A stretch of 50,423 bases of DNA from Bacteroidia bacterium (GTDB taxonomy: Bacteria; Bacteroidota; Bacteroidia; AKYH767-A; OLB10): positions 1-50,423 of the forward strand of contig JABDLV010000091.1 in assembly GCA_013001815.1 (NCBI GenBank). Direction: 5' to 3'. Both the position numbers and the translations under genes were made by a program. Below the pieces are notes generated by a model. The model was given only the letters and a program-made list of their open reading frames with translations, had not been told where the DNA came from and searched no databases. The stretch's first letter is position 1, and every line of letters begins with the position of its first letter. Shown here piece after piece: positions 1 to 50,423 of this stretch.

Positions 1-828
1 AATTTATCTTTCTTCTTTTCAAATGGAGTGGACCCTGAGTATGCAGTAATTGGAAGAGTAGCTAGAAGAATATGGGCGAAAGCCATGAAGCATTTGTATG
101 AGGCCAATGACCGTTCACAAATGTTAAAGTATCATATTCAAACGAGTGGTAGGTCACTGCACGCACAAGAAATTGATTTTAACGATATAAGAACAAGTCT
201 GCAGGCACTGTATGCCATTTATGATAATTGCAATTCATTACACACCAATGCATACGATGAAGCGATTACCACTCCAACTGAAGAATCTGTTAGAAGGGCA
301 ATGGCCATTCAACTAATAATTAATAAGGAACTAGGTCTGGCAAAAAATGAAAATCCATTGCAAGGTTCCTTTATTATTGAAGAGTTAACTGACTTAGTAG
401 AAGAGGCAGTGCTTGTTGAGTTTGAAAGAATTAATGAAAGAGGTGGTGTGCTTGGTTCAATGGAAACTATGTACCAAAGAGGAAAAATTCAAGAAGAGTC
501 ATTGTATTATGAAACACTGAAACATACCGGAGAATACCCTATTGTTGGTGTAAACACATTTTTGTCTTCGAAAGGTTCGCCAACCATAGTTCCGCAGGAA
601 GTAATTCGTTCAACAAAAGAAGAAAAGGAATACCAAATTAAAATGTTAGAGCAATTGCATAAGTATGGTGCAGAAAGTTTACCTGAAATGATTAAAGAGC
701 TGCAGCATTCTGCAATTTCTAACCAAAACATATTTGAGCATTTGATGGAAATGAGTAAGTACTGTTCACTGGGACAAATTACCAGCGCCCTTTTTGATGT
801 AGGTGGTCAGTACAGAAGAAATATGTAA
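1..828 (+). CDS. C-terminal part of a B12-dependent acyl-CoA mutase (methylmalonyl-CoA mutase family, IcmF-like); 5' end lies outside the window
   Basis: Frame 1 is open from nt 1, with no stop before the listed GTG at 28. Motifs [35 protein letters not shown] and the C-terminal GGQYRRNM match the catalytic barrel of acyl-CoA mutases. Confidence 0.7.
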
Positions 829-842
829 TTTTTCAATTATCT

Positions 843-2039
843 ATGGCAGTTACCTGGCTTGATTTTAAAACTTTTACTGTAGGTAACAATGTAAAACTAG
901 TTCATGGCGGTGAAGATTTTTTTACCACACTAGAACATGTTATACGTTCTGCAAAAGAATTGCTCCATATTCAAATTTATCGATTTGATAGTGATGCTAC
1001 AGGGGAAAGAATTATTAAGGTTCTTTTAGAAGCAGCTGCCAGAGGAGTTAAAATATTTATGGTAGTTGATGCGTACGGGGCATCAAGGCTCACAGCAGAG
1101 TCTGAGGAAATATTAGAAAAGGCCGGTATTCAGTTCAGAAGATTTTCACCGTTTAAAATTTCAAAGTTTTTTCACTTAGGTAGAAGATTGCATCATAAGA
1201 TAGTTTTAGCAGATGGGAAATTGGCCTTGGTTGGGGGAATTAATGTTGCAGACCCATACCGTGGCACACAAGATGAACCTGCTTGGTTCGATTTTGCAAT
1301 GTTAGTAGAAGGGCCATGTTGTTCAGAGTTAGAACGTGTATGCCAAGATTTATGGAATAGAAAATTAAACCTACCAAGACCAAAATTAATTAGGCGAAAA
1401 AGATTTAGAAACCCTGTTGTTGGTAGGGAGCACATGATAAGAGTAAGTGAAAATGATTGGTTGAGGGGAAAATTAAATATTGGTAGAGTCTACAAAGATT
1501 TATTTTTAAACGCACAAGAAAGGGTGATTGTAGTTGCCAGTTATTTTTTACCCGGAAGACAAATGCGCTCATGGATAAAAAAGGCTGCAGATAGAGGAGT
1601 AGATGTAAAGCTTGTACTTGCAGGTGTAGCAGATGTGCCTATGGCAAAAGCTGCTAGTAATTATTTATATCAATGGCTATTAAAGTCCAACATAAGCATT
1701 TATGAATGGAATGAAAGTGTTCTGCATGGTAAGGCAGCTGTGGTAGATGATTGGTTTACAACATTAGGTTCATATAACTTAAATTTTTTAAGCCGCTATG
1801 GTAGTATAGAATTGAATCTGGATATATATGATGAAAATTTTGGAACCGAATTTTCTAAAGTTTTATTAAAGAAAATAGAAACAGGTGCCACTAAAGTAGA
1901 ATTAGAAGATTTTATTAAAAACAAAAACATCTTCGGTCGCATACACGACTGGTGGTCTTATCGTTTTGTACGATTTTCTATGTACTTATTGTTTTTGATA
2001 ACAAACAAAAACAAATATCAAGACAATGAAATGATTTAG
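843..2039 (+). CDS. Phospholipase D / cardiolipin synthase-like protein (two HKD motifs)
   Basis: Two HKD motifs are present: HHKIVLADGKLALVGGINV and LHGKAAVVDDWFTTLGSYNLN. There is a hydrophobic C-terminal helix (FVRFSMYLLFLI). Confidence 0.8.
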   Translation: MAVTWLDFKTFTVGNNVKLVHGGEDFFTTLEHVIRSAKELLHIQIYRFDSDATGERIIKVLLEAAARGVKIFMVVDAYGASRLTAESEEILEKAGIQFRRFSPFKISKFFHLGRRLHHKIVLADGKLALVGGINVADPYRGTQDEPAWFDFAMLVEGPCCSELERVCQDLWNRKLNLPRPKLIRRKRFRNPVVGREHMIRVSENDWLRGKLNIGRVYKDLFLNAQERVIVVASYFLPGRQMRSWIKKAADRGVDVKLVLAGVADVPMAKAASNYLYQWLLKSNISIYEWNESVLHGKAAVVDDWFTTLGSYNLNFLSRYGSIELNLDIYDENFGTEFSKVLLKKIETGATKVELEDFIKNKNIFGRIHDWWSYRFVRFSMYLLFLITNKNKYQDNEMI

Positions 2040-2040
2040 T

Positions 2041-2538
2041 CTAGAATGTTACGGTAATCGTACCTGTTGACTCTAATGGTGCTGATGGCAAATTGTTAAA
2101 GCGAGCAGACTGTGCAGCTTTTTTAGCCATTGTATGCAGATAAGCATCTGTGGTTGTTGTGCCTTCTGCTCCCGGTGTTGCTTTTCTTACGGTTCCATAT
2201 TTGTCAATTACCACTTCCACAACTACAATGCCTTTCTTTTGAGTTAGATTATTTACAACCGGTGATTTTGTCATTTCTCTTCCAGGCATTCTATAATATA
2301 CTCCTTTTGTGTCTGATGTTTGTTGGGTAACATCCGCAACATCAAATGTAATAGAAGCAACTTCCCCAATAGCATAAGTTGTTTCCATATCTCCGGTCAT
2401 AAAAGTGATTTCATCAGCTGTTGCAGAAACCATTTTTCCGTTTATTTTTTTTCCATCAATTGTTTCTAAAACGTGCTGTGCTTGTGATTGTATGCCAAAG
2501 AATAGAGTAAGGGCAAGTGTAAATAATGTGTATTTCAT
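2041..2538 (-). CDS. Secreted protein with TonB-C-terminal-like domain (function unknown)
   Basis: Signal peptide MKYTLFTLALTLFFGIQSQAQ. The C-terminal segment GIVVVEVVIDKYGTVRKA...ARFN resembles TonB C-terminal domains, but there is no TM anchor or Pro-rich linker. Confidence 0.5.
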   Translation of the reverse strand: MKYTLFTLALTLFFGIQSQAQHVLETIDGKKINGKMVSATADEITFMTGDMETTYAIGEVASITFDVADVTQQTSDTKGVYYRMPGREMTKSPVVNNLTQKKGIVVVEVVIDKYGTVRKATPGAEGTTTTDAYLHTMAKKAAQSARFNNLPSAPLESTGTITVTF

Positions 2539-2628
2539 GCGTTGAGATTTATTTTTGTTAAAATTACAATTCTGCTTTTTAATTTCTGTTTTTATACTTT
2601 TAAAGTTTTCAACGAATAATTAATTAGA

Positions 2629-3264
2629 ATGGAGTTTGAAACCTGCATTGATTTTTTAAATAAGCAATTATCCATGCCTTTGCCTGGAGAAGATGCCCAG
2701 TATAAGATGGCCCCTATGAAACGCAAAAGTAGGGTAGAAAAGTATGCGTCATCTCCAGATGCAAAACACAGCAGTGTTCTCCTTTTGCTTTATCCTGAAA
2801 ACAAGAATACCAATTTAGTTTTGATTAGAAGGGCCATTGATAATAGTCATCACTCTGGCCAAATTGCATTACCAGGAGGTGCTGTAGAGGCTCATGATGT
2901 GGATTTAAAAGCAACTGCGTTGAGGGAAACGGAAGAGGAGATAGGAGTAGCCTTATCTAAAATAGCGGTGCATGGTTCTCTTACCAAGCTTTATATTCCT
3001 GTGAGTAATTATTGGGTGCATCCATTTATAGGTTCAGTAAATCACATTCCCGAATTTATTCCAGACGACAAAGAAGTAGATGAAGTAATTACTTATGAAT
3101 TAAGTTACTTTATAAATTCAGATATAATAAAGCGGCACGACTTTAATACCAAAAGTGGATTCAAAATTTCTGCCCCATATTATCAGTTAGAAAAAGATAA
3201 ACTTTGGGGAGCAACCGCCATGATACTATCTGAGTTTTTAGAAATGCTTAAAATAAGGCAATAA
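2629..3264 (+). CDS. NUDIX hydrolase, CoA pyrophosphatase-like
   Basis: Nudix box GGAVEAHDVDLKATALRETEEEIGV, preceded by a CoA-type motif LVLIRRAIDNSHHSGQIALPGG. Confidence 0.8.
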   Translation: MEFETCIDFLNKQLSMPLPGEDAQYKMAPMKRKSRVEKYASSPDAKHSSVLLLLYPENKNTNLVLIRRAIDNSHHSGQIALPGGAVEAHDVDLKATALRETEEEIGVALSKIAVHGSLTKLYIPVSNYWVHPFIGSVNHIPEFIPDDKEVDEVITYELSYFINSDIIKRHDFNTKSGFKISAPYYQLEKDKLWGATAMILSEFLEMLKIRQ

Positions 3265-3295
3265 AAAAACCGGCCTCAGAAAGACCGGTTTTTTA
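3264..3295. terminator. Candidate bidirectional rho-independent terminator between convergent genes
   Basis: An A-tract (3264-3269) plus CCGG (3270-3273) pairs with CCGG (3285-3288) plus a T-tract (3289-3294). This gives a U-run on both strands. It lies between the stop at 3264 (+) and the stop at 3314 (-). The GC core is short. Confidence 0.6.
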
Positions 3296-3313
3296 TTATT
3301 CATTCAATTAAAA

Positions 3314-4192
3314 TTAGTCCCAGTTCTTAACTGTACCAAGAGTAGCTTTTTGAACGTTTACGATTTCGCTATTGGTAGCAGAACCACCATCACGATGAAC
3401 AAAAGCAATAATTTTAACTTTAGATGTATCCCATTTTGGAAGTCCTTGGGCGTTTAATGGAATAGCAGTTGAATATACTTTTACATCTTCACCTAAAGCT
3501 ACTTGAGCACTTGCTTCAACTAAATCACCCAAGTTAGCAGATAATACTTTTCTAACGGTATGATTATGCTCAAACCCAACTATAGGATTTCCCATTTGAT
3601 ACCAAGGTGAGCTTGCATCATTATTCATGTAGTTAGACTGGTTGTAAGATCCACCACCGGTAACACCATCTTCAATAACATAAGCTGTAACTCTAAAGTT
3701 ACCAGCAACAGGTGCAGCAAAACCGGTATGAACTTCAACTGATATTACTCCTGCTTCTACTGAAGACTTAATGGCAACACCTGCTAGAGCATTTCCGTTT
3801 AATATTCCTTGTGCAGCATTTTTCCAGGCGCCTCTGCTCATTGGAACAGAACCACCTTGTGCTGTTCTGTTTACCATGCCGGTAGGAAAACCAGTCACAT
3901 TAAATTTTTGGTCCAATTTATCATAGAGAGAAATTTCCATTGGGTCTCCTTGGTGAATGGCAGCGCCATAAACTTGGCCTGGAAACTGTGTCATGGTTTC
4001 ATCTACAATAGTTGCTCCATCTGGGCAGTACCCACACCAACAACCGGTAAATTCTTCAATTAATACTTTTTGAGTAAATGCTGCTGGAACAGGACCTATA
4101 TCGTCACCGCCACCACCACCATTATCATCATCTTTTTTGCAGGATGTAAATGCGATCATTACAGCTGCAGTGAATAATAAGAGTTTTTTCAT
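3314..4192 (-). CDS. Omp28-like thioredoxin-fold outer-membrane lipoprotein (CxxC intact)
   Basis: Lipobox AFTSC. The motif EEFTGCWCGYCPDG has a thioredoxin-like WCxxC. Blocks shared with the neighbouring paralog are GPVP..FTQKVLIE.FT, GMVNR, PIVG..HNH..R.VL and VNVQ.A.L...KNWD. Confidence 0.7.
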   Translation of the reverse strand: MKKLLLFTAAVMIAFTSCKKDDDNGGGGGDDIGPVPAAFTQKVLIEEFTGCWCGYCPDGATIVDETMTQFPGQVYGAAIHQGDPMEISLYDKLDQKFNVTGFPTGMVNRTAQGGSVPMSRGAWKNAAQGILNGNALAGVAIKSSVEAGVISVEVHTGFAAPVAGNFRVTAYVIEDGVTGGGSYNQSNYMNNDASSPWYQMGNPIVGFEHNHTVRKVLSANLGDLVEASAQVALGEDVKVYSTAIPLNAQGLPKWDTSKVKIIAFVHRDGGSATNSEIVNVQKATLGTVKNWD

Positions 4193-4301
4193 TTTTGTTA
4201 TTTGTTAGATTAAGTTTAGTTAATTTATTTCCTTTAAAAGCGATATGAATTTATTGAAAATAAAGCTATTAGGCAAATTGATTGATTTTCAATAGGGTAT
4301 A

Positions 4302-4338
4302 TAAAAAAAGAAAGCCGAATATTGAATATTCGGCTTTC
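4302..4338 (-). terminator. Rho-independent terminator of the upstream Omp28-like paralog
   Basis: GAAAGCCGAATATT (4310-4323) and AATATTCGGCTTTC (4325-4338) are perfect 14-nt inverted arms. On the minus strand they are followed by TTTTTTTA (complement of 4302-4309). Confidence 0.8.
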
Positions 4339-4396
4339 CGGTATTTAAACCAATTCCTGATAATTGCACTCAGGACCCTATGAAGTCATGAGGTTT

Positions 4397-5305
4397 TTAG
4401 TCCCAGTTTTTAAGTGAGTTTAACGGTGCAGTTTGTACGTTTAATACTTTACCAATAGACGAACCTGCAGTATGTTCAGTAATAAATGCAACTACATGTG
4501 TCTTAGCAGGGTCATAACCTGTAATGTTAGCCGTAAAATTAAATGCTTCAGAACCACCTGGAGTCTGCACGTGACTTGTTATTGCATCACCCCACGGAGC
4601 TGTTAAAACATCTCTTAATACATGGTTATGTTTATACCCAACTATTGGGTCACCTAAACTAAAGAATGATGTACGATTGTCTAAGTCAAATGCATTTGCT
4701 TGGTCAAAACCAATACCTGTGCCTGACATGTCATGCTCAATTAAATATACATTAACTGTTAAGTTTGTTGAAATTAAACTTGTAAATCCAACTTGAACAT
4801 CAATGTTTGCTGTATTGCCTAAGCTTCCTGCTCTTATAGCAAGACCACAGCCTGCAAAGTTTTGAGATTCAGAAGCAACCGGAGTATCCCAATCAGTAGG
4901 AGAATAAGAATATGTGCCAGATACAGGCTCAATACTTCTGTTGACCATTCCACCTGGTACTTCATGTGGTAATGTATATAAATCAGTTATTGAACTGTAC
5001 ATACTAGATACCATTGCATCATTTGTATGAATGTTTACACCAATAACATTGCTGTTGGTTGGAAGAACAAACTGATTTAGCTTTTCATGTGCAACAGGAC
5101 TTAATCCTTCATTTGCAGATGTAAAACTTTCAATTAATACTTTTTGTGTAAATCTGTTTGGTACGGGTCCTATGTTTCCTTTAGAACCTGGAGTTGTGAT
5201 TGCTGCTTTACTTCCAGAATTAGTGGGTGTCCACTCTGTTTCTGTTTTTTGACATGCTGTAAATACAACAAATAATAAGCTTAATAATAGCGAGAATTGT
5301 TTCAT
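4397..5305 (-). CDS. Omp28-like lipoprotein paralog lacking the CxxC motif
   Basis: Lipobox VFTAC. It has the same conserved blocks and the same C-terminal LKNWD as 3314-4192, but the CxxC position reads ESFTSANEGLSP. Confidence 0.65.
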   Translation of the reverse strand: MKQFSLLLSLLFVVFTACQKTETEWTPTNSGSKAAITTPGSKGNIGPVPNRFTQKVLIESFTSANEGLSPVAHEKLNQFVLPTNSNVIGVNIHTNDAMVSSMYSSITDLYTLPHEVPGGMVNRSIEPVSGTYSYSPTDWDTPVASESQNFAGCGLAIRAGSLGNTANIDVQVGFTSLISTNLTVNVYLIEHDMSGTGIGFDQANAFDLDNRTSFFSLGDPIVGYKHNHVLRDVLTAPWGDAITSHVQTPGGSEAFNFTANITGYDPAKTHVVAFITEHTAGSSIGKVLNVQTAPLNSLKNWD

Positions 5306-5635
5306 GGTTTAAATAAAATTTGTGGTGACTGAGCACCTGTTCACCACAATTATAACCTCAGTTACATCTCTAAATCTTTTAAAGTGATGCAGATTCTTAC
5401 ATCCTTTCTGTTGGATTATGTGCTATGTATAATTCAGAAAATCAATGAAATAGGTTAGAAAGAGCCTTTATTAACCTCGAAAAATGGAACAAAATGGAAG
5501 ATTTGGCACAATATTCCCTTTGTAAAAAAGTAGTATTTATAGTAACATTTGGTGATTAGCCCTTATAAATTGGCTAATGACTTGATTCATATGCTACACA
5601 GCATTTATCTTTGTATTATCTATTAAATCTAAGTT

Positions 5636-5755
5636 ATGCTCAAATCCCCCTGGAGCACATTTATTAAAACTGCTCTAACAATTATAGTAATAAGTGTAGT
5701 TTACTTTATGGTGTATTTCTTCGTAATGAGATCATTCGAAGGGTTTTCACTATAA
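5636..5755 (+). CDS. Possible unannotated 39-aa single-TM small protein
   Basis: ATG at 5636 and TAA at 5753-5755. Translation is MLKSPWSTFIKTALTIIVISVVYFMVYFFVMRSFEGFSL, with one hydrophobic helix. It lies 48 nt upstream of, and co-oriented with, the NUDIX gene. No homology evidence is available. Confidence 0.3.
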   Translation: MLKSPWSTFIKTALTIIVISVVYFMVYFFVMRSFEGFSL

Positions 5756-5803
5756 TTTTTCTGTAAGCGCCTTTCTATTCTTTAATCATTTATATTCACG
5801 GTT

Positions 5804-6259
5804 ATGAGTAAAAATGATTTCATTATTCGTGTTTATGGCATATATATAAATGCGAATAAGCAACTCTTACTTTCTGATGAAACATATAATGGTATTTCCT
5901 TTACTAAATTCCCGGGTGGCGGATTAGAAAAAGGAGAAGGCGCATTAGATTGCCTAAAGCGCGAGTTTTTAGAAGAAATGGATTTAGAAATAATGATTAA
6001 AGAGCACTTTTATACTACCGATTTTTACCAACCTTCTGCTTTTGATGAAAGCCGACAAGTAATAAGTATTTATTATGTAATCGAGGCAAATGATATAATA
6101 GCCTATGAAAAAATTGCCAATGCAAACGCTACAGACAGCAAAGAGTTAAATTTTAAATGGATTGATTTGAGCAAACTAAATGAATCTCATTTAACTTTTC
6201 CGATTGATAAGAAGGTGGTAGAGCTACTATCTAAAAAGCAACACCAAGGCGGTGTTTAA
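5804..6259 (+). CDS. NUDIX hydrolase (MutT-like, small)
   Basis: Nudix box GGGLEKGEGALDCLKREFLEEMDLEI. Confidence 0.8.
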   Translation: MSKNDFIIRVYGIYINANKQLLLSDETYNGISFTKFPGGGLEKGEGALDCLKREFLEEMDLEIMIKEHFYTTDFYQPSAFDESRQVISIYYVIEANDIIAYEKIANANATDSKELNFKWIDLSKLNESHLTFPIDKKVVELLSKKQHQGGV

Positions 6260-6809
6260 TTTCATTTTCAACTAGACTGAACAAGTCGTTTGGCCTAAAC
6301 TTGCGCCAGTTTAATTCGTCCAGCTTTCCTCCAAAAATTATGTTGTAATCTATATTGCTTTTGCAAAATTCTTCTTCTACGTGCTTTCTAAAATTAACAG
6401 CACATATCCATCCTTCATCTTGTACATCTTCATACCACTCCTGATAATAACAATCATCACTACTATGGAAATTTAAAACATTTTCTCCTATTAGAATGAA
6501 TTTATTAATACCCTGCGGAATCATTTCATCAATAATGTCTCTTTTTAAAGTCATTATATCATTGTTGATGCAATCATTCCATTCGCCAATTAATTCTATT
6601 ATAGCAAAGCCAGAATCATAATCGCAATAAACTACTTTAATATACAAGGTGCTTGAACCAATGTAATCCCATTGTGGATGGATGTAAAAATTGTAGATGG
6701 TATTGCTGTATTCAAATTCACTGTATTCTCTTCCGAAAAATGGAGATCGGTCATCTTCTGCAGCTATATATAAGTCACGCCAATTATAAAACGGTTCAAT
6801 GTCTTGCAT
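6231..6809 (-). CDS. Conserved hypothetical cytoplasmic protein (acidic, Trp/Cys-rich)
   Basis: 192-aa ORF whose start codon lies 1 nt after the murQ stop. I recognise no family motif. The segment ELIGEWNDCINNDIMTLKRDIIDEM...FILIGENVLNFHSSDD loosely resembles STAS/anti-sigma-antagonist topology. Confidence 0.6.
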   Translation of the reverse strand: MQDIEPFYNWRDLYIAAEDDRSPFFGREYSEFEYSNTIYNFYIHPQWDYIGSSTLYIKVVYCDYDSGFAIIELIGEWNDCINNDIMTLKRDIIDEMIPQGINKFILIGENVLNFHSSDDCYYQEWYEDVQDEGWICAVNFRKHVEEEFCKSNIDYNIIFGGKLDELNWRKFRPNDLFSLVENEIKHRLGVAF

Positions 6810-6810
6810 C

Positions 6811-7623
6811 TTACTTTTTCTTCAATTCACTAATTGCGCTCCGCACGCTACCGTAATTTAATAAATATTCTTTGGCCTTTTCTTCACTAATGTTCAATTC
6901 ATTCATCAACATTTTAACACCTCTATCAACTAATTTGTTGTTTGATAATTGCATGTCAACCATTTTGTTTCCTTTCACTCTGCCTAATTTTATCATGGCT
7001 GCAGATGATACCATGTTTAAAACCAGTTTTTGAGCAGTGCCGGATTTCATTCTTGTGCTTCCGGTCACAAATTCAGGCCCAACCACCACTTCAACAGGAA
7101 AATCAGAAACTTTAGAAATGGGAGCATTAGGATTGCAAGTGATACAACCGGTGGTAATGTTGTTTTTTTGACATAATTCCAAGGCGCCAACAACATATGG
7201 GGTAGTGCCACTGGCAGCCAATCCGATTACGATATCTTTTTCAGAAATATTTTCTTTTTGCAAATCATGCCAGCCCCCTAAAGGATCATCTTCTGCAAAC
7301 TCTACAGCTTTTCTTATTGCACTATCGCCACCGGCTATTAATCCAATGACTAAATCATGTTCTACGCCATAAGTAGGAGGGCATTCTGAAGCATCTACAA
7401 TTCCTAATCTTCCGCTTGTACCTGCACCTATGTAAAACAATCTGCCACCCGAATTTAGTTTTTCAAAAACGGCCTGAGCTAATTTGGTTATAGCGGGCAA
7501 TTCTTTTTCTACAGAAACTGCAACCGTTTTATCTTCTTTGTTGATGTTTTCAATCAGTTCGCCAACTTCCATTTTTTCAAGGTCATCGTAGTTGGATGAC
7601 TTTTCGGTGATGCGCGAACTCAT
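6811..7623 (-). CDS. murQ: N-acetylmuramic acid 6-phosphate etherase
   Basis: SIS-domain motifs RLFYIGAGTSGRLG, DASECPPTYG and GLAASGTTPYV are present. Length and N-terminus are typical of MurQ. Confidence 0.9.
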   Translation of the reverse strand: MSSRITEKSSNYDDLEKMEVGELIENINKEDKTVAVSVEKELPAITKLAQAVFEKLNSGGRLFYIGAGTSGRLGIVDASECPPTYGVEHDLVIGLIAGGDSAIRKAVEFAEDDPLGGWHDLQKENISEKDIVIGLAASGTTPYVVGALELCQKNNITTGCITCNPNAPISKVSDFPVEVVVGPEFVTGSTRMKSGTAQKLVLNMVSSAAMIKLGRVKGNKMVDMQLSNNKLVDRGVKMLMNELNISEEKAKEYLLNYGSVRSAISELKKK

Positions 7624-7626
7624 TTA

Positions 7627-10062
7627 TTAAGAATTAAAATTAGGAAATTGAGAAGGGTCACTCTGATTCATTAAGTTGTATGCTGCAATAGAAATGTCAT
7701 CAGCATTTGGTTTAGAAAAGTAATCACCATCAGAACCGTATGCCGGTCTATGTTCTTTTGATGTAATGCTAACAGGCATTTCATCAAGGTAATAATATCC
7801 TTTTTGCTCTTCCAATACTTTTTGCATCATATATGCTGTTCCGCCACCCGGCACATCTTCATCTAAAAATATTACACGACCGGTTTTCTTTATTGATTCA
7901 ACTATACTATGGTCTAAATCAAAAGGTAATAGTGATTGCACATCAATTAACTCAATAGAAATTCCCATTTCTGTAAGTTGCTTCATTGATTCTTGAGCTA
8001 CTTTCACGCAAGCACCATAAGTGACCATAGTAATGTCAGTCCCTTCCTGAATAATTTCAGGTGTACCTAGTTGAACAGAATATTGACCAATGTTTTTTGG
8101 CATTTTTTCTTTTATCCTATATCCATTCAATGGTTCTATTACCAACGCAGGTTCATCTGACTTTAATATGGTATTATAAAAGCCTGCAGCCTGAGTCATA
8201 TTTCTTGGCACTAATACATGCATTCCTCTTAATGCACCAAGTATCATTGCTATTGGTGAGCCTGAATGCCATATACCTTCTAATCTATGTCCTCTGGTAC
8301 TTACAATGAGTGGGGCTTTTTGTGCACCTTTTGTTCTATACTGAAGTGTAGCTAAGTCATCTGACAAAGGTTGTAATCCGTACAGTAAATAATCTAAGTA
8401 CTGTATTTCAGCAATGGGTCTTAAGCCACGCATTGCTAAACCTATTCCTTGTCCTATAATGGTAGCTTCTCTTATGCCTGTATCCGAAACACGCAGTTTG
8501 CCGAATTTTTCTTGCAAACCTGCATAGGTTTGGTTTACACCACCTATATGCCCAACATCTTCTCCGAATGCTAAAAATCCGGGATTATTTTTTAGATGAT
8601 ACTCAAAGTTTGCTTGCAATATCTCTCTGCCATCTACCATCTTACTATCATCAGCATATGCAACTGGTTCAGGTTTAAGTTTGGTGGCCGCCATTTCAGA
8701 TTCACTCATGTGATGTGAATCAAATCGATCATAATTTACTTCTTGCCAATTCTTATACCAAGTGCGTAAATTTTGAATGTCTTTGCCATTATCGTTTCGG
8801 GTAATTCGAAGTACTTTATTAACTGTTTCGGCAATGTCTCTTAATAAAGGTTCACGTACTGCACTAAAATCAGAAATAATTTTTTCTACAAACACTTTTT
8901 CCGCACTGGTGTTACCTGCAGCTTGCATCATGTTAATAGCAACTTCCAACTCGGTCTGAATCATTGTTGTGTATTCTTTCCAGGCCTCTGTTTTTGCTTG
9001 TTTTACTGTTTGCTTAGCAGTACTTTCTATTTCTTTTAATTCACTTTCTTCAGCTATTGCAGATTTTATGATCCACTCTTTGAACTTTGCGATGCAATCA
9101 TATTCAGTTTCCCAAGCTAAGCGGTCTTTTGATTTGTAACGCTCATGAGAACCAGAAGTAGAGTGGCCTTGCGGTTGAGTTAATTCTCTGATATGAAATA
9201 ATACAGGAGTATGGTTTTCTCTGCACTGCTTTATGCCTTCTTCATACATTTCACACATTTGTGCGTAGTCCCAACCATTAGCACGATAAATTAAATATCC
9301 ATCACTGTCATTTGTTTTTTCAAATCCCTTTAATACTTCAGATATGTTTTGCTTAGTAGTTTGATATTTTGCCGGAACAGATATGCCGTAACCATCATCC
9401 CAAACTGAAAGGGCAAGTGGTACTTGAAGTACCCCTGCCGCATTGATAGTTTCCCAAAACAAACCTTCAGAAGTACTGGCATCACCAATGGTGCCAAATG
9501 CAACTTCATTTCCTTTGTTAGAAAATTTGTCATATGGTCGATTATGCAATTGGCTGTTGTTTCTATATAGTTTAGAAGCATAGGCTAAGCCCAACAACCT
9601 TGGCATGTGCCCTGCCGTTGGAGAAATATCTGCTGAAGAATTTTTTAATTCTACTTGCTTGTTCCATTCCCCTTGATCATTAATTAATTTAGTTGCAAAG
9701 TGAGCATTCATCATTCTCCCAGCCGATGCAGGTTCTGCTTCAGGGTCTGGATGCGCATATAGTTGAGCAAAGAATTGTTTAATGGTAAGAAGACCACTTG
9801 CCATCATAAACGTTTGGTCTCTGTAATAACCTGCTCTAAAATCTCCGGGTTTAAAAACCTTGGCCAAAGCTAATTGTGCTACCTCTTTACCATCTCCAAA
9901 AATTCCAAATTTTGCTTTACCGGTTAATACTTCTTTTCGTCCAAGTAAACTGGTTTCTCTGCTCTCATTAACAATTCTATAATCATTCAATACAATATCT
10001 TTGAATTTATCAAAGGAGATATTTGATTTTGAAGTGTTTACATCTTTATTTGAAACGGCCAT
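7627..10062 (-). CDS. Fused alpha/beta E1 component of a 2-oxoacid dehydrogenase (TPP-dependent)
   Basis: The N-terminal half is E1-alpha-like (GTIGDASTSEG). The C-terminal half is E1-beta/transketolase-like (FGEDVGHIGGVNQ, RVSDTGIREATIIGQGIGLAMRGLRPIAEIQYLDY). Confidence 0.85.
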   Translation of the reverse strand: MAVSNKDVNTSKSNISFDKFKDIVLNDYRIVNESRETSLLGRKEVLTGKAKFGIFGDGKEVAQLALAKVFKPGDFRAGYYRDQTFMMASGLLTIKQFFAQLYAHPDPEAEPASAGRMMNAHFATKLINDQGEWNKQVELKNSSADISPTAGHMPRLLGLAYASKLYRNNSQLHNRPYDKFSNKGNEVAFGTIGDASTSEGLFWETINAAGVLQVPLALSVWDDGYGISVPAKYQTTKQNISEVLKGFEKTNDSDGYLIYRANGWDYAQMCEMYEEGIKQCRENHTPVLFHIRELTQPQGHSTSGSHERYKSKDRLAWETEYDCIAKFKEWIIKSAIAEESELKEIESTAKQTVKQAKTEAWKEYTTMIQTELEVAINMMQAAGNTSAEKVFVEKIISDFSAVREPLLRDIAETVNKVLRITRNDNGKDIQNLRTWYKNWQEVNYDRFDSHHMSESEMAATKLKPEPVAYADDSKMVDGREILQANFEYHLKNNPGFLAFGEDVGHIGGVNQTYAGLQEKFGKLRVSDTGIREATIIGQGIGLAMRGLRPIAEIQYLDYLLYGLQPLSDDLATLQYRTKGAQKAPLIVSTRGHRLEGIWHSGSPIAMILGALRGMHVLVPRNMTQAAGFYNTILKSDEPALVIEPLNGYRIKEKMPKNIGQYSVQLGTPEIIQEGTDITMVTYGACVKVAQESMKQLTEMGISIELIDVQSLLPFDLDHSIVESIKKTGRVIFLDEDVPGGGTAYMMQKVLEEQKGYYYLDEMPVSITSKEHRPAYGSDGDYFSKPNADDISIAAYNLMNQSDPSQFPNFNS

Positions 10063-10130
10063 AAACAGTTAGTCATCTTAAGGTGAAAAACAAATTTACG
10101 AAAATTGAGCGTAGTATTTGAATGGAGATA

Positions 10131-10994
10131 TTAAAGGAATACCTCAGCAATAAAAAGCAGCGCAAACACTACGCTAGCAACACCATTGGTGGTAAAAAAT
10201 GCCAAATTCACTCTGCTCAAATCTTTTGGATTAATGATTTTATGCTGATAGAATAGAATAATGCTAAACAGAATCCAGCCAACAAAATAAATCCAACTGG
10301 CTTCCATAGCCACACCTGCGGCAAGCAAACTCATTGAACAAACAAAGTGTAAAAGCACAGACAGGTTCAGTGCATTTTTTCTTCCCAAAAATGTGGGAAT
10401 AGATTTAAGGTTTTGTTCTTTGTCAAACTCATCATCTTGTAATGCATAAATAATATCAAATCCACTTACCCAAAACAGCACTGCCACAGAAAATAATAAT
10501 GGTATGATGTGGAAGCTTTCTGTTACTGCCAGGTAGGCACCAATGGGTGCAAGTGCTAATCCAATACCTAAAATAAAATGACATAAACTAGTAAACCGTT
10601 TTGCATAACTGTAACCTAATACAACGGCTAGTGCAACAGGTGAAAGATAGAAACAAAGTGGATTAATGAAATACGTGCAAACGATAAATAAAATAGAACT
10701 GATAATAGTTAGGCCGAGCGCTTGTTTTGGTTTTACTACCCCGGCTGGTACCTCTCTGTTTTTAGTTCGCTCATTTAAAGCATCAATGTCTCTATCAATG
10801 TATCTATTGAATGACATCGCAGCAGTGCGCGCAAACACCATGCACCCTAAAACTAGAAATGGCAACTTAAGTGGAATGTCAAAATTTATACTCTTCGCAC
10901 CAAGTAAAAAACCGATAATGGCAAAAGGTAGTGCAAATATGGTATGGCTAAATTTTACAAGCGAAAGATAATTATGAATGGTGCTGCCTGACAA
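10131..10994 (-). CDS. UbiA-family aromatic prenyltransferase (ubiA_other/MqnP-like)
   Basis: NRYIDRDIDALNERTKNREVPAG (NxxxDxxxD), a second Asp-rich motif YALQDDEFD, and multiple TM helices. The only plausible start is TTG at 10994. Confidence 0.8.
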   Translation of the reverse strand: MSGSTIHNYLSLVKFSHTIFALPFAIIGFLLGAKSINFDIPLKLPFLVLGCMVFARTAAMSFNRYIDRDIDALNERTKNREVPAGVVKPKQALGLTIISSILFIVCTYFINPLCFYLSPVALAVVLGYSYAKRFTSLCHFILGIGLALAPIGAYLAVTESFHIIPLLFSVAVLFWVSGFDIIYALQDDEFDKEQNLKSIPTFLGRKNALNLSVLLHFVCSMSLLAAGVAMEASWIYFVGWILFSIILFYQHKIINPKDLSRVNLAFFTTNGVASVVFALLFIAEVFL

Positions 10995-11000
10995 TGCGAT

Positions 11001-13199
11001 TTAATCTATTACAACCAATTTTGAAGAGCTGACTAATGTATCATCAGCAAATAAACGTATAAAATAAACACCTGCACTAATGTTGCTTAATTGAATCTTG
11101 TTTAAATCATGGCTAACTGCTTGTTCATGCAGTTTTTGCCCGGATAAGCTTCTGATATCAATAAGTAATTTTTTCCCAATTAATTCTTTAGAAAGAACAA
11201 ATGAAATCTCTTGGTTCGTGCTTACAGGATTGGGAACAACGATTAATTGATTTGAATTTGAATGTTCTTCAATGCCAACGGGTGTGCAATTACTTAATAC
11301 TTGAAATGCATCTACTTTTCCATGGCCCCAAGTGTTGTTTGGTAAACTTGTGCCGGTAAATGCATCTGTTTTAACACATGATAGCAATGCGTTTTTAATG
11401 TCTTGGTTATCGGCACTAGGATTTTGTTCCATTAAGAGGGCAATGATTCCTGCAACCACAGGTGAAGAAGAAGATGTTCCTCCATCTCTTATGTGTTTAC
11501 CACCAGCTGCCAGTTTAAACGGTTGATTAGCTAAAAACCAAGGAATGGAAGACAAGTCTGCGCAAGACAACGTTGCATCTCCTGTAGCAGCTATGTCCGG
11601 TTTTATTCTTCCGTCACGAGTGGGTCCTTTGCTACTGGCATCTGCAATGGCTCCTTCCACTGTTGGGAAAGTTTGAATATTCCCATTTACATCGGTATAC
11701 CAATTTCTATTTATGTACTGTGCAACAGTTATTACTTCATCACTACAAGCAAAACTACTTACCATGTTTTGTTCTAAGTCTGGAGTAACATAATTGAGTA
11801 TATCCGGAAAGTCTGTGGGAGAAGGTAGGTTTGAAGAAACCATTTCAAAACTCCACACATCAAACATGCCTGAACCGGTTGCCATTAACCTAAATAAATA
11901 GGTTGTTGAGTCCGGTATTATGTTGCAAGACATTACATATCTATCATCTACCAATTGCCCAAAATATTGCACAACAGCAATTCTATTGCTTCCATTAAAA
12001 ATAGTGTCAGCATCAACAAAGCCCAATTGATTTTGCACATTTCTAAAATCAGTTCTTCCTCTATAACTAAATGCCGGTGAGGTGTTGTCGGCACCAATGG
12101 CAAATTCAACTTGATTTAAGTCAGTTGTATCTGCCCACATATCAATCACAATACTTCCTGATGTAAAATCAAACCAGGTAAAAGTTGTGTCTGAGTTAAC
12201 ATTGTTTCTAGTATGTATTGGAATGTTTCCTGCATTTCCGGCAGCGCAAACTACAGACCTTCCGTTTTGCTGTGTAATTAAATTGTCAATAACCTGTGCT
12301 TGTAAATCTTTTCCATCATGCGAACCGAAATAGGTTCCTGCACTTATGTTAATCACGCAAGGTTTTCCCAAAGCATCTGCTTTTTCAAAAATATAACTTA
12401 CGGCATCTGCAACAGAAGTAAGCCAAGGGCTTCCTCCTAAATTAAAATCAAGTGAAACAATTACTAAATCAGCCTCAGGTGCAACACCCGTGTAATTATT
12501 TACCGCAATTCCATTGCCGGCTGCAATGCCTGCTACATGGGTGCCATGTCCGTTTATTCTGTCATAATGATCGCTAGCAAGATTGTTGTCAATCATAGAG
12601 TCTGTAAACTCTTCACCATAATTATAAGGGAATGGTGAGTTGGTACCGGGTGGTAAATTATGATCCCATATATATTTAATTCTTGACTTGCCATTGAAGT
12701 CTTTAAAATCCGGATGCGTATAATCTATTCCCGTATCAATTACACCCATCACAATATCTTTTCCTTTGTATGCTGAAGTAAGTGGTGTAATTCCAAGATG
12801 AACAGGTGTCACATTATTGTTCGCTAACATGCGATCGTTCATCAGCTCTAGTTTCATTTCAGAATCTTCCATTCTTAGTACATCTTTATTGTTAGCAAGG
12901 GATGATACTTTATTTAATGGAATTGTTATGGCAACGATGTCACCGGCTGAGTATTTTACTGTTCCATTTAGGCTTTCAGACTTAGAAATAATTTCCTCAA
13001 CATTTCCTTTTACAAACAATGAAACTGGAGTGCTACTTCGTTCATTTTGGGTAATTTTTTTGGCTAAGCTATAGTTCATTTTATAAAAATTCTGAGCCAA
13101 TAATGGTTGAGAATGCAGGAAGGAGAATGCCAGGCCTAATGCGAAAACCAAGCATATTTTGAGCTTACCAGGGATGTGCATGTAATGTGCTATTTTCAT
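11001..13199 (-). CDS. Secreted S8 (subtilisin-family) serine peptidase with T9SS C-terminal sorting domain
   Basis: Catalytic blocks VIDTGID (Asp), HGTHVAG (His) and GTSSSSPVVAG (Ser). There is an N-terminal signal sequence and a C-terminal Por-secretion-tail-like segment. Confidence 0.85.
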   Translation of the reverse strand: MKIAHYMHIPGKLKICLVFALGLAFSFLHSQPLLAQNFYKMNYSLAKKITQNERSSTPVSLFVKGNVEEIISKSESLNGTVKYSAGDIVAITIPLNKVSSLANNKDVLRMEDSEMKLELMNDRMLANNNVTPVHLGITPLTSAYKGKDIVMGVIDTGIDYTHPDFKDFNGKSRIKYIWDHNLPPGTNSPFPYNYGEEFTDSMIDNNLASDHYDRINGHGTHVAGIAAGNGIAVNNYTGVAPEADLVIVSLDFNLGGSPWLTSVADAVSYIFEKADALGKPCVINISAGTYFGSHDGKDLQAQVIDNLITQQNGRSVVCAAGNAGNIPIHTRNNVNSDTTFTWFDFTSGSIVIDMWADTTDLNQVEFAIGADNTSPAFSYRGRTDFRNVQNQLGFVDADTIFNGSNRIAVVQYFGQLVDDRYVMSCNIIPDSTTYLFRLMATGSGMFDVWSFEMVSSNLPSPTDFPDILNYVTPDLEQNMVSSFACSDEVITVAQYINRNWYTDVNGNIQTFPTVEGAIADASSKGPTRDGRIKPDIAATGDATLSCADLSSIPWFLANQPFKLAAGGKHIRDGGTSSSSPVVAGIIALLMEQNPSADNQDIKNALLSCVKTDAFTGTSLPNNTWGHGKVDAFQVLSNCTPVGIEEHSNSNQLIVVPNPVSTNQEISFVLSKELIGKKLLIDIRSLSGQKLHEQAVSHDLNKIQLSNISAGVYFIRLFADDTLVSSSKLVVID
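11004..11252 (-). other. T9SS C-terminal sorting domain (CTD) of the S8 peptidase
   Basis: LIVVPNPVSTNQEISFVL...IDIRSLSGQKL...SAGVYFIRLFADD...KLVVID matches the usual Por_Secre_tail pattern (PNP..., GxY.). Confidence 0.75.
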
Positions 13200-13249
13200 T
13201 ATGTTTGTAACAATTATAATTGATTAAAGTTACATTAAAATAGTATTAG

Positions 13250-14929
13250 ATGTCTGAAGATAAGCAGGTTATTTTTTCAATGTCGGGGGTTAATAAGGTG
13301 TACCCTCCAAGCAAACAAGTATTAAAAGATATTTCGTTGTCTTTTTTCTATGGTGCGAAAATTGGTGTTATCGGATTAAACGGATCGGGTAAATCATCTT
13401 TATTAAAAATTATAGCGGGATTAGATAAAAACTTTAACGGTGATATTGCTTTTTCGCCCGGTTATGAAACCGGCTATTTACCGCAAGAACCTGAGTTGGA
13501 TAATTCAAAAACGGTAAAAGAAATTGTACAAGAAGGTGCAAGTGAAATTGTGAACCTTCTAAAAGAATACGAAGAGGTAAACAACAAGTTTGCCGAACCC
13601 ATGGATGATGATGCCATGAATAAGTTAATTGAAAAACAAGGGAAGCTGACTGAAGAGATTGAACAAAAAGGTGCGTGGGAGTTAGATACGAAATTAGAAA
13701 TTGCAATGGATGCCTTGCGTTGTCCTCCGGGAGATACATCGGTGAAAAATTTATCCGGTGGTGAAAGAAGAAGGGTTGCGCTTTGCAGATTATTAATTCA
13801 AGAACCTGAAATACTTTTATTAGATGAGCCTACCAACCACTTGGATGCAGAGTCTATTATGTGGTTAGAGCAATTTTTACAACAGTATAAAGGAACCATA
13901 ATAGCTGTAACTCACGATAGGTACTTTTTAGATAATGTGGCAGGATGGATTTTAGAATTGGATAGAGGGGAAGGGATTCCATGGCAAGGAAATTACTCAT
14001 CATGGTTAGATCAAAAATCGAATCGATTAGCACAAGAGAAGAAGCAAGAGAGTAAGAGACAAAAAACATTAGAAAGAGAATTGGAGTGGGCTAAGATGAC
14101 ACCAAAAGCCAAGCACCAAAAATCTAAAGCACGTTTATCTTCTTATGAAAAAATGTTGAATGAAGATGCGAAACAGAAAGAAGCAAAGTTAGAATTGTAC
14201 ATCCCACCTGGACCAAGATTAGGAGATATAGTTATTGAGGCTGAAAACCTGACTAAGGCTTTTGATGATAAATTGTTGATTGAGGATTTCTCATTTAAAT
14301 TACCACAAGCTGGTATTGTTGGTATCATTGGTCCGAATGGTGCAGGTAAAACAACATTGTTTAAAATGATAATGGGTATGGAAAAACCCGATAACGGAAG
14401 CTTCACTGTGGGTGAAACAGTGCAAGTAGCTTATGTTGACCAAAGCCATGAAAAATTACTGCCTGAAAAAACAGTGTATGAAATCATTTCCGGAGGGAAT
14501 GACACCATAACTATGGGGACTCAAGAAATAAATGCTAGAGCTTATTGTTCTAAATTTAATTTTAGCGGGGCAGATCAAAACAAAAAATTAGGTGTTTTAT
14601 CAGGTGGTGAAAGAAACAGAGTTCACTTAGCATTAGCCTTATTAGAAAACGCCAATGTTATTCTGCTGGATGAGCCTACCAATGACATAGATATTAATAC
14701 ATTAAGATCTTTAGAGGAAGCTTTGGAAAGTTTTGCGGGTTGCGCAGTAATTATTTCTCACGATAGATGGTTCTTAGACAGGGTTTGTACGCACATGATT
14801 GCGTTTGAAGGAGACTCATATGTGCATTTTTACGAAGGTTCATTTAGTGAGTATGAAGAGAATAAGATAAAACGATTAGGAAATGTACAACCTAAGCGAG
14901 TTCGATTTAAAAATTTGGTGCGTAACTAA
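13250..14929 (+). CDS. ettA: ABC-F translational throttle ATPase EttA
   Basis: Two ABC cassettes with no TM domain. Walker A motifs are GLNGSGKSS and GPNGAGKTT; signatures are LSGGERRR and LSGGERNR. The N-terminus is EttA-typical. Confidence 0.9.
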   Translation: MSEDKQVIFSMSGVNKVYPPSKQVLKDISLSFFYGAKIGVIGLNGSGKSSLLKIIAGLDKNFNGDIAFSPGYETGYLPQEPELDNSKTVKEIVQEGASEIVNLLKEYEEVNNKFAEPMDDDAMNKLIEKQGKLTEEIEQKGAWELDTKLEIAMDALRCPPGDTSVKNLSGGERRRVALCRLLIQEPEILLLDEPTNHLDAESIMWLEQFLQQYKGTIIAVTHDRYFLDNVAGWILELDRGEGIPWQGNYSSWLDQKSNRLAQEKKQESKRQKTLERELEWAKMTPKAKHQKSKARLSSYEKMLNEDAKQKEAKLELYIPPGPRLGDIVIEAENLTKAFDDKLLIEDFSFKLPQAGIVGIIGPNGAGKTTLFKMIMGMEKPDNGSFTVGETVQVAYVDQSHEKLLPEKTVYEIISGGNDTITMGTQEINARAYCSKFNFSGADQNKKLGVLSGGERNRVHLALALLENANVILLDEPTNDIDINTLRSLEEALESFAGCAVIISHDRWFLDRVCTHMIAFEGDSYVHFYEGSFSEYEENKIKRLGNVQPKRVRFKNLVRN

Positions 14930-14947
14930 TGTATTAAGTAGCGGTTT

Positions 14948-16294
14948 ATGAAACCATCATTACCAAAAGGTACCAGAGACTTTACACCGGAAGTTTTTGC
15001 CAAGCGCAAATACATTTTTAATGTTATAGAAAATGTATTTAAGAACCATGGCTATAAAGCGATCGAAACACCTGCGGTAGAAAACTTAAAAACACTAACA
15101 GGTAAGTATGGTGAAGAAGGTGATCGGTTAATTTTTAAAATATTAAACTCAGGTGATTATCTTAATAAAATAGAGGGTTCTGAATTAAGTTCTATTGATT
15201 CAAAAAAATTAACTCCTAAAATTTCTGAAAAAGCACTGCGCTACGATTTAACTATACCATTTGCGCGATTTGTGGTAATGAATAGAAATGAAATTACGTT
15301 TCCGTTTAAACGATATCAAATACAGCCAGTGTGGCGAGCAGACAGGCCGCAGAAAGGGCGTTACAGAGAATTTTATCAATGCGATGTGGATGTGATTGGA
15401 AGTAATTCCGTATTAAACGAAGTAGATTTAATTCAAATTATTGATGAAGTTTTTGCTGAATTGAAAATACCTGTGAGCATTCATGTAAATCATCGGAAAG
15501 TATTAGACGGAATTTTAGCAGAATTGAATTTGAAAGATAATACAAATGCTGTTTTAATAGCACTTGATAAGCTAGACAAAATCGGGCTTGAAAAAGTAAA
15601 AGAAGAGTTGAGCGATAGAATTGATTCGAATACTATCGGTTTATTGTTTGACAAAATAGGGGCAATAGAAAATGGAGGGATTGATTCGATTAGTGCAGAA
15701 AAGGGAAATCAAGGGAAAGAAGAGTTAAATAAAATATTTGGTCAATTTAAAGGTGACAATAAGTTGAGTAAGAATAATGATTTGTTGTTTGATATAAAAC
15801 TAGCACGAGGATTAGATTATTATACCGGTACCATTATAGAAGTAAAGGCAAAAGATGTAGAGATGGGAAGTATTTGTGGTGGCGGACGTTACGATGATTT
15901 AACCGGTGTCTTTGGATTGAAAGATGTCTCCGGTGTGGGTGTTTCCTTTGGTGCAGATAGAATATATGATGTGTTGAGCAGCATGGATTCGTTTAAGGAT
16001 GTAAAATTATACTCTTCCAAAGTTATGTTTGTAAATTTTGGAGAGGCAACATTAGCGCAAATAAACAAGTGCATGTCTGAGTTAAGAAAGAATGATGTTT
16101 CTTGTGAGTTGTATCCTGATGAGGCAAAGATGAAAAAACAGTTTTCTTATGCCAATACGAATAACATACCTTACGTAATTAGTGTAGGTGATGAAGAATT
16201 AAAATCAAGTAAGGCAAAATTAAAAGATATGAATGAGGGGACTGAAGAGACAATTGCTTTTGATGATTTGGTAAAACGATTTTCGAATGGGTAG
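14948..16294 (+). CDS. hisS: Histidine--tRNA ligase
   Basis: N-terminus LPKGTRDF, class II motifs RYREFYQCDVD and GGGRYDDL, and a C-terminal anticodon-binding region. Confidence 0.92.
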   Translation: MKPSLPKGTRDFTPEVFAKRKYIFNVIENVFKNHGYKAIETPAVENLKTLTGKYGEEGDRLIFKILNSGDYLNKIEGSELSSIDSKKLTPKISEKALRYDLTIPFARFVVMNRNEITFPFKRYQIQPVWRADRPQKGRYREFYQCDVDVIGSNSVLNEVDLIQIIDEVFAELKIPVSIHVNHRKVLDGILAELNLKDNTNAVLIALDKLDKIGLEKVKEELSDRIDSNTIGLLFDKIGAIENGGIDSISAEKGNQGKEELNKIFGQFKGDNKLSKNNDLLFDIKLARGLDYYTGTIIEVKAKDVEMGSICGGGRYDDLTGVFGLKDVSGVGVSFGADRIYDVLSSMDSFKDVKLYSSKVMFVNFGEATLAQINKCMSELRKNDVSCELYPDEAKMKKQFSYANTNNIPYVISVGDEELKSSKAKLKDMNEGTEETIAFDDLVKRFSNG

Positions 16295-17771
16295 CACACA
16301 AATTACCTCCAAAGATTTTACACTTGATGATATACAAGAGTTATTATCATCAAATGCTACACTAGAGATAAGTGATGAAGCATTAGGCTTGATAAAAAAA
16401 TCTCGAGATTACTTAGATAATAAGCTTGCTAATTCGTCTGATGCATTTTATGGTATAAATACCGGCTTTGGTTCATTATACAATAAGAGGATAAACAATG
16501 AAAATTTACATCAGCTGCAAGAGAATTTGGTAATGTCTCATGCATGTGGAGTGGGTGATAAAATGCCGGATGAAATAGTGCGATTGATGCTACTGTTAAA
16601 AGCACATTCTTTGTGTAAAGGTTATTCGAGTGTTCAAGTAGAAACGGTTCAGCAACTTCTTTCATTTTACAATAATAAAATTTACCCCGTGGTATATAAA
16701 TGGGGCTCATTGGGTGCAAGTGGAGACTTAGCACCCTTGGCACATGTAGCTATTGCATTGATTGGTAAAGGTGAGGTTAGTTATAAGGGAGAAATTGTGA
16801 GTAGTGTGGATGCCATGAAGGATTGTGGACTAAGACCAATTAACTTAAAGGCAAAGGAAGGCTTGGCTCTTATTAATGGAACGCAATTCATTGCTGCAAT
16901 GGCTGTGCAAATATTATTACAAATAAAGCAATTGATATCAGCCGCACATTATACTGCTGCGCTTTCTTTAGATGCTTTTGATTGTGATATAAGTCCTTTT
17001 GATGAAGATATACATAAGATTAGACCGCATAAAGGACAGGGAATGTCGGCCAAGAATATCAGAGATTGGTTAAGCGACAGCGAACTAGTAAATGGGAAGA
17101 AAGAGCATTTACAAGATCCCTATTCATTTAGATGCATTCCACAAGTATTGGGTGCAAGTATGGCTGCTTTTAGTCACGTAGAAAATATTGTTGCCACTGA
17201 AATAAATTCTGTTACAGATAATCCTACTGTATTTGCTGATGAGGATAAAATAATTTCCGGAGGAAATTTTCATGCACAACCTATGGCAATGGCAATTGAT
17301 TATTTATGTATTGCACTTGCAGAAGTAGGAAACATCTCTGAGAGAAGAACCTATCAATTGGTAAGTGGACAAAGAAACTTGCCACCGTTCTTAGTTTCAA
17401 AGTCTGGGATAAACAGTGGATTGATGATACCGCAATATACTGCAGCTGCTTTGGTAAGCAGAAATAAACTCTTGTGTGGTTCTGCTTCAGCAGACAGCAT
17501 TGTTTCTTCTAACGGACAAGAGGACCATGTAAGTATGGGTGCGCATGCAGGAGTTAAATGCATGGAAATTGTAGATAACCTCTATCAAATTTTAGGAATT
17601 GAATTGCTTACTGCAAGTCAGGCATTGAGTTTTAGAAAAGGAAAAACATCTCCTAAAATAGAAGCTATTCTAAAAAAATATAGAAAGGAAGTGCCTGTAA
17701 TTGAGAATGACCGAATGCTGTACAAAGACATTAAAAAATCGGTCGAATTTATTAGAATAAATAAATTTTAG
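16287..17771 (+). CDS. hutH: Histidine ammonia-lyase (MIO enzyme)
   Basis: The Ala-Ser-Gly MIO triad sits in GSLGASGDLAPLAH. The selectivity region MSHACGVG is the Ser-His type expected for HAL rather than PAL/TAL. Confidence 0.88.
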   Translation: MGSTQITSKDFTLDDIQELLSSNATLEISDEALGLIKKSRDYLDNKLANSSDAFYGINTGFGSLYNKRINNENLHQLQENLVMSHACGVGDKMPDEIVRLMLLLKAHSLCKGYSSVQVETVQQLLSFYNNKIYPVVYKWGSLGASGDLAPLAHVAIALIGKGEVSYKGEIVSSVDAMKDCGLRPINLKAKEGLALINGTQFIAAMAVQILLQIKQLISAAHYTAALSLDAFDCDISPFDEDIHKIRPHKGQGMSAKNIRDWLSDSELVNGKKEHLQDPYSFRCIPQVLGASMAAFSHVENIVATEINSVTDNPTVFADEDKIISGGNFHAQPMAMAIDYLCIALAEVGNISERRTYQLVSGQRNLPPFLVSKSGINSGLMIPQYTAAALVSRNKLLCGSASADSIVSSNGQEDHVSMGAHAGVKCMEIVDNLYQILGIELLTASQALSFRKGKTSPKIEAILKKYRKEVPVIENDRMLYKDIKKSVEFIRINKF

Positions 17772-18932
17772 CTACTCAGTAAGTTTCTTTTTCGATTTCC
17801 CTTTTAAACCAAGTCTTTTTTTGTTTGATTTCTTTGTGGGTTTATTTAAGAAGTCTTTAGCAATTTCAGCATTGCTTTTCGGGCTTGTTAAATTGTAATT
17901 CTCATTAATGCTTGTTTTATTTGTTGCAGCTGTGTTTTTAATGGATTCAATATTGCTTCCATCAATAATAGCCGTTTCATTTTCAAGCAAATTTTTAATT
18001 GCATAGAATTTGTTTGGTGTAATTCTATTAAACAGTGTGCCATAGCCGTACAGGTGGTTTGATAAAACACCATAAACATGGTAAACACTATTGTCACTGT
18101 GAATTACAGAGCTGCCACTTTGACCAGGTATGGCATTCACTTTATGACCGATTTCATATTTGGCTACCGTGTCTAATGCACCATAACTATAGAATAGCAT
18201 ATTGCCATCGTATATTCTTGTAGAGTCAAAAGGATGCACGGCACTTGGATAACTAAAGTTATGAAAGATGCTGTTGGTGTAAAAATCACTTTGCTCTGTA
18301 TATCCAATCCCTACCCAACCTGTTTTATTTCCTATAGGTTTTTGCAACTCTAAGAATGCCATGTCATAATTTAAGTCAATTTCATCATACCAATTTTCAA
18401 AAACATAAAATTTTGTACTGATGGTTCTTCCTATTTCTGGTTTAATGGTAGAGTTATCATAAGAAGGTATTACAAGTATGCTATCCAGCCAATTTCTTTC
18501 AAGGTCAGTTTCATCAAAATAGTAGTAGATGCAATGAGCAGAGGTTACCACCATATTATCGCTAATCAATGTACCGGAGCACAACTCATGCAAACTGCCA
18601 TTTCTGTAATAAAATAGTTTTACAGCTGTTCTGGCGGGGTACGTAGAAGTATTAAACCATGATGATGCAGAATACACATCTGTAAATCCTGAGCCTGGCA
18701 TGTGACTTAAGCTTTTTCTTGTATTAAGATCTGCCACATTAGAAAGTTCACCCGTATTAAATATTGTTGAGTTTGATAGTTTAGAAGTATCAACCTGAAC
18801 ATCTTTAATATAATCAGTAGTACCATTTATAGCGTCATATCGTACCAATCCATTGTTTTGCGCAATTGCAAAATGAGTTGCAAGCAACAAACAAATAGAC
18901 AGAAGTATTCTATGTTTCACTAAGTATATCAT
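17772..18932 (-). CDS. Secreted trypsin-like (S1, V8/glutamyl-endopeptidase-like) serine protease with Lys-rich C-terminal tail
   Basis: Signal peptide, His block VVTSAHC, Asp block YDMAFLEL and Ser block GQSGSSV. The tail is KPTKKSNKKRLGLKGKSKKKLTE. No T9SS CTD is present. Confidence 0.75.
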   Translation of the reverse strand: MIYLVKHRILLSICLLLATHFAIAQNNGLVRYDAINGTTDYIKDVQVDTSKLSNSTIFNTGELSNVADLNTRKSLSHMPGSGFTDVYSASSWFNTSTYPARTAVKLFYYRNGSLHELCSGTLISDNMVVTSAHCIYYYFDETDLERNWLDSILVIPSYDNSTIKPEIGRTISTKFYVFENWYDEIDLNYDMAFLELQKPIGNKTGWVGIGYTEQSDFYTNSIFHNFSYPSAVHPFDSTRIYDGNMLFYSYGALDTVAKYEIGHKVNAIPGQSGSSVIHSDNSVYHVYGVLSNHLYGYGTLFNRITPNKFYAIKNLLENETAIIDGSNIESIKNTAATNKTSINENYNLTSPKSNAEIAKDFLNKPTKKSNKKRLGLKGKSKKKLTE

Positions 18933-19246
18933 AAGTATTTGCTTTATCTGGAGCTTTAGGGATTGAGGTTACTTTGGCCAGATGAAGAAGTGCTATATAT
19001 AATATAACGCATGGTTTAGTTTTTTTATTGGAAAAGTGGTAGACGAGTGCAAGTCACTACCTTATATATTATACGCTTTCGAAAGCTCTGGGGTTCCCGT
19101 ATATAAAGCTGAATGACATAAATTGCTAAATATCAATAGGATACAAGTTATATTGAATTCTTAAATGCGTTATTTTCTGCTAATTTTGCATGCTGTCAAA
19201 GACAGAATATTAATTTTTGTGTTTTGGCGAATGTCCAAAAATTGCA

Positions 19247-20692
19247 ATGGTATTTAGTTCACCCATATTTATTTTTCTATTCTTACCGCTTGTACTTTTA
19301 GTGTACTTTTTGCTGAAAGGAACAGCAAGAAAAAATCTGTGTTTACTTGTATTTAGTTTACTGTTTTATTTCTGGGGAGAAACCTATTTGGTATTACTGA
19401 TGTTGCTTTCCATTGGGTTAAATTATTTTTTCGGAATACAAATTGATAAGCAAAAAGACGGTAAAAGAAAAAAGCAGGTTTTATTAATGGGAGTTGCAAT
19501 TAATCTTCTAATATTAATTTCATTCAAGTATGCCAATTTTATAGTAGATAATTTAAATACAATTTTGGTGCAATTGAGTTTTTCACCAATTCATCTTAAA
19601 TCTATTCACTTACCCATAGGGATTTCATTCTTTACATTTCAAAGCATGTCATATATAATTGATGTGTATAGAAATACCAATAAAGTATCCAGAAGCCTTA
19701 CCAATGTGGCATTATATATCTCTCTATTTCCGCAATTAATTGCGGGGCCTATTGTTCGATATCATGATGTAGCGGGGCAAATTATTGATAGAAATATAAA
19801 AGTTGAATTATTTGCAGCCGGGGCAAAAAGATTTATAATTGGTTTAGCAAAAAAAGTTTTAATTGCTAACACGGTTGCACGGGTGGCAGATCATATTTTT
19901 GATTTGCCAATTGGAGAACATACTATTGCTGTAGCCTGGTTAGGTGCTGTTGCCTATTCATTGCAAATTTATTTTGATTTTTCCGGTTACTCTGATATGG
20001 CGATTGGATTAGGCAACATGTTTGGATTTAAATTTCCTGAAAATTTTAACTACCCATACATTTCTAAATCAATAAAAGAATTTTGGCGCAGATGGCACAT
20101 ATCATTGTCATCATGGTTTAGAGACTACTTATATATTCCACTGGGAGGAAACAGAATAAATGCAAGCAGAACTTATTTTAATCTGATAACCGTTTTCTTT
20201 TTAACCGGTTTGTGGCATGGAGCAAGCTGGAGCTTTGTGGTTTGGGGATTATATCATGGTTTCTTTTTAATCCTTGAAAGAATTGGCTTGGAACGTGCAT
20301 TAAACAAAGTTGGATTTTTTGTTGGCAATGCATATGCATTAGTAGTGGTGATAATTGGTTGGGTATTTTTCAGAGCAGATAACTTTCCATATGCCTGGAG
20401 CTATTTAAAAGCAATGTTTGGATTAGATAATCCGTCAAAAGAGAAATTCAATTTTGCTTATTACATGGATAATGAAATTGCATTAACACTAATTGCAGGT
20501 ATCGTTCTGTCCATGCCCTTATTTTTTAAATTAAAAACATTGAGAGCGAAATTGTTTAATGTTATTCCCGGTACTATATTTCAAATGAGTTTGAATGGCC
20601 TAATTACTGTGTTATACATTGTGTTATTCATTTGGTCTGTAATTTATATTTCAAGTGATACGTACAACCCATTTATTTATTTTAGATTTTAA
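19247..20692 (+). CDS. MBOAT-family membrane O-acyltransferase (AlgI/DltB-like), copy 1
   Basis: Motifs FFTFQSMSYIIDVY, FPQLIAGPIVR, RRWHISLSSWFRDYLYIPLGG and GLWHGASW. ATG 19247 (MVFSSPIFIFLF) is preferred over the TTG at 19217. Confidence 0.85.
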   Translation: MVFSSPIFIFLFLPLVLLVYFLLKGTARKNLCLLVFSLLFYFWGETYLVLLMLLSIGLNYFFGIQIDKQKDGKRKKQVLLMGVAINLLILISFKYANFIVDNLNTILVQLSFSPIHLKSIHLPIGISFFTFQSMSYIIDVYRNTNKVSRSLTNVALYISLFPQLIAGPIVRYHDVAGQIIDRNIKVELFAAGAKRFIIGLAKKVLIANTVARVADHIFDLPIGEHTIAVAWLGAVAYSLQIYFDFSGYSDMAIGLGNMFGFKFPENFNYPYISKSIKEFWRRWHISLSSWFRDYLYIPLGGNRINASRTYFNLITVFFLTGLWHGASWSFVVWGLYHGFFLILERIGLERALNKVGFFVGNAYALVVVIIGWVFFRADNFPYAWSYLKAMFGLDNPSKEKFNFAYYMDNEIALTLIAGIVLSMPLFFKLKTLRAKLFNVIPGTIFQMSLNGLITVLYIVLFIWSVIYISSDTYNPFIYFRF

Positions 20693-21834
20693 TGATGAAT
20701 GTAAAGAACATATTGACTTATGCTTTCGTGGTGCTCTTTATTGCAGTTCTCCTTATCCCCTTGTTGCGTTCATTTAGTTCAGTTAATGATAGCACTGCTT
20801 GGATGGAAAAAAGAGAAGTTGCTGAGTTTCCTTCGTTACAATTCAACAAACTGGATAAATTCCCAAAGCAGTTCAACGCATTTTTTAATGATCATCTAGG
20901 CTTTAGAAAGTATATCATGCTGGCGAATGGCATCATTAAAAATGACTTATTCAATGTAAGTAGTAGACCTGATAAGGTAATTAAGGGAAAAGATGGTTGG
21001 TTGTATTTGGCACGAGACGATTTTAATGAAGATTATTATATGAACGTGAATCCTTTCACAGAAAATAATTTGAATGCAGTTTGTGAAGAGATACAAAGGA
21101 GAAAAGACATTTTAGCTGAACTAAATATAGAATACTATCTGTTTATGCTACCAAGTAAACATCACGTATACCCTGAAAATTTACCCGATAATATTAATCA
21201 ACTTGATACCATAAGTAGATTGGATCAATTTATGAATCACATGCAAAGCGATTACAATGTGAATGTGATAAATACTCTAGATACCGTAATTCAAACGAAA
21301 TCAGATACAGCCTATTTTTATGATAAGGATACCCATTGGAATTTACATGGTGCAGCATTCGTTTACACAGTTATGATGGATGAGTTGAAAAAGAGATATT
21401 CCGATTTGAATATTCTGAACTGTATGAGTTGGGAAAGAAAAACTACTGTAATTGAACATCAAGGGGATTTGTCTTTATTAATGGGCAGGTACGATTATAA
21501 AATGAAGAATAATGTGGTAACTGTTCCTCCGTCAGATTTTAAAGTGAATTATGAAAGTGTTGCAGTTGGAGAACTTCCTGAAAAAGATAAATTCTTGGCA
21601 GCACCAGAGCGGTTTGTGTCCAATGATTCGCTCGCACCAAAAGTTGTGGTGATGCATGATTCTTTTGCTACATTGCTAAAGAAATTTATGGCAACGGGTT
21701 TTTCAGAATCATTGTTTGTATGGACACACGAGTTTACACCGGAAATTATTGAACAAGAGAAACCTCAAATAGTAATTGAACTGATGGCCGAACGATTTTT
21801 AACTCAATTGCAAGAAAAAGAAATAGAAAAATAA
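20692..21834 (+). CDS. AlgJ/AlgX-like SGNH-type periplasmic O-acyltransferase partner (N-terminal TM anchor), copy 1
   Basis: Motifs EFP...FNAFFNDHLGFR, KDGWLYL, LPSKHHVYPENLP and DKDTHWNLHGA, then VVVMHDSF...IVIELMAERF near the C-terminus. The start overlaps the MBOAT stop (TAATG). Confidence 0.65.
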   Translation: MMNVKNILTYAFVVLFIAVLLIPLLRSFSSVNDSTAWMEKREVAEFPSLQFNKLDKFPKQFNAFFNDHLGFRKYIMLANGIIKNDLFNVSSRPDKVIKGKDGWLYLARDDFNEDYYMNVNPFTENNLNAVCEEIQRRKDILAELNIEYYLFMLPSKHHVYPENLPDNINQLDTISRLDQFMNHMQSDYNVNVINTLDTVIQTKSDTAYFYDKDTHWNLHGAAFVYTVMMDELKKRYSDLNILNCMSWERKTTVIEHQGDLSLLMGRYDYKMKNNVVTVPPSDFKVNYESVAVGELPEKDKFLAAPERFVSNDSLAPKVVVMHDSFATLLKKFMATGFSESLFVWTHEFTPEIIEQEKPQIVIELMAERFLTQLQEKEIEK

Positions 21835-21835
21835 C

Positions 21836-23287
21836 ATGCTCTTTAATTCATTTGAGTTTTTTATTTTTTTTCCAATTGTAATTTGGATTTATTTCATTAC
21901 TCCTTCAAAGTATAGGTGGGTATGGCTGTTATCTGTCAGCTACTATTTTTATATGTGCTGGAAGTCTGCCTACATTATATTGATAGCCACATCAACATTG
22001 GTAGATTACTTCGCAGGAATCTATATTCATCAATCGAAAACAAAAAGTAGGCGAAAGCTGCTTTTGTACTTGAGTCTATTTGTAAACCTTGGTTTATTAT
22101 TTGTTTTTAAGTATTTAGATTTCTTTAATGATACCATTGGTTCTGTATTTAATCAGTTCAATATATTTTATGATGTGCCAGCGTATAATTTTTTATTACC
22201 CGTTGGGATATCATTCTACACATTTCAAACTTTAAGTTATACCATTGATGTATATAAAGGCAGAATAGAACCTGAAAGACATTTAGGACGTTTTGCTTTA
22301 TATGTTTCATTTTTCCCGCAGTTGGTAGCTGGTCCAATTGAGCGAGCAACAAGATTATTACCTCAATTTAAAAAGGTGCATACATTCGATTACAATAGAG
22401 TGAAAAATGGCTTGCTCTTAATTTTGTGGGGACTGTTTAAAAAAGTGGTAATAGCAGATAGGGTTTCGGAATATGTAAATACGGTGTATAATAATCCGGG
22501 AATGTATTCAGGTTTGCAAAGTATTCTTGCAACCTACTTTTTTGCCTTTCAGATCTACTGTGACTTCTCCGGGTATTCTGACATTGCCATTGGAGCTGCA
22601 TTGGTATTGGGTTATGAGTTAATTGTAAATTTTAAACGTCCCTATTTTTCAAGAACATTTAAAGAAGTATTCAATCGCTGGCATATTTCACTTTACAATT
22701 GGTTTAGAGATTACGTATATGTTCCACTAGGGCTCAAGTTTCGGTCTAAATTTTTTAGACAGGCAATATTAGTATTGGTGTTTTTACTTACCGGTTTATG
22801 GCATGGTGCAGAATGGACATTTGTTTTGTGGGGTGGATTGTGTGCCCTCATTATTGTACTTGGAACGCTCACACAAAAATTAAGAAATAATTTATTTGAT
22901 AGAGCAGGAATTAAACGCAGTAATAAATTTAGAATTATATATGATGTAGTCATTACATTCCATTTTTGCTTTTTAGTATTCATCATGTTTAGAGCACAAT
23001 CCGTATCTCATTTTGTAGATATGGTTGCAAGTATGTTTCATATTGATTTTGCATCTCAATTCACAAACATAAATTTATTCTTAGTGCCGGCAGATATGGC
23101 AATTGGTGTGGTGAGTATTTTGTTTCTATTAGGAATTGAATTATTGCAGGAGAAATATGGTTCTAAGAAACTATTTTATTCCATGGTGCCAAGATGGGGT
23201 AGGTGGACATTTGTAGGAATGATTATAATGAGCATTATACTATTTGGAAAATTTGATAATGTTGACTTTTTATATTTTCAATTTTAG
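21836..23287 (+). CDS. MBOAT-family membrane O-acyltransferase, copy 2
   Basis: Motifs MLFNSFEFFIFF, FYTFQTLSYTIDVY, FPQLVAGPIER, NRWHISLYNWFRDYVYVPLG and GLWHGAEW. It starts 1 nt after the upstream stop. Confidence 0.85.
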   Translation: MLFNSFEFFIFFPIVIWIYFITPSKYRWVWLLSVSYYFYMCWKSAYIILIATSTLVDYFAGIYIHQSKTKSRRKLLLYLSLFVNLGLLFVFKYLDFFNDTIGSVFNQFNIFYDVPAYNFLLPVGISFYTFQTLSYTIDVYKGRIEPERHLGRFALYVSFFPQLVAGPIERATRLLPQFKKVHTFDYNRVKNGLLLILWGLFKKVVIADRVSEYVNTVYNNPGMYSGLQSILATYFFAFQIYCDFSGYSDIAIGAALVLGYELIVNFKRPYFSRTFKEVFNRWHISLYNWFRDYVYVPLGLKFRSKFFRQAILVLVFLLTGLWHGAEWTFVLWGGLCALIIVLGTLTQKLRNNLFDRAGIKRSNKFRIIYDVVITFHFCFLVFIMFRAQSVSHFVDMVASMFHIDFASQFTNINLFLVPADMAIGVVSILFLLGIELLQEKYGSKKLFYSMVPRWGRWTFVGMIIMSIILFGKFDNVDFLYFQF

Positions 23288-23289
23288 TG

Positions 23290-24315
23290 ATGAAGGAAAA
23301 AGGACTTAAATATGGAATATATGCTGCAGGTGTTGCTTGCTTGCTGATATTTGTATTGGTGCGTTTAACAAATGTTCCTGCATCGCTGGTTGTAGACTTA
23401 GACAATACAGGTGATTTGTACAGGCAGAACTATATTGATTTGTTTAAAGAGGAATTGCCAGCAAAATCCATTGCGTTTAATCAGTCACCTAAACACGCCT
23501 CTATAGATGACGCAGAGATATTAATTTTTGGTGATTCATTCTTTAATTTTAGAAGGCATAAGTCGGTGCCGGAGTATGTTGCAGACAGTTTAAATAAAAA
23601 AGTATTTTTTCACAAGGACTATAGTGTAAAGGATGTGCTTGCGGGTGCTAATTTTGATGGAGATAATAAAAAGCTGTTGATTTTTGAATTAGCCGAAAGA
23701 GGTATTACCATAAAATTTGGGCCTGATATAGTTGAATCTAAAAAGTTTGAGTTTGATTTGTTTACGCAATTGGATACAACCTTCTTTTCAGAAAAATATA
23801 ATAAGCGTTATCGATATTTATTGGAAAGAAGTAAACTGTCACACAACGTTTATTCCTCTTTAAATACTTTTAATTTTAATGCGTTTAAAAGCATTAGCAG
23901 CTTCACTCCCGTGTATACAAAAGAACCGGCTTGTCTGTTTTATGGTAAGACAGTGAATAATAAACCCGGGAGTTATAATTTTAATTATTCGCCTGCACTT
24001 ATAAATTTTTATTCTGATAATATATTGGATTGGAAGAATGAAATAGAACAAAAGTATAATGTAGAAGTACTGTTTTATTTCATTCCTAATAAGTCTTCTG
24101 TTTATCACGAGAAAATTAGCAATGAAGGGTACAATAATTTTCTTCCTAGGTTAAGCACTGCGCTTAATGCAAGAGGGGTGAAGCACATAAGCATGTATGA
24201 AGAGTTTGAGGCTGCTGAAGAAATATTATACTACCCTACAGATACTCATTGGAATGATGCCGGAACTAAAATGGGAGCAGAAAAACTTATTAAATATTTA
24301 AGAACGAATAATTAG
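23290..24315 (+). CDS. SGNH/DHHW-type O-acyltransferase partner, copy 2 (motif order permuted relative to copy 1)
   Basis: N-terminal TM anchor. ILIFGDSF...LLIFELAERG lies near the N-terminus, followed by FYFIPNKSSVYHE and YYPTDTHWNDAG near the C-terminus. The start is ATG 23290 (or GTG 23287, which overlaps the MBOAT stop). Confidence 0.55.
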   Translation: MKEKGLKYGIYAAGVACLLIFVLVRLTNVPASLVVDLDNTGDLYRQNYIDLFKEELPAKSIAFNQSPKHASIDDAEILIFGDSFFNFRRHKSVPEYVADSLNKKVFFHKDYSVKDVLAGANFDGDNKKLLIFELAERGITIKFGPDIVESKKFEFDLFTQLDTTFFSEKYNKRYRYLLERSKLSHNVYSSLNTFNFNAFKSISSFTPVYTKEPACLFYGKTVNNKPGSYNFNYSPALINFYSDNILDWKNEIEQKYNVEVLFYFIPNKSSVYHEKISNEGYNNFLPRLSTALNARGVKHISMYEEFEAAEEILYYPTDTHWNDAGTKMGAEKLIKYLRTNN

Positions 24316-26198
24316 ACTCGTATATCAAAGTGAGTCGACATCAAGGTTAAATTAGGACTGTAAGACGGGTCGTGTTCAATGTATTTTTTCCAATGCTCTT
24401 TAAAATATTTCACAGCATGTAAGTGTTTTTTATGGGACTCTTCACTTGCATGTGGATTCCCTCTTGACAAAGACTCATAGTGATACAATTCTACATTAGG
24501 CAGATAAACATTTCTGTATCCAGCTTCTAGTACTCGCAAACAGAAATCTACATCATTAAATTCAACCGGTAATTTTTCTTCAAAACCATTAACCTGCTCA
24601 AATTTTTCTTTTTTTATCATTAAACAAGCTGCGGTAACTGCACTATAGTTGTTAATGGACTTAATCGCATAAAAATATCCATCATCATTTGCTTCTTTTC
24701 CAATAAAGGTATGTCCGGCAATACCGCCAAGCCCTATTACTGTTCCGGAGTGCTGTATGGTGCCATTTGGATATAGTAATTTTGCACCCACTGCACCAAT
24801 ATCCTTTAGCTGGGCAAACTCAAGCATGTTTTGAATCCAGTTAGGTGTAATAACCTCCATGTCATTATTCAATAGCAGCACAAAATCACCACTGCTTCTC
24901 TTTACACCAACATTCATTAGCGTAGAAAAATTAAACTCTATGGAAAGTCGAATGGCCTGAAACCTATCATTTAAGTTTGACTTGTATTGATCTGTTAGCT
25001 TATGAAATGATTCTTCTGTGCTGTCATTGTCAATTACGATTATTTCATAATTCTTGTAAGTGCTTTTTTCTATGATTGAATCAATGCATTTTTTTAGTAC
25101 CTCAGCTTCGTTTTTTGATGGGATTATAATACTGACCTTGTAATTTTCTTTTAATTCAGGATGTACTTCATAATAGCCCGGCATTCCTTCTTGCAATGCA
25201 ACGGTTCCATTAATTCCTCTTCGCTGAAGTGCTTCTGTTAATGCTTTTACGCCTGCTTCATAAGCATAGGGCTTTGCCGCATCGCTGTCTGTGCTAGAAT
25301 CATTGTGTATACGCCAATGATAAAGCACTTTGGGTATGTGTTTAATATTCTGAGTTCTTTCTGTAAAGCGCAAAAGTAAATCGTAATCCTGACTGCCTTC
25401 AAAACCCGTGCGCATTCCACTTAGTTCGTTCAGTATAGATTTTCTAAACACACTGAGGTGAGTGATGTAATTTCTGGCTAAAAAACTTTCCGGGCTCCAG
25501 TCAGGTTTAAAATACGGATTGCCCGTATTTCCTCTTGCATCTACAAAGTCTTCATCCGAATAAATCAAATCGTGTGTTTGATCAGCATTTAGTTCTTTTA
25601 CAATTTCATATAAAGCTTCCGGTGCAAGCAAGTCATCATGGTCTAAAAATGCAACAAATTCACCGCTTGCAAGTTCTATGGCATCATTAGTGTTCGCAGA
25701 GATATGTCCATTTTCACTTCTGAAATTCAGCTTCACTTTACTATTGCTTGCTTTGATTTGCTTTAGGTATTCAATTACTCCCGGAATGGTAGAATAATCG
25801 TCAGAAATACAAAGTTCCCAGTTCTCATATATCTGATTGAATACAGAATCACAACATTGTTCTAAAAATTTGAGGTTACTGTTATAAACCGGCAATACAA
25901 TGCTTATTAATGGCTGATACTTGAAATTAGGTATGAGTTTTTTATATTCTTTTAAATCAGATGCAGTGGGGGAGTTGAATCGTTTCCATTCTTTGTATCC
26001 GCTGCTATCAAATAAATTAATACCCAGCGTTTTTCTAACTACATAGCGCGCTGTTTTATGAAGCATTCTGCTCCCTCTTTCATAAGCCTTTTTTTTAAAT
26101 AAAAAAGAAACAACTCTTCTTGGAGTAACATCTTTCATATCAACCGGAGTTTTTGAAAGTGTTAATTCAGAAATTGCTTTTTGAATGAGTCTTTTCAT
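24312..26198 (-). CDS. Bifunctional glycosyltransferase with two GT2 domains
   Basis: Two GT-A modules are present: ISIVLPVYNS...FLDHDD and VSIIIPSKNE...IIVIDNDST...LLLNNDME. Confidence 0.85.
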   Translation of the reverse strand: MKRLIQKAISELTLSKTPVDMKDVTPRRVVSFLFKKKAYERGSRMLHKTARYVVRKTLGINLFDSSGYKEWKRFNSPTASDLKEYKKLIPNFKYQPLISIVLPVYNSNLKFLEQCCDSVFNQIYENWELCISDDYSTIPGVIEYLKQIKASNSKVKLNFRSENGHISANTNDAIELASGEFVAFLDHDDLLAPEALYEIVKELNADQTHDLIYSDEDFVDARGNTGNPYFKPDWSPESFLARNYITHLSVFRKSILNELSGMRTGFEGSQDYDLLLRFTERTQNIKHIPKVLYHWRIHNDSSTDSDAAKPYAYEAGVKALTEALQRRGINGTVALQEGMPGYYEVHPELKENYKVSIIIPSKNEAEVLKKCIDSIIEKSTYKNYEIIVIDNDSTEESFHKLTDQYKSNLNDRFQAIRLSIEFNFSTLMNVGVKRSSGDFVLLLNNDMEVITPNWIQNMLEFAQLKDIGAVGAKLLYPNGTIQHSGTVIGLGGIAGHTFIGKEANDDGYFYAIKSINNYSAVTAACLMIKKEKFEQVNGFEEKLPVEFNDVDFCLRVLEAGYRNVYLPNVELYHYESLSRGNPHASEESHKKHLHAVKYFKEHWKKYIEHDPSYSPNLTLMSTHFDIRV

Positions 26199-26213
26199 GA
26201 AGGGAGATAAAAA

Positions 26214-27836
26214 CTATTTAGAAAAAAGATTAGCAATTTTTTTAATCGTGCTATTATTTTTGATTGCTTTAAGTGCAGGTATATTTTGATATTTGCTCAG
26301 GTTCGTAGTAAGTTGATCAATTATGCCTTGTCTTTCAATGCACAGGCTTTCTAATTCGGCATAATTTTTTACCATTTTCGGTATTAGTTGCTCTATGTTT
26401 GATTTATACAATTCAATATGCTTTCTGCATACATAAGAAACTATTTTTTCTCTGTTCTCCGGTTTGTTGCTATTGGTAACCATTGATTGATCTTTTACCC
26501 GATAATCAAATAGAAATTTATCAATATGATGAAATTTCCAACCATGTTTATGAAGGTTAATCCAGGTTTCCCAATCTTCATAACCCAATTTCATGCTTTC
26601 ATCAAATCCACCTATTTGGTCAAGGGCTTCTTTTCTAACAACGGTGCAGGCATCAATATAGTTTTGATTTAGAAGTTCGGTGATTTCAAAATCTTTTACG
26701 GTTCTCATGAGAGAATGCTCACCAAAGAACCTTGGGTTGGCATAAACCACTGCAGTTTTATCATCCCTCTCCATTATTTCAATCGCCTCTAAAATATATC
26801 TTGTGTCCGCCTTATTATCAGCATCTAGAAATAGTATGTACTTACCCTTGCTAGCTTTTATTCCTGAATTTCGAGCATTGGATAAGCCTCCATTGATTTG
26901 ATTAATAACCTGAATATTACTTTCATTTATACTATCCAGTATTTCAATCGTAGTGCTATCTGTAGATCCATCATTTACAATGATAATATCATCAATAGTA
27001 TTTGTACTTGTTCTTAAGGCATAAAGTGCCTCATCTAAATAATGACCTTGATTATAACAAGGTATAATAACCGAAATTAAATTACTTAATGCAGTAGTTG
27101 ACTTCGCATCAAATTTCAATGCACTCATATTATGCAATGACTCTAATAGTTCTTTGTTTTTACTTTCTGAGAAAAATTCATTTCTCAACTTTGGTATATA
27201 CTCTCTTGAAATAGGTTCAGGTGTATAAAAAGAATAATCGCGGGCTTTTTGTCTATCTAATTTGTACCCCCATTTCTGGTGCAACAATTCTGCAACTTTA
27301 TACGGCTCTTGAATAAATGCATTGCTGCTTATCAATATTGATTTTTCCGAATTGGATTTAGCAAATTCAAGTATGTGTGAGTTGTACCAATTCCATATGT
27401 CATATACATACTGAGGGTTTTGCTCAATGATGGAATTGCCCGATTGAATTAGCGCCTGCTTTACTTCCCATGGATTTTGATACACTAATATAAAGTTGGC
27501 ATTTGGTAGGAGTGTTGAATAAAAATCAAGTGTAATTGCAGAATTTGGACTATGCCATGCTAAATTATTGGGTTGATGTGTGAATAGACTCTTTCCTACT
27601 GAGTGGAAACTTTCAATCTTTGCATAATTGAATTTTAGATCCTCGGTATATCCCCAGTCCGGTATTCCTTTGTGTCCACCTTTGCAGGCAGACCTATTTA
27701 TTTTGGTTTGAAAACTGTTAAGCGCTTTTTCAGAATTGACATCAAAATGAAATCCTGCAGATTGCAAGTATCTGGAAATTGCATCAGTGCCCGAACCATG
27801 CATACCTGTGATTATAAGTGGAGCATTAGTTGGCAT
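26214..27836 (-). CDS. Fusion protein: N-terminal sulfotransferase-like P-loop domain + C-terminal GT2 glycosyltransferase
   Basis: N-terminal LIITGMHGSGTDAISRYL is 5'-PSB-like and ILVYQNPWEVKQAL is 3'-PB-like but degenerate. The C-terminal half has ISVIIPCYNQGHYLDEAL, IIIVNDGSTD and LFLDADN. The GT2 half is secure; the sulfotransferase call is tentative. Confidence 0.6.
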   Translation of the reverse strand: MPTNAPLIITGMHGSGTDAISRYLQSAGFHFDVNSEKALNSFQTKINRSACKGGHKGIPDWGYTEDLKFNYAKIESFHSVGKSLFTHQPNNLAWHSPNSAITLDFYSTLLPNANFILVYQNPWEVKQALIQSGNSIIEQNPQYVYDIWNWYNSHILEFAKSNSEKSILISSNAFIQEPYKVAELLHQKWGYKLDRQKARDYSFYTPEPISREYIPKLRNEFFSESKNKELLESLHNMSALKFDAKSTTALSNLISVIIPCYNQGHYLDEALYALRTSTNTIDDIIIVNDGSTDSTTIEILDSINESNIQVINQINGGLSNARNSGIKASKGKYILFLDADNKADTRYILEAIEIMERDDKTAVVYANPRFFGEHSLMRTVKDFEITELLNQNYIDACTVVRKEALDQIGGFDESMKLGYEDWETWINLHKHGWKFHHIDKFLFDYRVKDQSMVTNSNKPENREKIVSYVCRKHIELYKSNIEQLIPKMVKNYAELESLCIERQGIIDQLTTNLSKYQNIPALKAIKNNSTIKKIANLFSK

Positions 27837-28599
27837 GTACTTTCGTTTTGTTTACCGGAAATAGGTTTTCGTAAAAAGAAATTACTTCATCAATTTGGCC
27901 CACCTTAACCACTTTGCCATCTTGCAAACAAGCTGCTTTATTGCAAATTCTACGTAATTCATCTGTACTATGCGTTACATATACAATGGTGCTTCCTTGT
28001 TTTCTTATTTCGTCTATTCGTTTAGCACATTTTTCTCTAAATCCTCTGTCCCCTACGGAAAGCGCCTCATCAACAATGAGAACCTCGGGTGTATTAGCCA
28101 CGGCAATACTAAAAGCAAGTCTCGACATCATGCCAGTAGAGTATCTTTTTACCTGCATGTTTATTGACTGTTCATTCAGTTCCGAAAAGGCAATAATATT
28201 TTTTAATGATTCTTCATACTCATCTTTTGTATACCCAATGAGTGTGCAAAGAAGTTTTATGTTTTCCAAGCCGCTTAGTTCCGGTTCTAATCCCACGCCT
28301 AATGCAAGCATTGGTGCAACCTTCCCTCTTACGGTTATTTCGCCACTATCTTGTTCTATAATTCCGGCAACAGCTCTTAGTAAAGTGCTCTTTCCAGATC
28401 CGTTTTTGCCAATCAAGCCAAAACAATCTCCTTTTTCAATTTGCAGATTAATATCATGAAGCACTTTTTTCTTTTCAAATAGTTTTTTCATGCCTAAACT
28501 CAAGAGCCATTGCTTCACAGAATTAATGCCGTAGCTCTGTACTAAAAAGCTAAAGTTTAAATTCTTTATATCAATAATTATTTCGTTGTTCTCTTGCAT
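27826..28599 (-). CDS. Polysaccharide-export ABC transporter ATP-binding protein (Wzt/TagH/KpsT-like, short form)
   Basis: Walker A GKNGSGKST, signature YSTGMMSRL and Walker B VLIVDEAL. The protein is 257 aa, with no C-terminal carbohydrate-binding extension. Confidence 0.85.
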   Translation of the reverse strand: MQENNEIIIDIKNLNFSFLVQSYGINSVKQWLLSLGMKKLFEKKKVLHDINLQIEKGDCFGLIGKNGSGKSTLLRAVAGIIEQDSGEITVRGKVAPMLALGVGLEPELSGLENIKLLCTLIGYTKDEYEESLKNIIAFSELNEQSINMQVKRYSTGMMSRLAFSIAVANTPEVLIVDEALSVGDRGFREKCAKRIDEIRKQGSTIVYVTHSTDELRRICNKAACLQDGKVVKVGQIDEVISFYENLFPVNKTKVHAN

Positions 28600-28600
28600 T

Positions 28601-29392
28601 TTAATAATAAGATATAAATCCTGCTCTAAATTTTTTATACGTTCTCATTCCTATGATTACCACTATCAAACTTAGTACTGTAGCTATTATTGCCGAGTTT
28701 AGCTCTGGCAATTCATTGTAATACAATACAGATTTTATCATCGTAAAATAATGATACAGTGGATTTAATTTTAATAGATATATGTATTGTGGTGGTATTA
28801 GCTGAAATGAATAAACAATGGGTGTAAAATAAAATAGGGCGGGTATTAATGAGGTCCAAAGCATTTCTACATCCCTAAAAAACACATTAAGAGTAGCAAG
28901 CGTTAAAGACACACCAAATAAAAACAAACACAGCAATGCAATAATGGGAAATATTAATAGATTCACCCATGAAAAAGTAAATCCTAACAATACCATAATG
29001 ATCATAAACGGCACCAATGAAAGCAAGAAGATAATCAATCCGGAAATGAGTGTAGATATTGGAAAGATTAAAGGAGATATGTTCATTGATTTTAGTATTC
29101 CCTTATTGGAAGTGATAGAGGTAAGCATTTGATTCGATGTAGTACTGAAGAACACCCAAAATATTAAACCTGTTAATGCAAACAGCGGGTAATTTTTAAT
29201 GTCGGGGAATACATTGCTAAAAACGATAGAGAATACAATCAAATAAATCAATGGATTAATCATGCTCCAAAAAATTCCGAGAAAAGAATTTTTGTACCGC
29301 ACTTTTACATCCTTCACGGCAACAGCAAGAACTAAATTGAAATTGCTTTTAATTTTAGCTGTTTTATGGCTTTTGTCGGCTGTAATACTCAT
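28601..29392 (-). CDS. ABC-2 type polysaccharide-export permease (Wzm/TagG-like)
   Basis: About 6 TM helices. It lies immediately upstream of the ATPase gene (1-nt gap) and has typical ABC-2 length and topology. Confidence 0.8.
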   Translation of the reverse strand: MSITADKSHKTAKIKSNFNLVLAVAVKDVKVRYKNSFLGIFWSMINPLIYLIVFSIVFSNVFPDIKNYPLFALTGLIFWVFFSTTSNQMLTSITSNKGILKSMNISPLIFPISTLISGLIIFLLSLVPFMIIMVLLGFTFSWVNLLIFPIIALLCLFLFGVSLTLATLNVFFRDVEMLWTSLIPALFYFTPIVYSFQLIPPQYIYLLKLNPLYHYFTMIKSVLYYNELPELNSAIIATVLSLIVVIIGMRTYKKFRAGFISYY

Positions 29393-29422
29393 CTACGTTA
29401 ATATGTGCATTTGAAAGGTGGG

Positions 29423-29460
29423 CAAAATTAATGATTTTGGGCAATTGCCCCTTAATTTTG
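29423..29460. promoter_or_regulatory. Divergent promoter region: two opposed TAATTTTG (-7-type) boxes flanking a perfect 12-bp palindrome GGGCAATTGCCC
   Basis: CAAAATTA at 29423-29430 reads TAATTTTG on the minus strand and lies about 30 nt from the wzm-like ATG. TAATTTTG at 29453-29460 on the plus strand lies about 29 nt from the TTG start at 29490. The palindrome is at 29439-29450. No well-spaced -33 TTG was found for either box. Confidence 0.45.
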
Positions 29461-29489
29461 TTATTTGCGCCCTAGAATAGCCTAATTCA

Positions 29490-30407
29490 TTGGAAAACCC
29501 GAAGGTATATATAATAATAGTCCATTTTGGCCAGGTAAGCGACACGGTGGCCTGCGTAGAATCTGTTTTAAAGCAGAATGCGAATTACGAGAAAATTGTA
29601 ATTGTCAATAATAGTGAGAATGAGGTTGATTGGAAAAAGCAGCTGAATGATCAATCTGGAAAATTGGAATTTATTATAACTGAAGCAAATAATGGATATG
29701 CATTTGCATGCAATACGGGTATGCAATTTGTGAGCAAAAATTACAATCCGGATTACTACTGGATATTGAATAATGATACGGAAGTGGATGAAGTCAGTTT
29801 AAAAACATTGTTGAATTGTGCTTCTGATAAAATAAACACTGGATTAATCGGGTCTAAAATATATCACATCAATAAAAGAAATGTATTGCAAGGTGTAGCC
29901 GGTGCATATAATAAAGTGCTGTGCGTAACCAAACATGTTGGTAAAGGAGAAACAGATAATGGTCAATTTGACGAGGGTAAATTTTCATTTGATTACCCCT
30001 TAGGTGTTTCGCTTTTTGTGCGAAAAGCATTTGTTGATGAAGTAGGAATGATGAGTGATGACTACTTTATTTATTTTGAAGAATTGGATTGGGCTTATCG
30101 CGCAAAGAAAACGAAGTGGGATGTGGGCATTTGCACCGCATCAAAGATTTATCATAAGGGAGGGGCCAGCACTGGAGCAATGAAAGAAAACAGAAATGCT
30201 AAATCTGCATTGTCTGATTTTCATGCAATAAGAAGTAGGGTTTTGTTTACGAACAAATACTTGAAAATGTATAAGCCATTTTTGTACCTGTTTTTGGGTA
30301 TTCTTTTTTTTGAAATGTTATTAAGGGGCAAAGCGCACCGAATAAAAATGATTTTTCGCTTATTAAAAAATCCAGAATTAAATTACGTTGAAGGGGAGTA
30401 TAGGTAA
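29490..30407 (+). CDS. GT2-family glycosyltransferase (rhamnosyltransferase-like)
   Basis: Motifs VYIIIVHFGQ, IVIVNNSENE and WILNNDTEV. There is an in-frame stop at 29478-29480 and no ATG before residue ~78, so the start must be TTG at 29490. Confidence 0.8.
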   Translation: MENPKVYIIIVHFGQVSDTVACVESVLKQNANYEKIVIVNNSENEVDWKKQLNDQSGKLEFIITEANNGYAFACNTGMQFVSKNYNPDYYWILNNDTEVDEVSLKTLLNCASDKINTGLIGSKIYHINKRNVLQGVAGAYNKVLCVTKHVGKGETDNGQFDEGKFSFDYPLGVSLFVRKAFVDEVGMMSDDYFIYFEELDWAYRAKKTKWDVGICTASKIYHKGGASTGAMKENRNAKSALSDFHAIRSRVLFTNKYLKMYKPFLYLFLGILFFEMLLRGKAHRIKMIFRLLKNPELNYVEGEYR

Positions 30408-30500
30408 GCACTGGTATTTAATAAGTTCTCTAAGCTGCCTGGTTTTAATTGAATTAATTATAATATCTTCGATACCGATTATAAAAAAGCAATAGAAATT

Positions 30501-31640
30501 TTGAAAGTTGCATTTGTACATGATTGGTTCTCTAAAGTTGGGGGTTCTGAAAAAGTAGCCAGAGAAATCATAAGTCTATATCCCGAATGTGATGTTTTTA
30601 CACTTGTAAATTTTTTAGAGGGAAAAGAAAAGGTAGACATTTTGCAAGGACATGATCCCAAAGTGTCATTCATTCAAAAACTACCAAGAGCTAAGGATAA
30701 GCATCAGTACTACTTGCCAATTTTTCCATACGCAATAGAGAAGTTTGATTTATCGGAATATGATTTAATCCTTTCTTCTTCACACGCAGTTTCTAAGGGC
30801 GTTTTAACAAACGCAAATCAAATACATGTTTGTTACTGCCATACACCAATGCGATATGCATGGGATTTGTATCATCAATATTTAAAACTAACCGGATTAA
30901 ACACGGGAATAAAATCTTTATTCGTAAAGCACACTTTAAATCGATTGCGAAATTGGGATCAACTTAGTTCACAACGAGTAGATTACTTTGTGGCTAACTC
31001 GTATTACGTTGGCAAAAGAATTAAAAAGAACTACGGAAGAGATTCGCATGTAATATACCCACCGGTTGATATTGATAAATTTAATTTACAGGAAGAGAAG
31101 AAGGACTACTACATGACTATGTCCAGAATGGTTCCTTACAAACGTATGGATTTAGTGGTAGAAGCTTTTTCTAAGATGCCGGATAAAAAGTTAATTGTGA
31201 TAGGTGATGGCCCTGATTTCAAAAAAATACAAAACCTCACCAAAGGATGTGATAATATTACCATGTTGGGCTATCAGCCAAATGAAACAGTGAAGAAATA
31301 CATGGAAGGCGCGAAAGCCTTTGTGTTTGCTGCGGATGAAGATTTCGGAATAACATCTATTGAAGCACAAGCCTGTGGAACTCCTGTGATTACTTATGGT
31401 AAGGGAGGATCTTTAGAAACTGTTATCAATAATAAAACGGGCAGGTATTTTAAAGAGCAAACCGTTGAAGAAATAGTGGATGCCGTTAGAGGTTTTGAAA
31501 AAGAAGGAATTGAATTTACTCCAGCTCAAATTAGAGAGCATGCTACCAATTTTGATCGTCATCGTTTTCGATACTTGTTTAAAGAGTATGTAGATGAAGT
31601 AACTCAGAAACATGAAGTCGGAAGCGTTCAACAAGCTTAA
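30501..31640 (+). CDS. GT4-family (GT-B) glycosyltransferase
   Basis: The N-terminus MKVAFVHDWFSKVGGSEKV is typical, and the E-x7-E region is EDFGITSIEAQACGTPVI. There is an in-frame stop at 30450-30452 and no upstream ATG, which implies a TTG start at 30501. Confidence 0.85.
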   Translation: MKVAFVHDWFSKVGGSEKVAREIISLYPECDVFTLVNFLEGKEKVDILQGHDPKVSFIQKLPRAKDKHQYYLPIFPYAIEKFDLSEYDLILSSSHAVSKGVLTNANQIHVCYCHTPMRYAWDLYHQYLKLTGLNTGIKSLFVKHTLNRLRNWDQLSSQRVDYFVANSYYVGKRIKKNYGRDSHVIYPPVDIDKFNLQEEKKDYYMTMSRMVPYKRMDLVVEAFSKMPDKKLIVIGDGPDFKKIQNLTKGCDNITMLGYQPNETVKKYMEGAKAFVFAADEDFGITSIEAQACGTPVITYGKGGSLETVINNKTGRYFKEQTVEEIVDAVRGFEKEGIEFTPAQIREHATNFDRHRFRYLFKEYVDEVTQKHEVGSVQQA

Positions 31641-32877
31641 TCAGATACAATATTATTCCTTGCTAGTTTTGGCAGCATTCCCAATGATGCCAAAGAAGAT
31701 TCAGTCTATAGCAATCATTGCTTTTGTGGTAATCAGTTTTATTGGAGTAATTCAACTCAACAAAGAACTATTTAAACGAAAATTAAAATGGATTCTGTTG
31801 TTTTCATCCATTTCATTGATTTACGGAGCTCTTATATTCTTTTCTGATGATACTTCCTCGGCAGTATTTCAAACAGAAAAGCGATTAAGTCTACTGGTAA
31901 TACCTTTTGCCTTTTTATTCTGGAATTGGAAGTTGGATGTAAAGCAGTTAAATGCAATTAAAACTGTATTTGTTGCTTCTTGCTTCTTAGTGGTTCTTCG
32001 ATTACTTGGAATATTGATTTATGCAGACTTCTTTCAAGAGGCCTGGAATCATCCTAACTTTTCTTTTATGATGCGTAATGCTGCAGAGAGCATTACGGGT
32101 TTTCATCCATCCTATTTAGCGCTTTATCTTTCTTTCTCTATATGCATACTATTGCTTTGGCTTTTGTTTCCGAAACAACAATTTAAAAAGCATACAAAAG
32201 GAATGATGGTCATTGGTATTTTAGTGTTCGTAATACTAATTTGGCTATTGGCTGCACGAATGCCCTTATTAGGCTTGTTTATTGCATTATTAACGATGGC
32301 GTTTTGGAAAGCGGCTAACATTAAAAAGTTTGCCCTAGTAACTGTTGTATTAATGGCAGTGTTGTTTGCAGCTGTATTCTTTTCTCCTTCTTTAAAACAA
32401 AGAAGCATGCAATTATTTAACAGTGGATTTAATATGCCTGCCGATGAAGATTTTAATGATACGAATGTGAGGTTGGCAATTTATACTTGCTCGCTTAAGC
32501 TATTAAAAGAAAACTGGTATAGCGGTTACCAACCGGGTGATGTGTATCAACACTTGAATGAATGTTATGAAAGTACTTTTAAATCTGATAAGCTAAGAGA
32601 GAAAAATTTTAACACACATAATGAGTACTTCAATATTTGGTTAGGTTGTGGTATTATTGGCTTTGCATTATTTTTAATGATGTTATTCTTGCCATTGAAG
32701 ATGGCATTGCGTGCAGATGAGAAACTATATGTGTTGTTTTTAATTTTATTTATGGTGAGCTGTCTTACGGAAAATGTATTATCCAGACAACATGGAATGG
32801 TGTTTTATGCAATACTAAATTCAATGCTATTTTTCAATAGAGTATTGCCAGCTAGTTATTCATCACGTACTCAATAA
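31612..32877 (+). CDS. O-antigen ligase/polymerase-family (Wzy_C-type) integral membrane protein
   Basis: At least 10 hydrophobic helices, a periplasmic-loop region, and the motif THNEYFNIWLGCGIIGF. The start may be a later Met (31684). Confidence 0.7.
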   Translation: MKSEAFNKLNQIQYYSLLVLAAFPMMPKKIQSIAIIAFVVISFIGVIQLNKELFKRKLKWILLFSSISLIYGALIFFSDDTSSAVFQTEKRLSLLVIPFAFLFWNWKLDVKQLNAIKTVFVASCFLVVLRLLGILIYADFFQEAWNHPNFSFMMRNAAESITGFHPSYLALYLSFSICILLLWLLFPKQQFKKHTKGMMVIGILVFVILIWLLAARMPLLGLFIALLTMAFWKAANIKKFALVTVVLMAVLFAAVFFSPSLKQRSMQLFNSGFNMPADEDFNDTNVRLAIYTCSLKLLKENWYSGYQPGDVYQHLNECYESTFKSDKLREKNFNTHNEYFNIWLGCGIIGFALFLMMLFLPLKMALRADEKLYVLFLILFMVSCLTENVLSRQHGMVFYAILNSMLFFNRVLPASYSSRTQ

Positions 32878-33505
32878 TGTTTGCACCCATTTTAAGGGCA
32901 CTGCTTCTGGCTTTGTCAGAATCATTATGTACTTCCTTGTCTTCCCAGCCATCGCCTAAATCAGATTCTACAGAGTAAAAACAAACCAATCTGCCATCAT
33001 GCACAATACCATAACCACTGGGGGCTTTGTTATCATGCTCATGAATTTTTGGTAAGCCATTATTAAAGTCAAATGTTTGGTGGTAAATAGGGTGGTCAAA
33101 TGGAAGCTCTACAAACTCATGCTCAGGAAAAACCTTTTTCATTTGCGGACGAATGAATTTATCCATTCCGTAGTTATCATCTATATGCAAAAAGCCACCA
33201 CCTAATAAGTAGTTTCTTAAATTTTCTGCTTCATCCATAGAAAAAACAACGTTGCCATGTCCGGTCATATGTACAAACGGATAGTTAAACAATTCAGGAC
33301 TACCCACTTCAATCACTCCTTGTTCCGTGCTAATGTTCATCCCTAAATTTTGATTGCAATATTTTGCCAGGTTAGGTAATGATGTTTCCAGGTTAGCATA
33401 CCAATCACCACCACCGGAATATTTCATTAAACAAAGTTTAAAAGAGGGTGGGGGAGCAAATGCTGTAAAAGCAAATAAGATAATAATAGCAAAGACTTTT
33501 TTCAT
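32852..33505 (-). CDS. DUF4159-like secreted protein
   Basis: Signal peptide plus motifs YSGGGDWY, FVHMTGHGNVVFS and GGFLHIDDNYG, as I recall for DUF4159 (GATase1-like fold). Confidence 0.65.
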   Translation of the reverse strand: MKKVFAIIILFAFTAFAPPPSFKLCLMKYSGGGDWYANLETSLPNLAKYCNQNLGMNISTEQGVIEVGSPELFNYPFVHMTGHGNVVFSMDEAENLRNYLLGGGFLHIDDNYGMDKFIRPQMKKVFPEHEFVELPFDHPIYHQTFDFNNGLPKIHEHDNKAPSGYGIVHDGRLVCFYSVESDLGDGWEDKEVHNDSDKARSSALKMGANIIEYVMNN

Positions 33506-33544
33506 TGTTGTTCTTTTCAGTTCTAAAACTAATGAATATTTGCT

Positions 33545-34255
33545 TTATTGTTTTAGCTGATTCAAAGATTTTATTATTTGGCTTACCACAATCCCGGCAG
33601 TTTCTGTTCTTAATCGATTTGCTCCTAAATCAATGTTCTCAAAACCCTTGCTATTAGCCAGCTCTACTTCTTCATGCATAAAATCACCTTCAGGTCCTAT
33701 TAAGATGAGAACGCGTCCTTTATTAGCAGCCAGTTTTTCAAGGCTTGTGCGATTATCTGTTTGGCAAGACGCAATGTATTTGCCATCTACATCTTCTTCA
33801 TTTAGAATTTCACTAAATGGAGTTAAGTCATCCAGTTGAGGTATAAAAGCATTTTGCGATTGCTTGGCTGCTGCCTGGGCTACTCGTTCAACACGATCGT
33901 ATCTTAGTTTTTTGCGTTCTGTTCTTTTGCAAACAATTGGAGTTATTCTATCTATGCCAATTTCTATGGCCTTGTCTAAAAAGTTTTCGTAGCGTTCCGT
34001 TTGTTTGGTGGGTGAGATGCCAATGTGTAAATAGTAATCTCTCTTATTATACTGCAATTGCCTATCCAGTATTTTTACTTTTACTTTTTTAGGGTTTGTT
34101 TTCAGTATTTCGCAAAGATAAAATCCACCCTTACCATCAATTACATTTATTTTTGTTTCAGGATGCAATCGCAGAACCTTTACGCAATGGTAAGATTCGT
34201 TTTCATCTAAAGAAGTGCCTCCTTGCGAAAAAGAAGGGCAATAAAAGATGTGCAT
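33545..34255 (-). CDS. rsmE: 16S rRNA (uracil1498-N3)-methyltransferase
   Basis: Motifs MHIFYCP, LILIGPEGDF..EEV and LGANRLRTETAG are typical RsmE/SPOUT motifs. Confidence 0.85.
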   Translation of the reverse strand: MHIFYCPSFSQGGTSLDENESYHCVKVLRLHPETKINVIDGKGGFYLCEILKTNPKKVKVKILDRQLQYNKRDYYLHIGISPTKQTERYENFLDKAIEIGIDRITPIVCKRTERKKLRYDRVERVAQAAAKQSQNAFIPQLDDLTPFSEILNEEDVDGKYIASCQTDNRTSLEKLAANKGRVLILIGPEGDFMHEEVELANSKGFENIDLGANRLRTETAGIVVSQIIKSLNQLKQ

Positions 34256-34279
34256 AAGAAATGTTTGTTTAGACTGTTA

Positions 34280-35893
34280 CTAAACCACTTGTGCAACTTT
34301 TGGTGCAGCTTCCATAATTTCTTTAGAAGCTTCACTGGCAAATTCTTCAAAATTCTTTACAAACGAAGCGGCCAACTCTTGCGCTTTAGCATCATAAGCG
34401 GCTTTGTCGCTCCAGGTGTCTTTTGGATTTAGAATTTCATCCGGCACTTCTGGGCAAGATTTAGGTATCTCCAAACCAAACACCGGCATTGTTTGATAGT
34501 CAACGTTGCTCAATTCTCCTCTTAATGCAGCAGTAATCAATGCACGTGTATAAGAAAGTTTAATTCTTGAACCCGTTCCAAATGCTCCGCCTGTCCAGCC
34601 TGTGTTTACCAACCAAACGTTCACATCTCCATTTCTTAGTTTCTCACCAAGTAGGTCGGCATATTTTGTTGGGTGCAATGGTAAAAATGCTTTGCCAAAG
34701 CATGCAGAAAATGTTGCTTGCGGTTCATCAATTCCAACTTCAGTACCAGCCACTTTAGCAGTGTAACCGGATATAAAATGATACATGGCTTGTCCAACAG
34801 TAAGTTTAGATATTGGAGGTAATACACCAAAGGCATCTGCAGTTAAAAAGAAAATATTTTTCGGACTACTTCCTATAGATGGTTTTACCGCATTATCTAT
34901 ATGGTGTATTGGGTATGCAACTCTGGTATTTTGCGTTTTGCTAACATTTTCAAAGTCTACGGTTGAAGTATTTTCATAATATTCTATGTTTTCCAACATA
35001 GCACCAAACTTAATGGCTTTGAATATTTGTGGTTCTTTTTCTGCCGAAAGATCAATACATTTTGCATAGCATCCACCTTCAAAATTGAATACCGTATCAT
35101 CTGCCCAGCCGTGCTCATCATCACCTATTAAACCTCTACTAGGGTCTGCGCTTAAGGTGGTTTTACCTGTGCCGGATAAACCAAAGAAAATCGCTGTGTC
35201 TTTGTTTTCTCCAATGTTTGCACTGCAGTGCATAGAAAGAACATTTCTATGCTGAGGTAAAATGTAATTCAACACAGAAAAGATTCCCTTTTTAATTTCA
35301 CCTGTATAACCGGTTCCACCAATGATGATCATTTTTTTAGTGAAGTTAATCACTGCAAAATTGTGTTGGCGTGTACCATCTTTTTCAGGATTGGCTCTAA
35401 ATCCAGGTGCAGAAATGATATTCCACTCCGGTTCGAAGTCCATTATTTCTTCATGCGTTGGTCTTAAGAACATGTTGTATGCAAACATGTTTTGCCAAGG
35501 CAATTCTGTAACTACTCTTATGTTTAAACGGTGTTTTGGATCTGCACATGCATATGCATCGCGCACATAAACTTCTCTTCCGCTTAAGTAAGCAGTTATT
35601 TTCTCGTAAAGTTTATCAAAATTCTCAGGAGTAAATTTTATGTTGATGTCTCCCCACCAAACAGTTTTTTCTGTTTCTGCATCGCAAACAACAAATCGGT
35701 CTTTTGGTGAGCGTCCGGTAAATTCTCCGGTATCTATGGCAAGTGCTCCGCTGTCTGCCAAGCCTCCTTCACCGGTAATAATTGTTTCTTCTACTAATTC
35801 TGCAGGGGTTAAATTCCAATATGCAGCTGCTACGTTGTTAAGTCCTAATGAACTTACTGAAGCGTTTTTTCCTTTTACGCCAGTTTCAATCAT
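34280..35893 (-). CDS. pckA: Phosphoenolpyruvate carboxykinase (ATP)
   Basis: Motifs GRSPKDRF, FFGLSGTGKTTLS and IGDDEHGW. ATG at 35893 (MIETG...) is preferred over the TTG at 35899. Confidence 0.93.
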   Translation of the reverse strand: MIETGVKGKNASVSSLGLNNVAAAYWNLTPAELVEETIITGEGGLADSGALAIDTGEFTGRSPKDRFVVCDAETEKTVWWGDINIKFTPENFDKLYEKITAYLSGREVYVRDAYACADPKHRLNIRVVTELPWQNMFAYNMFLRPTHEEIMDFEPEWNIISAPGFRANPEKDGTRQHNFAVINFTKKMIIIGGTGYTGEIKKGIFSVLNYILPQHRNVLSMHCSANIGENKDTAIFFGLSGTGKTTLSADPSRGLIGDDEHGWADDTVFNFEGGCYAKCIDLSAEKEPQIFKAIKFGAMLENIEYYENTSTVDFENVSKTQNTRVAYPIHHIDNAVKPSIGSSPKNIFFLTADAFGVLPPISKLTVGQAMYHFISGYTAKVAGTEVGIDEPQATFSACFGKAFLPLHPTKYADLLGEKLRNGDVNVWLVNTGWTGGAFGTGSRIKLSYTRALITAALRGELSNVDYQTMPVFGLEIPKSCPEVPDEILNPKDTWSDKAAYDAKAQELAASFVKNFEEFASEASKEIMEAAPKVAQVV

Positions 35894-35981
35894 ATTCAAA
35901 TTTGAAATGTTTAGGGGGCAAAAATAAGATGATTATCAGAAGAATAACACTTTTTTTATGGTTAAGGTCTGATTTTAGTGG

Positions 35982-36518
35982 TTAACGTTTGTGAATAGCT
36001 GGCGAATTCTCATAAATCTGTACCAGCTCATTTCCTTCAAAGGCTTTTTTCATGCTATCCACAAAACTTTCTTGTTCTTCCTCTCCTAATTCAGAGAGGG
36101 TAAAGCAGAAATCTACTTCTCCTTCACGTCCCCAGGGCATGTCTTCAAAGGCCACCTCTATTTCTGTATTTTCTTGATTTTCAGACATACATCTGTCCAT
36201 TATATTTCTGGCTTTCGGATCAACACCGGCTCCCCAGCTTATAAATGATATTATAATGCGGTATTCTTGTTCTCCTTCGTTCATTTTGTTTGCTTCATCT
36301 CTATTTTCAATAACTTCTTCCACCTCATTTGCTGCTTCTTCTACAATTCCCTCTGTTTTAGTTTTAATTCCGCCTTCTTCTCTATATACACTTCCTTTGC
36401 CGGGAGTAAGTTCAACCTTCTCATTTTCAGCCTTTTCTGCTGTTTCTTTGCTGGATTTGCACGCATTCATTCCGAAAATGAGCGCAGCGGTTATAAATAA
36501 GCTAAGTAATGTCTTCAT
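35982..36518 (-). CDS. Hypothetical lipoprotein with Glu-rich linker
   Basis: Lipobox GMNAC, a low-complexity E/K-rich region, then a compact C-terminal domain (ISFISWGAGVD...PWGREGEVDFCF). Confidence 0.6.
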   Translation of the reverse strand: MKTLLSLFITAALIFGMNACKSSKETAEKAENEKVELTPGKGSVYREEGGIKTKTEGIVEEAANEVEEVIENRDEANKMNEGEQEYRIIISFISWGAGVDPKARNIMDRCMSENQENTEIEVAFEDMPWGREGEVDFCFTLSELGEEEQESFVDSMKKAFEGNELVQIYENSPAIHKR

Positions 36519-36558
36519 AATTGGTTTTTTCTTTTTGACGGGCTAAAGGTAAATAAGT

Positions 36559-37263
36559 TTATTTATCTCTATAAGGGAAAGTTTTGCTGAATTTTTTGGT
36601 CAGGTGTTCTATCATTTCATTTGCCCGAACGTTATAATCTGTTGCACGAACATATTTGTCTTTATATAATAAAGTGCCATCCGAGCCATTAAATAGAGAA
36701 CATTCCGCCCTAATATCATGTGTTTTAGAAATTCCATATGGAACAGGAGAAACGCCATATGGAGGATAACCCATAACACCTTCTAATATATCAACTCCTA
36801 AATCAATACCAAAAGATGCCAAGTCAGACATATACCTTGTTTTTTCCACTTTGCTTTGAATCACTGCATCAACACCCAAAGTTTTTGCTAAACTCTCCGG
36901 TGTCTCTGTCCAAGATTGTCTAATGCTGATTTCATTTTCTTCTAAAATTCTATTTGTTCTCTCAACTGTTTGAATTGAAATTTGAATGTCTTTCTTTTTT
37001 GGACCCGACTGCTTTAATAAATTGTTGTACAGTGATATTTGAAATGCTCTGCTCTCACCATCTTCAATCTTTATTATTTGCTCTGGTGTTAAACCTTTAG
37101 GTTGCTTGCCTGAGAAAATCATTTGCACCGGTAAAACTGCAATTGTTTTGTGATTACTCGTTTTTGTTTTAAAATCATTAGAAACAAAGTCCGGTGTTGC
37201 ACAGGCACCAATTGTTAATGTAAATAGCGCAAGGATTGCATTTGAATAGTTGACTTTTTTCAT
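36559..37263 (-). CDS. Hypothetical lipoprotein (LpoB/TolB-N-like pattern, tentative)
   Basis: Lipobox TIGAC. KTIAVLPVQ and LGVDAVIQSKVEK resemble small periplasmic lipoprotein folds. The fold call is inference only. Confidence 0.55.
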   Translation of the reverse strand: MKKVNYSNAILALFTLTIGACATPDFVSNDFKTKTSNHKTIAVLPVQMIFSGKQPKGLTPEQIIKIEDGESRAFQISLYNNLLKQSGPKKKDIQISIQTVERTNRILEENEISIRQSWTETPESLAKTLGVDAVIQSKVEKTRYMSDLASFGIDLGVDILEGVMGYPPYGVSPVPYGISKTHDIRAECSLFNGSDGTLLYKDKYVRATDYNVRANEMIEHLTKKFSKTFPYRDK

Positions 37264-37429
37264 AGTGAATAGATTTAAGATTGCAATTATATAAATAATA
37301 AAGGTGTAGAAGGTATCTACACCCTTATACTTTCAGAATTTTTGAAAATGAGTGATAGAGATGGGTTTTTGCCTTTTACATTTGGCCAAAAATTAACGAA
37401 ATGAATTCAAATTTTTCTAATAAAATCAG

Positions 37430-37459
37430 TTGAAAATTCTACAAATAGATTTACTTTTG
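37430..37459 (+). promoter_or_regulatory. Bacteroidota-type promoter of katG (TTG-N19-TACTTTTG)
   Basis: TTG at 37430-37432, a 19-nt spacer, then TACTTTTG at 37452-37459, which fits TAnnTTTG. The -7 box ends 34 nt before the katG ATG. Confidence 0.6.
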
Positions 37460-37487
37460 AGGATAGAAATTAATATAGAAAACTTAA

Positions 37488-39710
<2,223 letters not shown>

Positions 39711-39738
39711 AATTGAATCTATAATTATTAAATAATAT

Positions 39739-39774
39739 AAAGGTGGTTCATTTTTGGACCACCTTTGTTTTTTC
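39739..39774 (+). terminator. Rho-independent terminator of katG
   Basis: AAAGGTGGTTCA (39739-39750) pairs with TGGACCACCTTT (39755-39766) around a TTTT loop, with one G-U pair. It is followed by GTTTTTT. Confidence 0.85.
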
Positions 39775-39781
39775 AGATATT

Positions 39782-40204
39782 ATGAATTACGAAAAAGAAA
39801 TCTTAGTCAATTGTACTCCCGAACAAGCGTTTAATGCACTAACTAAAGAATTGATTTTGTGGTGGGGAGAAGTAGATAATCAAATTGGCAAAGCCGGAGA
39901 TGGATTTACCATATTTTTTGGTGTTGAAGGATGGAAATTTAAAGTAATTGAATTTGAACCGAACGCCAAGCTAACATGGAAGTGTGTTGATGGACTGGTT
40001 AAATTTAATAAAGAGTGGATTGGAACCACTTTGTATTGGACCATAGAAGAGGAGGGAGATAAAACCAAAGTTAAGCTATTGCATGATGGATTGGTTCCTC
40101 AATTTGAGTGTTACGATATTTGTTCTACGACTTGGGATATGTTCATCACAGAAAGTCTGAAAAATTATTTAGAAACCGGAAAAGGAAATCCTCATACTGA
40201 ATAG
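39782..40204 (+). CDS. SRPBCC/AHSA1-like (START-fold) protein
   Basis: MNYEKEILVNCTPEQAFNALTKELILWWG is a typical Aha1/BPI-like N-terminus. The start was moved to ATG 39782 because the listed GTG extension overlaps the katG terminator. Confidence 0.75.
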   Translation: MNYEKEILVNCTPEQAFNALTKELILWWGEVDNQIGKAGDGFTIFFGVEGWKFKVIEFEPNAKLTWKCVDGLVKFNKEWIGTTLYWTIEEEGDKTKVKLLHDGLVPQFECYDICSTTWDMFITESLKNYLETGKGNPHTE

Positions 40205-40208
40205 GAGA

Positions 40209-40490
40209 TTAGATGTTCAGCATTTCCTTCAGTTCCTTTAAATAGATTTCAAACTCTTTTTTGCCTTGTGCAGTTAATGCACAGTTGGTGTGCGGATAAT
40301 TGTTTTTAAACGATTTTTTCACCTTAATATAACCTGCCTCTTGCAGTTTGGTTATTTGCACGCTTAAATTTCCTTTACTCGCACCTGTTACTTCTATTAG
40401 TTTTTTAAAATCAGCATAATCTACATTAGCCAAAAAACTAATAATTGCTAAGCGCAACTCTTGGTGTAGTATGGTGTTAAGCTTGCCCAT
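40209..40490 (-). CDS. Small winged-helix transcriptional regulator (HTH_34/ArsR-MarR-like)
   Basis: A 93-aa protein. LRLAIISFLANVDYADFKKLIEVTGASKGNLSVQITKLQEAGYIKVKK is a wHTH pattern. It overlaps the upstream membrane-protein gene by 14 nt. Confidence 0.75.
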   Translation of the reverse strand: MGKLNTILHQELRLAIISFLANVDYADFKKLIEVTGASKGNLSVQITKLQEAGYIKVKKSFKNNYPHTNCALTAQGKKEFEIYLKELKEMLNI

Positions 40491-41037
40491 TTTCTTGATT
40501 TCTCAACATAAACCCGGGAATAACATAACCCAATAAAATAGAAGCTGCAAAGACTAATCCATGATAAGGTAATTCCACAACATATGCACATAGCAAAGAA
40601 CCGGCAACTAGTGCCATACCTCCTAAAATAAAAGGGGTAAATTTTGCTATACCACCACTTACAAATGTGGCATAACCTGCCAACATTAGTATTAATATAT
40701 GAGGTGAAAAATCATACTTAAATGATAAAGGAAGAGAGAGAATGAGCAATGCAATGAATGCACCCCATGTATAATTGTAAATTCTGTCTCCCACGGTTTG
40801 TGCACCTGCCCGTTTTCCTTCTCTAAACCCATAAATACCCGCAACAATTCCACCAACAATTCCGACTATTGGCCAAACCATATATGCTTTCTCTGATTCA
40901 ATAAAAAGGTATTCTGCTATGCCTGCCGGCACTAATAGCAGTCCCCATAAAATAAAGTAAAATGAATTGCGATGTAATGAGCGTTTGCTCTCTTTGTACA
41001 TGCTCTCAATAATTTCTATGCTTTTTGATGTTTCCAT
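40477..41037 (-). CDS. Hypothetical multi-pass membrane protein co-transcribed with the wHTH regulator
   Basis: Five to six hydrophobic helices. I recognise no family. Confidence 0.6.
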   Translation of the reverse strand: METSKSIEIIESMYKESKRSLHRNSFYFILWGLLLVPAGIAEYLFIESEKAYMVWPIVGIVGGIVAGIYGFREGKRAGAQTVGDRIYNYTWGAFIALLILSLPLSFKYDFSPHILILMLAGYATFVSGGIAKFTPFILGGMALVAGSLLCAYVVELPYHGLVFAASILLGYVIPGFMLRNQENGQA

Positions 41038-41053
41038 AACTAAATTGTTTTAA

Positions 41054-41092
41054 AGTTTATACAAATATAAACTAGTTTATAATATAAACCAA
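41054..41092 (-). promoter_or_regulatory. Predicted promoter (TTG-N20-TATATTTG, minus strand) overlaid by two adjacent palindromes sharing the half-site AGTTTATA
   Basis: On the minus strand, TTG is at 41092-41090 and TATATTTG at 41069-41062. Palindrome 1 is AGTTTATA-caaa-TATAAACT (41054-41073). Palindrome 2 is GTTTATA-a-TATAAAC (41075-41089). Confidence 0.55.
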
Positions 41093-41184
41093 ATAAATGT
41101 TCATTTATTTTTCAATTACTATGGCATTTAATAAAACTTAAAGGGTTAAAAAGCCGTATCCTTGCACTCCTTTAGAAAAAAATA

Positions 41185-42783
41185 ATGGTTCAATTTATTA
41201 GAAAGCGCACTAAAAATGCCAAAAATGACATTTTAAGTGGTTTAACAGTAGCTCTGGCATTAGTACCCGAGGCAGTAGCATTTGCATTTGTGGCAGGGGT
41301 AGAACCCTTGGTAGGTTTGTATGCTGCTTTTATGATTGGCTTAATTACTGCTGCATTTGGTGGTAGACCCGGAATGATTTCAGGTGCTACGGGTGCACTA
41401 GCAGTGGTAATGGTTAGCCTGGTTGCTGACGGGAATAAAATGGGAGCACCTGAAGAGAATCTTGGATTGTATTATTTGTTTGCCACAGTTATTTTAATGG
41501 GAGCCATTCAAATTGTTGTAGGCCTTTTTAAACTAGGAAAGTTTGTTCGCTTAATTCCACACCCGGTAATGATGGGATTTGTAAACGGTTTAGCCATTGT
41601 AATTTTTCTTTCTCAATTAGACATGTTTAAAGAATTTGTTAACGGAGAAATGGTTTGGCTACATGGTTCTAAGCTATATATAATGGCTGGTTTGGTATTT
41701 CTTACCATGGCTATTATGTACTTCTTACCAAAGCTGAGCAAAAAGTTACCCGAAGCTTTGATTGCCATTGGTGTGGTATCGGCAATTGTAATTTTAGGAA
41801 AGGTAGATATTGCAACTGTTGGTTCTTTTATAAGAGATGGAGGAGGGGAAGGCTTAAAAGGAGGGTTACCACAATTTCAATTCGAGTTATTTAATAAAGT
41901 TCCTTTTACCTGGGAGTCTATAAAATTCATTGGTCCTTACGCTATAATTCTTGCCGCTATTGGTTTAATTGAATCATTAATGACCTTGAATTTAATTGAT
42001 GAGTTAACTGAAACACGTGGTAGTTCAAATAGAGAATGTGTTGCACAAGGCGGAGCGAACATTATTACCGGTTTGTTTGGTGGTATGGGCGGTTGCGCCA
42101 TGATTGGTCAATCATTAATTAATATTAAATCAGGTGGAAGAACTCGATTATCCGGTATTGTGGCTGCCATAACCTTATTGGCATTTATTTTATTTGCTTC
42201 TTCATTTATTGAGCAAGTTCCAATAGCTGCACTAGTTGGCGTAATGTTTATGGTGGTTATCGGTACGTTTGCATGGAGTAGTTTTAGAATATTAAATAAA
42301 ATTCCTTTAAGTGATGCACTGGTATTAATAAGTGTTTCTGCTCTTACCGTAATTTTTGATTTAGCCATTGCCGTAATTGCAGGTATTATTATGAGTGCGT
42401 TGGTTTTCTCTTGGGAAAATGCAAAACGCATTCGTGCTCGAAAACGCACACTGGATGATGGCACCAGAGTGTATGAAATTTGGGGACCATTATTTTTTGG
42501 TAGTATTCAGGAATTTAAAAACAAGTTTGACATTAAGAATGACCCGGATAAAGTGATTATTGATTTTATGGAATCTCGCGTGGCAGACCACTCTGCTTTA
42601 GAGGCGCTATTTCAGTTGGTAGAAAAATATGAAGCAGCCGGAAAAGAATTGCATGTGCAGCATTTAAGTGAAGAGTGTCAGGAATTAATGATTAAAGCAT
42701 CACCAAAGCTTGCCAAGGTTATTGATAAGAGTATAGATGACCCTCGCTATCATGTAATGTCGAAGGTAAATGAGCGTGTGTAG
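41185..42783 (+). CDS. SulP-family anion transporter with C-terminal STAS domain
   Basis: Typical SulP N-terminus (DILSGLTVALALVPEAVAFAFVAGV), about 10-12 TM helices, and a C-terminal STAS-like region (VIIDFMESRVADHSALEAL). Confidence 0.9.
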   Translation: MVQFIRKRTKNAKNDILSGLTVALALVPEAVAFAFVAGVEPLVGLYAAFMIGLITAAFGGRPGMISGATGALAVVMVSLVADGNKMGAPEENLGLYYLFATVILMGAIQIVVGLFKLGKFVRLIPHPVMMGFVNGLAIVIFLSQLDMFKEFVNGEMVWLHGSKLYIMAGLVFLTMAIMYFLPKLSKKLPEALIAIGVVSAIVILGKVDIATVGSFIRDGGGEGLKGGLPQFQFELFNKVPFTWESIKFIGPYAIILAAIGLIESLMTLNLIDELTETRGSSNRECVAQGGANIITGLFGGMGGCAMIGQSLINIKSGGRTRLSGIVAAITLLAFILFASSFIEQVPIAALVGVMFMVVIGTFAWSSFRILNKIPLSDALVLISVSALTVIFDLAIAVIAGIIMSALVFSWENAKRIRARKRTLDDGTRVYEIWGPLFFGSIQEFKNKFDIKNDPDKVIIDFMESRVADHSALEALFQLVEKYEAAGKELHVQHLSEECQELMIKASPKLAKVIDKSIDDPRYHVMSKVNERV

Positions 42784-42793
42784 TGGGTTTGTG

Positions 42794-43159
42794 CTAAGCT
42801 TTTATTGTTCCACTTCTATATAAATCCAAAGCTTCATTTAATAATGACTTTATAGTCTTCACCAGTAAATCTTTCTTGGGGTTTACTCTAAAAATTTTCA
42901 TTCTAGATCTATTTCCTGCTTCTAGTTTAGGATGTTCCAATCTTTTTCCCTCAACAAAAAGGATGTATGGTTCTTCTGTTTTTTTATCTGTCCATAAATA
43001 ACAGAACATTTTCTTTTTGTAGCAGAAGCAAGGCATGCCGTATTTTTTTGTTTCAGTTACATTAGCATCTTGTTCAAGAATAATTTTGCGCAAAGCAAGT
43101 AAGCAGCTCTTGTTTGGTTCTGTTTGGTTTAAAAAGAATTTATCAATTTCACTTATCAT
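42794..43159 (-). CDS. DUF1801 (YdhG-like) domain protein
   Basis: MISEIDKFFLNQTEPNKSCLLALRKIILEQD...YGMPCFCYKKKMFCYLW. The start was moved to ATG 43159 so that it does not overlap the upstream gene. Confidence 0.65.
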   Translation of the reverse strand: MISEIDKFFLNQTEPNKSCLLALRKIILEQDANVTETKKYGMPCFCYKKKMFCYLWTDKKTEEPYILFVEGKRLEHPKLEAGNRSRMKIFRVNPKKDLLVKTIKSLLNEALDLYRSGTIKA

Positions 43160-43160
43160 T

Positions 43161-43532
43161 TTATTCGACCAACGATTTGAATCCGCCATAGACCATACGA
43201 TTGGCATCAAAAATTACCTTTGACGGATCAATTAGCGGTGCAATTAAATCATTCATTCTTGGGTCGGCTGCCACTCGTTTGTTTGCAAGGTCGCGTGCTT
43301 CACGAGATTCAAACACTACCCATCCAAATAAAATTGCCTCATCAGCTTTTGCATCTATGGCATCAGGAAAAGAACGCGTACTCTCCAATGTTAAATCCTC
43401 ACCTACATATTCAAAGTAGTCCAGAGCACCGTGCTCTTTCCAAATTCCTGCAACTCTTTCTGATACTTTCTTGTATTCATTCAAATGTTTTTGCGGAATG
43501 GGAAGGACGAATCCATCAATGTAATTTTTCAT
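43161..43532 (-). CDS. DUF1428 domain protein
   Basis: MKNYIDGFVLPIPQKHLNEYKKVSERVAGIWKEHGAL and FGWVVFESREARD are typical of DUF1428. Confidence 0.7.
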   Translation of the reverse strand: MKNYIDGFVLPIPQKHLNEYKKVSERVAGIWKEHGALDYFEYVGEDLTLESTRSFPDAIDAKADEAILFGWVVFESREARDLANKRVAADPRMNDLIAPLIDPSKVIFDANRMVYGGFKSLVE

Positions 43533-43565
43533 GTTTTAATTTATTTATAACCACAAAATGTCTCT

Positions 43566-44699
43566 TTAGTTGTATTGTTTCCACCATTCCGTCTTTGCAA
43601 AATCTGCATTACCTAAAATGATTGATTCTCCTATTTGCGGTGTGGAAATGGGAACCCCCATCTCATTGGCATTTGCTGTAACTCTATCAATTGGATCAGT
43701 CCAGCTATGTGTTGCCAAAGAAAATGAGCCCCAATGAATGGGTAAAATTAATTCAGCACCTATGTCTCTTCCCGCTTGTACGGTTTCTTCCGGAGTCATA
43801 TGCACATCAGCCCATAGTTCATTGTATTGCCCACATTCCAGCAAGCCAATATCAAACGGTCCATACTTTTCACCAATCTTATTAAAGCGGTCTCCATATC
43901 CACCATCACCACTAAAGTACACACTGTGTTCGGATCCTTTTATAATCCAGGAACCCCACAGCGTAGCAAATTGGTCATTCATGCCTCTACCGGACATGTG
44001 CTTTGATGGTGCGCAGATTATTTGTAGTTCATCCAATGTGTTCTCATCCCACCAGTCCATTTCATGTATGTTGTCCCATGAAATACCCCATGATGCCAAG
44101 TGATTACCAACTGCAAGCGGCACATAAAATTGTTTGGTTATTGATTTCAGTTTTGCAATGGATTCATAATCCAAATGATCATAATGATCATGTGAAATAA
44201 TTACCGCATCTATAAATGGAAGACTCTCTATGTTAATGGGCATTTCTTCATTGTATCGCTGTCTTCCCAACCAAGGGTGAGGGGACGCATATTGACCAAA
44301 AACAGGATCGAATAAAATCCTTTTGCCGTCTATCTCCAACAATATGGTAGAATGACCAAACCACGTTACTCTGGTTAACGTATCAGGAAAGGTGGCAAGC
44401 TCCATGCTGTCTATTTTTATAACCGATATATTCTGACTTGGCGATAGGTTGGGGTGGGGATTGAACATTTCTCGCATCATTTTTTTAATGCTATGACAAT
44501 CCATTTCCATATTGAACGCACCTGAATTTTGAAATTTACCATTTACATATTGAGGCGAGGATTTATATTCTTTGGCACGCATCTCACTGGCAGTTCCACC
44601 AAACTGTTCTGAAAAAGTAATGAACCAAAACCCGGATAGTAAAAGTATTACAATAATACTTCCGAGTGTTATTCCGGTGATTTTAAGAATTCGTTTCAT
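43566..44699 (-). CDS. Membrane-anchored MBL-fold metallo-hydrolase (NAPE-PLD-like)
   Basis: N-terminal TM helix, the HxHxDH motif VIISHDHYDHLD, and downstream His/Asp ligand blocks. Confidence 0.8.
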   Translation of the reverse strand: MKRILKITGITLGSIIVILLLSGFWFITFSEQFGGTASEMRAKEYKSSPQYVNGKFQNSGAFNMEMDCHSIKKMMREMFNPHPNLSPSQNISVIKIDSMELATFPDTLTRVTWFGHSTILLEIDGKRILFDPVFGQYASPHPWLGRQRYNEEMPINIESLPFIDAVIISHDHYDHLDYESIAKLKSITKQFYVPLAVGNHLASWGISWDNIHEMDWWDENTLDELQIICAPSKHMSGRGMNDQFATLWGSWIIKGSEHSVYFSGDGGYGDRFNKIGEKYGPFDIGLLECGQYNELWADVHMTPEETVQAGRDIGAELILPIHWGSFSLATHSWTDPIDRVTANANEMGVPISTPQIGESIILGNADFAKTEWWKQYN

Positions 44700-44733
44700 G
44701 TTAATTAGGGTAGTATTCTGAAGCTGTGATCGA

Positions 44734-45321
44734 TTATTCTTGCTTTTCTCTTTCCATTATTACAATTTCCCGTATTGAAACGCCATCTATTAACACATCT
44801 TTTAATACTGCTTCACCATCTTTTATGTTTACCAACGCATAGGCAGTTTGATTTGTGTCAATTTGTGAATCGCGATAAGCCAGTTCAGCATCATATGCTT
44901 TTGATTCTTCCATATAATATCTATTGAACGGGAAATCAATTGTTAGTTTGTTTGAACTATTACTTGTAATGTTTCTCACTTTGGTTTTTAAAAAGTCCCG
45001 GTTATCTGTTGAATGTTCTGTTGAAACGGAATCAATTTTTGCAAAACCCTCATCATCGGTTGTAAAAAAAACGTAAATAGTTTCACCTCTGACCCAATCC
45101 TCTTCATTTTGAATTTTAATTATATCATCTTCATAACGAAGAGTTATGTATTTCCCCCTGAAAGGGTCAGTTGGGTCAATTGGTTCGGTTTTGAATTTGT
45201 ATTCTGTTCCTGTATCCATTATATCTTCTCTGTCAAGAATCATTTTGGCAGGTACATACAATTGCGCTAAGGCAACCAAAACAAATGCAGGCAATAATAT
45301 TTTCTTGGTCATGTTAATCAT
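44734..45321 (-). CDS. GDYXXLXY domain protein (membrane-anchored)
   Basis: N-terminal anchor. DPTDPFRGKYITLRY matches the family-naming motif. Its ATG overlaps the stop of the upstream gene (ATGATTAA). Confidence 0.7.
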   Translation of the reverse strand: MINMTKKILLPAFVLVALAQLYVPAKMILDREDIMDTGTEYKFKTEPIDPTDPFRGKYITLRYEDDIIKIQNEEDWVRGETIYVFFTTDDEGFAKIDSVSTEHSTDNRDFLKTKVRNITSNSSNKLTIDFPFNRYYMEESKAYDAELAYRDSQIDTNQTAYALVNIKDGEAVLKDVLIDGVSIREIVIMEREKQE

Positions 45322-46597
45322 TCAATTTTCTTTTTTTGAGCATCCAGTAATTTATTGCAAAGAAGCCAATGCCAACTGATAAAAATAAGATTCCTCTTAT
45401 AACAAAACTTAAATCTGTGTCAAAGAATCTGCAAATGACCAGAGCTGTAATAATTAGCAGTCCAGAGTTCAAAATCCCTAAGCTGTCTTGCTTGGCACCA
45501 TCTCTTATTGTTAGAATACCAATTGCAAAAACAAGAATGTTAATAAGCACAACTGAAAATGATGATGACAGCCCAATAATGAAGGTTATTATGAAAAGAA
45601 TAAAAACAGGCATAATTGGTTTCATGTCATTCAGTGATTTGTTTTTCAGTTGCAGAACAAGCAGCCCGCCTGCGAGTAATGATAATATTGCAGATGCAAA
45701 AAATTCAGGTGATGCAATTACGTCATTGAATAAAAAACCTTCTCCTCTTAATACCTCCCAAAACCAATCGAAACTTAATGCCAGGAGCAATCCAATGGTA
45801 CCAAGGAAGCCTAAAATTTTATACCCATTGTTTCTTGGTTTTTGCTTTGTAAAAAAATCTAATTCTCCTATTAAATAGATTAACCCCAAAAAGCTGATAT
45901 ATGCAACGAACATAAGTTCGCTTGTGCTCTTTGCAACAGTTCCCAGAATAGCTGTCACTGAAAGTGGAATTAACCAATTGTGGAAAATCATAAAATTAGA
46001 TTCGGGCTTTTTCTTATACAAAGTGTAATAATGAGGAATGATAGCCAGTAGAAGTAACCAATAGTAATATGATTCGGAAGAAGGGTATGACCAATAGCCT
46101 GTCTCAGCAGCATACTGCGTAATTCCAATTAGATAAAGCAATGAAGCAATGGAAGATTTCATTACATATATCAAAGGGAGACAAAGCAGCATCCATGTCA
46201 AGAGGAATGTGCTCAAGTTTCCCGGAATATTGTATATCTGACTAACAAGTGATATGCTTGCTCCAACTGCGAAAAACAAAAAAGCTGTTGCACTTTCTCT
46301 CCATGCAACACTATCTTGTTTTTTAATTAATACGAATGCGCAAAGTACTTGTCCAACAAGCAGAGGAAGGAAAGCAAAGAGTGTTTTTGTGGTTCGTGAA
46401 AGTTCGTCCCAGTTGTGCGCGATTATTAAGATTATTCCAAGCCCAACTAAGATTGCTCCTAAAATTCCAAAAACAATAAACAGTCTATTTGTTGACTGTC
46501 CTCCTTTTTCCTGATAATAAGTTCGAATTTTGTCTGCAGTTTCTTGTGAAATGACGCCAGCATTGACAAGTTCGGGAATGTCTTTTATCATGTTCAT
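45314..46597 (-). CDS. DUF2157 + DUF4401-like polytopic membrane protein
   Basis: LVNAGVISQETADKIRTYY and IIAHNWDEL form the DUF2157-type N-terminus, followed by about 10 more TM helices. The start was moved to ATG 46597 (MNMIKD) to avoid a 38-nt overlap. Confidence 0.65.
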   Translation of the reverse strand: MNMIKDIPELVNAGVISQETADKIRTYYQEKGGQSTNRLFIVFGILGAILVGLGIILIIAHNWDELSRTTKTLFAFLPLLVGQVLCAFVLIKKQDSVAWRESATAFLFFAVGASISLVSQIYNIPGNLSTFLLTWMLLCLPLIYVMKSSIASLLYLIGITQYAAETGYWSYPSSESYYYWLLLLAIIPHYYTLYKKKPESNFMIFHNWLIPLSVTAILGTVAKSTSELMFVAYISFLGLIYLIGELDFFTKQKPRNNGYKILGFLGTIGLLLALSFDWFWEVLRGEGFLFNDVIASPEFFASAILSLLAGGLLVLQLKNKSLNDMKPIMPVFILFIITFIIGLSSSFSVVLINILVFAIGILTIRDGAKQDSLGILNSGLLIITALVICRFFDTDLSFVIRGILFLSVGIGFFAINYWMLKKRKLND

Positions 46598-46607
46598 TGT
46601 TTTGTTT

Positions 46608-47111
46608 TTAATTTGGGTTTCTGTTTCCAAATAATTTCGCAACAAAAGAATAATTAGTAATTAATAAATATCCTACAATTAAGTTCAAACTACAAATTGC
46701 CCATTGAAAGTATTCAGGTTTTTGATAAGATTCTCCGGATACAGTTCCCTTAAATGCAAAGAAAATATGATTTAAGAAGGGTGAGATATTCTCAATGATT
46801 AAAAACCCACCTATAATGAAGGTTGCAAATTTGACAATATCAGATGAACTGAGATTTCCAAAATCAATTCTATCATCATCAAATCCTTTGTCAAGTTTCA
46901 AGAGATTTACAACACTTCCAGATTTGAATATAAGTAATACAAAAAGCCCAACTAATATAACAATCACAAGTGTCAACCAAACTATAGAATATGCATCAAT
47001 ATGCATAAACATATAAGAAATGCTGCTTGGAATTGTGGTAAACACAGATGTAACAATAGATAATAATCCAAAAATTCGAATAGCTGCTATAAAAAAATCT
47101 CGTTTGGTCAT
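46608..47111 (-). CDS. Hypothetical 4-TM membrane protein
   Basis: Four hydrophobic helices and no recognised motif. It ends 10 nt upstream of the DUF2157 gene. Confidence 0.5.
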   Translation of the reverse strand: MTKRDFFIAAIRIFGLLSIVTSVFTTIPSSISYMFMHIDAYSIVWLTLVIVILVGLFVLLIFKSGSVVNLLKLDKGFDDDRIDFGNLSSSDIVKFATFIIGGFLIIENISPFLNHIFFAFKGTVSGESYQKPEYFQWAICSLNLIVGYLLITNYSFVAKLFGNRNPN

Positions 47112-47181
47112 TTATCTGTTATCTAATGTGTGGTAATTTTTCGCGCTTGCACTAAGATATAAATAACTAGAAACAATGCAT

Positions 47182-48594
47182 TTAATCGTCAACCCTGAAC
47201 TTGGGATACATCAGGTTTTGTTTGCTGAGTATTTTGTTGAGTTCTTCTTCGGTTAGAAGTTTCTTTTCAAGTATCAGCTCTTTAATTGTTTTACCACTTG
47301 CAATTGCCTCTTTACCTATTTCATCACCCATGTCATGTCCTATGTAAGGGTTAAGGTAAGTGATGAGTCCAATAGAATTCATCACCATCTGTTCGGTTAC
47401 TTCTCGGTTGGCTGACATACCGGAGATGCATTTATCTGCGAGGGATTCAGTTGCATTCGTAAGAAGAATCATCGACTCGAACAAACATTGAGCAATCACC
47501 GGTTCCATTACATTGAGTTGTAATTGTCCTCCTTCTGCAGCAAAACTAATGGTTACATCATTGCCTATTACTTTAAAGCAAACCTGGTTCACTACTTCTG
47601 GTATTACGGGGTTCACCTTTGCCGGCATAATGGAAGAACCTGCTTGCAGTTCGGGAAGGTTGATTTCGTTTAATCCGCAGCGTGGACCGGAAGAGAGCAA
47701 TCTCAGGTCATTGCAGATTTTTGAAAGTTTAACTGCTGTGCGTTTTAATGCTCCGGAAATCATTACATAAGCACCGCAATCTGAAGTAGCCTCAATAAGA
47801 TCTGGTGAACTTATAAATTCGTTGCCGGTTAGTTTTGATAAATTTTGGACTGCCAAATCTTTAAATCCTACTTTACTATTTAAACCTGTTCCGATGGCAG
47901 TAGCTCCAAGGTTTACTTCCAGAATAAGATCTCTGCTTCTTTGCAGGTTCTTAATTTCTTCACGTAAATTATTCGCCCATCCTGTTATTTCAACTCCCAT
48001 AGACATAGGCACTGCATCTTGCAGTTGGGTGCGGCCCATTTTTAGAATGTCTTTAAATTCACTGCCTTTCTTATCCAGTGCTGCAATTAAATGCTCAATG
48101 TTTGAAACAAAATTATTCATGTATTCATGAATAGCCACCCTGAATGCGGTTGGATAAGCATCATTGGTTGATTGGCATTTGTTTACATGATCATTCGGAT
48201 GTAGTGTATCGTAATCTCCTTTTATAAAACCATGTAATTCTAAAGCTACATTGCAAATCACTTCGTTTGCGTTCATATTCACGGAAGTACCTGCTCCTCC
48301 CTGAAAAACATCCGTAGGGAAATACGCTATGTATTCATCCAAATGGTTTAAGATATGGTCACAGGCTTTCACAATCATTTGTGCTTTTTCCTTTGGGATT
48401 GCATCAATGGTTTCGTTGGCCATTGCACATGCCTTTTTGGTAATTAACAAACCGCGAATAAAAATAGGAAAGTCACTTATTTTATTGTCTGAGATCCGAA
48501 AGTTTTGCAGTGCTCTTTCTGTATGGATACCATAAAATAGATCTTCATTGATTTCCAACGAACCCAATAAATCTGTCTCTGTTCTTTTTGTCAT
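47182..48594 (-). CDS. aspA: Aspartate ammonia-lyase
   Basis: The N-terminus aligns by eye with E. coli AspA (DLLG..., YG.HT.RA..NF.IS.NKISD.P.F.RG). Also present are [29 protein letters not shown] and the signature [11 protein letters not shown]. Confidence 0.88.
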
Positions 48595-48612
48595 TTGATT
48601 TTATAAATAATT

Positions 48613-49005
48613 CTATGCATTTTTTATTTTCAAGCATCCCCAAACAAACACCAACCATGCAGCAACAAAAACTAAACCACCAACCGGTGTTACAAACCCA
48701 AATGCTCTAGGCAATTCTATTCCGGTTACACCTTTAGTGCTAAGAATATAAATACTTCCGCTAAATAATAATATGCCAATGAAAAAAAGAAGGTTAGCCA
48801 ACAAGAATTGCTTTTGTTTAAAATGCATGTACAAAAGACAAGTAATTAAAATGGCAAAGGCATGGTAAAATTGGTATCGAACCCCGGTTAAATAGGAATT
48901 TAATTGAACGGGATCTAAATCATTTCGCAAGCCGTGTGCACCCATGGCACCCAATATTACTCCTAGTCCGGCAAGTATTCCGGCAATTACTAAATATTTC
49001 TTCAT
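48613..49005 (-). CDS. DUF423 (YgdD-like) membrane protein
   Basis: A 130-aa, 4-TM protein. GAMGAHGL and YQFYHA are typical of DUF423. Confidence 0.8.
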   Translation of the reverse strand: MKKYLVIAGILAGLGVILGAMGAHGLRNDLDPVQLNSYLTGVRYQFYHAFAILITCLLYMHFKQKQFLLANLLFFIGILLFSGSIYILSTKGVTGIELPRAFGFVTPVGGLVFVAAWLVFVWGCLKIKNA

Positions 49006-49108
49006 GCAGCTAAAATACCGATTAATAGCTGAAAACTTTTTAAATTTTTGAGGTAAAACAGAATGCAGCTTATGCTATTCTCATAAATTTGTATTTCAAA
49101 TTAGATTC

Positions 49109-50423
49109 ATGCAAAAAATTTTAATTCTTGGTGCAGGTAGATCCGCCAGTTCACTTATAAAGTATGCAATAGAAAATGCAAGTGCATTGCAATGGGAATT
49201 GAGTATAGGCGATTATTCTCTGGAATTAGCTCAGGAAAAAGCAAAAGGACATTCTCATATTCGGGCATTTCAGTTTGATGTGAATGATGAGGTACATTGT
49301 GAACGTGAAGTAGGAAATGCAGACATGGTTATTTCTATGTTGCCGGCCCGATTTCATAACTTAATAGCTAAACACTGTGTTATTCTTAAAAAGAATATGG
49401 TTACTGCATCCTATGTTTCTAAAGAAATGCAAGCCATGCATGATGATGCGAAAAGTGCCGGAATTATTTTGTTGAATGAAGTAGGAGTAGACCCGGGAAT
49501 AGATCACATGAGTGCAAAAAAGGTACTGGATGAACTCGCACGCAAAGGAGCAAAGTTAAATGTCTTTAGATCCTTTACCGGTGGTTTAATTGCTCCGGAG
49601 TATGCCACTAATCCATGGAAATATCGTTTTACCTGGAATCCACGCAACGTAATACTTGCAGGTCAGGGTACCGCACGCTTTATTGAAGACAATAAATTAA
49701 AATACATTCCATATAAAAGAGTGTTTAAACAGTTTAGAAATGTGCATGTAGATGGTGTGGGAGATTTTGATGGATACGCGAATAGAGATTCCATTCAATA
49801 CAGAACCATATATGGGTTAAGAAACATCCCAACCATGGTTAGAGGTACGCTACGTTACCCCGGTTATTGTGAAGCATGGTCTGTATTTGTAACCTTAGGT
49901 TTAACAGATGATTCCTTTCAAATAAAAAATTCAGAACACTTAACATATGCAGAATTAGTGGAAAGTTTTTTACCGCGCGTCTCCAGTAAAGATTCACTAA
50001 TTGTTCGACTGGCAAATTTATGTGGCTTAGATCCAAATGGTGAATCAATGAGGAAAGTAGAATGGACAGGTATTCTAAGTGATGAAAAAATTGGCTTAGC
50101 AAATGCAACACCAGCACAAGTGCTGCAGCACTTACTTATGCAAAAATGGACATTGCAGCCGGATGATAAGGACATGATTGTAATGCAACATGAATTTATT
50201 TATGAATTAGACAATACCATCAAGCAATTGAATTCTGCATTAGTGGTAAAAGGGGATGATTCTACGTATACCGCAATGGCAAAAACAGTTGGGTATCCTG
50301 TGGCTATTTGTGCAAAACTGATTTCGCAGGGAAAATACAATGCAAAGGGAGTGCAGATTCCATTGGACGCAGAATTGTATAATCCGGTATTGGATGAATT
50401 AGAAACCTTGGGAATAAAATTTA
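49109..50423 (+). CDS. Saccharopine dehydrogenase-family protein (3' end runs off the window; not in the ORF track)
   Basis: I translated from ATG 49109 to the window end with no stop. Features are the Rossmann N-terminus MQKILILGAGRSASSLIKY, EVGVDPGIDHM and FTGGLIAPE. The listed antisense ORFs at 49839-50175 are therefore spurious. Confidence 0.85.
   Translation, partial: MQKILILGAGRSASSLIKYAIENASALQWELSIGDYSLELAQEKAKGHSHIRAFQFDVNDEVHCEREVGNADMVISMLPARFHNLIAKHCVILKKNMVTASYVSKEMQAMHDDAKSAGIILLNEVGVDPGIDHMSAKKVLDELARKGAKLNVFRSFTGGLIAPEYATNPWKYRFTWNPRNVILAGQGTARFIEDNKLKYIPYKRVFKQFRNVHVDGVGDFDGYANRDSIQYRTIYGLRNIPTMVRGTLRYPGYCEAWSVFVTLGLTDDSFQIKNSEHLTYAELVESFLPRVSSKDSLIVRLANLCGLDPNGESMRKVEWTGILSDEKIGLANATPAQVLQHLLMQKWTLQPDDKDMIVMQHEFIYELDNTIKQLNSALVVKGDDSTYTAMAKTVGYPVAICAKLISQGKYNAKGVQIPLDAELYNPVLDELETLGIKF

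Follow-up and report, generated by a model that had tools for sequence, protein, structure and literature searches.

A Bacteroidota gene block predicted to encode an ABC-transporter-dependent surface glycan pathway with two O-acetylation modules and a degenerate sulfotransferase-fold domain

ABC-transporter-dependent pathways require no Wzy polymerase and classically finish by WaaL ligation, and the gene for WecA, which carries out initiation in their paradigm, lies apart from the O-polysaccharide cluster (PMC11231755). Terminator–coiled-coil–polymerase proteins are described from Escherichia coli O9a (WbdD/WbdA) and Klebsiella pneumoniae O12 (WbbB) and O7 (ORF6), and the Wzt of all characterised capped systems carries a carbohydrate-binding module (CBM; PMC11231755). 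The locus analysed here resembles the cap-free K. pneumoniae O2a type in its adjacent Wzm and Wzt, in a Wzt without CBM and in its cytoplasmic multi-module glycosyltransferases (GTs); as in that type, neither Wzx nor a Wzy polymerase would be needed and the initiating phosphoglycosyltransferase would lie outside the locus. It differs from the O2a type in its polymerase modules, which are GT2 domains akin to the chondroitin polymerase K4CP, and in carrying two MBOAT–SGNH modules and its own Wzy_C gene, with no sequence-level orthology shown (NCBIfam matches fall below equivalog cut-offs). Two relatives of its gene 6 product, P0004 and P0121, echo the O7/O12 format, with an N-terminal non-GT modifying domain, a putative helical linker and two C-terminal GT2 domains. 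Unlike in capped O-polysaccharide terminators, however, the fold of the modifying domain is that of a sulfotransferase, a type not found among characterised terminators in the literature searched, and a GT2 domain lies between it and the linker. Every associated Wzt is short, and the modifying domain is degenerate in the present locus, further differences from the capped systems.

Bacilli carry two PatA/PatB-type modules. Paired PatA/PatB genes are known there for a wall polysaccharide (PatA1/PatB1; PMC9487903), and the C-terminal FxYxxF motif of MBOAT proteins acts as an acetyl-Tyr shuttle fed from acetyl-CoA (PMC12148441). The modules described below share with PatA/PatB (peptidoglycan), AlgI/AlgJ/AlgX (alginate) and Bacillus cereus PatA1/PatB1 (secondary cell wall polysaccharide) the MBOAT catalytic His and FxYxxF Tyr, as well as a Ser-His-Asp triad on a second, membrane-anchored protein, the partner; B. 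cereus PatB1 aligns with partner 1. They depart from known relays in their presumed substrate, an ABC-exported, Wzy_C-associated Bacteroidota glycan that is not among known targets (PMC9558356), and in partner 2, whose D-x-H-W and E-R motifs occur in canonical S...H rather than permuted H-S order.

Gene block, exporter and glycosyltransferases

The block, from an uncultured member of the Bacteroidia, lies at 19247–32877 of the window (the whole stretch of 50,423 nucleotides that was analysed) and comprises 11 ORFs, four, four and three per transcription unit, and not the thirteen genes of an earlier note on this DNA (Table 1). The ORF layout agrees with the three units described in that note (+ 19217/19247–24315, − 24312–29392 and + 29490–32877), the MBOAT 1 ORF opening upstream of ATG 19247, at TTG 19217. 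Pfam and NCBIfam likewise return the four GT-A domains and one GT-B domain that had been counted. The reading as one locus for an envelope glycan is supported, with an exporter of the Wzm/Wzt type, multi-module GTs and a Wzy_C protein.

Table 1. Features of the locus, in window coordinates
Feature	Position	Strand	Size	Basis
MBOAT 1, acyl-CoA-type membrane O-acyltransferase	19247..20692	+	481 aa from ATG 19247	Pfam MBOAT E 5e-30
Partner 1, ALGX-type, N-terminally anchored	20692..21834	+		Pfam ALGX E 4e-22
MBOAT 2	21836..23287	+	483 aa	Pfam MBOAT E 2e-26
Partner 2, N-terminally anchored SGNH protein	23287..24315	+		Pfam ALGX, residues 248-340 only
Dual-GT2 protein (gene 5)	24312..26198	-	628 aa	two Glycos_transf_2 stretches, E 1e-49
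Gene 6, sulfotransferase-like region (N-terminal) + GT2	26214..27836	-	540 aa	Pfam
Gene 6 C-terminal tail, helical or amphipathic	26214..26426	-	~70 aa	alignment A1
Gene 6 GT2 domain	26427..27080	-	aa ~253-470	Pfam Glycos_transf_2 E 1e-28
Gene 6 sulfotransferase-fold domain	27102..27836	-	aa 1-245	AF2 + Foldseek
Wzt-type ABC ATPase, short form	27826..28599	-	257 aa	Pfam ABC_tran
Wzm-type ABC-2 permease	28601..29392	-	263 aa	Pfam ABC2_membrane E 2e-16
Divergent intergenic region, wzm/GT2 gene	29393..29489	.	97 bp	gene arrangement only
GT2	29490..30407	+	305 aa	Pfam Glycos_transf_2 E 1e-9
GT4 (GT-B)	30501..31640	+	379 aa	Pfam Glycos_transf_1 E 4e-30
Wzy_C / O-antigen-ligase-family polytopic membrane protein	31612..32877	+	421 aa	Pfam Wzy_C E 8e-16

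The block recurs in other metagenomic contigs at 50–85% amino-acid identity: L004 keeps it from the end of gene 3 to gene 11, and L005 and L009 keep overlapping parts. A second MAG contig (GCA_018680215.1, L093) matches 23316–30407 at 99.79% nucleotide identity without gaps, so that misassembly does not explain the block. A compositional difference is seen in part, GC being lower in the locus than in the rest of the window (34.0% versus 36.4%; per-gene Mann-Whitney p = 0.0025) but GC3 being the same. The intergenic region presumably holds promoters for both directions; a sigma-70 scan gave no more matches there than in shuffled sequence, and a scan of this kind does not apply to Bacteroidota. 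As previously noted, no phosphoglycosyltransferase, nucleotide-sugar, Wzx or NusG/UpxY-like genes are present by Pfam among all other window ORFs of at least 90 aa. This had been read as an incomplete locus or an unrecognised initiation route, a reading we do not retain: since the WecA of the paradigm sits outside the cluster, a locus without the initiating enzyme is normal for the pathway (PMC11231755).

The ATPase has neither a C-terminal extension nor a CBM, in agreement with its earlier description as a short Wzt, and its orthologs (81% identity) are short as well. Its best NCBIfam matches are galactan-export Wzt/RfbE (E 2e-53) and TagH (E 3e-52), below equivalog cut-offs; those of the permease, galactan Wzm/RfbD (E 1e-27) and KpsM (E 6e-13), are also below cut-offs. 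The pair belongs to the Wzm/Wzt family and would export the glycan of the locus.

The dual-GT2 protein, whose N-terminal ~95 aa are basic and conserved, is a candidate disaccharide-repeat polymerase. Its best PDB match is K4CP (2z86; E 3e-34, two stretches), which is likewise a single chain with a pair of GT2 (GT-A) domains, each bearing acidic metal-binding motifs; K4CP, however, comes from a capsule (KpsMT) system, and at this low identity the sugars of the window glycan are not inferable. In the GT2 domain of gene 6, the D-A-D and YEDWE motifs are intact, D338/D340 and E420-D421-W422 being invariant (alignment A1). The tail that follows corresponds in relatives to the linker to the dual-GT2 module, and P0004 runs on into a gene-5-like GT2 (alignment A1). 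Because gene 6 homologues are fused to the dual-GT2 in P0004 (L007) and P0121 (L094), and a short Wzt lies directly upstream of gene 6/5 homologues in five independent loci, genes 6 and 5 appear to act together.

The 305-aa GT2 (orthologs 58–61% identical) is a candidate adaptor or primer GT, with weak NCBIfam matches, below cut-offs, to a rhamnosyltransferase subfamily (E 1e-12) and GlfT1 (E 8e-5). Of all genes in the block, that of the GT4 is the most conserved (85% identity in L004); GT4 homologues are 55–63% identical across phyla, a Mucilaginibacter copy adjoining two Bac_transf phosphoglycosyltransferase genes, and the GT4 is likely an early-step GT.

Proposed pathway and the Wzy_C protein

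We consider it reasonably probable that a polyprenol-linked surface glycan of the O-polysaccharide type is made and exported by an ABC-transporter-dependent pathway encoded here, and that the sulfotransferase-fold domain is dead; the glycan product is predicted from sequence throughout. The locus would represent a variant of this pathway, not a novel sulfated-glycan system. Initiation would fall to a phosphoglycosyltransferase from another part of the genome and yield an Und-PP-sugar, to which the GT4 and the 305-aa GT2 would add adaptor sugars. The dual-GT2 protein and the GT2 module of gene 6 would then extend the chain in the cytoplasm, joint polymerisation being proposed because the two are split parts of what is one polypeptide in relatives. 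Wzm and the short Wzt would move the chain without terminal-cap recognition, and the Wzy_C protein may transfer the finished chain to an acceptor, most plausibly lipid A-core.

The Wzy_C family spans ligases, polymerases and O-oligosaccharyltransferases, and its signature is common to WaaL, PglL and some Wzy proteins. The protein of the locus (58.6 bits versus a cut-off of 31.7) has at least eight TM-like segments, with R287 and a T-H336-N-E-Y motif on a loop, and gave no match in NCBIfam or in a PDB sequence search. Both the shared signature and the lack of an equivalog-level or PDB match would also suit a glycan made and exported in the same way but other than an LPS O-antigen, with the Wzy_C protein attaching it elsewhere (to protein as PglL does, to another lipid or as a capsule-like polymer) or polymerising it, and Pfam scans found no LPS-core genes in the window. 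Such a product is a minor but real possibility, against which stand the classical ending of the ABC-dependent route in WaaL ligation, with no polymerase needed (PMC11231755), and the L004 ortholog (55% identity), whose gene is kept beside the GT4 gene.

Two MBOAT–SGNH modules

The two MBOAT and partner modules recognised in the earlier note are borne out by two Pfam MBOAT matches and two ALGX-type partners. The MBOAT proteins are 35% identical in pairwise comparison. The conserved WHG His is H324 in MBOAT 1, whose closest relative of solved structure is DltB (E 4e-29), and His323 in MBOAT 2, whose ortholog in L009 is 73% identical. Their C-termini (FIYFRF and FLYFQF, respectively) fit the FxYxxF acyl-shuttle motif, as do those of all seven homologues (7/7) whose C-terminus falls inside a contig.

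Partner 1 has one TM-like segment, at its N terminus, and the motif order D213/H215, S324, E-R367. Among PDB entries it matches B. cereus PatB1 best (5v8d; E 1e-4), with the D-x-H-W and D-S blocks aligned, consistent with an AlgX/DHHW-type (circularly permuted SGNH) O-acetyltransferase-like protein. Partner 2 combines AlgX/DHHW-type motifs with the canonical SGNH order (Ser first, Asp-x-His last), rotated with respect to partner 1; S84, E137-R138 and D319/H321 are invariant in the homologue alignment. The Foldseek matches of its AF2 model (pLDDT 83) are canonical GDSL/SGNH hydrolases, and hhalign places its residues 187–330 onto residues 74–224 of partner 1 (E 1e-7). Its family is rare: only nine homologues were found, and in every context inspected the gene directly followed that of an MBOAT.

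In the proposed relays, acyl groups, most likely acetate, would pass from acyl-CoA to the Tyr of the MBOAT FxYxxF motif and on to the Ser of the anchored partner at the periplasmic face, and the exported glycan is probably O-acetylated twice outside the membrane. Since the partners differ in topology, each module probably acts on a position or a sugar of its own.

In L010 and L011, however, a module 2 homologue stands alone, as an MBOAT and SGNH pair surrounded by housekeeping genes. Module 2 could consequently serve a general polymer such as peptidoglycan, and one or both modules might be mere neighbours acetylating another envelope polymer, as PatA/PatB do. The L010 pair lies a few kb from mreBCD and a PBP_dimer/Transpeptidase gene, partner 2 shares the canonical SGNH order of PatB, and O-antigen is not among known bacterial MBOAT targets (PMC9558356). 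We nevertheless regard this as unlikely, because the convergent adjacency of module 2 and the dual-GT2 gene is kept in the window, L004 and L009 despite 42–50% protein divergence, and because genes of this kind adjoin GT homologues in further loci: in the cyanobacterial L008 an AlgX-like gene only, and in L014, L059 and L015 a module-1-type MBOAT gene, an AlgX-like gene or both (for L015, the 50%-coverage filter returned the MBOAT alone). The L012 pair, moreover, sits in a Wzx-type polysaccharide locus. That the modules belong with the GT and ABC genes of the locus, which they adjoin in L004 and L009 too, is thus the supported reading.

The sulfotransferase-fold domain of gene 6

The earlier note described gene 6 as a sulfotransferase-like::GT2 fusion and the glycan as possibly sulfated. 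The fold is real and the GT2 intact: the AF2 model of residues 1–245 has a pLDDT of 91.6, and its top 49 Foldseek PDB matches are all sulfotransferases. The domain shares the alpha/beta fold of Sulfotransfer_3, TPST and CurM ST (Foldseek E 6e-7 to CurM ST, TM 0.5–0.6), and intact relatives share with PAPS sulfotransferases the R-S-G PSB loop and the R-x-P-x5-S 3′PB motif; Sulfotransfer_3 is above threshold in 36 of the 46 long members (best E 1e-26). The window domain, by contrast, scores 19.8–21.9 bits against the Pfam gathering score of 27 and is degenerate. R14, S18, E48, K110, R113, R135 and S143, conserved at 94–100% in 157 family representatives, correspond in the window protein to G, D, deletion/S, H, N, Q and A; in its own numbering the replacements are R14G, S18D, K95H, D96S, R98N, R120Q and S128A. 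N-x-x-G-Y-F is lost with a 13-aa deletion beside the PSB helix, and S takes the place of E48. The changes hit the PAPS-loop Arg, the 3′-phosphate Arg/Ser, the KDPR Lys/Arg and the YFED Glu, and the degenerate positions align with the PSB Arg, KDP Lys and 3′PB Arg/Ser of TPST and CurM ST (PMC5562738, PMC11625862).

Divergence is accelerated in this domain and not in the GT2 domain of gene 6, as judged from the L004 ortholog (64% identity for GT2 versus 42%) and from identities of 27–37% to outgroups, where the sister protein has 40–47%. The domain is probably a catalytically dead pseudoenzyme. Sulfation by it is unlikely because every family-invariant residue of PAPS binding or catalysis is lost; the loss is no strict proof of inactivity, since atypical PSB motifs exist in some sulfotransferases (PMC11625862). 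That the domain actively sulfates repeat units of a doubly O-acylated, ABC-exported glycan is very improbable, its genuine fold, the threshold-passing relatives, an ORF intact in two MAGs and a SulP-family permease 8 kb off (weak evidence, probably unrelated) being set against the lost residues and deletion, the domain-specific divergence, the sub-threshold Pfam score and a window in which Pfam scans found no PAPS-synthesis genes.

The intact ORF and confident model indicate some constraint on the domain, which shows the same degenerate state in the independent L093 MAG. Unlikely to take part in sulfation, it is probably kept for a structural role in the GT complex. The word undescribed fits the system only in part: its components await experimental characterisation, but they fall into large families that recur, with 856 cluster representatives of the sulfotransferase-fold domain family (E ≤ 1e-30) and at least 501 metagenomic relatives of the dual-GT2 protein, among the 80 best loci of which 39 have a Wzt nearby.

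Locus layout and flanking genes

The locus comprises 11 open reading frames between 19217 and 32877 rather than the thirteen counted in the earlier note, whose coordinates and division into three units (4 + 4 + 3 genes) agree with the ORF calls. Pfam and NCBIfam matches also uphold its inventory of four GT-A domains, one GT-B domain, a short Wzt and two MBOAT modules.

Genes of the surface-glycan locus in coordinate order
Feature	Position	Strand	Assignment
MBOAT 1	19217/19247-20692	+	Pfam MBOAT
Partner 1, ALGX-type	20692-21834	+	Pfam
MBOAT 2	21836-23287	+	Pfam MBOAT
Partner 2	23287-24315	+	Matches part of ALGX model only
Dual-GT2 protein, 628 aa (gene 5)	24312-26198	-	Two GT2 domains
Sulfotransferase-like + GT2 protein, 540 aa (gene 6)	26214-27836	-	Weak Sulfotransfer_3, then GT2
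Wzt/TagH-like ABC ATPase, 257 aa, no C-terminal extension	27826-28599	-	Pfam/NCBIfam
Wzm-like ABC-2 permease	28601-29392	-	Pfam/NCBIfam
GT2, 305 aa	29490-30407	+	Pfam
GT4, 379 aa	30501-31640	+	Pfam
Wzy_C protein, 421 aa	31612-32877	+	Pfam

Housekeeping genes lie on both sides: hisS, a histidine ammonia-lyase-type (Lyase_aromatic) gene and a trypsin-like protease gene upstream, and DUF4159, an RsmE-type RNA methyltransferase (Methyltrans_RNA/PUA_4) gene and PEPCK downstream. Among the other window ORFs of at least 90 aa, Pfam detects no phosphoglycosyltransferase (PGT), nucleotide-sugar enzyme, Wzx or NusG-like regulator, in accordance with the absences claimed from the sequence. The GC comparison proposed at the same time gives 34.0% inside the locus and 36.4% in the remainder of the window (p = 0.0025 per gene), with no difference in GC3. 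Recent horizontal acquisition is unsupported, GC being merely 2.4 points lower with equal GC3 and no mobile-element genes; a tRNA scan of the window found none, and hence no integration-site signal. A scan for sigma-70 promoters and terminators, which is inapplicable to Bacteroidota, returned the same counts as shuffled sequence.

The stop codons of the convergent partner 2 (+) and dual-GT2 (-) genes overlap by 4 bp (24312-24315), which leaves no space for an intergenic terminator; the junction is similarly tight (≤8 bp apart) in two related contigs, L004 and L009. A T9SS sorting domain on a subtilase encoded elsewhere in the window confirms a Bacteroidota origin. The window also encodes two tandem Omp28-family outer-membrane protein paralogues (3314-4192 and 4397-5305, minus strand) and ORFs of 165-234 aa free of any Pfam match (35982-37263, 2041-2538, 6231-6809, 40477-41037 and 46608-47111). 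A SulP-family (Sulfate_transp + STAS) permease gene lies at 41185-42783, 8 kb downstream of the locus, its link to the glycan genes being unsupported, and PAPS-synthesis genes are absent from the window.

A degenerate sulfotransferase domain on gene 6

The N-terminal part of gene 6 matches Sulfotransfer_3 (PF13469) with an E-value of 1e-3, scoring 19.8 bits when the whole protein is searched and 21.9 bits with the domain by itself, below the Pfam cut-off of 27. The sulfotransferase (ST) fold is present: the AlphaFold (AF2) model of residues 1-246 has a pLDDT of 91.6, and its best 49 Foldseek matches in the PDB are all sulfotransferases. Searching PDB sequences with the ST domain of the window protein gives no matches and a profile of its relatives is needed, which among solved structures matches the CurM ST and an olefin-synthase ST (E = 5e-4) and TPST1 (E = 0.02). 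In the profile alignment R-S-G-T falls on the PAPS loop, R-x-P-x5-S (as in CurM ST and TPST) on the 3'-phosphate-binding strand-turn-helix, and the K-D-P of the relatives on the KDP motif of TPST1 (chain numbering). The lysine of this motif would correspond to the catalytic K159 of TPST1, and the glutamate of Y-F-E-D is the candidate catalytic base. Sulfotransferases are characterised by a Lys or Arg in the 5'-phosphosulfate-binding (PSB) loop (R-x-G in PF13469), a Ser in the PB helix and a Glu or His base (PMC11625862); in TPST1 the catalytic residues are R79, E100, K159 and S286 (PMC5562738).

Close full-length relatives of gene 6 are few, and the window protein is the outlier in their alignment. 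The PSB motif, G-M-H-R-S-G-T-S in the relatives, reads G-M-H-G-S-G-T-D (G14, D18); the N-P-x-G-Y-F of the relatives' N-P-x-G-Y-F-E-D is lost through a 13-residue deletion; W-G-W-K-D-P-R-S is replaced by L-A-W-H-S-P-N-S, with His95 at the lysine site; and the 3'-phosphate-binding (3'PB) motif Y-R-N-P-W-E-V-K-x-S becomes Y-Q120-N-P-W-E-V-K-Q-A128. Residue conservation counted in 157 representatives of the ST family, in the numbering of the sister protein P0003, shows how strongly these positions are otherwise held: R14 (147/150; Gly in the window), S18 (147/150; Asp), E48 (152/152; Ser, in or beside the 13-residue deletion), K110 (151/154; His), R113 (154/154; Asn), R135 (154/154; Gln) and S143 (145/154; Ala). 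The scaffold positions G-M-H, S-G-T, W94, P97, Y119, P122-W123, W148 and Y151-N152 are retained. Against four outgroups the ST domain of the window is 27-37% identical and that of P0003 40-47%, while the GT2 domains of the same polypeptides score 40-53% and 40-51%, respectively, so that accelerated divergence is confined to the ST domain.

The same degenerate domain is encoded by an independent MAG contig (GCA_018680215.1, JAHHJN010000268.1), which rules out an assembly error. This copy covers window positions 23316-30407 at 99.79% nucleotide identity, with 15 SNPs and no indels; 10 of the 15 fall in wzt and wzm, 8 of these being synonymous, and 15 SNPs between two MAG copies are too few for a selection test on the ST domain. 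A genome-collection scan with gene 6 returned distant GT2 matches only, its species representatives excluding this MAG and its close relatives.

With the PSB, 3'PB and Glu/Lys sites lost, the possible sulfation that the earlier note had read from this domain is not borne out. The window ST domain very probably transfers no sulfate and has probably been kept for a structural reason. A tempting annotation is thereby corrected: since the domain is a pseudoenzyme, a 'sulfotransferase' match in a glycan locus does not here mean a sulfated glycan.

The polymerase and its exporter

An exhaustive profile search places the ST domain in a large family, which counts 856 cluster representatives when E ≤ 1e-30 is required and 12,146 when E ≤ 1e-10 suffices; GT2 domains are present in 43 of 46 long members. 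In P0004, from another Bacteroidia MAG (contig L007), and in the 1161-aa P0121 (contig L094), a helical linker joins the ST-GT2 unit to a dual-GT2 part like gene 5 within one polypeptide. A short Wzt gene (238-258 aa as called; the 238-aa call in L009 aligns over 251 residues) lies directly upstream of the ST-GT2 gene in the window, L004/L005, L009, L007 and L094; the context of P0125 (contig L095) is uninformative on the exporter.

The exporter itself consists of adjacent Wzm and Wzt inside the glycosyltransferase cluster (ABC2_membrane E = 2e-16, ABC_tran E = 2e-21). Its best NCBIfam matches, all below equivalog cut-offs, are models of glycan or teichoic-acid exporters, namely Wzt/RfbE (2e-53), TagH (3e-52) and Wzm/RfbD (1e-27). 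As claimed from the sequence, Wzt is the short form, its 257 residues ending with the nucleotide-binding domain and leaving no C-terminal carbohydrate-binding module (CBM). Pfam finds no Wzx/Polysacc_synt match anywhere in the window. The three GT2 domains of the dual-GT2 protein and gene 6 have the multi-module composition of a cytoplasmic polymerase, and no glycosyltransferase of the locus has TM-like segments. Among solved proteins, gene 5 comes closest to K4CP, a chondroitin polymerase with two domains (E = 3e-34). Its relatives at 40-52% identity in a metagenome scan number at least 501, and among the best 80 of these loci Wzt occurs within the flanks in 39 and Wzm in 34. Taken together, gene 6 and gene 5 appear to form one machine tied to the short Wzm/Wzt, the fusions and the Wzt/Wzm neighbourhood constituting the signature of an ABC-transporter-dependent polymerase.

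The C-terminal ~70 residues of gene 6 look helical. The first ~95 residues of gene 5 belong to no Pfam family, are very basic and almost invariant in three orthologs, and are apparently no less conserved than the catalytic domains. This segment may serve in docking or membrane association, possibly at the point where the C-terminal tail of gene 6 makes contact.

The GT4 gene is the most conserved of the block, and its family is unusually conserved (55-63% identity) across Sphingobacteriia, Cytophagia, Aquificota and Desulfobacterota-like MAGs. In Mucilaginibacter sp. Bleaf8 it lies directly upstream of two Bac_transf PGT genes in a Wzz-type locus. Conservation across phyla and this neighbourhood suggest that GT4 acts early in the pathway, its acceptor being lipid-linked and conserved. 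The 305-aa GT2 shows weak NCBIfam similarity, far below cut-offs, to WbbL-type rhamnosyltransferases and GlfT1, which would fit an adaptor role. The Wzy_C protein scores 58.6 bits against a Pfam cut-off of 31.7; its TM-like segments number at least 8, and one loop carries both R287 and T-H336-N-E-Y. In WaaL, an Arg and a His of the large periplasmic loop are essential. The Wzy_C signature cannot separate WaaL from PglL or Wzy, and searches for an NCBIfam equivalog and for a PDB sequence match gave none.

Two acyl relays of different topology

MBOAT 1 and MBOAT 2 share 35% identity and score 105 and 93 bits against the Pfam MBOAT cut-off of 27. Both retain the catalytic histidine, in W-H-G at 323-325 and 322-324, respectively, and both end in the FxYxxF acyl-shuttle motif (FIYFRF and FLYFQF), as do seven homologous MBOATs from related loci. 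FxYxxF acts as an acetyl-Tyr shuttle loaded from acetyl-CoA and unloaded by an SGNH partner (PMC12148441). Acetate is the likely acyl group. Dlt-type D-alanylation, suggested by DltB being the best NCBIfam and PDB match of the MBOATs, is rejected: the scores for TIGR04091 (171 and 157 bits) are far below the cut-off of 375, no DltA, DltC or DltX was found, and none of the 11 locus products matches an adenylation or carrier protein in Pfam or NCBIfam. DltB, moreover, is without FxYxxF and needs DltX, DltA and DltC, whereas both locus MBOATs bring the motif themselves.

Each MBOAT gene adjoins a gene for an extracytoplasmic SGNH-type partner with a Ser-His-Asp triad, as in relays of the PatA/PatB, AlgI/AlgJ and PatA1/PatB1 type, and each partner has one N-terminal TM-like segment. 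Partner 1 aligns to PatB1, the wall-polysaccharide O-acetyltransferase of B. cereus, with the D-x-H-W and D-S blocks kept, and its motifs run D213/H215, then S324, so that His precedes Ser in the circularly permuted arrangement characteristic of AlgX and DHHW proteins (PMC9487903). Partner 2 belongs to a very small family and carries G-D-S84, then E-R138, then D319-T-H321-W, residues S84, D319 and H321 being invariant in all 9 relatives found among 5.8 billion proteins in a search limited by its word index; E-R138 is likewise invariant in its relatives. The order of these motifs is a rotation of that in partner 1, whose gene lies 1.5 kb further upstream within the operon. The C-terminal half of partner 2 is homologous to the N-terminal half of partner 1 (hhalign E = 1e-7), and its model (pLDDT 83) resembles canonical GDSL/SGNH hydrolases, not AlgX; PDB sequence searches with partner 2 gave nothing usable. 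When the partner 2 alignment was column-permuted, its hhalign alignment to partner 1 crossed the junction (160 versus 141 columns) with no higher score and without reaching the Ser block. A circular-permutation relation is therefore not proven; in its favour are the significant match of one half, the motifs in common and the fold comparison, and for the other half homology is suggested by motifs alone. The locus thus holds one permuted and one canonical-order member of one motif family, and both modules are complete and different. An un-permuted SGNH partner family could show the origin of circular permutation in AlgX/DHHW-type acetyltransferases. A partner 2-type gene directly follows an MBOAT gene in all six contexts seen (window, L004, L009, L010, L011 and L012).

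The block Wzy_C-GT4-GT2 / Wzm-Wzt-(ST-GT2)-(GT2-GT2) / SGNH2-MBOAT2 is found again in L004 and, in part, in L005 and L009, at identities of 85% for GT4, 81% for Wzt, 79% for Wzm, 73% for MBOAT 2, 68-71% for the dual-GT2 protein, 58-61% for GT2, 58% for SGNH2 (partner 2), 55% for Wzy_C and 49.5% for ST-GT2. In a cyanobacterial contig (L008) a partner 1-type AlgX-like gene comes after the ST-GT2 gene, and module 1-type MBOAT genes abut gene 5 homologues in L014, L015 and L059, accompanied by the AlgX-like gene in L014 and L059. Against this, module 2 homologues stand alone among housekeeping genes in L010 and L011 and once lie inside a Wzx-type locus (L012). Occurring both in glycan loci and alone, the module 2 pair behaves as a portable decoration cassette. 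Conserved gene adjacency points to the glycan of the locus as the putative target of both acyl modules. A recurrent tie of MBOAT-SGNH relays to ABC-dependent glycan loci would widen the known relay substrates: the MBOAT targets described are alginate, cellulose, peptidoglycan, teichoic acid and Gram-positive wall polysaccharide, and do not include O-antigen (PMC9558356).

Proposed assembly and comparison with known systems

Assembly would begin on undecaprenyl phosphate with a WecA-type PGT encoded outside the locus. In the paradigm, WecA is likewise encoded outside the O-polysaccharide cluster (PMC11231755); the missing PGT matches this arrangement, and the 'unrecognised initiation route' that the earlier note had considered is needless. 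GT4 and the 305-aa GT2 would then add adaptor sugars, and a complex of gene 6 and gene 5 would polymerise the chain in the cytoplasm. Wzm and the short Wzt would export the chain independently of a cap, two acetyl-Tyr relays would O-acetylate it doubly in the periplasm, and the Wzy_C protein would transfer it to an acceptor, most plausibly lipid A-core. Observed in this scheme are domain identities, catalytic motifs, ST-domain degeneration, gene fusions and conserved synteny; the substrate, its sugars, acetate as acyl group, the relay target and the last acceptor are inferred.

The terminator-ruler-polymerase proteins of capped O-polysaccharides all pair with a Wzt CBM (PMC11231755), and the fused relatives of gene 6 and gene 5 echo their order of modifying domain, linker and two GT2 modules. 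Unlike the capped systems, the window Wzt (257 aa) and its orthologs (238-258 aa as called) have no CBM. As for an active terminating enzyme on a coiled-coil ruler, the other mark of the capped subclass, the N-terminal modifying domain in the window is degenerate and the helical-looking C-terminal tail of gene 6 is at most a possible coiled coil. A loose precedent is the ABC-dependent O-antigen cluster of Aeromonas salmonicida, which includes a sulfotransferase-domain gene and yields a product without sulfate (PMC4483657).

Every part of the locus belongs to a known kind, and the general picture of such glycan assembly is unchanged. What is unusual is a pseudo-sulfotransferase kept on a polymerase subunit, two MBOAT-SGNH relays of differing topology in an ABC-dependent glycan locus, and a rare canonical-order SGNH partner. 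ST-GT2 fusions beside short Wzm/Wzt represent a very large uncharacterised family, in which sulfation could serve either decoration or chain capping. A joint reading, which we consider speculative and on balance improbable, would see here a widespread uncharacterised class of ABC-exported glycans with ST-GT2, helical linker and dual-GT2 always beside short Wzm/Wzt. Intact ST domains would add a sulfate cap that terminates the chain or controls its length without a Wzt CBM checkpoint; the window would be a 'dead-terminator' variant with a scaffold-only domain; and MBOAT-SGNH relays would be seen for the first time on an O-antigen-type glycan, one of them acting through a non-permuted AlgX/DHHW relative.

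In related loci, Sulfotransfer_1 also occurs as a gene of its own: in contig L006 (2110-2904) directly after an ST-GT2 gene, and in L012 (16659-17591) within the Wzx-type locus where MBOAT and partner 2 genes are paired. Relatives whose enzymes are intact may therefore combine sulfation with MBOAT acylation.

Follow-up and report, generated by a model that had tools for sequence, protein, structure and literature searches.

Two tandem MBOAT-SGNH modules in a Bacteroidia bacterium, probably directing two O-acyl decorations onto one exported surface sugar polymer

Four tightly packed genes of a Bacteroidia bacterium, found in the 50,423-nucleotide stretch of DNA analyzed here (the window), encode two MBOAT acyltransferases, each followed by a membrane-anchored partner. 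Judged from sequence, the explanation that we favor, at somewhat better than even, is that they specify two independent, co-transcribed acyl relays, probably transferring acetyl, which would modify two acceptor sites of a glycan exported by a Wzm/Wzt transporter. The tandem itself is a genuine gene arrangement and no chance pattern; the same four genes appear in an independent public gene call on the identical contig. As the initial annotation had indicated, same-strand reading frames lie exactly at 19247-24315, in the order MBOAT1, partner1, MBOAT2, partner2:

19181..19188, + strand: candidate Bacteroidota-type -7 promoter element TAATTTTG, 59 nt 5' of the MBOAT1 ATG
19247-20692, + strand: MBOAT1, 481 aa, ATG start (TTG at 19217 is an alternative start)
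20692-21834, + strand: partner1, 380 aa, Pfam ALGX
21836-23287, + strand: MBOAT2, 483 aa, Pfam MBOAT
23290-24315, + strand: partner2, 341 aa, ATG start (GTG at 23287 is an alternative)

The three junctions, read directly, match those originally described: TAATG between MBOAT1 and partner1 (20690-20694), one C at 21835, with TAA before and ATG after it, between partner1 and MBOAT2, and TAGTGATG between MBOAT2 and partner2 (23285-23292). The gene overlaps are compatible with translational coupling and too tight to hold a terminator between genes; the co-translation initially called almost certain is allowed by them, no more. The motif TAnnTTTG has a single match (19181..19188) in the 315-nt intergenic region upstream of MBOAT1, which is weak evidence for a -7 element, because the background frequency is 0.6 matches per kb. 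A sigma-70 scan, uninformative for Bacteroidota, returned fewer promoter-like sites than shuffled sequence, and no terminator at any of the junctions.

Both MBOATs score well above the gathering cut-off (27) of the Pfam MBOAT profile PF03062: 105.1 bits for MBOAT1 (E 6e-30) and 93.4 bits for MBOAT2 (E 2e-26). Each contains the catalytic block (RRWHISL or NRWHISL) and the GLWHG block: RWHISL is encoded at nt 20090-20107 in MBOAT1 and 22676-22693 in MBOAT2, WHG at 20213-20221 and 22799-22807. The acyl-shuttle motif FXYXXF, as defined in PMC12148441, is exact in both, as FIYFRF (20672-20689) and FLYFQF (23267-23284), and forms the final six residues of each protein. H284 of MBOAT1 and H283 of MBOAT2 align to the nrWHmSL block of DltB. 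Among 80 related MBOATs, (R/K)WH(I/M)SL is present in 76 and FXYXXF in 78. In a family alignment dominated by the MBOAT2 clade, MBOAT2 keeps 91 of the 97 near-invariant columns and MBOAT1 83, including H284, H324 and Y478. The 14 columns at which MBOAT1 leaves the MBOAT2-clade consensus include E170V and D208N; its deviations, for example the NTYNPFIYFRF-type terminus, are common to the orthologues in loci L086 and L089. NCBIfam returned sub-threshold matches to the DltB equivalog TIGR04091 (171 and 157 bits, far under the 375-bit cut-off) and nothing else except one spurious Dps match. From their sequences both MBOATs look active: the catalytic His, WHG and the shuttle Tyr are kept, and the initial view that neither is degenerate stands. 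The two proteins are 35% identical over 406 residues and belong to different clades, MBOAT2 grouping with those that other genomes encode ahead of partner2-type genes. MBOAT1 has orthologues in L082 (73%), L086 (49%) and L089 (48%). Because of the low identity between the MBOATs, and because the partners are of different classes, a recent duplication is ruled out, as had also been supposed.

Partner1 matches Pfam ALGX (PF16822) above the gathering score (E 4e-22). Its DTHW (nt 21328-21339) lies upstream of the catalytic Asp-Ser (21658-21663), in the H-S-G-N block order by which the permuted AlgX/AlgJ-type family is defined (PMC9487903). D213, H215, W216, D323 and S324 are invariant in the family (14 sequences); the locus search was run with a 6-sequence alignment, since the 14-sequence one was too diverse for it. 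The AF2 model is of moderate confidence (pLDDT 79), and its best Foldseek matches in the PDB are PatB1 (5v8d, 1.8e-11), AlgJ (4o8v, 9e-11), DHHW (4nzk, 2e-9) and AlgX (4knc, 3e-7). Partner1 is accordingly predicted to be an N-terminally membrane-anchored, circularly permuted SGNH-like acyltransferase of the AlgX/AlgJ/PatB1 type.

Partner2 also exceeds the ALGX gathering score (PF16822, E 2e-9, 37.8 bits against a cut-off of 26.5), with a match limited to residues 247-339 and profile positions 34-132. Its order is Ser-first, not the permuted H-S-G-N one: GDSF (nt 23530-23541, residues 81-84) precedes DTHW (24241-24252, residues 318-321), and G81, D82, S83, F84, D318, H320 and W321 are invariant among 23 family sequences. 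In the PDB, the AF2 model (pLDDT 88) is most similar in fold not to AlgX or PatB1 but to canonical GDSL/SGNH proteins, with DltD (6pfx; weak, E 1e-3, TM 0.34) and the C-terminal domain of OatA among the matches. When partner2 is compared with the partner1 family by hhalign, two matches are obtained in swapped order, at 99% (E 7e-18) and 78% (E 2e-5), while the two partners can be aligned only around DTHW, with about 20% identity. Both have N-terminal TM helices and invariant Ser, Asp and His residues. Partner2 is thus predicted to be an N-terminally anchored SGNH-fold protein, a circular permutant of the AlgX/PatB1 type, homologous to the AlgX/AlgJ family but not a member of it in the permuted sense, and the partners differ in topology and fold class. 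Neither this opposite block order nor the FXYXXF motif of the MBOATs figured in the initial annotation. Neither matches the PatB (DUF459) or DltD (PF04914) profiles of Pfam at E <= 0.1. The partner2 family comprises at least 225 clusters, and none of the relatives found carries a functional name. PDB sequence searches with partner2, and with the profile of a further partner family, "X", gave nothing meaningful. The SGNH nature of family "X" is suggested by motifs and a weak hhalign match (68%); within it, only the L086 protein has a sub-threshold DUF1574 match.

Facing the acyl cluster, in convergent orientation, is a glycan locus with a Wzm/Wzt ABC transporter:

24312..26198, - strand: tandem GT2-GT2 glycosyltransferase, 628 aa (Pfam Glycos_transf_2 twice, E 1e-49)
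26214..27836, - strand: 540-aa protein with a GT2 domain (Pfam GT2, E 1e-28)
27826..28599, - strand: Wzt-like ABC transporter ATPase (Pfam ABC_tran, E 2e-21)
28601..29392, - strand: Wzm-like ABC-2 permease (Pfam ABC2_membrane, E 2e-16)
29490..30407, + strand: GT2 glycosyltransferase, divergent from the transporter genes (Pfam Glycos_transf_2, E 1e-9)
30501..31640, + strand: GT4 glycosyltransferase (Pfam Glycos_transf_1, E 4e-30)
31612..32877, + strand: Wzy_C/O-antigen-ligase-like membrane protein (Pfam Wzy_C, E 8e-16)

The GT2-GT2 gene is convergent with partner2, their 3' ends overlapping by 4 nt. The link between acyl modules and glycan locus is conserved, with orthologues at 68-85% in L084 and L085 and at about 50% in L086 and L089. 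GT2-GT2 orthologues adjoin acyl modules in L084/L085 (68-71%), L086 (52%) and L089 (52%); those of the Wzt-like ATPase reach 80-81% in L084/L085 and 62% in L086, those of the GT4 enzyme 85% in L084 and 52% in L086. In the L084 and L085 orthologues of the 540-aa protein, the N-terminal region matches Sulfotransfer_3 (PF13469). The acyl modules lie on the strand opposite most glycan genes, which counts against the explanation that we favor. No AMP-binding, PP-binding, carrier-protein or adenylation domain was found in window ORFs of at least 150 aa, and the cluster has no free intergenic space for shorter ones. Near the cluster there is no donor-synthesis gene or ligase, and no esterase gene, such as one for an Ape O-acetylesterase, flanks it.

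Tandem doubling of such modules is uncommon, and not ubiquitous, in line with the initial annotation: a second MBOAT is present within 10 kb in 7 of the 121 surveyed loci, four of which are tight four-gene tandems. The tandem is also seen in other uncultured Bacteroidota (L014, L025, L075, L086). Each MBOAT-partner pair is a portable cassette, usually found alone, and stands by itself in dozens of other genomes. For partner2-type genes, the gene directly 5' belongs to the MBOAT2 clade in 71 of 80 loci from genomes; for partner1-type genes it is an MBOAT in essentially every metagenome locus whose sequence extends far enough upstream. In the relative L082 the two pairs, each still intact, are separated exactly at the partner1/MBOAT2 boundary by an inserted methyltransferase. 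In L014, L025 and L075 the MBOAT adjoining partner2 is not the MBOAT2-clade one, and adjacency is therefore not always a guide to the working pair. Duplicated partners after a single MBOAT are common among the surveyed loci.

The doubling is conserved. A relative keeps all four genes at 58-84% identity, the flanking housekeeping HutH being 77% identical, and module 2 (MBOAT2-partner2), with module 1 (MBOAT1-partner1) on one side, the GT2-GT2 gene on the other and 0-2 nt at the junctions, holds this position in a relative at about 60-80%. L089 has module 1 only; L086, an orthologous glycan locus, independently carries module 1 with a different second module; the window lineage has modules 1 and 2. 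Module 1 appears to be native to this type of locus, module 2 a portable cassette and a later addition.

According to the mechanism that we propose, the four genes would be transcribed together and encode two complete MBOAT-SGNH relays. Each MBOAT would draw on a cytoplasmic acyl donor, in all likelihood acetyl-CoA supplying acetyl. By way of the conserved His, the acyl group would be loaded at the periplasmic face onto the Tyr in the C-terminal FXYXXF of the same MBOAT (Tyr478 in MBOAT1, Tyr480 in MBOAT2), from which it would pass to the catalytic Ser of the anchored partner downstream (Ser324 in partner1, Ser83 in partner2), and the partner would esterify a sugar hydroxyl. In PatA, the FXYXXF motif and the His have been shown experimentally to carry acetyl from acetyl-CoA to PatB (PMC12148441). 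The likely acceptor of both relays is the polymer that the adjoining glycosyltransferases make and Wzm/Wzt exports; acylation would therefore take place after export. The relays most likely reach different positions or residues of the glycan, because the substrate-binding domains of the partners are very different. We infer the donor, the pairing of each MBOAT with the partner downstream and, from the gene neighborhood alone, the acceptor.

The initial annotation had suggested two acyl groups, two acceptor positions or two polymers; the context favors two positions on one glycan. That module 1 acts on the Wzm/Wzt glycan, while a merely co-located module 2 serves another envelope polymer (a polysaccharide, LPS core or peptidoglycan), is unlikely, though it has points in its favor: MBOAT2-partner2 cassettes turn up in many unrelated surroundings, window-type glycan genes are absent from most partner2-seeded loci, and the Ser-first order of partner2 is shared with proteins whose substrates are non-capsular wall polymers (DltD, PatB and the OatA C-terminal domain). 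In one case (L167) a stand-alone partner2 cassette even lies outside a glycan locus, which counts against the preferred reading: module 2 may therefore not need a neighboring polymer. The other partner2 cassettes examined, however, lie mostly within polysaccharide loci, partner2 has neither of the two wall-polymer Pfam matches, and module 2 is wedged, conservedly, between module 1 and the GT2-GT2 gene. It is quite unlikely that each MBOAT has an acyl-CoA donor of its own (for example, one acetyl, the other a longer or substituted group), both groups being placed on the same glycan. Their divergence into separate clades, with the 14 deviating columns of MBOAT1, would fit such a difference, and in a related locus, L038, an FkbH_N-like protein between the two MBOATs hints that some such clusters use non-acetyl donors. 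Yet the window cluster has no gene for donor synthesis, carrier or ligase nearby, the characterized non-Dlt MBOAT-SGNH systems named in the cited papers all transfer acetyl (PMC12148441), and no signal of donor specificity was found in the MBOAT sequences, in which acetyl and other short acyl groups are indistinguishable.

Very unlikely, in our estimate, is a single modification fed by both modules, either as partly redundant paralogues or as a larger complex, comparable to AlgJ with AlgX or to PatA1/PatA2. In alginate acetylation two SGNH-like proteins do act one after the other (PMC9487903), a strong loss of wall-polysaccharide acetylation is reported for B. anthracis mutated in both patA1 and patA2 (PMC7759979), and the partners duplicated after one MBOAT in other loci point the same way; but here each MBOAT comes with a complete shuttle motif and a partner to itself, the partners are barely alignable and of different topological classes, and each pair stands alone elsewhere. 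That one module is a decaying copy or pseudo-enzyme is all but ruled out. All catalytic residues are kept in MBOATs and partners alike, as are the shuttle residues of the MBOATs, and four intact genes persist in a relative at an identity comparable to that of HutH. No support for decay was found: MBOAT1 deviates more, but from an alignment dominated by the other clade, and its deviations are those of its orthologues.

Characterized systems were initially said to use one MBOAT per polymer. This does not hold for Bacillus anthracis/cereus, in which wall polymers are served by PatA1 and PatA2 together with PatB1 and PatB2, and in which the patA1 patA2 double mutant loses acetylation of the secondary cell wall polysaccharide (reviews PMC7759979, PMC6110886). 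This kind of machine is already known: two MBOATs and two periplasmic-type partners serve wall glycans in one organism, and PatB1 is the best structural match of partner1. The Bacillus precedent, known from reviews, belongs to a Gram-positive S-layer locus, whereas the window has four overlapping or abutting genes, with partners of opposite topological class. The mechanistic template is PatA/PatB of Campylobacter jejuni and Neisseria gonorrhoeae, with a catalytic His and a terminal FXYXXF in the MBOAT and a separate, N-terminally anchored periplasmic SGNH transferase (PMC12148441). A peptidoglycan system of this type is nevertheless ruled out by partner family and context: the window partners do not match the PatB (DUF459) family, and two modules, instead of one, adjoin an ABC-transporter glycan locus, not a peptidoglycan/Ape cluster.

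The alginate system of Pseudomonas (AlgI/AlgJ/AlgF/AlgX) shares an MBOAT, AlgX-family SGNH-like proteins with the DxH block V and, with partner1, the permuted H-S-G-N order. The window, in contrast, has no AlgF, one partner per MBOAT, a non-permuted partner2, and an ABC-transporter-dependent rather than synthase-dependent polymer. DltB/DltD/DltX/DltC/DltA likewise combine an MBOAT with a Ser-first SGNH protein and shuttle the acyl group on a tyrosine; for both MBOATs DltB is the only homologue with a solved structure, and they align to it across the catalytic block, and DltD is among the fold matches of partner2. Dlt-type D-alanylation is ruled out, because carrier protein and ligase are missing among window ORFs of at least 150 aa and the shuttle peptide is fused to the MBOAT, where Dlt has a separate DltX; nor does partner2 have the DltD Pfam match. 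The cellulose acetylation systems WssH/WssI and CcsH/CcsI also pair an MBOAT with an AlgJ-like partner, as a cassette in a polysaccharide operon (PMC12148441), but as single modules with a cellulose synthase, which the window does not have.

A further, tentative reading, possible rather than probable, is that the partner2 proteins form a hitherto undescribed class of MBOAT partners, in which the AlgX/PatB1 signatures (PxK, DxHW, GDL, DS, ER) stand in an ancestral, Ser-first order, as an "unpermuted" counterpart of AlgX/AlgJ/PatB1, and that this type of glycan locus gained a second, different relay at least twice independently, in the window lineage and in L086. If so, it would follow that O-acylation of a single surface glycan at two sites is selected for. 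A literature search of limited coverage returned nothing relevant on tandem MBOATs of Bacteroidota or on a non-permuted AlgX-like family.

MBOAT-SGNH relays are the main bacterial route for esterifying polymers outside the cytoplasm, and O-acyl patterns influence recognition by phages, antibodies and lysozyme-type enzymes. Since the two relays are structurally different and probably share one substrate, the tandem would offer a natural system for the study of shuttle-peptide/partner recognition and of regiospecificity, and the partner2 family would be a comparison point for the origin of the circular permutation of AlgX/AlgJ/PatB1. The current mechanistic picture would be left unchanged, but extended to ABC-transporter glycans of Bacteroidota, with one partner class added.

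Junctions and products of the four genes agree with the gene order and coordinates of the initial annotation.

Genes of the tandem array (open reading frames)
19247-20692, + strand, MBOAT1
20692-21834, + strand, partner1
21836-23287, + strand, MBOAT2
23290-24315, + strand, partner2

The junctions, read directly from the sequence, are TAATG (20690-20694) between MBOAT1 and partner1, one base (21835) between partner1 and MBOAT2, and TAGTGATG (23285-23292) between MBOAT2 and partner2, all confirmed as originally described. In Pfam, MBOAT1 and MBOAT2 match the MBOAT family and both partners the AlgX SGNH-like family, all exceeding the curated cut-offs; the same four genes are present in the public gene call for the identical contig in the Bacteroidia MAG GCA_013043795.1.

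Neither MBOAT is degenerate in appearance, as had been proposed. Both align across the catalytic block of DltB, the sole solved homologue. When aligned with 80 related MBOATs, 83 (MBOAT1) and 91 (MBOAT2) of the 97 columns conserved at 95% or above are kept, including the histidines of RWHISL (H284 and H283, respectively) and WHG (H324 and H323). Both proteins also contain an exact C-terminal FXYXXF hexapeptide (FIYFRF in MBOAT1, FLYFQF in MBOAT2), absent from the initial annotation and found in 78 of the 80 related MBOATs. PatA acetylates the tyrosine of its own C-terminal FXYXXF motif with acetyl-CoA, a reaction that depends on His, and the acetyl group is then passed to the SGNH partner, a shuttle scheme argued by the same authors to hold for all non-Dlt MBOAT-SGNH systems (PMC12148441). 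The possibility that one MBOAT is a pseudo-enzyme is excluded, since catalytic His blocks and shuttle motif are intact in both.

The two modules are clearly distinct: on pairwise comparison the MBOATs are 35% identical and fall in separate clades, which supports the claim that they are not recent duplicates and excludes the opposite reading. The partners can be aligned only around the DTHW motif. Partner1 features the invariants D213-x-H215-W216, followed by D323-S324. Its blocks run H-S-G-N, circularly permuted and with DxH as block V, the defining arrangement of AlgX, AlgJ and PatB1 (PMC9487903); its predicted model (pLDDT 79) best matches PatB1, AlgJ, a DHHW protein and AlgX. In partner2 the invariant residues are G81-D82-S83-F84, towards the N-terminus, and, C-terminally, D318-x-H320-W321. 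The structure comparison relates its predicted model (pLDDT 88) to canonical GDSL/SGNH hydrolases, to DltD and to the C-terminal domain of OatA, with no AlgX or PatB1 match. Profile-profile alignment pairs residues 82-234 of partner1 with 194-339 of partner2 (99%, E 7e-18), and residues 258-372 with 41-141 (78%, E 2e-5). The two matches come in swapped order, which shows the partners to be homologues that differ by a circular permutation. The AlgX-like motifs of partner2 (PxK, DxHW, GDL, DS, ER) follow the canonical order, Ser first.

An exhaustive profile search assigned 225 clusters (50% identity) to the partner2 family at E <= 1e-30; most of the best 150 of the 225 are full-length matches. 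None of the 42 partner2 relatives from a word-based search bears a functional name, and no description of a partner2-type family was found in the literature searched; this uncharacterised family is counted among what is new at the locus.

Association of each partner with its MBOAT was evaluated around partner2 relatives in 80 genome loci, the majority from Bacteroidales, Cytophagales and Ignavibacteria MAGs, and around partner1 relatives in 80 metagenome loci, taken from more than 514 found. An MBOAT2-clade MBOAT lies directly upstream of the partner2 relative in 71 of the 80 genome loci, and an MBOAT directly upstream of the partner1 relative in essentially all metagenome loci with sufficient upstream sequence. 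Judging from gene order, each MBOAT-partner pair behaves as a cassette. Within the fetched +/-10 kb, a second MBOAT occurs near at least 6 of 74 partner2-seeded cassettes (L014, L025, L032, L038, L053, L075) and at least 1 of 47 partner1-seeded ones (L086), these counts being lower bounds because flanks are short in many loci. The tandem is uncommon rather than ubiquitous; tight MBOAT-SGNH-MBOAT-SGNH arrays are found in L014, L025, L075 and L086. Duplication of the partner after a single MBOAT, in an AlgJ/AlgX-like arrangement, is commoner than MBOAT duplication in the surveyed loci. One MBOAT followed or flanked by two to three same-class partners is seen in L045, L050, L079, L091, L103, L111, L129, L145 and L154.

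Of three stand-alone partner2 cassettes inspected on long contigs, two lie within polysaccharide loci. In two Bacteroidales polysaccharide loci, large T9SS-sorted He_PIG/Laminin_G/GDSL-lipase proteins are encoded directly upstream of the cassette (L166 3819-8510, L168 978-5879).

In three of the tight tandems (L014 6075-11098, L025 2900-7883, L075 4428-9583) the MBOAT2-clade gene is upstream, and an MBOAT of a different clade adjoins partner2. The additional partner in these loci, "X", is 320-340 aa long and without a Pfam match. A TM segment lies at its N-terminus, it has a G(G/S)S block, and its C-terminal HLNKKG aligns weakly with block V of partner2. Against the syntenic single cassette of L166 (8541-11077), these tandems appear to have gained an [X partner + MBOAT] unit between MBOAT2 and partner2, so that adjacency is no certain mark of a working pair. 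A GT2 and a YdjC-like gene separate the MBOAT2-clade gene from partner2 in L021 (6528-11131), L041 (6621-11143) and L038 (2176-11128). An FkbH_N-like protein, encoded between the two MBOATs of L038, may hint at a non-acetyl donor.

The array converges, overlapping by 4 nt, on a compact glycan locus that encodes GT2-GT2, a GT2 protein resembling sulfotransferases at its N-terminus, Wzt and Wzm; genes for GT2, GT4 and a Wzy_C/O-antigen-ligase-like protein follow in divergent orientation. Partner2 (+) and GT2-GT2 (-) share TTAG (24312-24315) at their stop codons, and the corresponding convergent genes are only 2-6 nt apart in the related loci L084, L085 and L086, leaving no space for terminators.

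Other features of the window
26214-27836, 540-aa GT2 protein, whose orthologues match Sulfotransfer_3 in their N-terminal region
41185-42783, SulP-family sulfate permease, 13 kb from the 540-aa GT2 gene
3314-5305, - strand, two adjacent Omp28-family paralogues

Given the Sulfotransfer_3 matches and the permease, sulfation or capping of the glycan is possible. Consistent with Bacteroidota, another part of the window encodes a T9SS C-terminal sorting domain; no carrier-protein or adenylation domain is found among window ORFs of at least 150 aa.

In a relative from run ERR12037365 the locus is divided over two contigs, with HutH (77%), a trypsin-like protease (72%), MBOAT1 (73%) and partner1 (60%), followed by a SAM methyltransferase, MBOAT2 (N-terminal fragment 84%, C-terminal fragment 73%, FLYFQF retained), partner2 (58%) and GT2-GT2 (71%). 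Both pairs, at 58-84% identity, have therefore been kept over substantial divergence. The only inserted gene falls exactly between the two modules. In this relative, about 60-80% identical, it encodes a SAM-dependent methyltransferase (249 aa, L082 4629-5378) between partner1 and MBOAT2; its position confirms the module boundary, and its presence suggests a third decoration.

In L089 only a cassette of MBOAT1 and partner1 type (48% and 29% identity; C-terminus NSTYNPFIYFRF) is present, adjoining orthologous GT2-GT2, Wzt and Wzm genes. In L086 orthologous glycan genes (GT2-GT2 52%, Wzt 62%, Wzm 44%, GT4 52%) are flanked by an overlapping four-gene tandem with the opposite module order: first an MBOAT 43% identical to MBOAT2 with a Ser-first SGNH-like protein, then an orthologue of MBOAT1 (49%) with a protein of partner1 type. 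The Ser-first partner (7066-7983; IIGSSRS ... DNGHLNANG) has a weak, sub-threshold match (26.8 bits, cut-off 29.1) to DUF1574, an SGNH-superfamily family without known function. Most simply, module 1 would be the native one in this type of glycan locus, and differing second modules would have been gained independently in two lineages.

The machinery is of the known MBOAT-SGNH type, and the favoured scheme is two independent relays, one for each pair. Each MBOAT would charge its own terminal tyrosine with an acyl group, most probably the acetyl of acetyl-CoA; the serine of the downstream partner (S324 in partner1, S83 in partner2) would accept it, and the partner would esterify the glycan following Wzm/Wzt export. 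Because the partner domains are very different, two acceptor sites are proposed. Alternatively, the modules may serve two polymers, transfer two acyl groups, or form a redundant or cooperative relay.

Doubling is not new in principle, since Bacillus likewise has two MBOATs and two partners, PatA1/PatB1 and PatA2/PatB2 (PMC7759979, PMC6110886). What is new is the combination of permuted and non-permuted AlgX-like partners within one overlapping operon, the attachment of doubled acyl modules to a Bacteroidota ABC-transporter glycan locus, and the apparently independent acquisition of the second modules.

Follow-up and report, generated by a model that had tools for sequence, protein, structure and literature searches.

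The locus described here carries two genes for SGNH-like proteins, each adjoining an MBOAT gene, and the order of motifs in the two encoded proteins raises the question of whether they are circular permutants of one another and, if so, where such a pair came from. The window analyzed is the whole 50,423-nt stretch of DNA from a Bacteroidia bacterium (GCA_013001815.1, JABDLV010000091.1:1-50423). Enzymes of the AlgX/AlgJ/PatB1 type acetylate alginate, cellulose and cell-wall polysaccharides and have the textbook circularly permuted SGNH fold. AlgJ and AlgX O-acetylate alginate and have the MBOAT AlgI as their partner, and the PatB1/DHHW family consists of secondary cell-wall polysaccharide O-acetyltransferases.

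The four genes (Table 1) are close-packed on one strand, with a stop/start overlap at both MBOAT-partner junctions, and their neighbours encode GT2, GT4, ABC-2 transporter and Wzy_C proteins. MBOAT 1 is DltB-like, with a score under the NCBIfam cut-off. Partner 1 (P1) and partner 2 (P2) are each an extracytoplasmic-type SGNH-like protein with an N-terminal anchor, encoded next to an MBOAT, which places both pairs among MBOAT two-component O-acyltransferases of the AlgI/AlgJ, PatA/PatB and DltB/DltD type.

Table 1. Genes and protein features of the two MBOAT-partner pairs (positions in the window)
Feature	Position	Strand	Description
MBOAT 1	19217..20692	+	491 aa; membrane acyl-translocating partner of P1; Pfam MBOAT E 5e-30
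Partner 1 (P1)	20692..21834	+	380 aa; TM-anchored SGNH-like acyltransferase, AlgX/AlgJ/DHHW order (A then B); Pfam ALGX 79.6 bits
P1 N-terminal membrane anchor	20713..20775	+	LTYAFVVLFIAVLLIPLLRSF; hydrophobic helix, H4-28 in model
P1 block A, residues 68-234	20893..21393	+	juxtamembrane helix, WLY hairpin, PSK strand, Block V DTHW and its helix
P1 PSK strand	21151-21159	+	within block A
P1 Block V DTHW	21328-21339	+	within block A
P1 block B, residues 254-372	21451..21807	+	GDL, Block I VVVMHDSF, IVIELMAERF
P1 GDL	21463-21471	+	within block B
P1 Block I VVVMHDSF with Ser324	21643-21666	+	within block B
P1 IVIELMAERF with Arg368	21769-21798	+	within block B
MBOAT 2	21836..23287	+	483 aa; membrane acyl-translocating partner of P2; Pfam MBOAT E 2e-26
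Partner 2 (P2)	23287..24315	+	342 aa; TM-anchored AlgX-like enzyme, canonical SGNH order (B then A)
P2 N-terminal membrane anchor	23314..23370	+	GIYAAGVACLLIFVLVRLT; hydrophobic helix, H2-26 in model
P2 block B, residues 38-142	23398..23712	+	GDL, Block I ILIFGDSF, LLIFELAERG
P2 GDL	23410-23418	+	within block B
P2 Block I ILIFGDSF with Ser84	23518-23541	+	within block B
P2 LLIFELAERG with Arg138	23674-23703	+	within block B
P2 linker, residues 143-180	23713..23826	+	joins block B to block A; sits where P1 has chain ends; poorly conserved
P2 block A, residues 181-340	23827..24306	+	helix, LFY hairpin, FIPNKSSVYHE, Block V DTHW, terminal helix
P2 FIPNKSSVYHE	24079-24111	+	within block A
P2 Block V DTHW	24241-24252	+	within block A

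An earlier note on this DNA had named four motifs in each partner and held that the blocks they mark are shared in swapped order. All eight were found where it had put them: LPSKHHVYPE, DTHW, VVVMHDSF and IVIELMAERF start at P1 residues 153, 213, 318 and 360, and ILIFGDSF, LLIFELAERG, FIPNKSSVYHE and DTHW at P2 residues 78, 130, 265 and 319. P1 is thus arranged as block A then B and P2 as B then A, and profile comparison carries the likeness beyond chance. Two further motifs common to both proteins keep the same circular order: GDL (P1 258-260, P2 42-44) and the WLY/LFY hairpin (P1 103-105, P2 217-219). The note had given the PxK-to-DTHW spacing as 52-55 residues in both proteins; it is 59 in P1 and 52 in P2.

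Plain BLASTP detects the PxK-DTHW block only (E 8e-4). When family profiles were compared with hhalign, P2 181-340 aligned with P1 68-234 (probability 99.6%, E 6e-25) and P2 38-142 with P1 254-372 (probability 97%, E 1.2e-10), and two same-order controls gave a probability of 0.1% and E 0.4-0.5. The second of these alignments spans the xDSF and ELxAER segments, for which the note had regarded a lack of significant profile similarity as decisive against it; the similarity is significant. The note's other ground for refutation, structural non-equivalence of the xDSF segments, finds no support in the models and fold matches that follow. Aligned to a doubled P1 profile, P2 gave a single collinear end-to-end alignment of 318 columns (probability 99.7%, E 9.2e-26). 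P1 and P2 are therefore homologous over essentially the whole catalytic domain, with its halves encoded in opposite order.

The AlphaFold (AF2) models are confident (pLDDT 82 and pTM 0.79 for P1; pLDDT 84 and pTM 0.80 for P2, the latter built from an 8-sequence alignment), and their secondary-structure elements match, in an order that is circularly shifted. Around the proposed triad residues of both models pLDDT exceeds 90, and in P2 linker residues 149-163 it is below 50. Foldseek, an order-dependent search, matched P1 to PatB1, AlgJ, AlgX and the DHHW protein 4nzk only (E 6e-11 to 1.6e-7), all of permuted order, and P2 to canonical-order GDSL/SGNH hydrolases only, among them 1z8h, 4h08, 7ddy and 1ivn (probability 0.96-0.99, TM 0.5-0.6 by target, with modest E-values of 5e-3 and weaker); AlgX, AlgJ and PatB1 were absent from the top 50 matches of P2. 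This bears out the view that the xDSF/ELxAER portion is C-terminal in P1, as in AlgX/AlgJ, and N-terminal in P2, as in canonical SGNH proteins.

P1 scores 79.6 bits with Pfam ALGX (PF16822; gathering cut-off 26.5), its residues 96-268 corresponding to profile positions 1-166. Its order is H-S-G-N, DTHW (213-216) preceding DSF (323-325), and it is collinear with PatB1 and AlgJ. With AlgJ/AlgX (PDB 4o8v, 4knc, 7ula) it shares this order, the DxH Block V DTHW, GDL, the MBOAT neighbour and, beyond the last strand, an ER(Y)-type motif. In structure and in sequence alike, P1 is closest to the Bacillus cereus PatB1/DHHW family (PF14286; PDB 5v8d/5v8e, 4nzk; profile E 8e-33, Foldseek E 6e-11), which has the same permuted order; the P1 family profile is collinear with PatB1 across the DHHW and KDSF catalytic motifs. 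P1 itself carries DTHW in place of DHHW, and the DHHW model does not match it. Catalytic residues have been named in the literature for PatB1 (D200/H202/S337) and AlgJ (D190/H192, S288), and the profile alignment pairs P1 D213/H215/S324 with those of PatB1. P1 relatives show no variation at P154, K156, D213, H215, W216, D323 or S324, and conservation of R368 reaches at least 90%.

P2 also exceeds the ALGX gathering score (37.8 bits against 26.5), with a match confined to residues 248-340 (profile 34-132 of 268) that reaches the protein C-terminus. Because its halves stand in canonical order, the Pfam model covers only the C-terminal 95 residues. In P2 GDSF (82-85) precedes DTHW (319-322), which is not H-S-G-N but the canonical S-G-N-H order with an N-terminal GDS Block I. 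When the P2-family profile was compared with solved AlgJ by HMMER, both halves proved homologous, as two domains in swapped order (E 1.8e-16); P2 D319/H321 aligned with AlgJ D190/H192, Ser84 of GDSF with Ser288 of GTSYS, and the ER motif with PERY. The DxH, PxK, GDL and ER motifs and the MBOAT neighbour are common to P2 and AlgJ, whereas PatB1, again of opposite order, is matched through block A only (E 2e-5).

Both window proteins depart from AlgJ/AlgX in having xDSF or GDSF in place of GTSYS as Block I and in lacking a carbohydrate-binding module. Neither has the Block III Tyr (AlgJ Y348, AlgX Y328), the oxyanion-hole donor of AlgX/AlgJ: Phe369 follows E367-R368 in P1, where the family consensus is ExxERxL, and P2 has Gly139. 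The Arg of the ER motif is conserved in the P1 family, as in the DxRY motif of PatB1, which has a KDSF Block I and an oxyanion-hole Arg. By analogy with PatB1 Arg359, P1 Arg368 and P2 Arg138 are likely oxyanion-hole residues. The predicted triads, Ser324/His215/Asp213 in P1 and Ser84/His321/Asp319 in P2, would assemble in three dimensions.

Canonical SGNH/GDSL enzymes (E. coli TesA/TAP, 1ivn; Nostoc Alr1529, 1z8h; acetyl xylan esterase, 7ddy) resemble P2 in placing Ser first and Asp/His last and in their GDS Block I. P2 differs from them in that GxND Block III and DxxH Block V are replaced by E137-R138-G139 and DxH (D319-T-H321). Unlike them it also has a membrane anchor, a GDL segment near its N-terminus and two inserts, the helical linker and the hairpin, and it is coupled to an MBOAT. 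DltD (PF04914), the partner of the MBOAT DltB, is likewise anchored by an N-terminal TM helix, has its serine first and histidine last and is encoded next to an MBOAT, but its sequence relation to P2 is not detectable: P2 has no PF04914 match at E <= 1, and DltD structures are absent from its top 50 Foldseek matches.

Clustering at 50% identity divides the P2-type family (E <= 1e-30) into at least 216 clusters, and nearly all of the best 150 library relatives of P2 match it full-length and collinearly. The 63 species genomes in which it was detected include 53 of Bacteroidota, and an MBOAT lies directly upstream of the P2-type gene in 47 of the loci from these genomes as well as in the window; most P2-type loci are a single MBOAT-P2 pair with no P1-type gene within 6 kb. 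Across 137 sequences G82/D83/S84 are conserved at 98-99%, E137 at 98%, R138 at 89%, P267 at 100%, K269 at 91%, D319 at 97% and H321 at 99%. P2 is thus not a one-off; it belongs to a conserved family, mainly of Bacteroidota and Ignavibacteriota, that is almost always encoded directly behind its own MBOAT. In some members (P0096, P0100, P0153) blocks B and A are separated by a further ~150-170 aa with no Pfam assignment. Homology of this stretch to the additional domains at the C-terminus of long P1-type proteins (A-B-CBM becoming B-CBM-A) was considered and rejected (hhalign probability 0.9%; nothing with phmmer). That AlgX and AlgJ are permuted relative to SGNH enzymes has already been published (PMC4148444, PMC9487903), as has the permuted order of DHHW enzymes. 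For the P2 type, a sizeable family whose AlgX-type motifs follow the classical SGNH order, our literature search found no descriptive paper.

These observations make it very probable that the locus encodes two independent O-acyl transfer modules whose periplasmic enzymes are homologous with halves in opposite order, P2 representing a conserved MBOAT-linked family. In each module the MBOAT would move an acyl group, most likely acetyl, across the inner membrane; the periplasmic enzyme, held by its single N-terminal helix, would accept it on serine and pass it to a sugar hydroxyl. The acceptor would be the polysaccharide made by the neighbouring genes for glycosyltransferases and an ABC exporter. 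That the enzymes of both modules are active, that they transfer acetyl and that they act on this glycan are inferences.

Could P2 instead be an ordinary GDSL/SGNH hydrolase whose AlgX likeness is a convergence of short motifs? Its classical GDS Block I, the fold matches of its model and the weak Lipase_GDSL matches of 10 of 136 family members point that way. The homology to AlgX-type halves, however, extends over 93 and 157 columns, well beyond the motifs; 134 of the 136 members match Pfam ALGX, while P2 itself matches no Pfam GDSL model at E <= 1; it has the AlgX-specific DxH spacing together with PxK, GDL and ER; and the hhalign, AlgJ and doubled-P1 alignments, with HMMER placing both halves on AlgJ, all contradict simple convergence, which we consider very unlikely. 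An artefact of assembly or gene calling is less credible still. The metagenome-assembled genome is fragmented (266 contigs, 88% complete, 6.4% contamination) and a rearranged or chimeric contig could produce a B-A order once, but this architecture occurs in 151 independent proteins and 63 species genomes, with the same gene pair and the same conserved residues throughout the family.

It is also improbable, if less so, that P1 and P2 work one after the other on the same acyl group. Alginate acetylation offers the precedent, with AlgJ and then AlgX proposed to work alongside the MBOAT AlgI (PMC4148444, PMC9487903), and the four genes here are packed on one strand. Against this, each partner overlaps its own MBOAT gene, P2-type loci mostly have no P1-type gene within 6 kb, and the MBOATs co-diverge with partner type. 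In the MBOAT phylogeny a single change of partner type (SH-aLRT 99) separates the MBOATs that precede P1-type partners, MBOAT 1 among them, from those that precede P2-type partners, which include MBOAT 2.

The earlier note saw in the locus an evolutionary snapshot. A permuted pair does lie side by side, but it did not originate locally: over the aligned blocks P1 and P2 share ~17-19% identity, the MBOATs are 35% identical, and each module clusters with members of its own family in other phyla. Judged from these comparisons, the modules are ancient, separately evolving units and not products of local duplication. Contigs of the closest relatives are too short to reveal the four-gene cassette: two (L077, L078) end just upstream of P2, and in a third (L079) MBOAT-P1 is followed by a methyltransferase. 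Duplication intermediates of A-B-A or B-A-B form were absent among 175 proteins (151 B-A, 19 A-B and 5 A-only fragments).

In a tree of 78 de-permuted A+B sequences the P2 type forms one clan (SH-aLRT 95). Rooted on L068, an Omnitrophota protein with GDS, GND and DTHW in canonical order, the same tree places the P2 type inside the A-B diversity beside a Fibrobacterota A-B protein, on an unsupported backbone with very long branches for both key sequences. The Gly of GDS was rejected as a marker of canonical order, since a protein of A-B order (L070) also has FGDSF. As a tentative reading, which we hold to be a real possibility, if somewhat short of an even chance, the P2 type may be a survivor of the AlgX/DHHW clade in its non-permuted form: DxH, PxK, GDL, ER, the hairpin insert and the MBOAT partnership would have been gained in canonical order, a single circular permutation would then have given rise to all AlgX/AlgJ/DHHW/PatB1-type enzymes, and the Omnitrophota protein would represent a still earlier stage.

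To our knowledge, the AlgX-type permutation has until now been inferred from structure only, because these enzymes have almost no sequence in common with canonical SGNH hydrolases. The P2-type family provides a sequence-level bridge, with the AlgX-family signature in canonical order and, in some members, weak end-to-end GDSL matches, and the origin of the permutation therefore becomes testable. For annotation, when the ALGX match of a protein of ~350 aa is limited to its last ~100 residues, the protein should be taken for a member of the P2-type family and not for a fragment. The P2 type, which is common in Bacteroidota, extends the known range of MBOAT partners, and P1 and P2, sharing an operon and a host, form a naturally matched pair with which to ask whether chain topology affects acceptor choice or MBOAT docking.

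The two MBOAT genes and the genes of their anchored partners, P1 and P2, are close-packed on one strand. Stop and start codons overlap at both MBOAT-partner junctions (window 20685-20700 and 23280-23296) in near-identical words, TTTTAATGATGAA and TTTTAGTGATGAA, which suggests translational coupling in both modules. The MBOATs are 35% identical to each other, and their resemblance to DltB does not reach the curated cut-off. The genes downstream, on the other strand and farther on, encode a double GT2, a GT2 fusion, an ABC ATPase, an ABC-2 permease, a GT2, a GT4 and a Wzy_C/O-antigen-ligase family protein; thus the operon adjoins a locus for polysaccharide synthesis and export. P1 and P2 are the only ALGX matches in the source genome, a fragmented MAG (2.7 Mb, 266 contigs).

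Coordinates of the MBOAT-partner genes in the window and of a further anchored protein in other loci (L numbers)
Feature	Location	Strand	Remarks
MBOAT 1	19217-20692	+	Pfam MBOAT E 5e-30
Partner 1 (P1)	20692-21834	+	380 aa
MBOAT 2	21836-23287	+	Pfam MBOAT E 2e-26
Partner 2 (P2)	23287-24315	+	342 aa
Anchored protein, ~320 aa	L012:3515-4486		
Anchored protein, ~320 aa	L016:3533-4540		
Anchored protein, ~320 aa	L029:2948-4024		
Anchored protein, ~320 aa	L047:3336-4373		

The earlier note had proposed that P1 and P2 are circular permutants of one another, and each motif it named lies at the residue number it gave. The PxK-to-DTHW spacing, claimed to be 52-55 residues in both, is 52 in P2 and slightly longer, 59, in P1. 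Two further common motifs, GDL (P1 258-260, P2 42-44) and the hairpin WLY/LFY (P1 103-105, P2 217-219), keep the circular order, so that P1 reads WLY-PxK-DTHW-GDL-DSF-ER (block A, then block B) and P2 reads GDL-DSF-ER-LFY-PxK-DTHW (B-A). P154, K156, D213, H215, W216, D323 and S324 are identical in all of 16 P1 relatives, and conservation of R368 is at least 90%. The corresponding values in 137 P2-type sequences, with pairwise identity mostly not above 50%, are 98-99% for G82/D83/S84, 98% for E137, 89% for R138, 100% for P267, 91% for K269, 97% for D319 and 99% for H321.

BLASTP between P1 and P2 detected the PxK-DTHW block alone (P1 137-221 and P2 250-327, E 8e-4). At the profile level the similarity was decisively beyond chance: P2 181-340 matched P1 68-234 (probability 99.6%, E 6e-25, 157 columns), and the DSF/ER segments, P2 38-142 and P1 254-372, also proved similar (97.0%, E 1.2e-10, 93 columns), whereas two same-order controls failed (0.1%, E 0.4-0.5). 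The classical sequence test for circular permutation compares a full profile with the partner profile written twice. P2 10-342 aligned to such a doubled P1 profile (217-380 then 1-236) over 318 columns (99.7%, E 9.2e-26), whereas a forced same-order full-length alignment gave 1.1%. A first pass with shallow alignments had the same outcome. These data confirm that the permutation is real and support the interpretation of the earlier note.

Structure prediction agreed with this. AlphaFold2 without templates gave models with pLDDT 82 and pTM 0.79 for P1 and 84 and 0.80 for P2, and every motif strand lay in a region of pLDDT above 90. The order of secondary-structure elements is circularly shifted between the two: E317-322/H324-336/E339-344/H350-356/E360-366 of P1 correspond to E78-82/H94-102/E106-110/H114-120/E129-136 of P2 in block B, and H72-86/hairpin/H124-143/E147-153/H176-187/E191-194/H218-233 to H183-200/hairpin/H236-257/E259-266/H285-295/E300-302/H324-341 in block A. 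In Foldseek, whose alignment is sequence-order-dependent, the P1 model matched PatB1, AlgJ, the DHHW protein 4nzk and AlgX (E 6e-11 to 1.6e-7), with canonical SGNH proteins absent among the matches. The best 50 matches of the P2 model were canonical-order GDSL/SGNH hydrolases only, such as 1z8h, 4h08, 7ddy and TesA 1ivn (probability 0.96-0.99, TM 0.5-0.6 by target, ~285 columns), with AlgX, AlgJ and PatB1 all absent. For predicted models, such a clean split is the signature expected for two permutants of one fold.

P1 is an ordinary enzyme of AlgX/DHHW order. P2 is not peculiar to its source genome and represents a sizeable canonical-order family: its profile found at least 216 clusters (50% identity) at E <= 1e-30 and 963 at E <= 1e-10, and nearly all of the best 150 matches were full-length and collinear. 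Among 175 proteins compared, 151 had the B-A order and 19 the A-B order; five were A-only fragments. A pattern scan with one genome per species gave 63 P2-type loci, 53 of them in Bacteroidota (mostly Bacteroidales), five in Ignavibacteriota, one each in Spirochaetota, Chloroflexota and Thermodesulfobacteriota, and two in unplaced genomes. In 47 of the 63, the end of an MBOAT gene (440 aa or longer) lies no more than 150 bp upstream of the P2-type gene, hence P2-type proteins are genuine MBOAT partners. Source annotations call them 'hypothetical'; Pfam recognizes 134 of 136 members by a C-terminal partial ALGX match, 10 also match Lipase_GDSL weakly and six match Lipase_GDSL_2, and NCBIfam has no match for P2.

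Several loci depart from this arrangement. In some Bacteroidales (L020, L027 and L029, about 4100-6000) the MBOAT and P2-type genes are not contiguous but have two genes of ~230-350 aa each between them; on visual inspection, the first resembles a GT2-type glycosyltransferase. Tandem P2-type genes behind one MBOAT (L031:5986-8224, L035:5959-8223) recall AlgJ and AlgX behind AlgI. At four loci from long-read MAGs (L052, L053, L062, L063) the gene is in two ORFs, broken near the B-A linker or inside block B, most likely as a result of frameshift errors and not as a natural split. Three P2-type proteins of 464-485 aa (P0096, P0100, P0153) carry an extra ~150-170 residues exactly at the B-A linker, where A-B proteins have their termini. 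The insert, with motifs such as LEGWxAD...RPDV...SGW, matched no Pfam family and was not similar to the extra domains at the C-terminus of long P1-type proteins. In the four loci listed in the table, a second MBOAT followed by a ~320-aa anchored protein lies upstream of the MBOAT and P2-type pair. This protein has an N-terminal PRxIFxGGSNLSFG and a C-terminal FFNTxYHLxKKG (YGSS...FYNASHLNKTG in the divergent L047 variant), matched neither Pfam at the 0.001 level nor the P1 and P2 profiles, and is probably a third MBOAT-partner family in canonical order.

AlgJ and AlgX are known as circularly permuted SGNH hydrolases (H-S-G-Y vs S-G-N-H), in which DxH replaces DxxH and Tyr replaces the Block III Asn (PMC4148444); PatB1/DHHW proteins are likewise permuted, and DxRY gives an oxyanion-hole Arg (PMC9487903). 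That the AlgX clade is permuted with respect to canonical SGNH was therefore already known. P2 may have kept the ancestral order or may be a secondary re-permutation, and we consider the odds roughly even. An ancestral order needs a single permutation event and fits the GDS common to P2 and canonical enzymes. It is also favored by a 393-aa canonical-order protein of a Candidatus Omnitrophota MAG (L068:5152-6330), in which LIGDSF (Block I) and a canonical-looking GND (FFEGNDL, Block III) occur with an AlgX-type YYPTDTHWN (Block V). This protein matches ALGX (E 1.2e-12), has a weak end-to-end match to Lipase_GDSL (E 0.019), and may be a sequence bridge from canonical SGNH to the AlgX clade; an MBOAT profile search found no MBOAT at its locus.

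Re-permutation is favored by the narrow taxonomic range of P2, as the A-B type is spread over many phyla. A de-permuted tree of 78 sequences also points that way, although its backbone is unsupported and L068 and L070 are very long branches: the P2 type forms one clan (SH-aLRT 95) beside a Fibrobacterota A-B protein, and falls inside A-B diversity when the tree is rooted on L068.

The 'evolutionary snapshot' seen by the earlier note is not local to this locus. Partner type changes once in a tree of the MBOATs from 59 pairs (SH-aLRT 99; none of 500 shuffles as low). MBOAT 1 groups with MBOATs of P1-type partners from Planctomycetota, Bacillota, Thermodesulfobacteriota and Bacteroidota, and MBOAT 2 with those of P2-type partners from Bacteroidota. 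Each MBOAT has long co-evolved with its partner as a unit; the window holds one pair of each type. Both modules are apparently kept in a relative at ~60% identity, where a class I methyltransferase gene (L079:4629-5378) is inserted after the P1-type gene, ahead of the next ORF; the corresponding position in the window carries no gene.

B. cereus PatB1 aligns with the P1 profile collinearly (E 8e-33), so that DTHW falls on DHHW (D200/H202) and DSF on KDSF (S337), triad residues backed by mutagenesis (PMC9487903). The match of the 136-sequence P2 profile to P. putida AlgJ (4o8v, E 1.8e-16) consists of two domains whose order is swapped, 220-347 on chain 15-141, including TDTHW (D190/H192), and 79-149 on chain 212-285; the GDSF serine column falls on the GTSYS serine (S288) and ER on PERY (Y348). 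AlgX (7ula) is also matched in swapped order. By transitive alignment, the proposed triads of P1 and P2 are thus equivalent to catalytic residues named in the literature.

By homology with AlgI/AlgJ, PatA/PatB and DltB/DltD, each MBOAT would carry an acyl group (probably acetyl) over the inner membrane to its tethered partner. The partner would accept it on serine (S324 in P1, S84 in P2), assisted by an Asp-His pair (D213/H215, D319/H321), and pass it to a hydroxyl group on the glycan that the adjoining locus produces. Since the Tyr of AlgJ/AlgX is absent from both proteins and the Arg of their ER motif is kept, a PatB1-like Arg oxyanion hole appears likeliest. The models differ most in the cap, a strand-rich segment of ~80 residues from the Block V helix to Block I in P1 and only an N-terminal remnant of ~40 residues with a helical linker in P2, which makes different acceptor sites plausible.

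A full-text literature search turned up no account of an AlgX-like family with the unpermuted order seen in the P2 family. The finding is relevant mainly to SGNH evolution and polysaccharide O-acylation.
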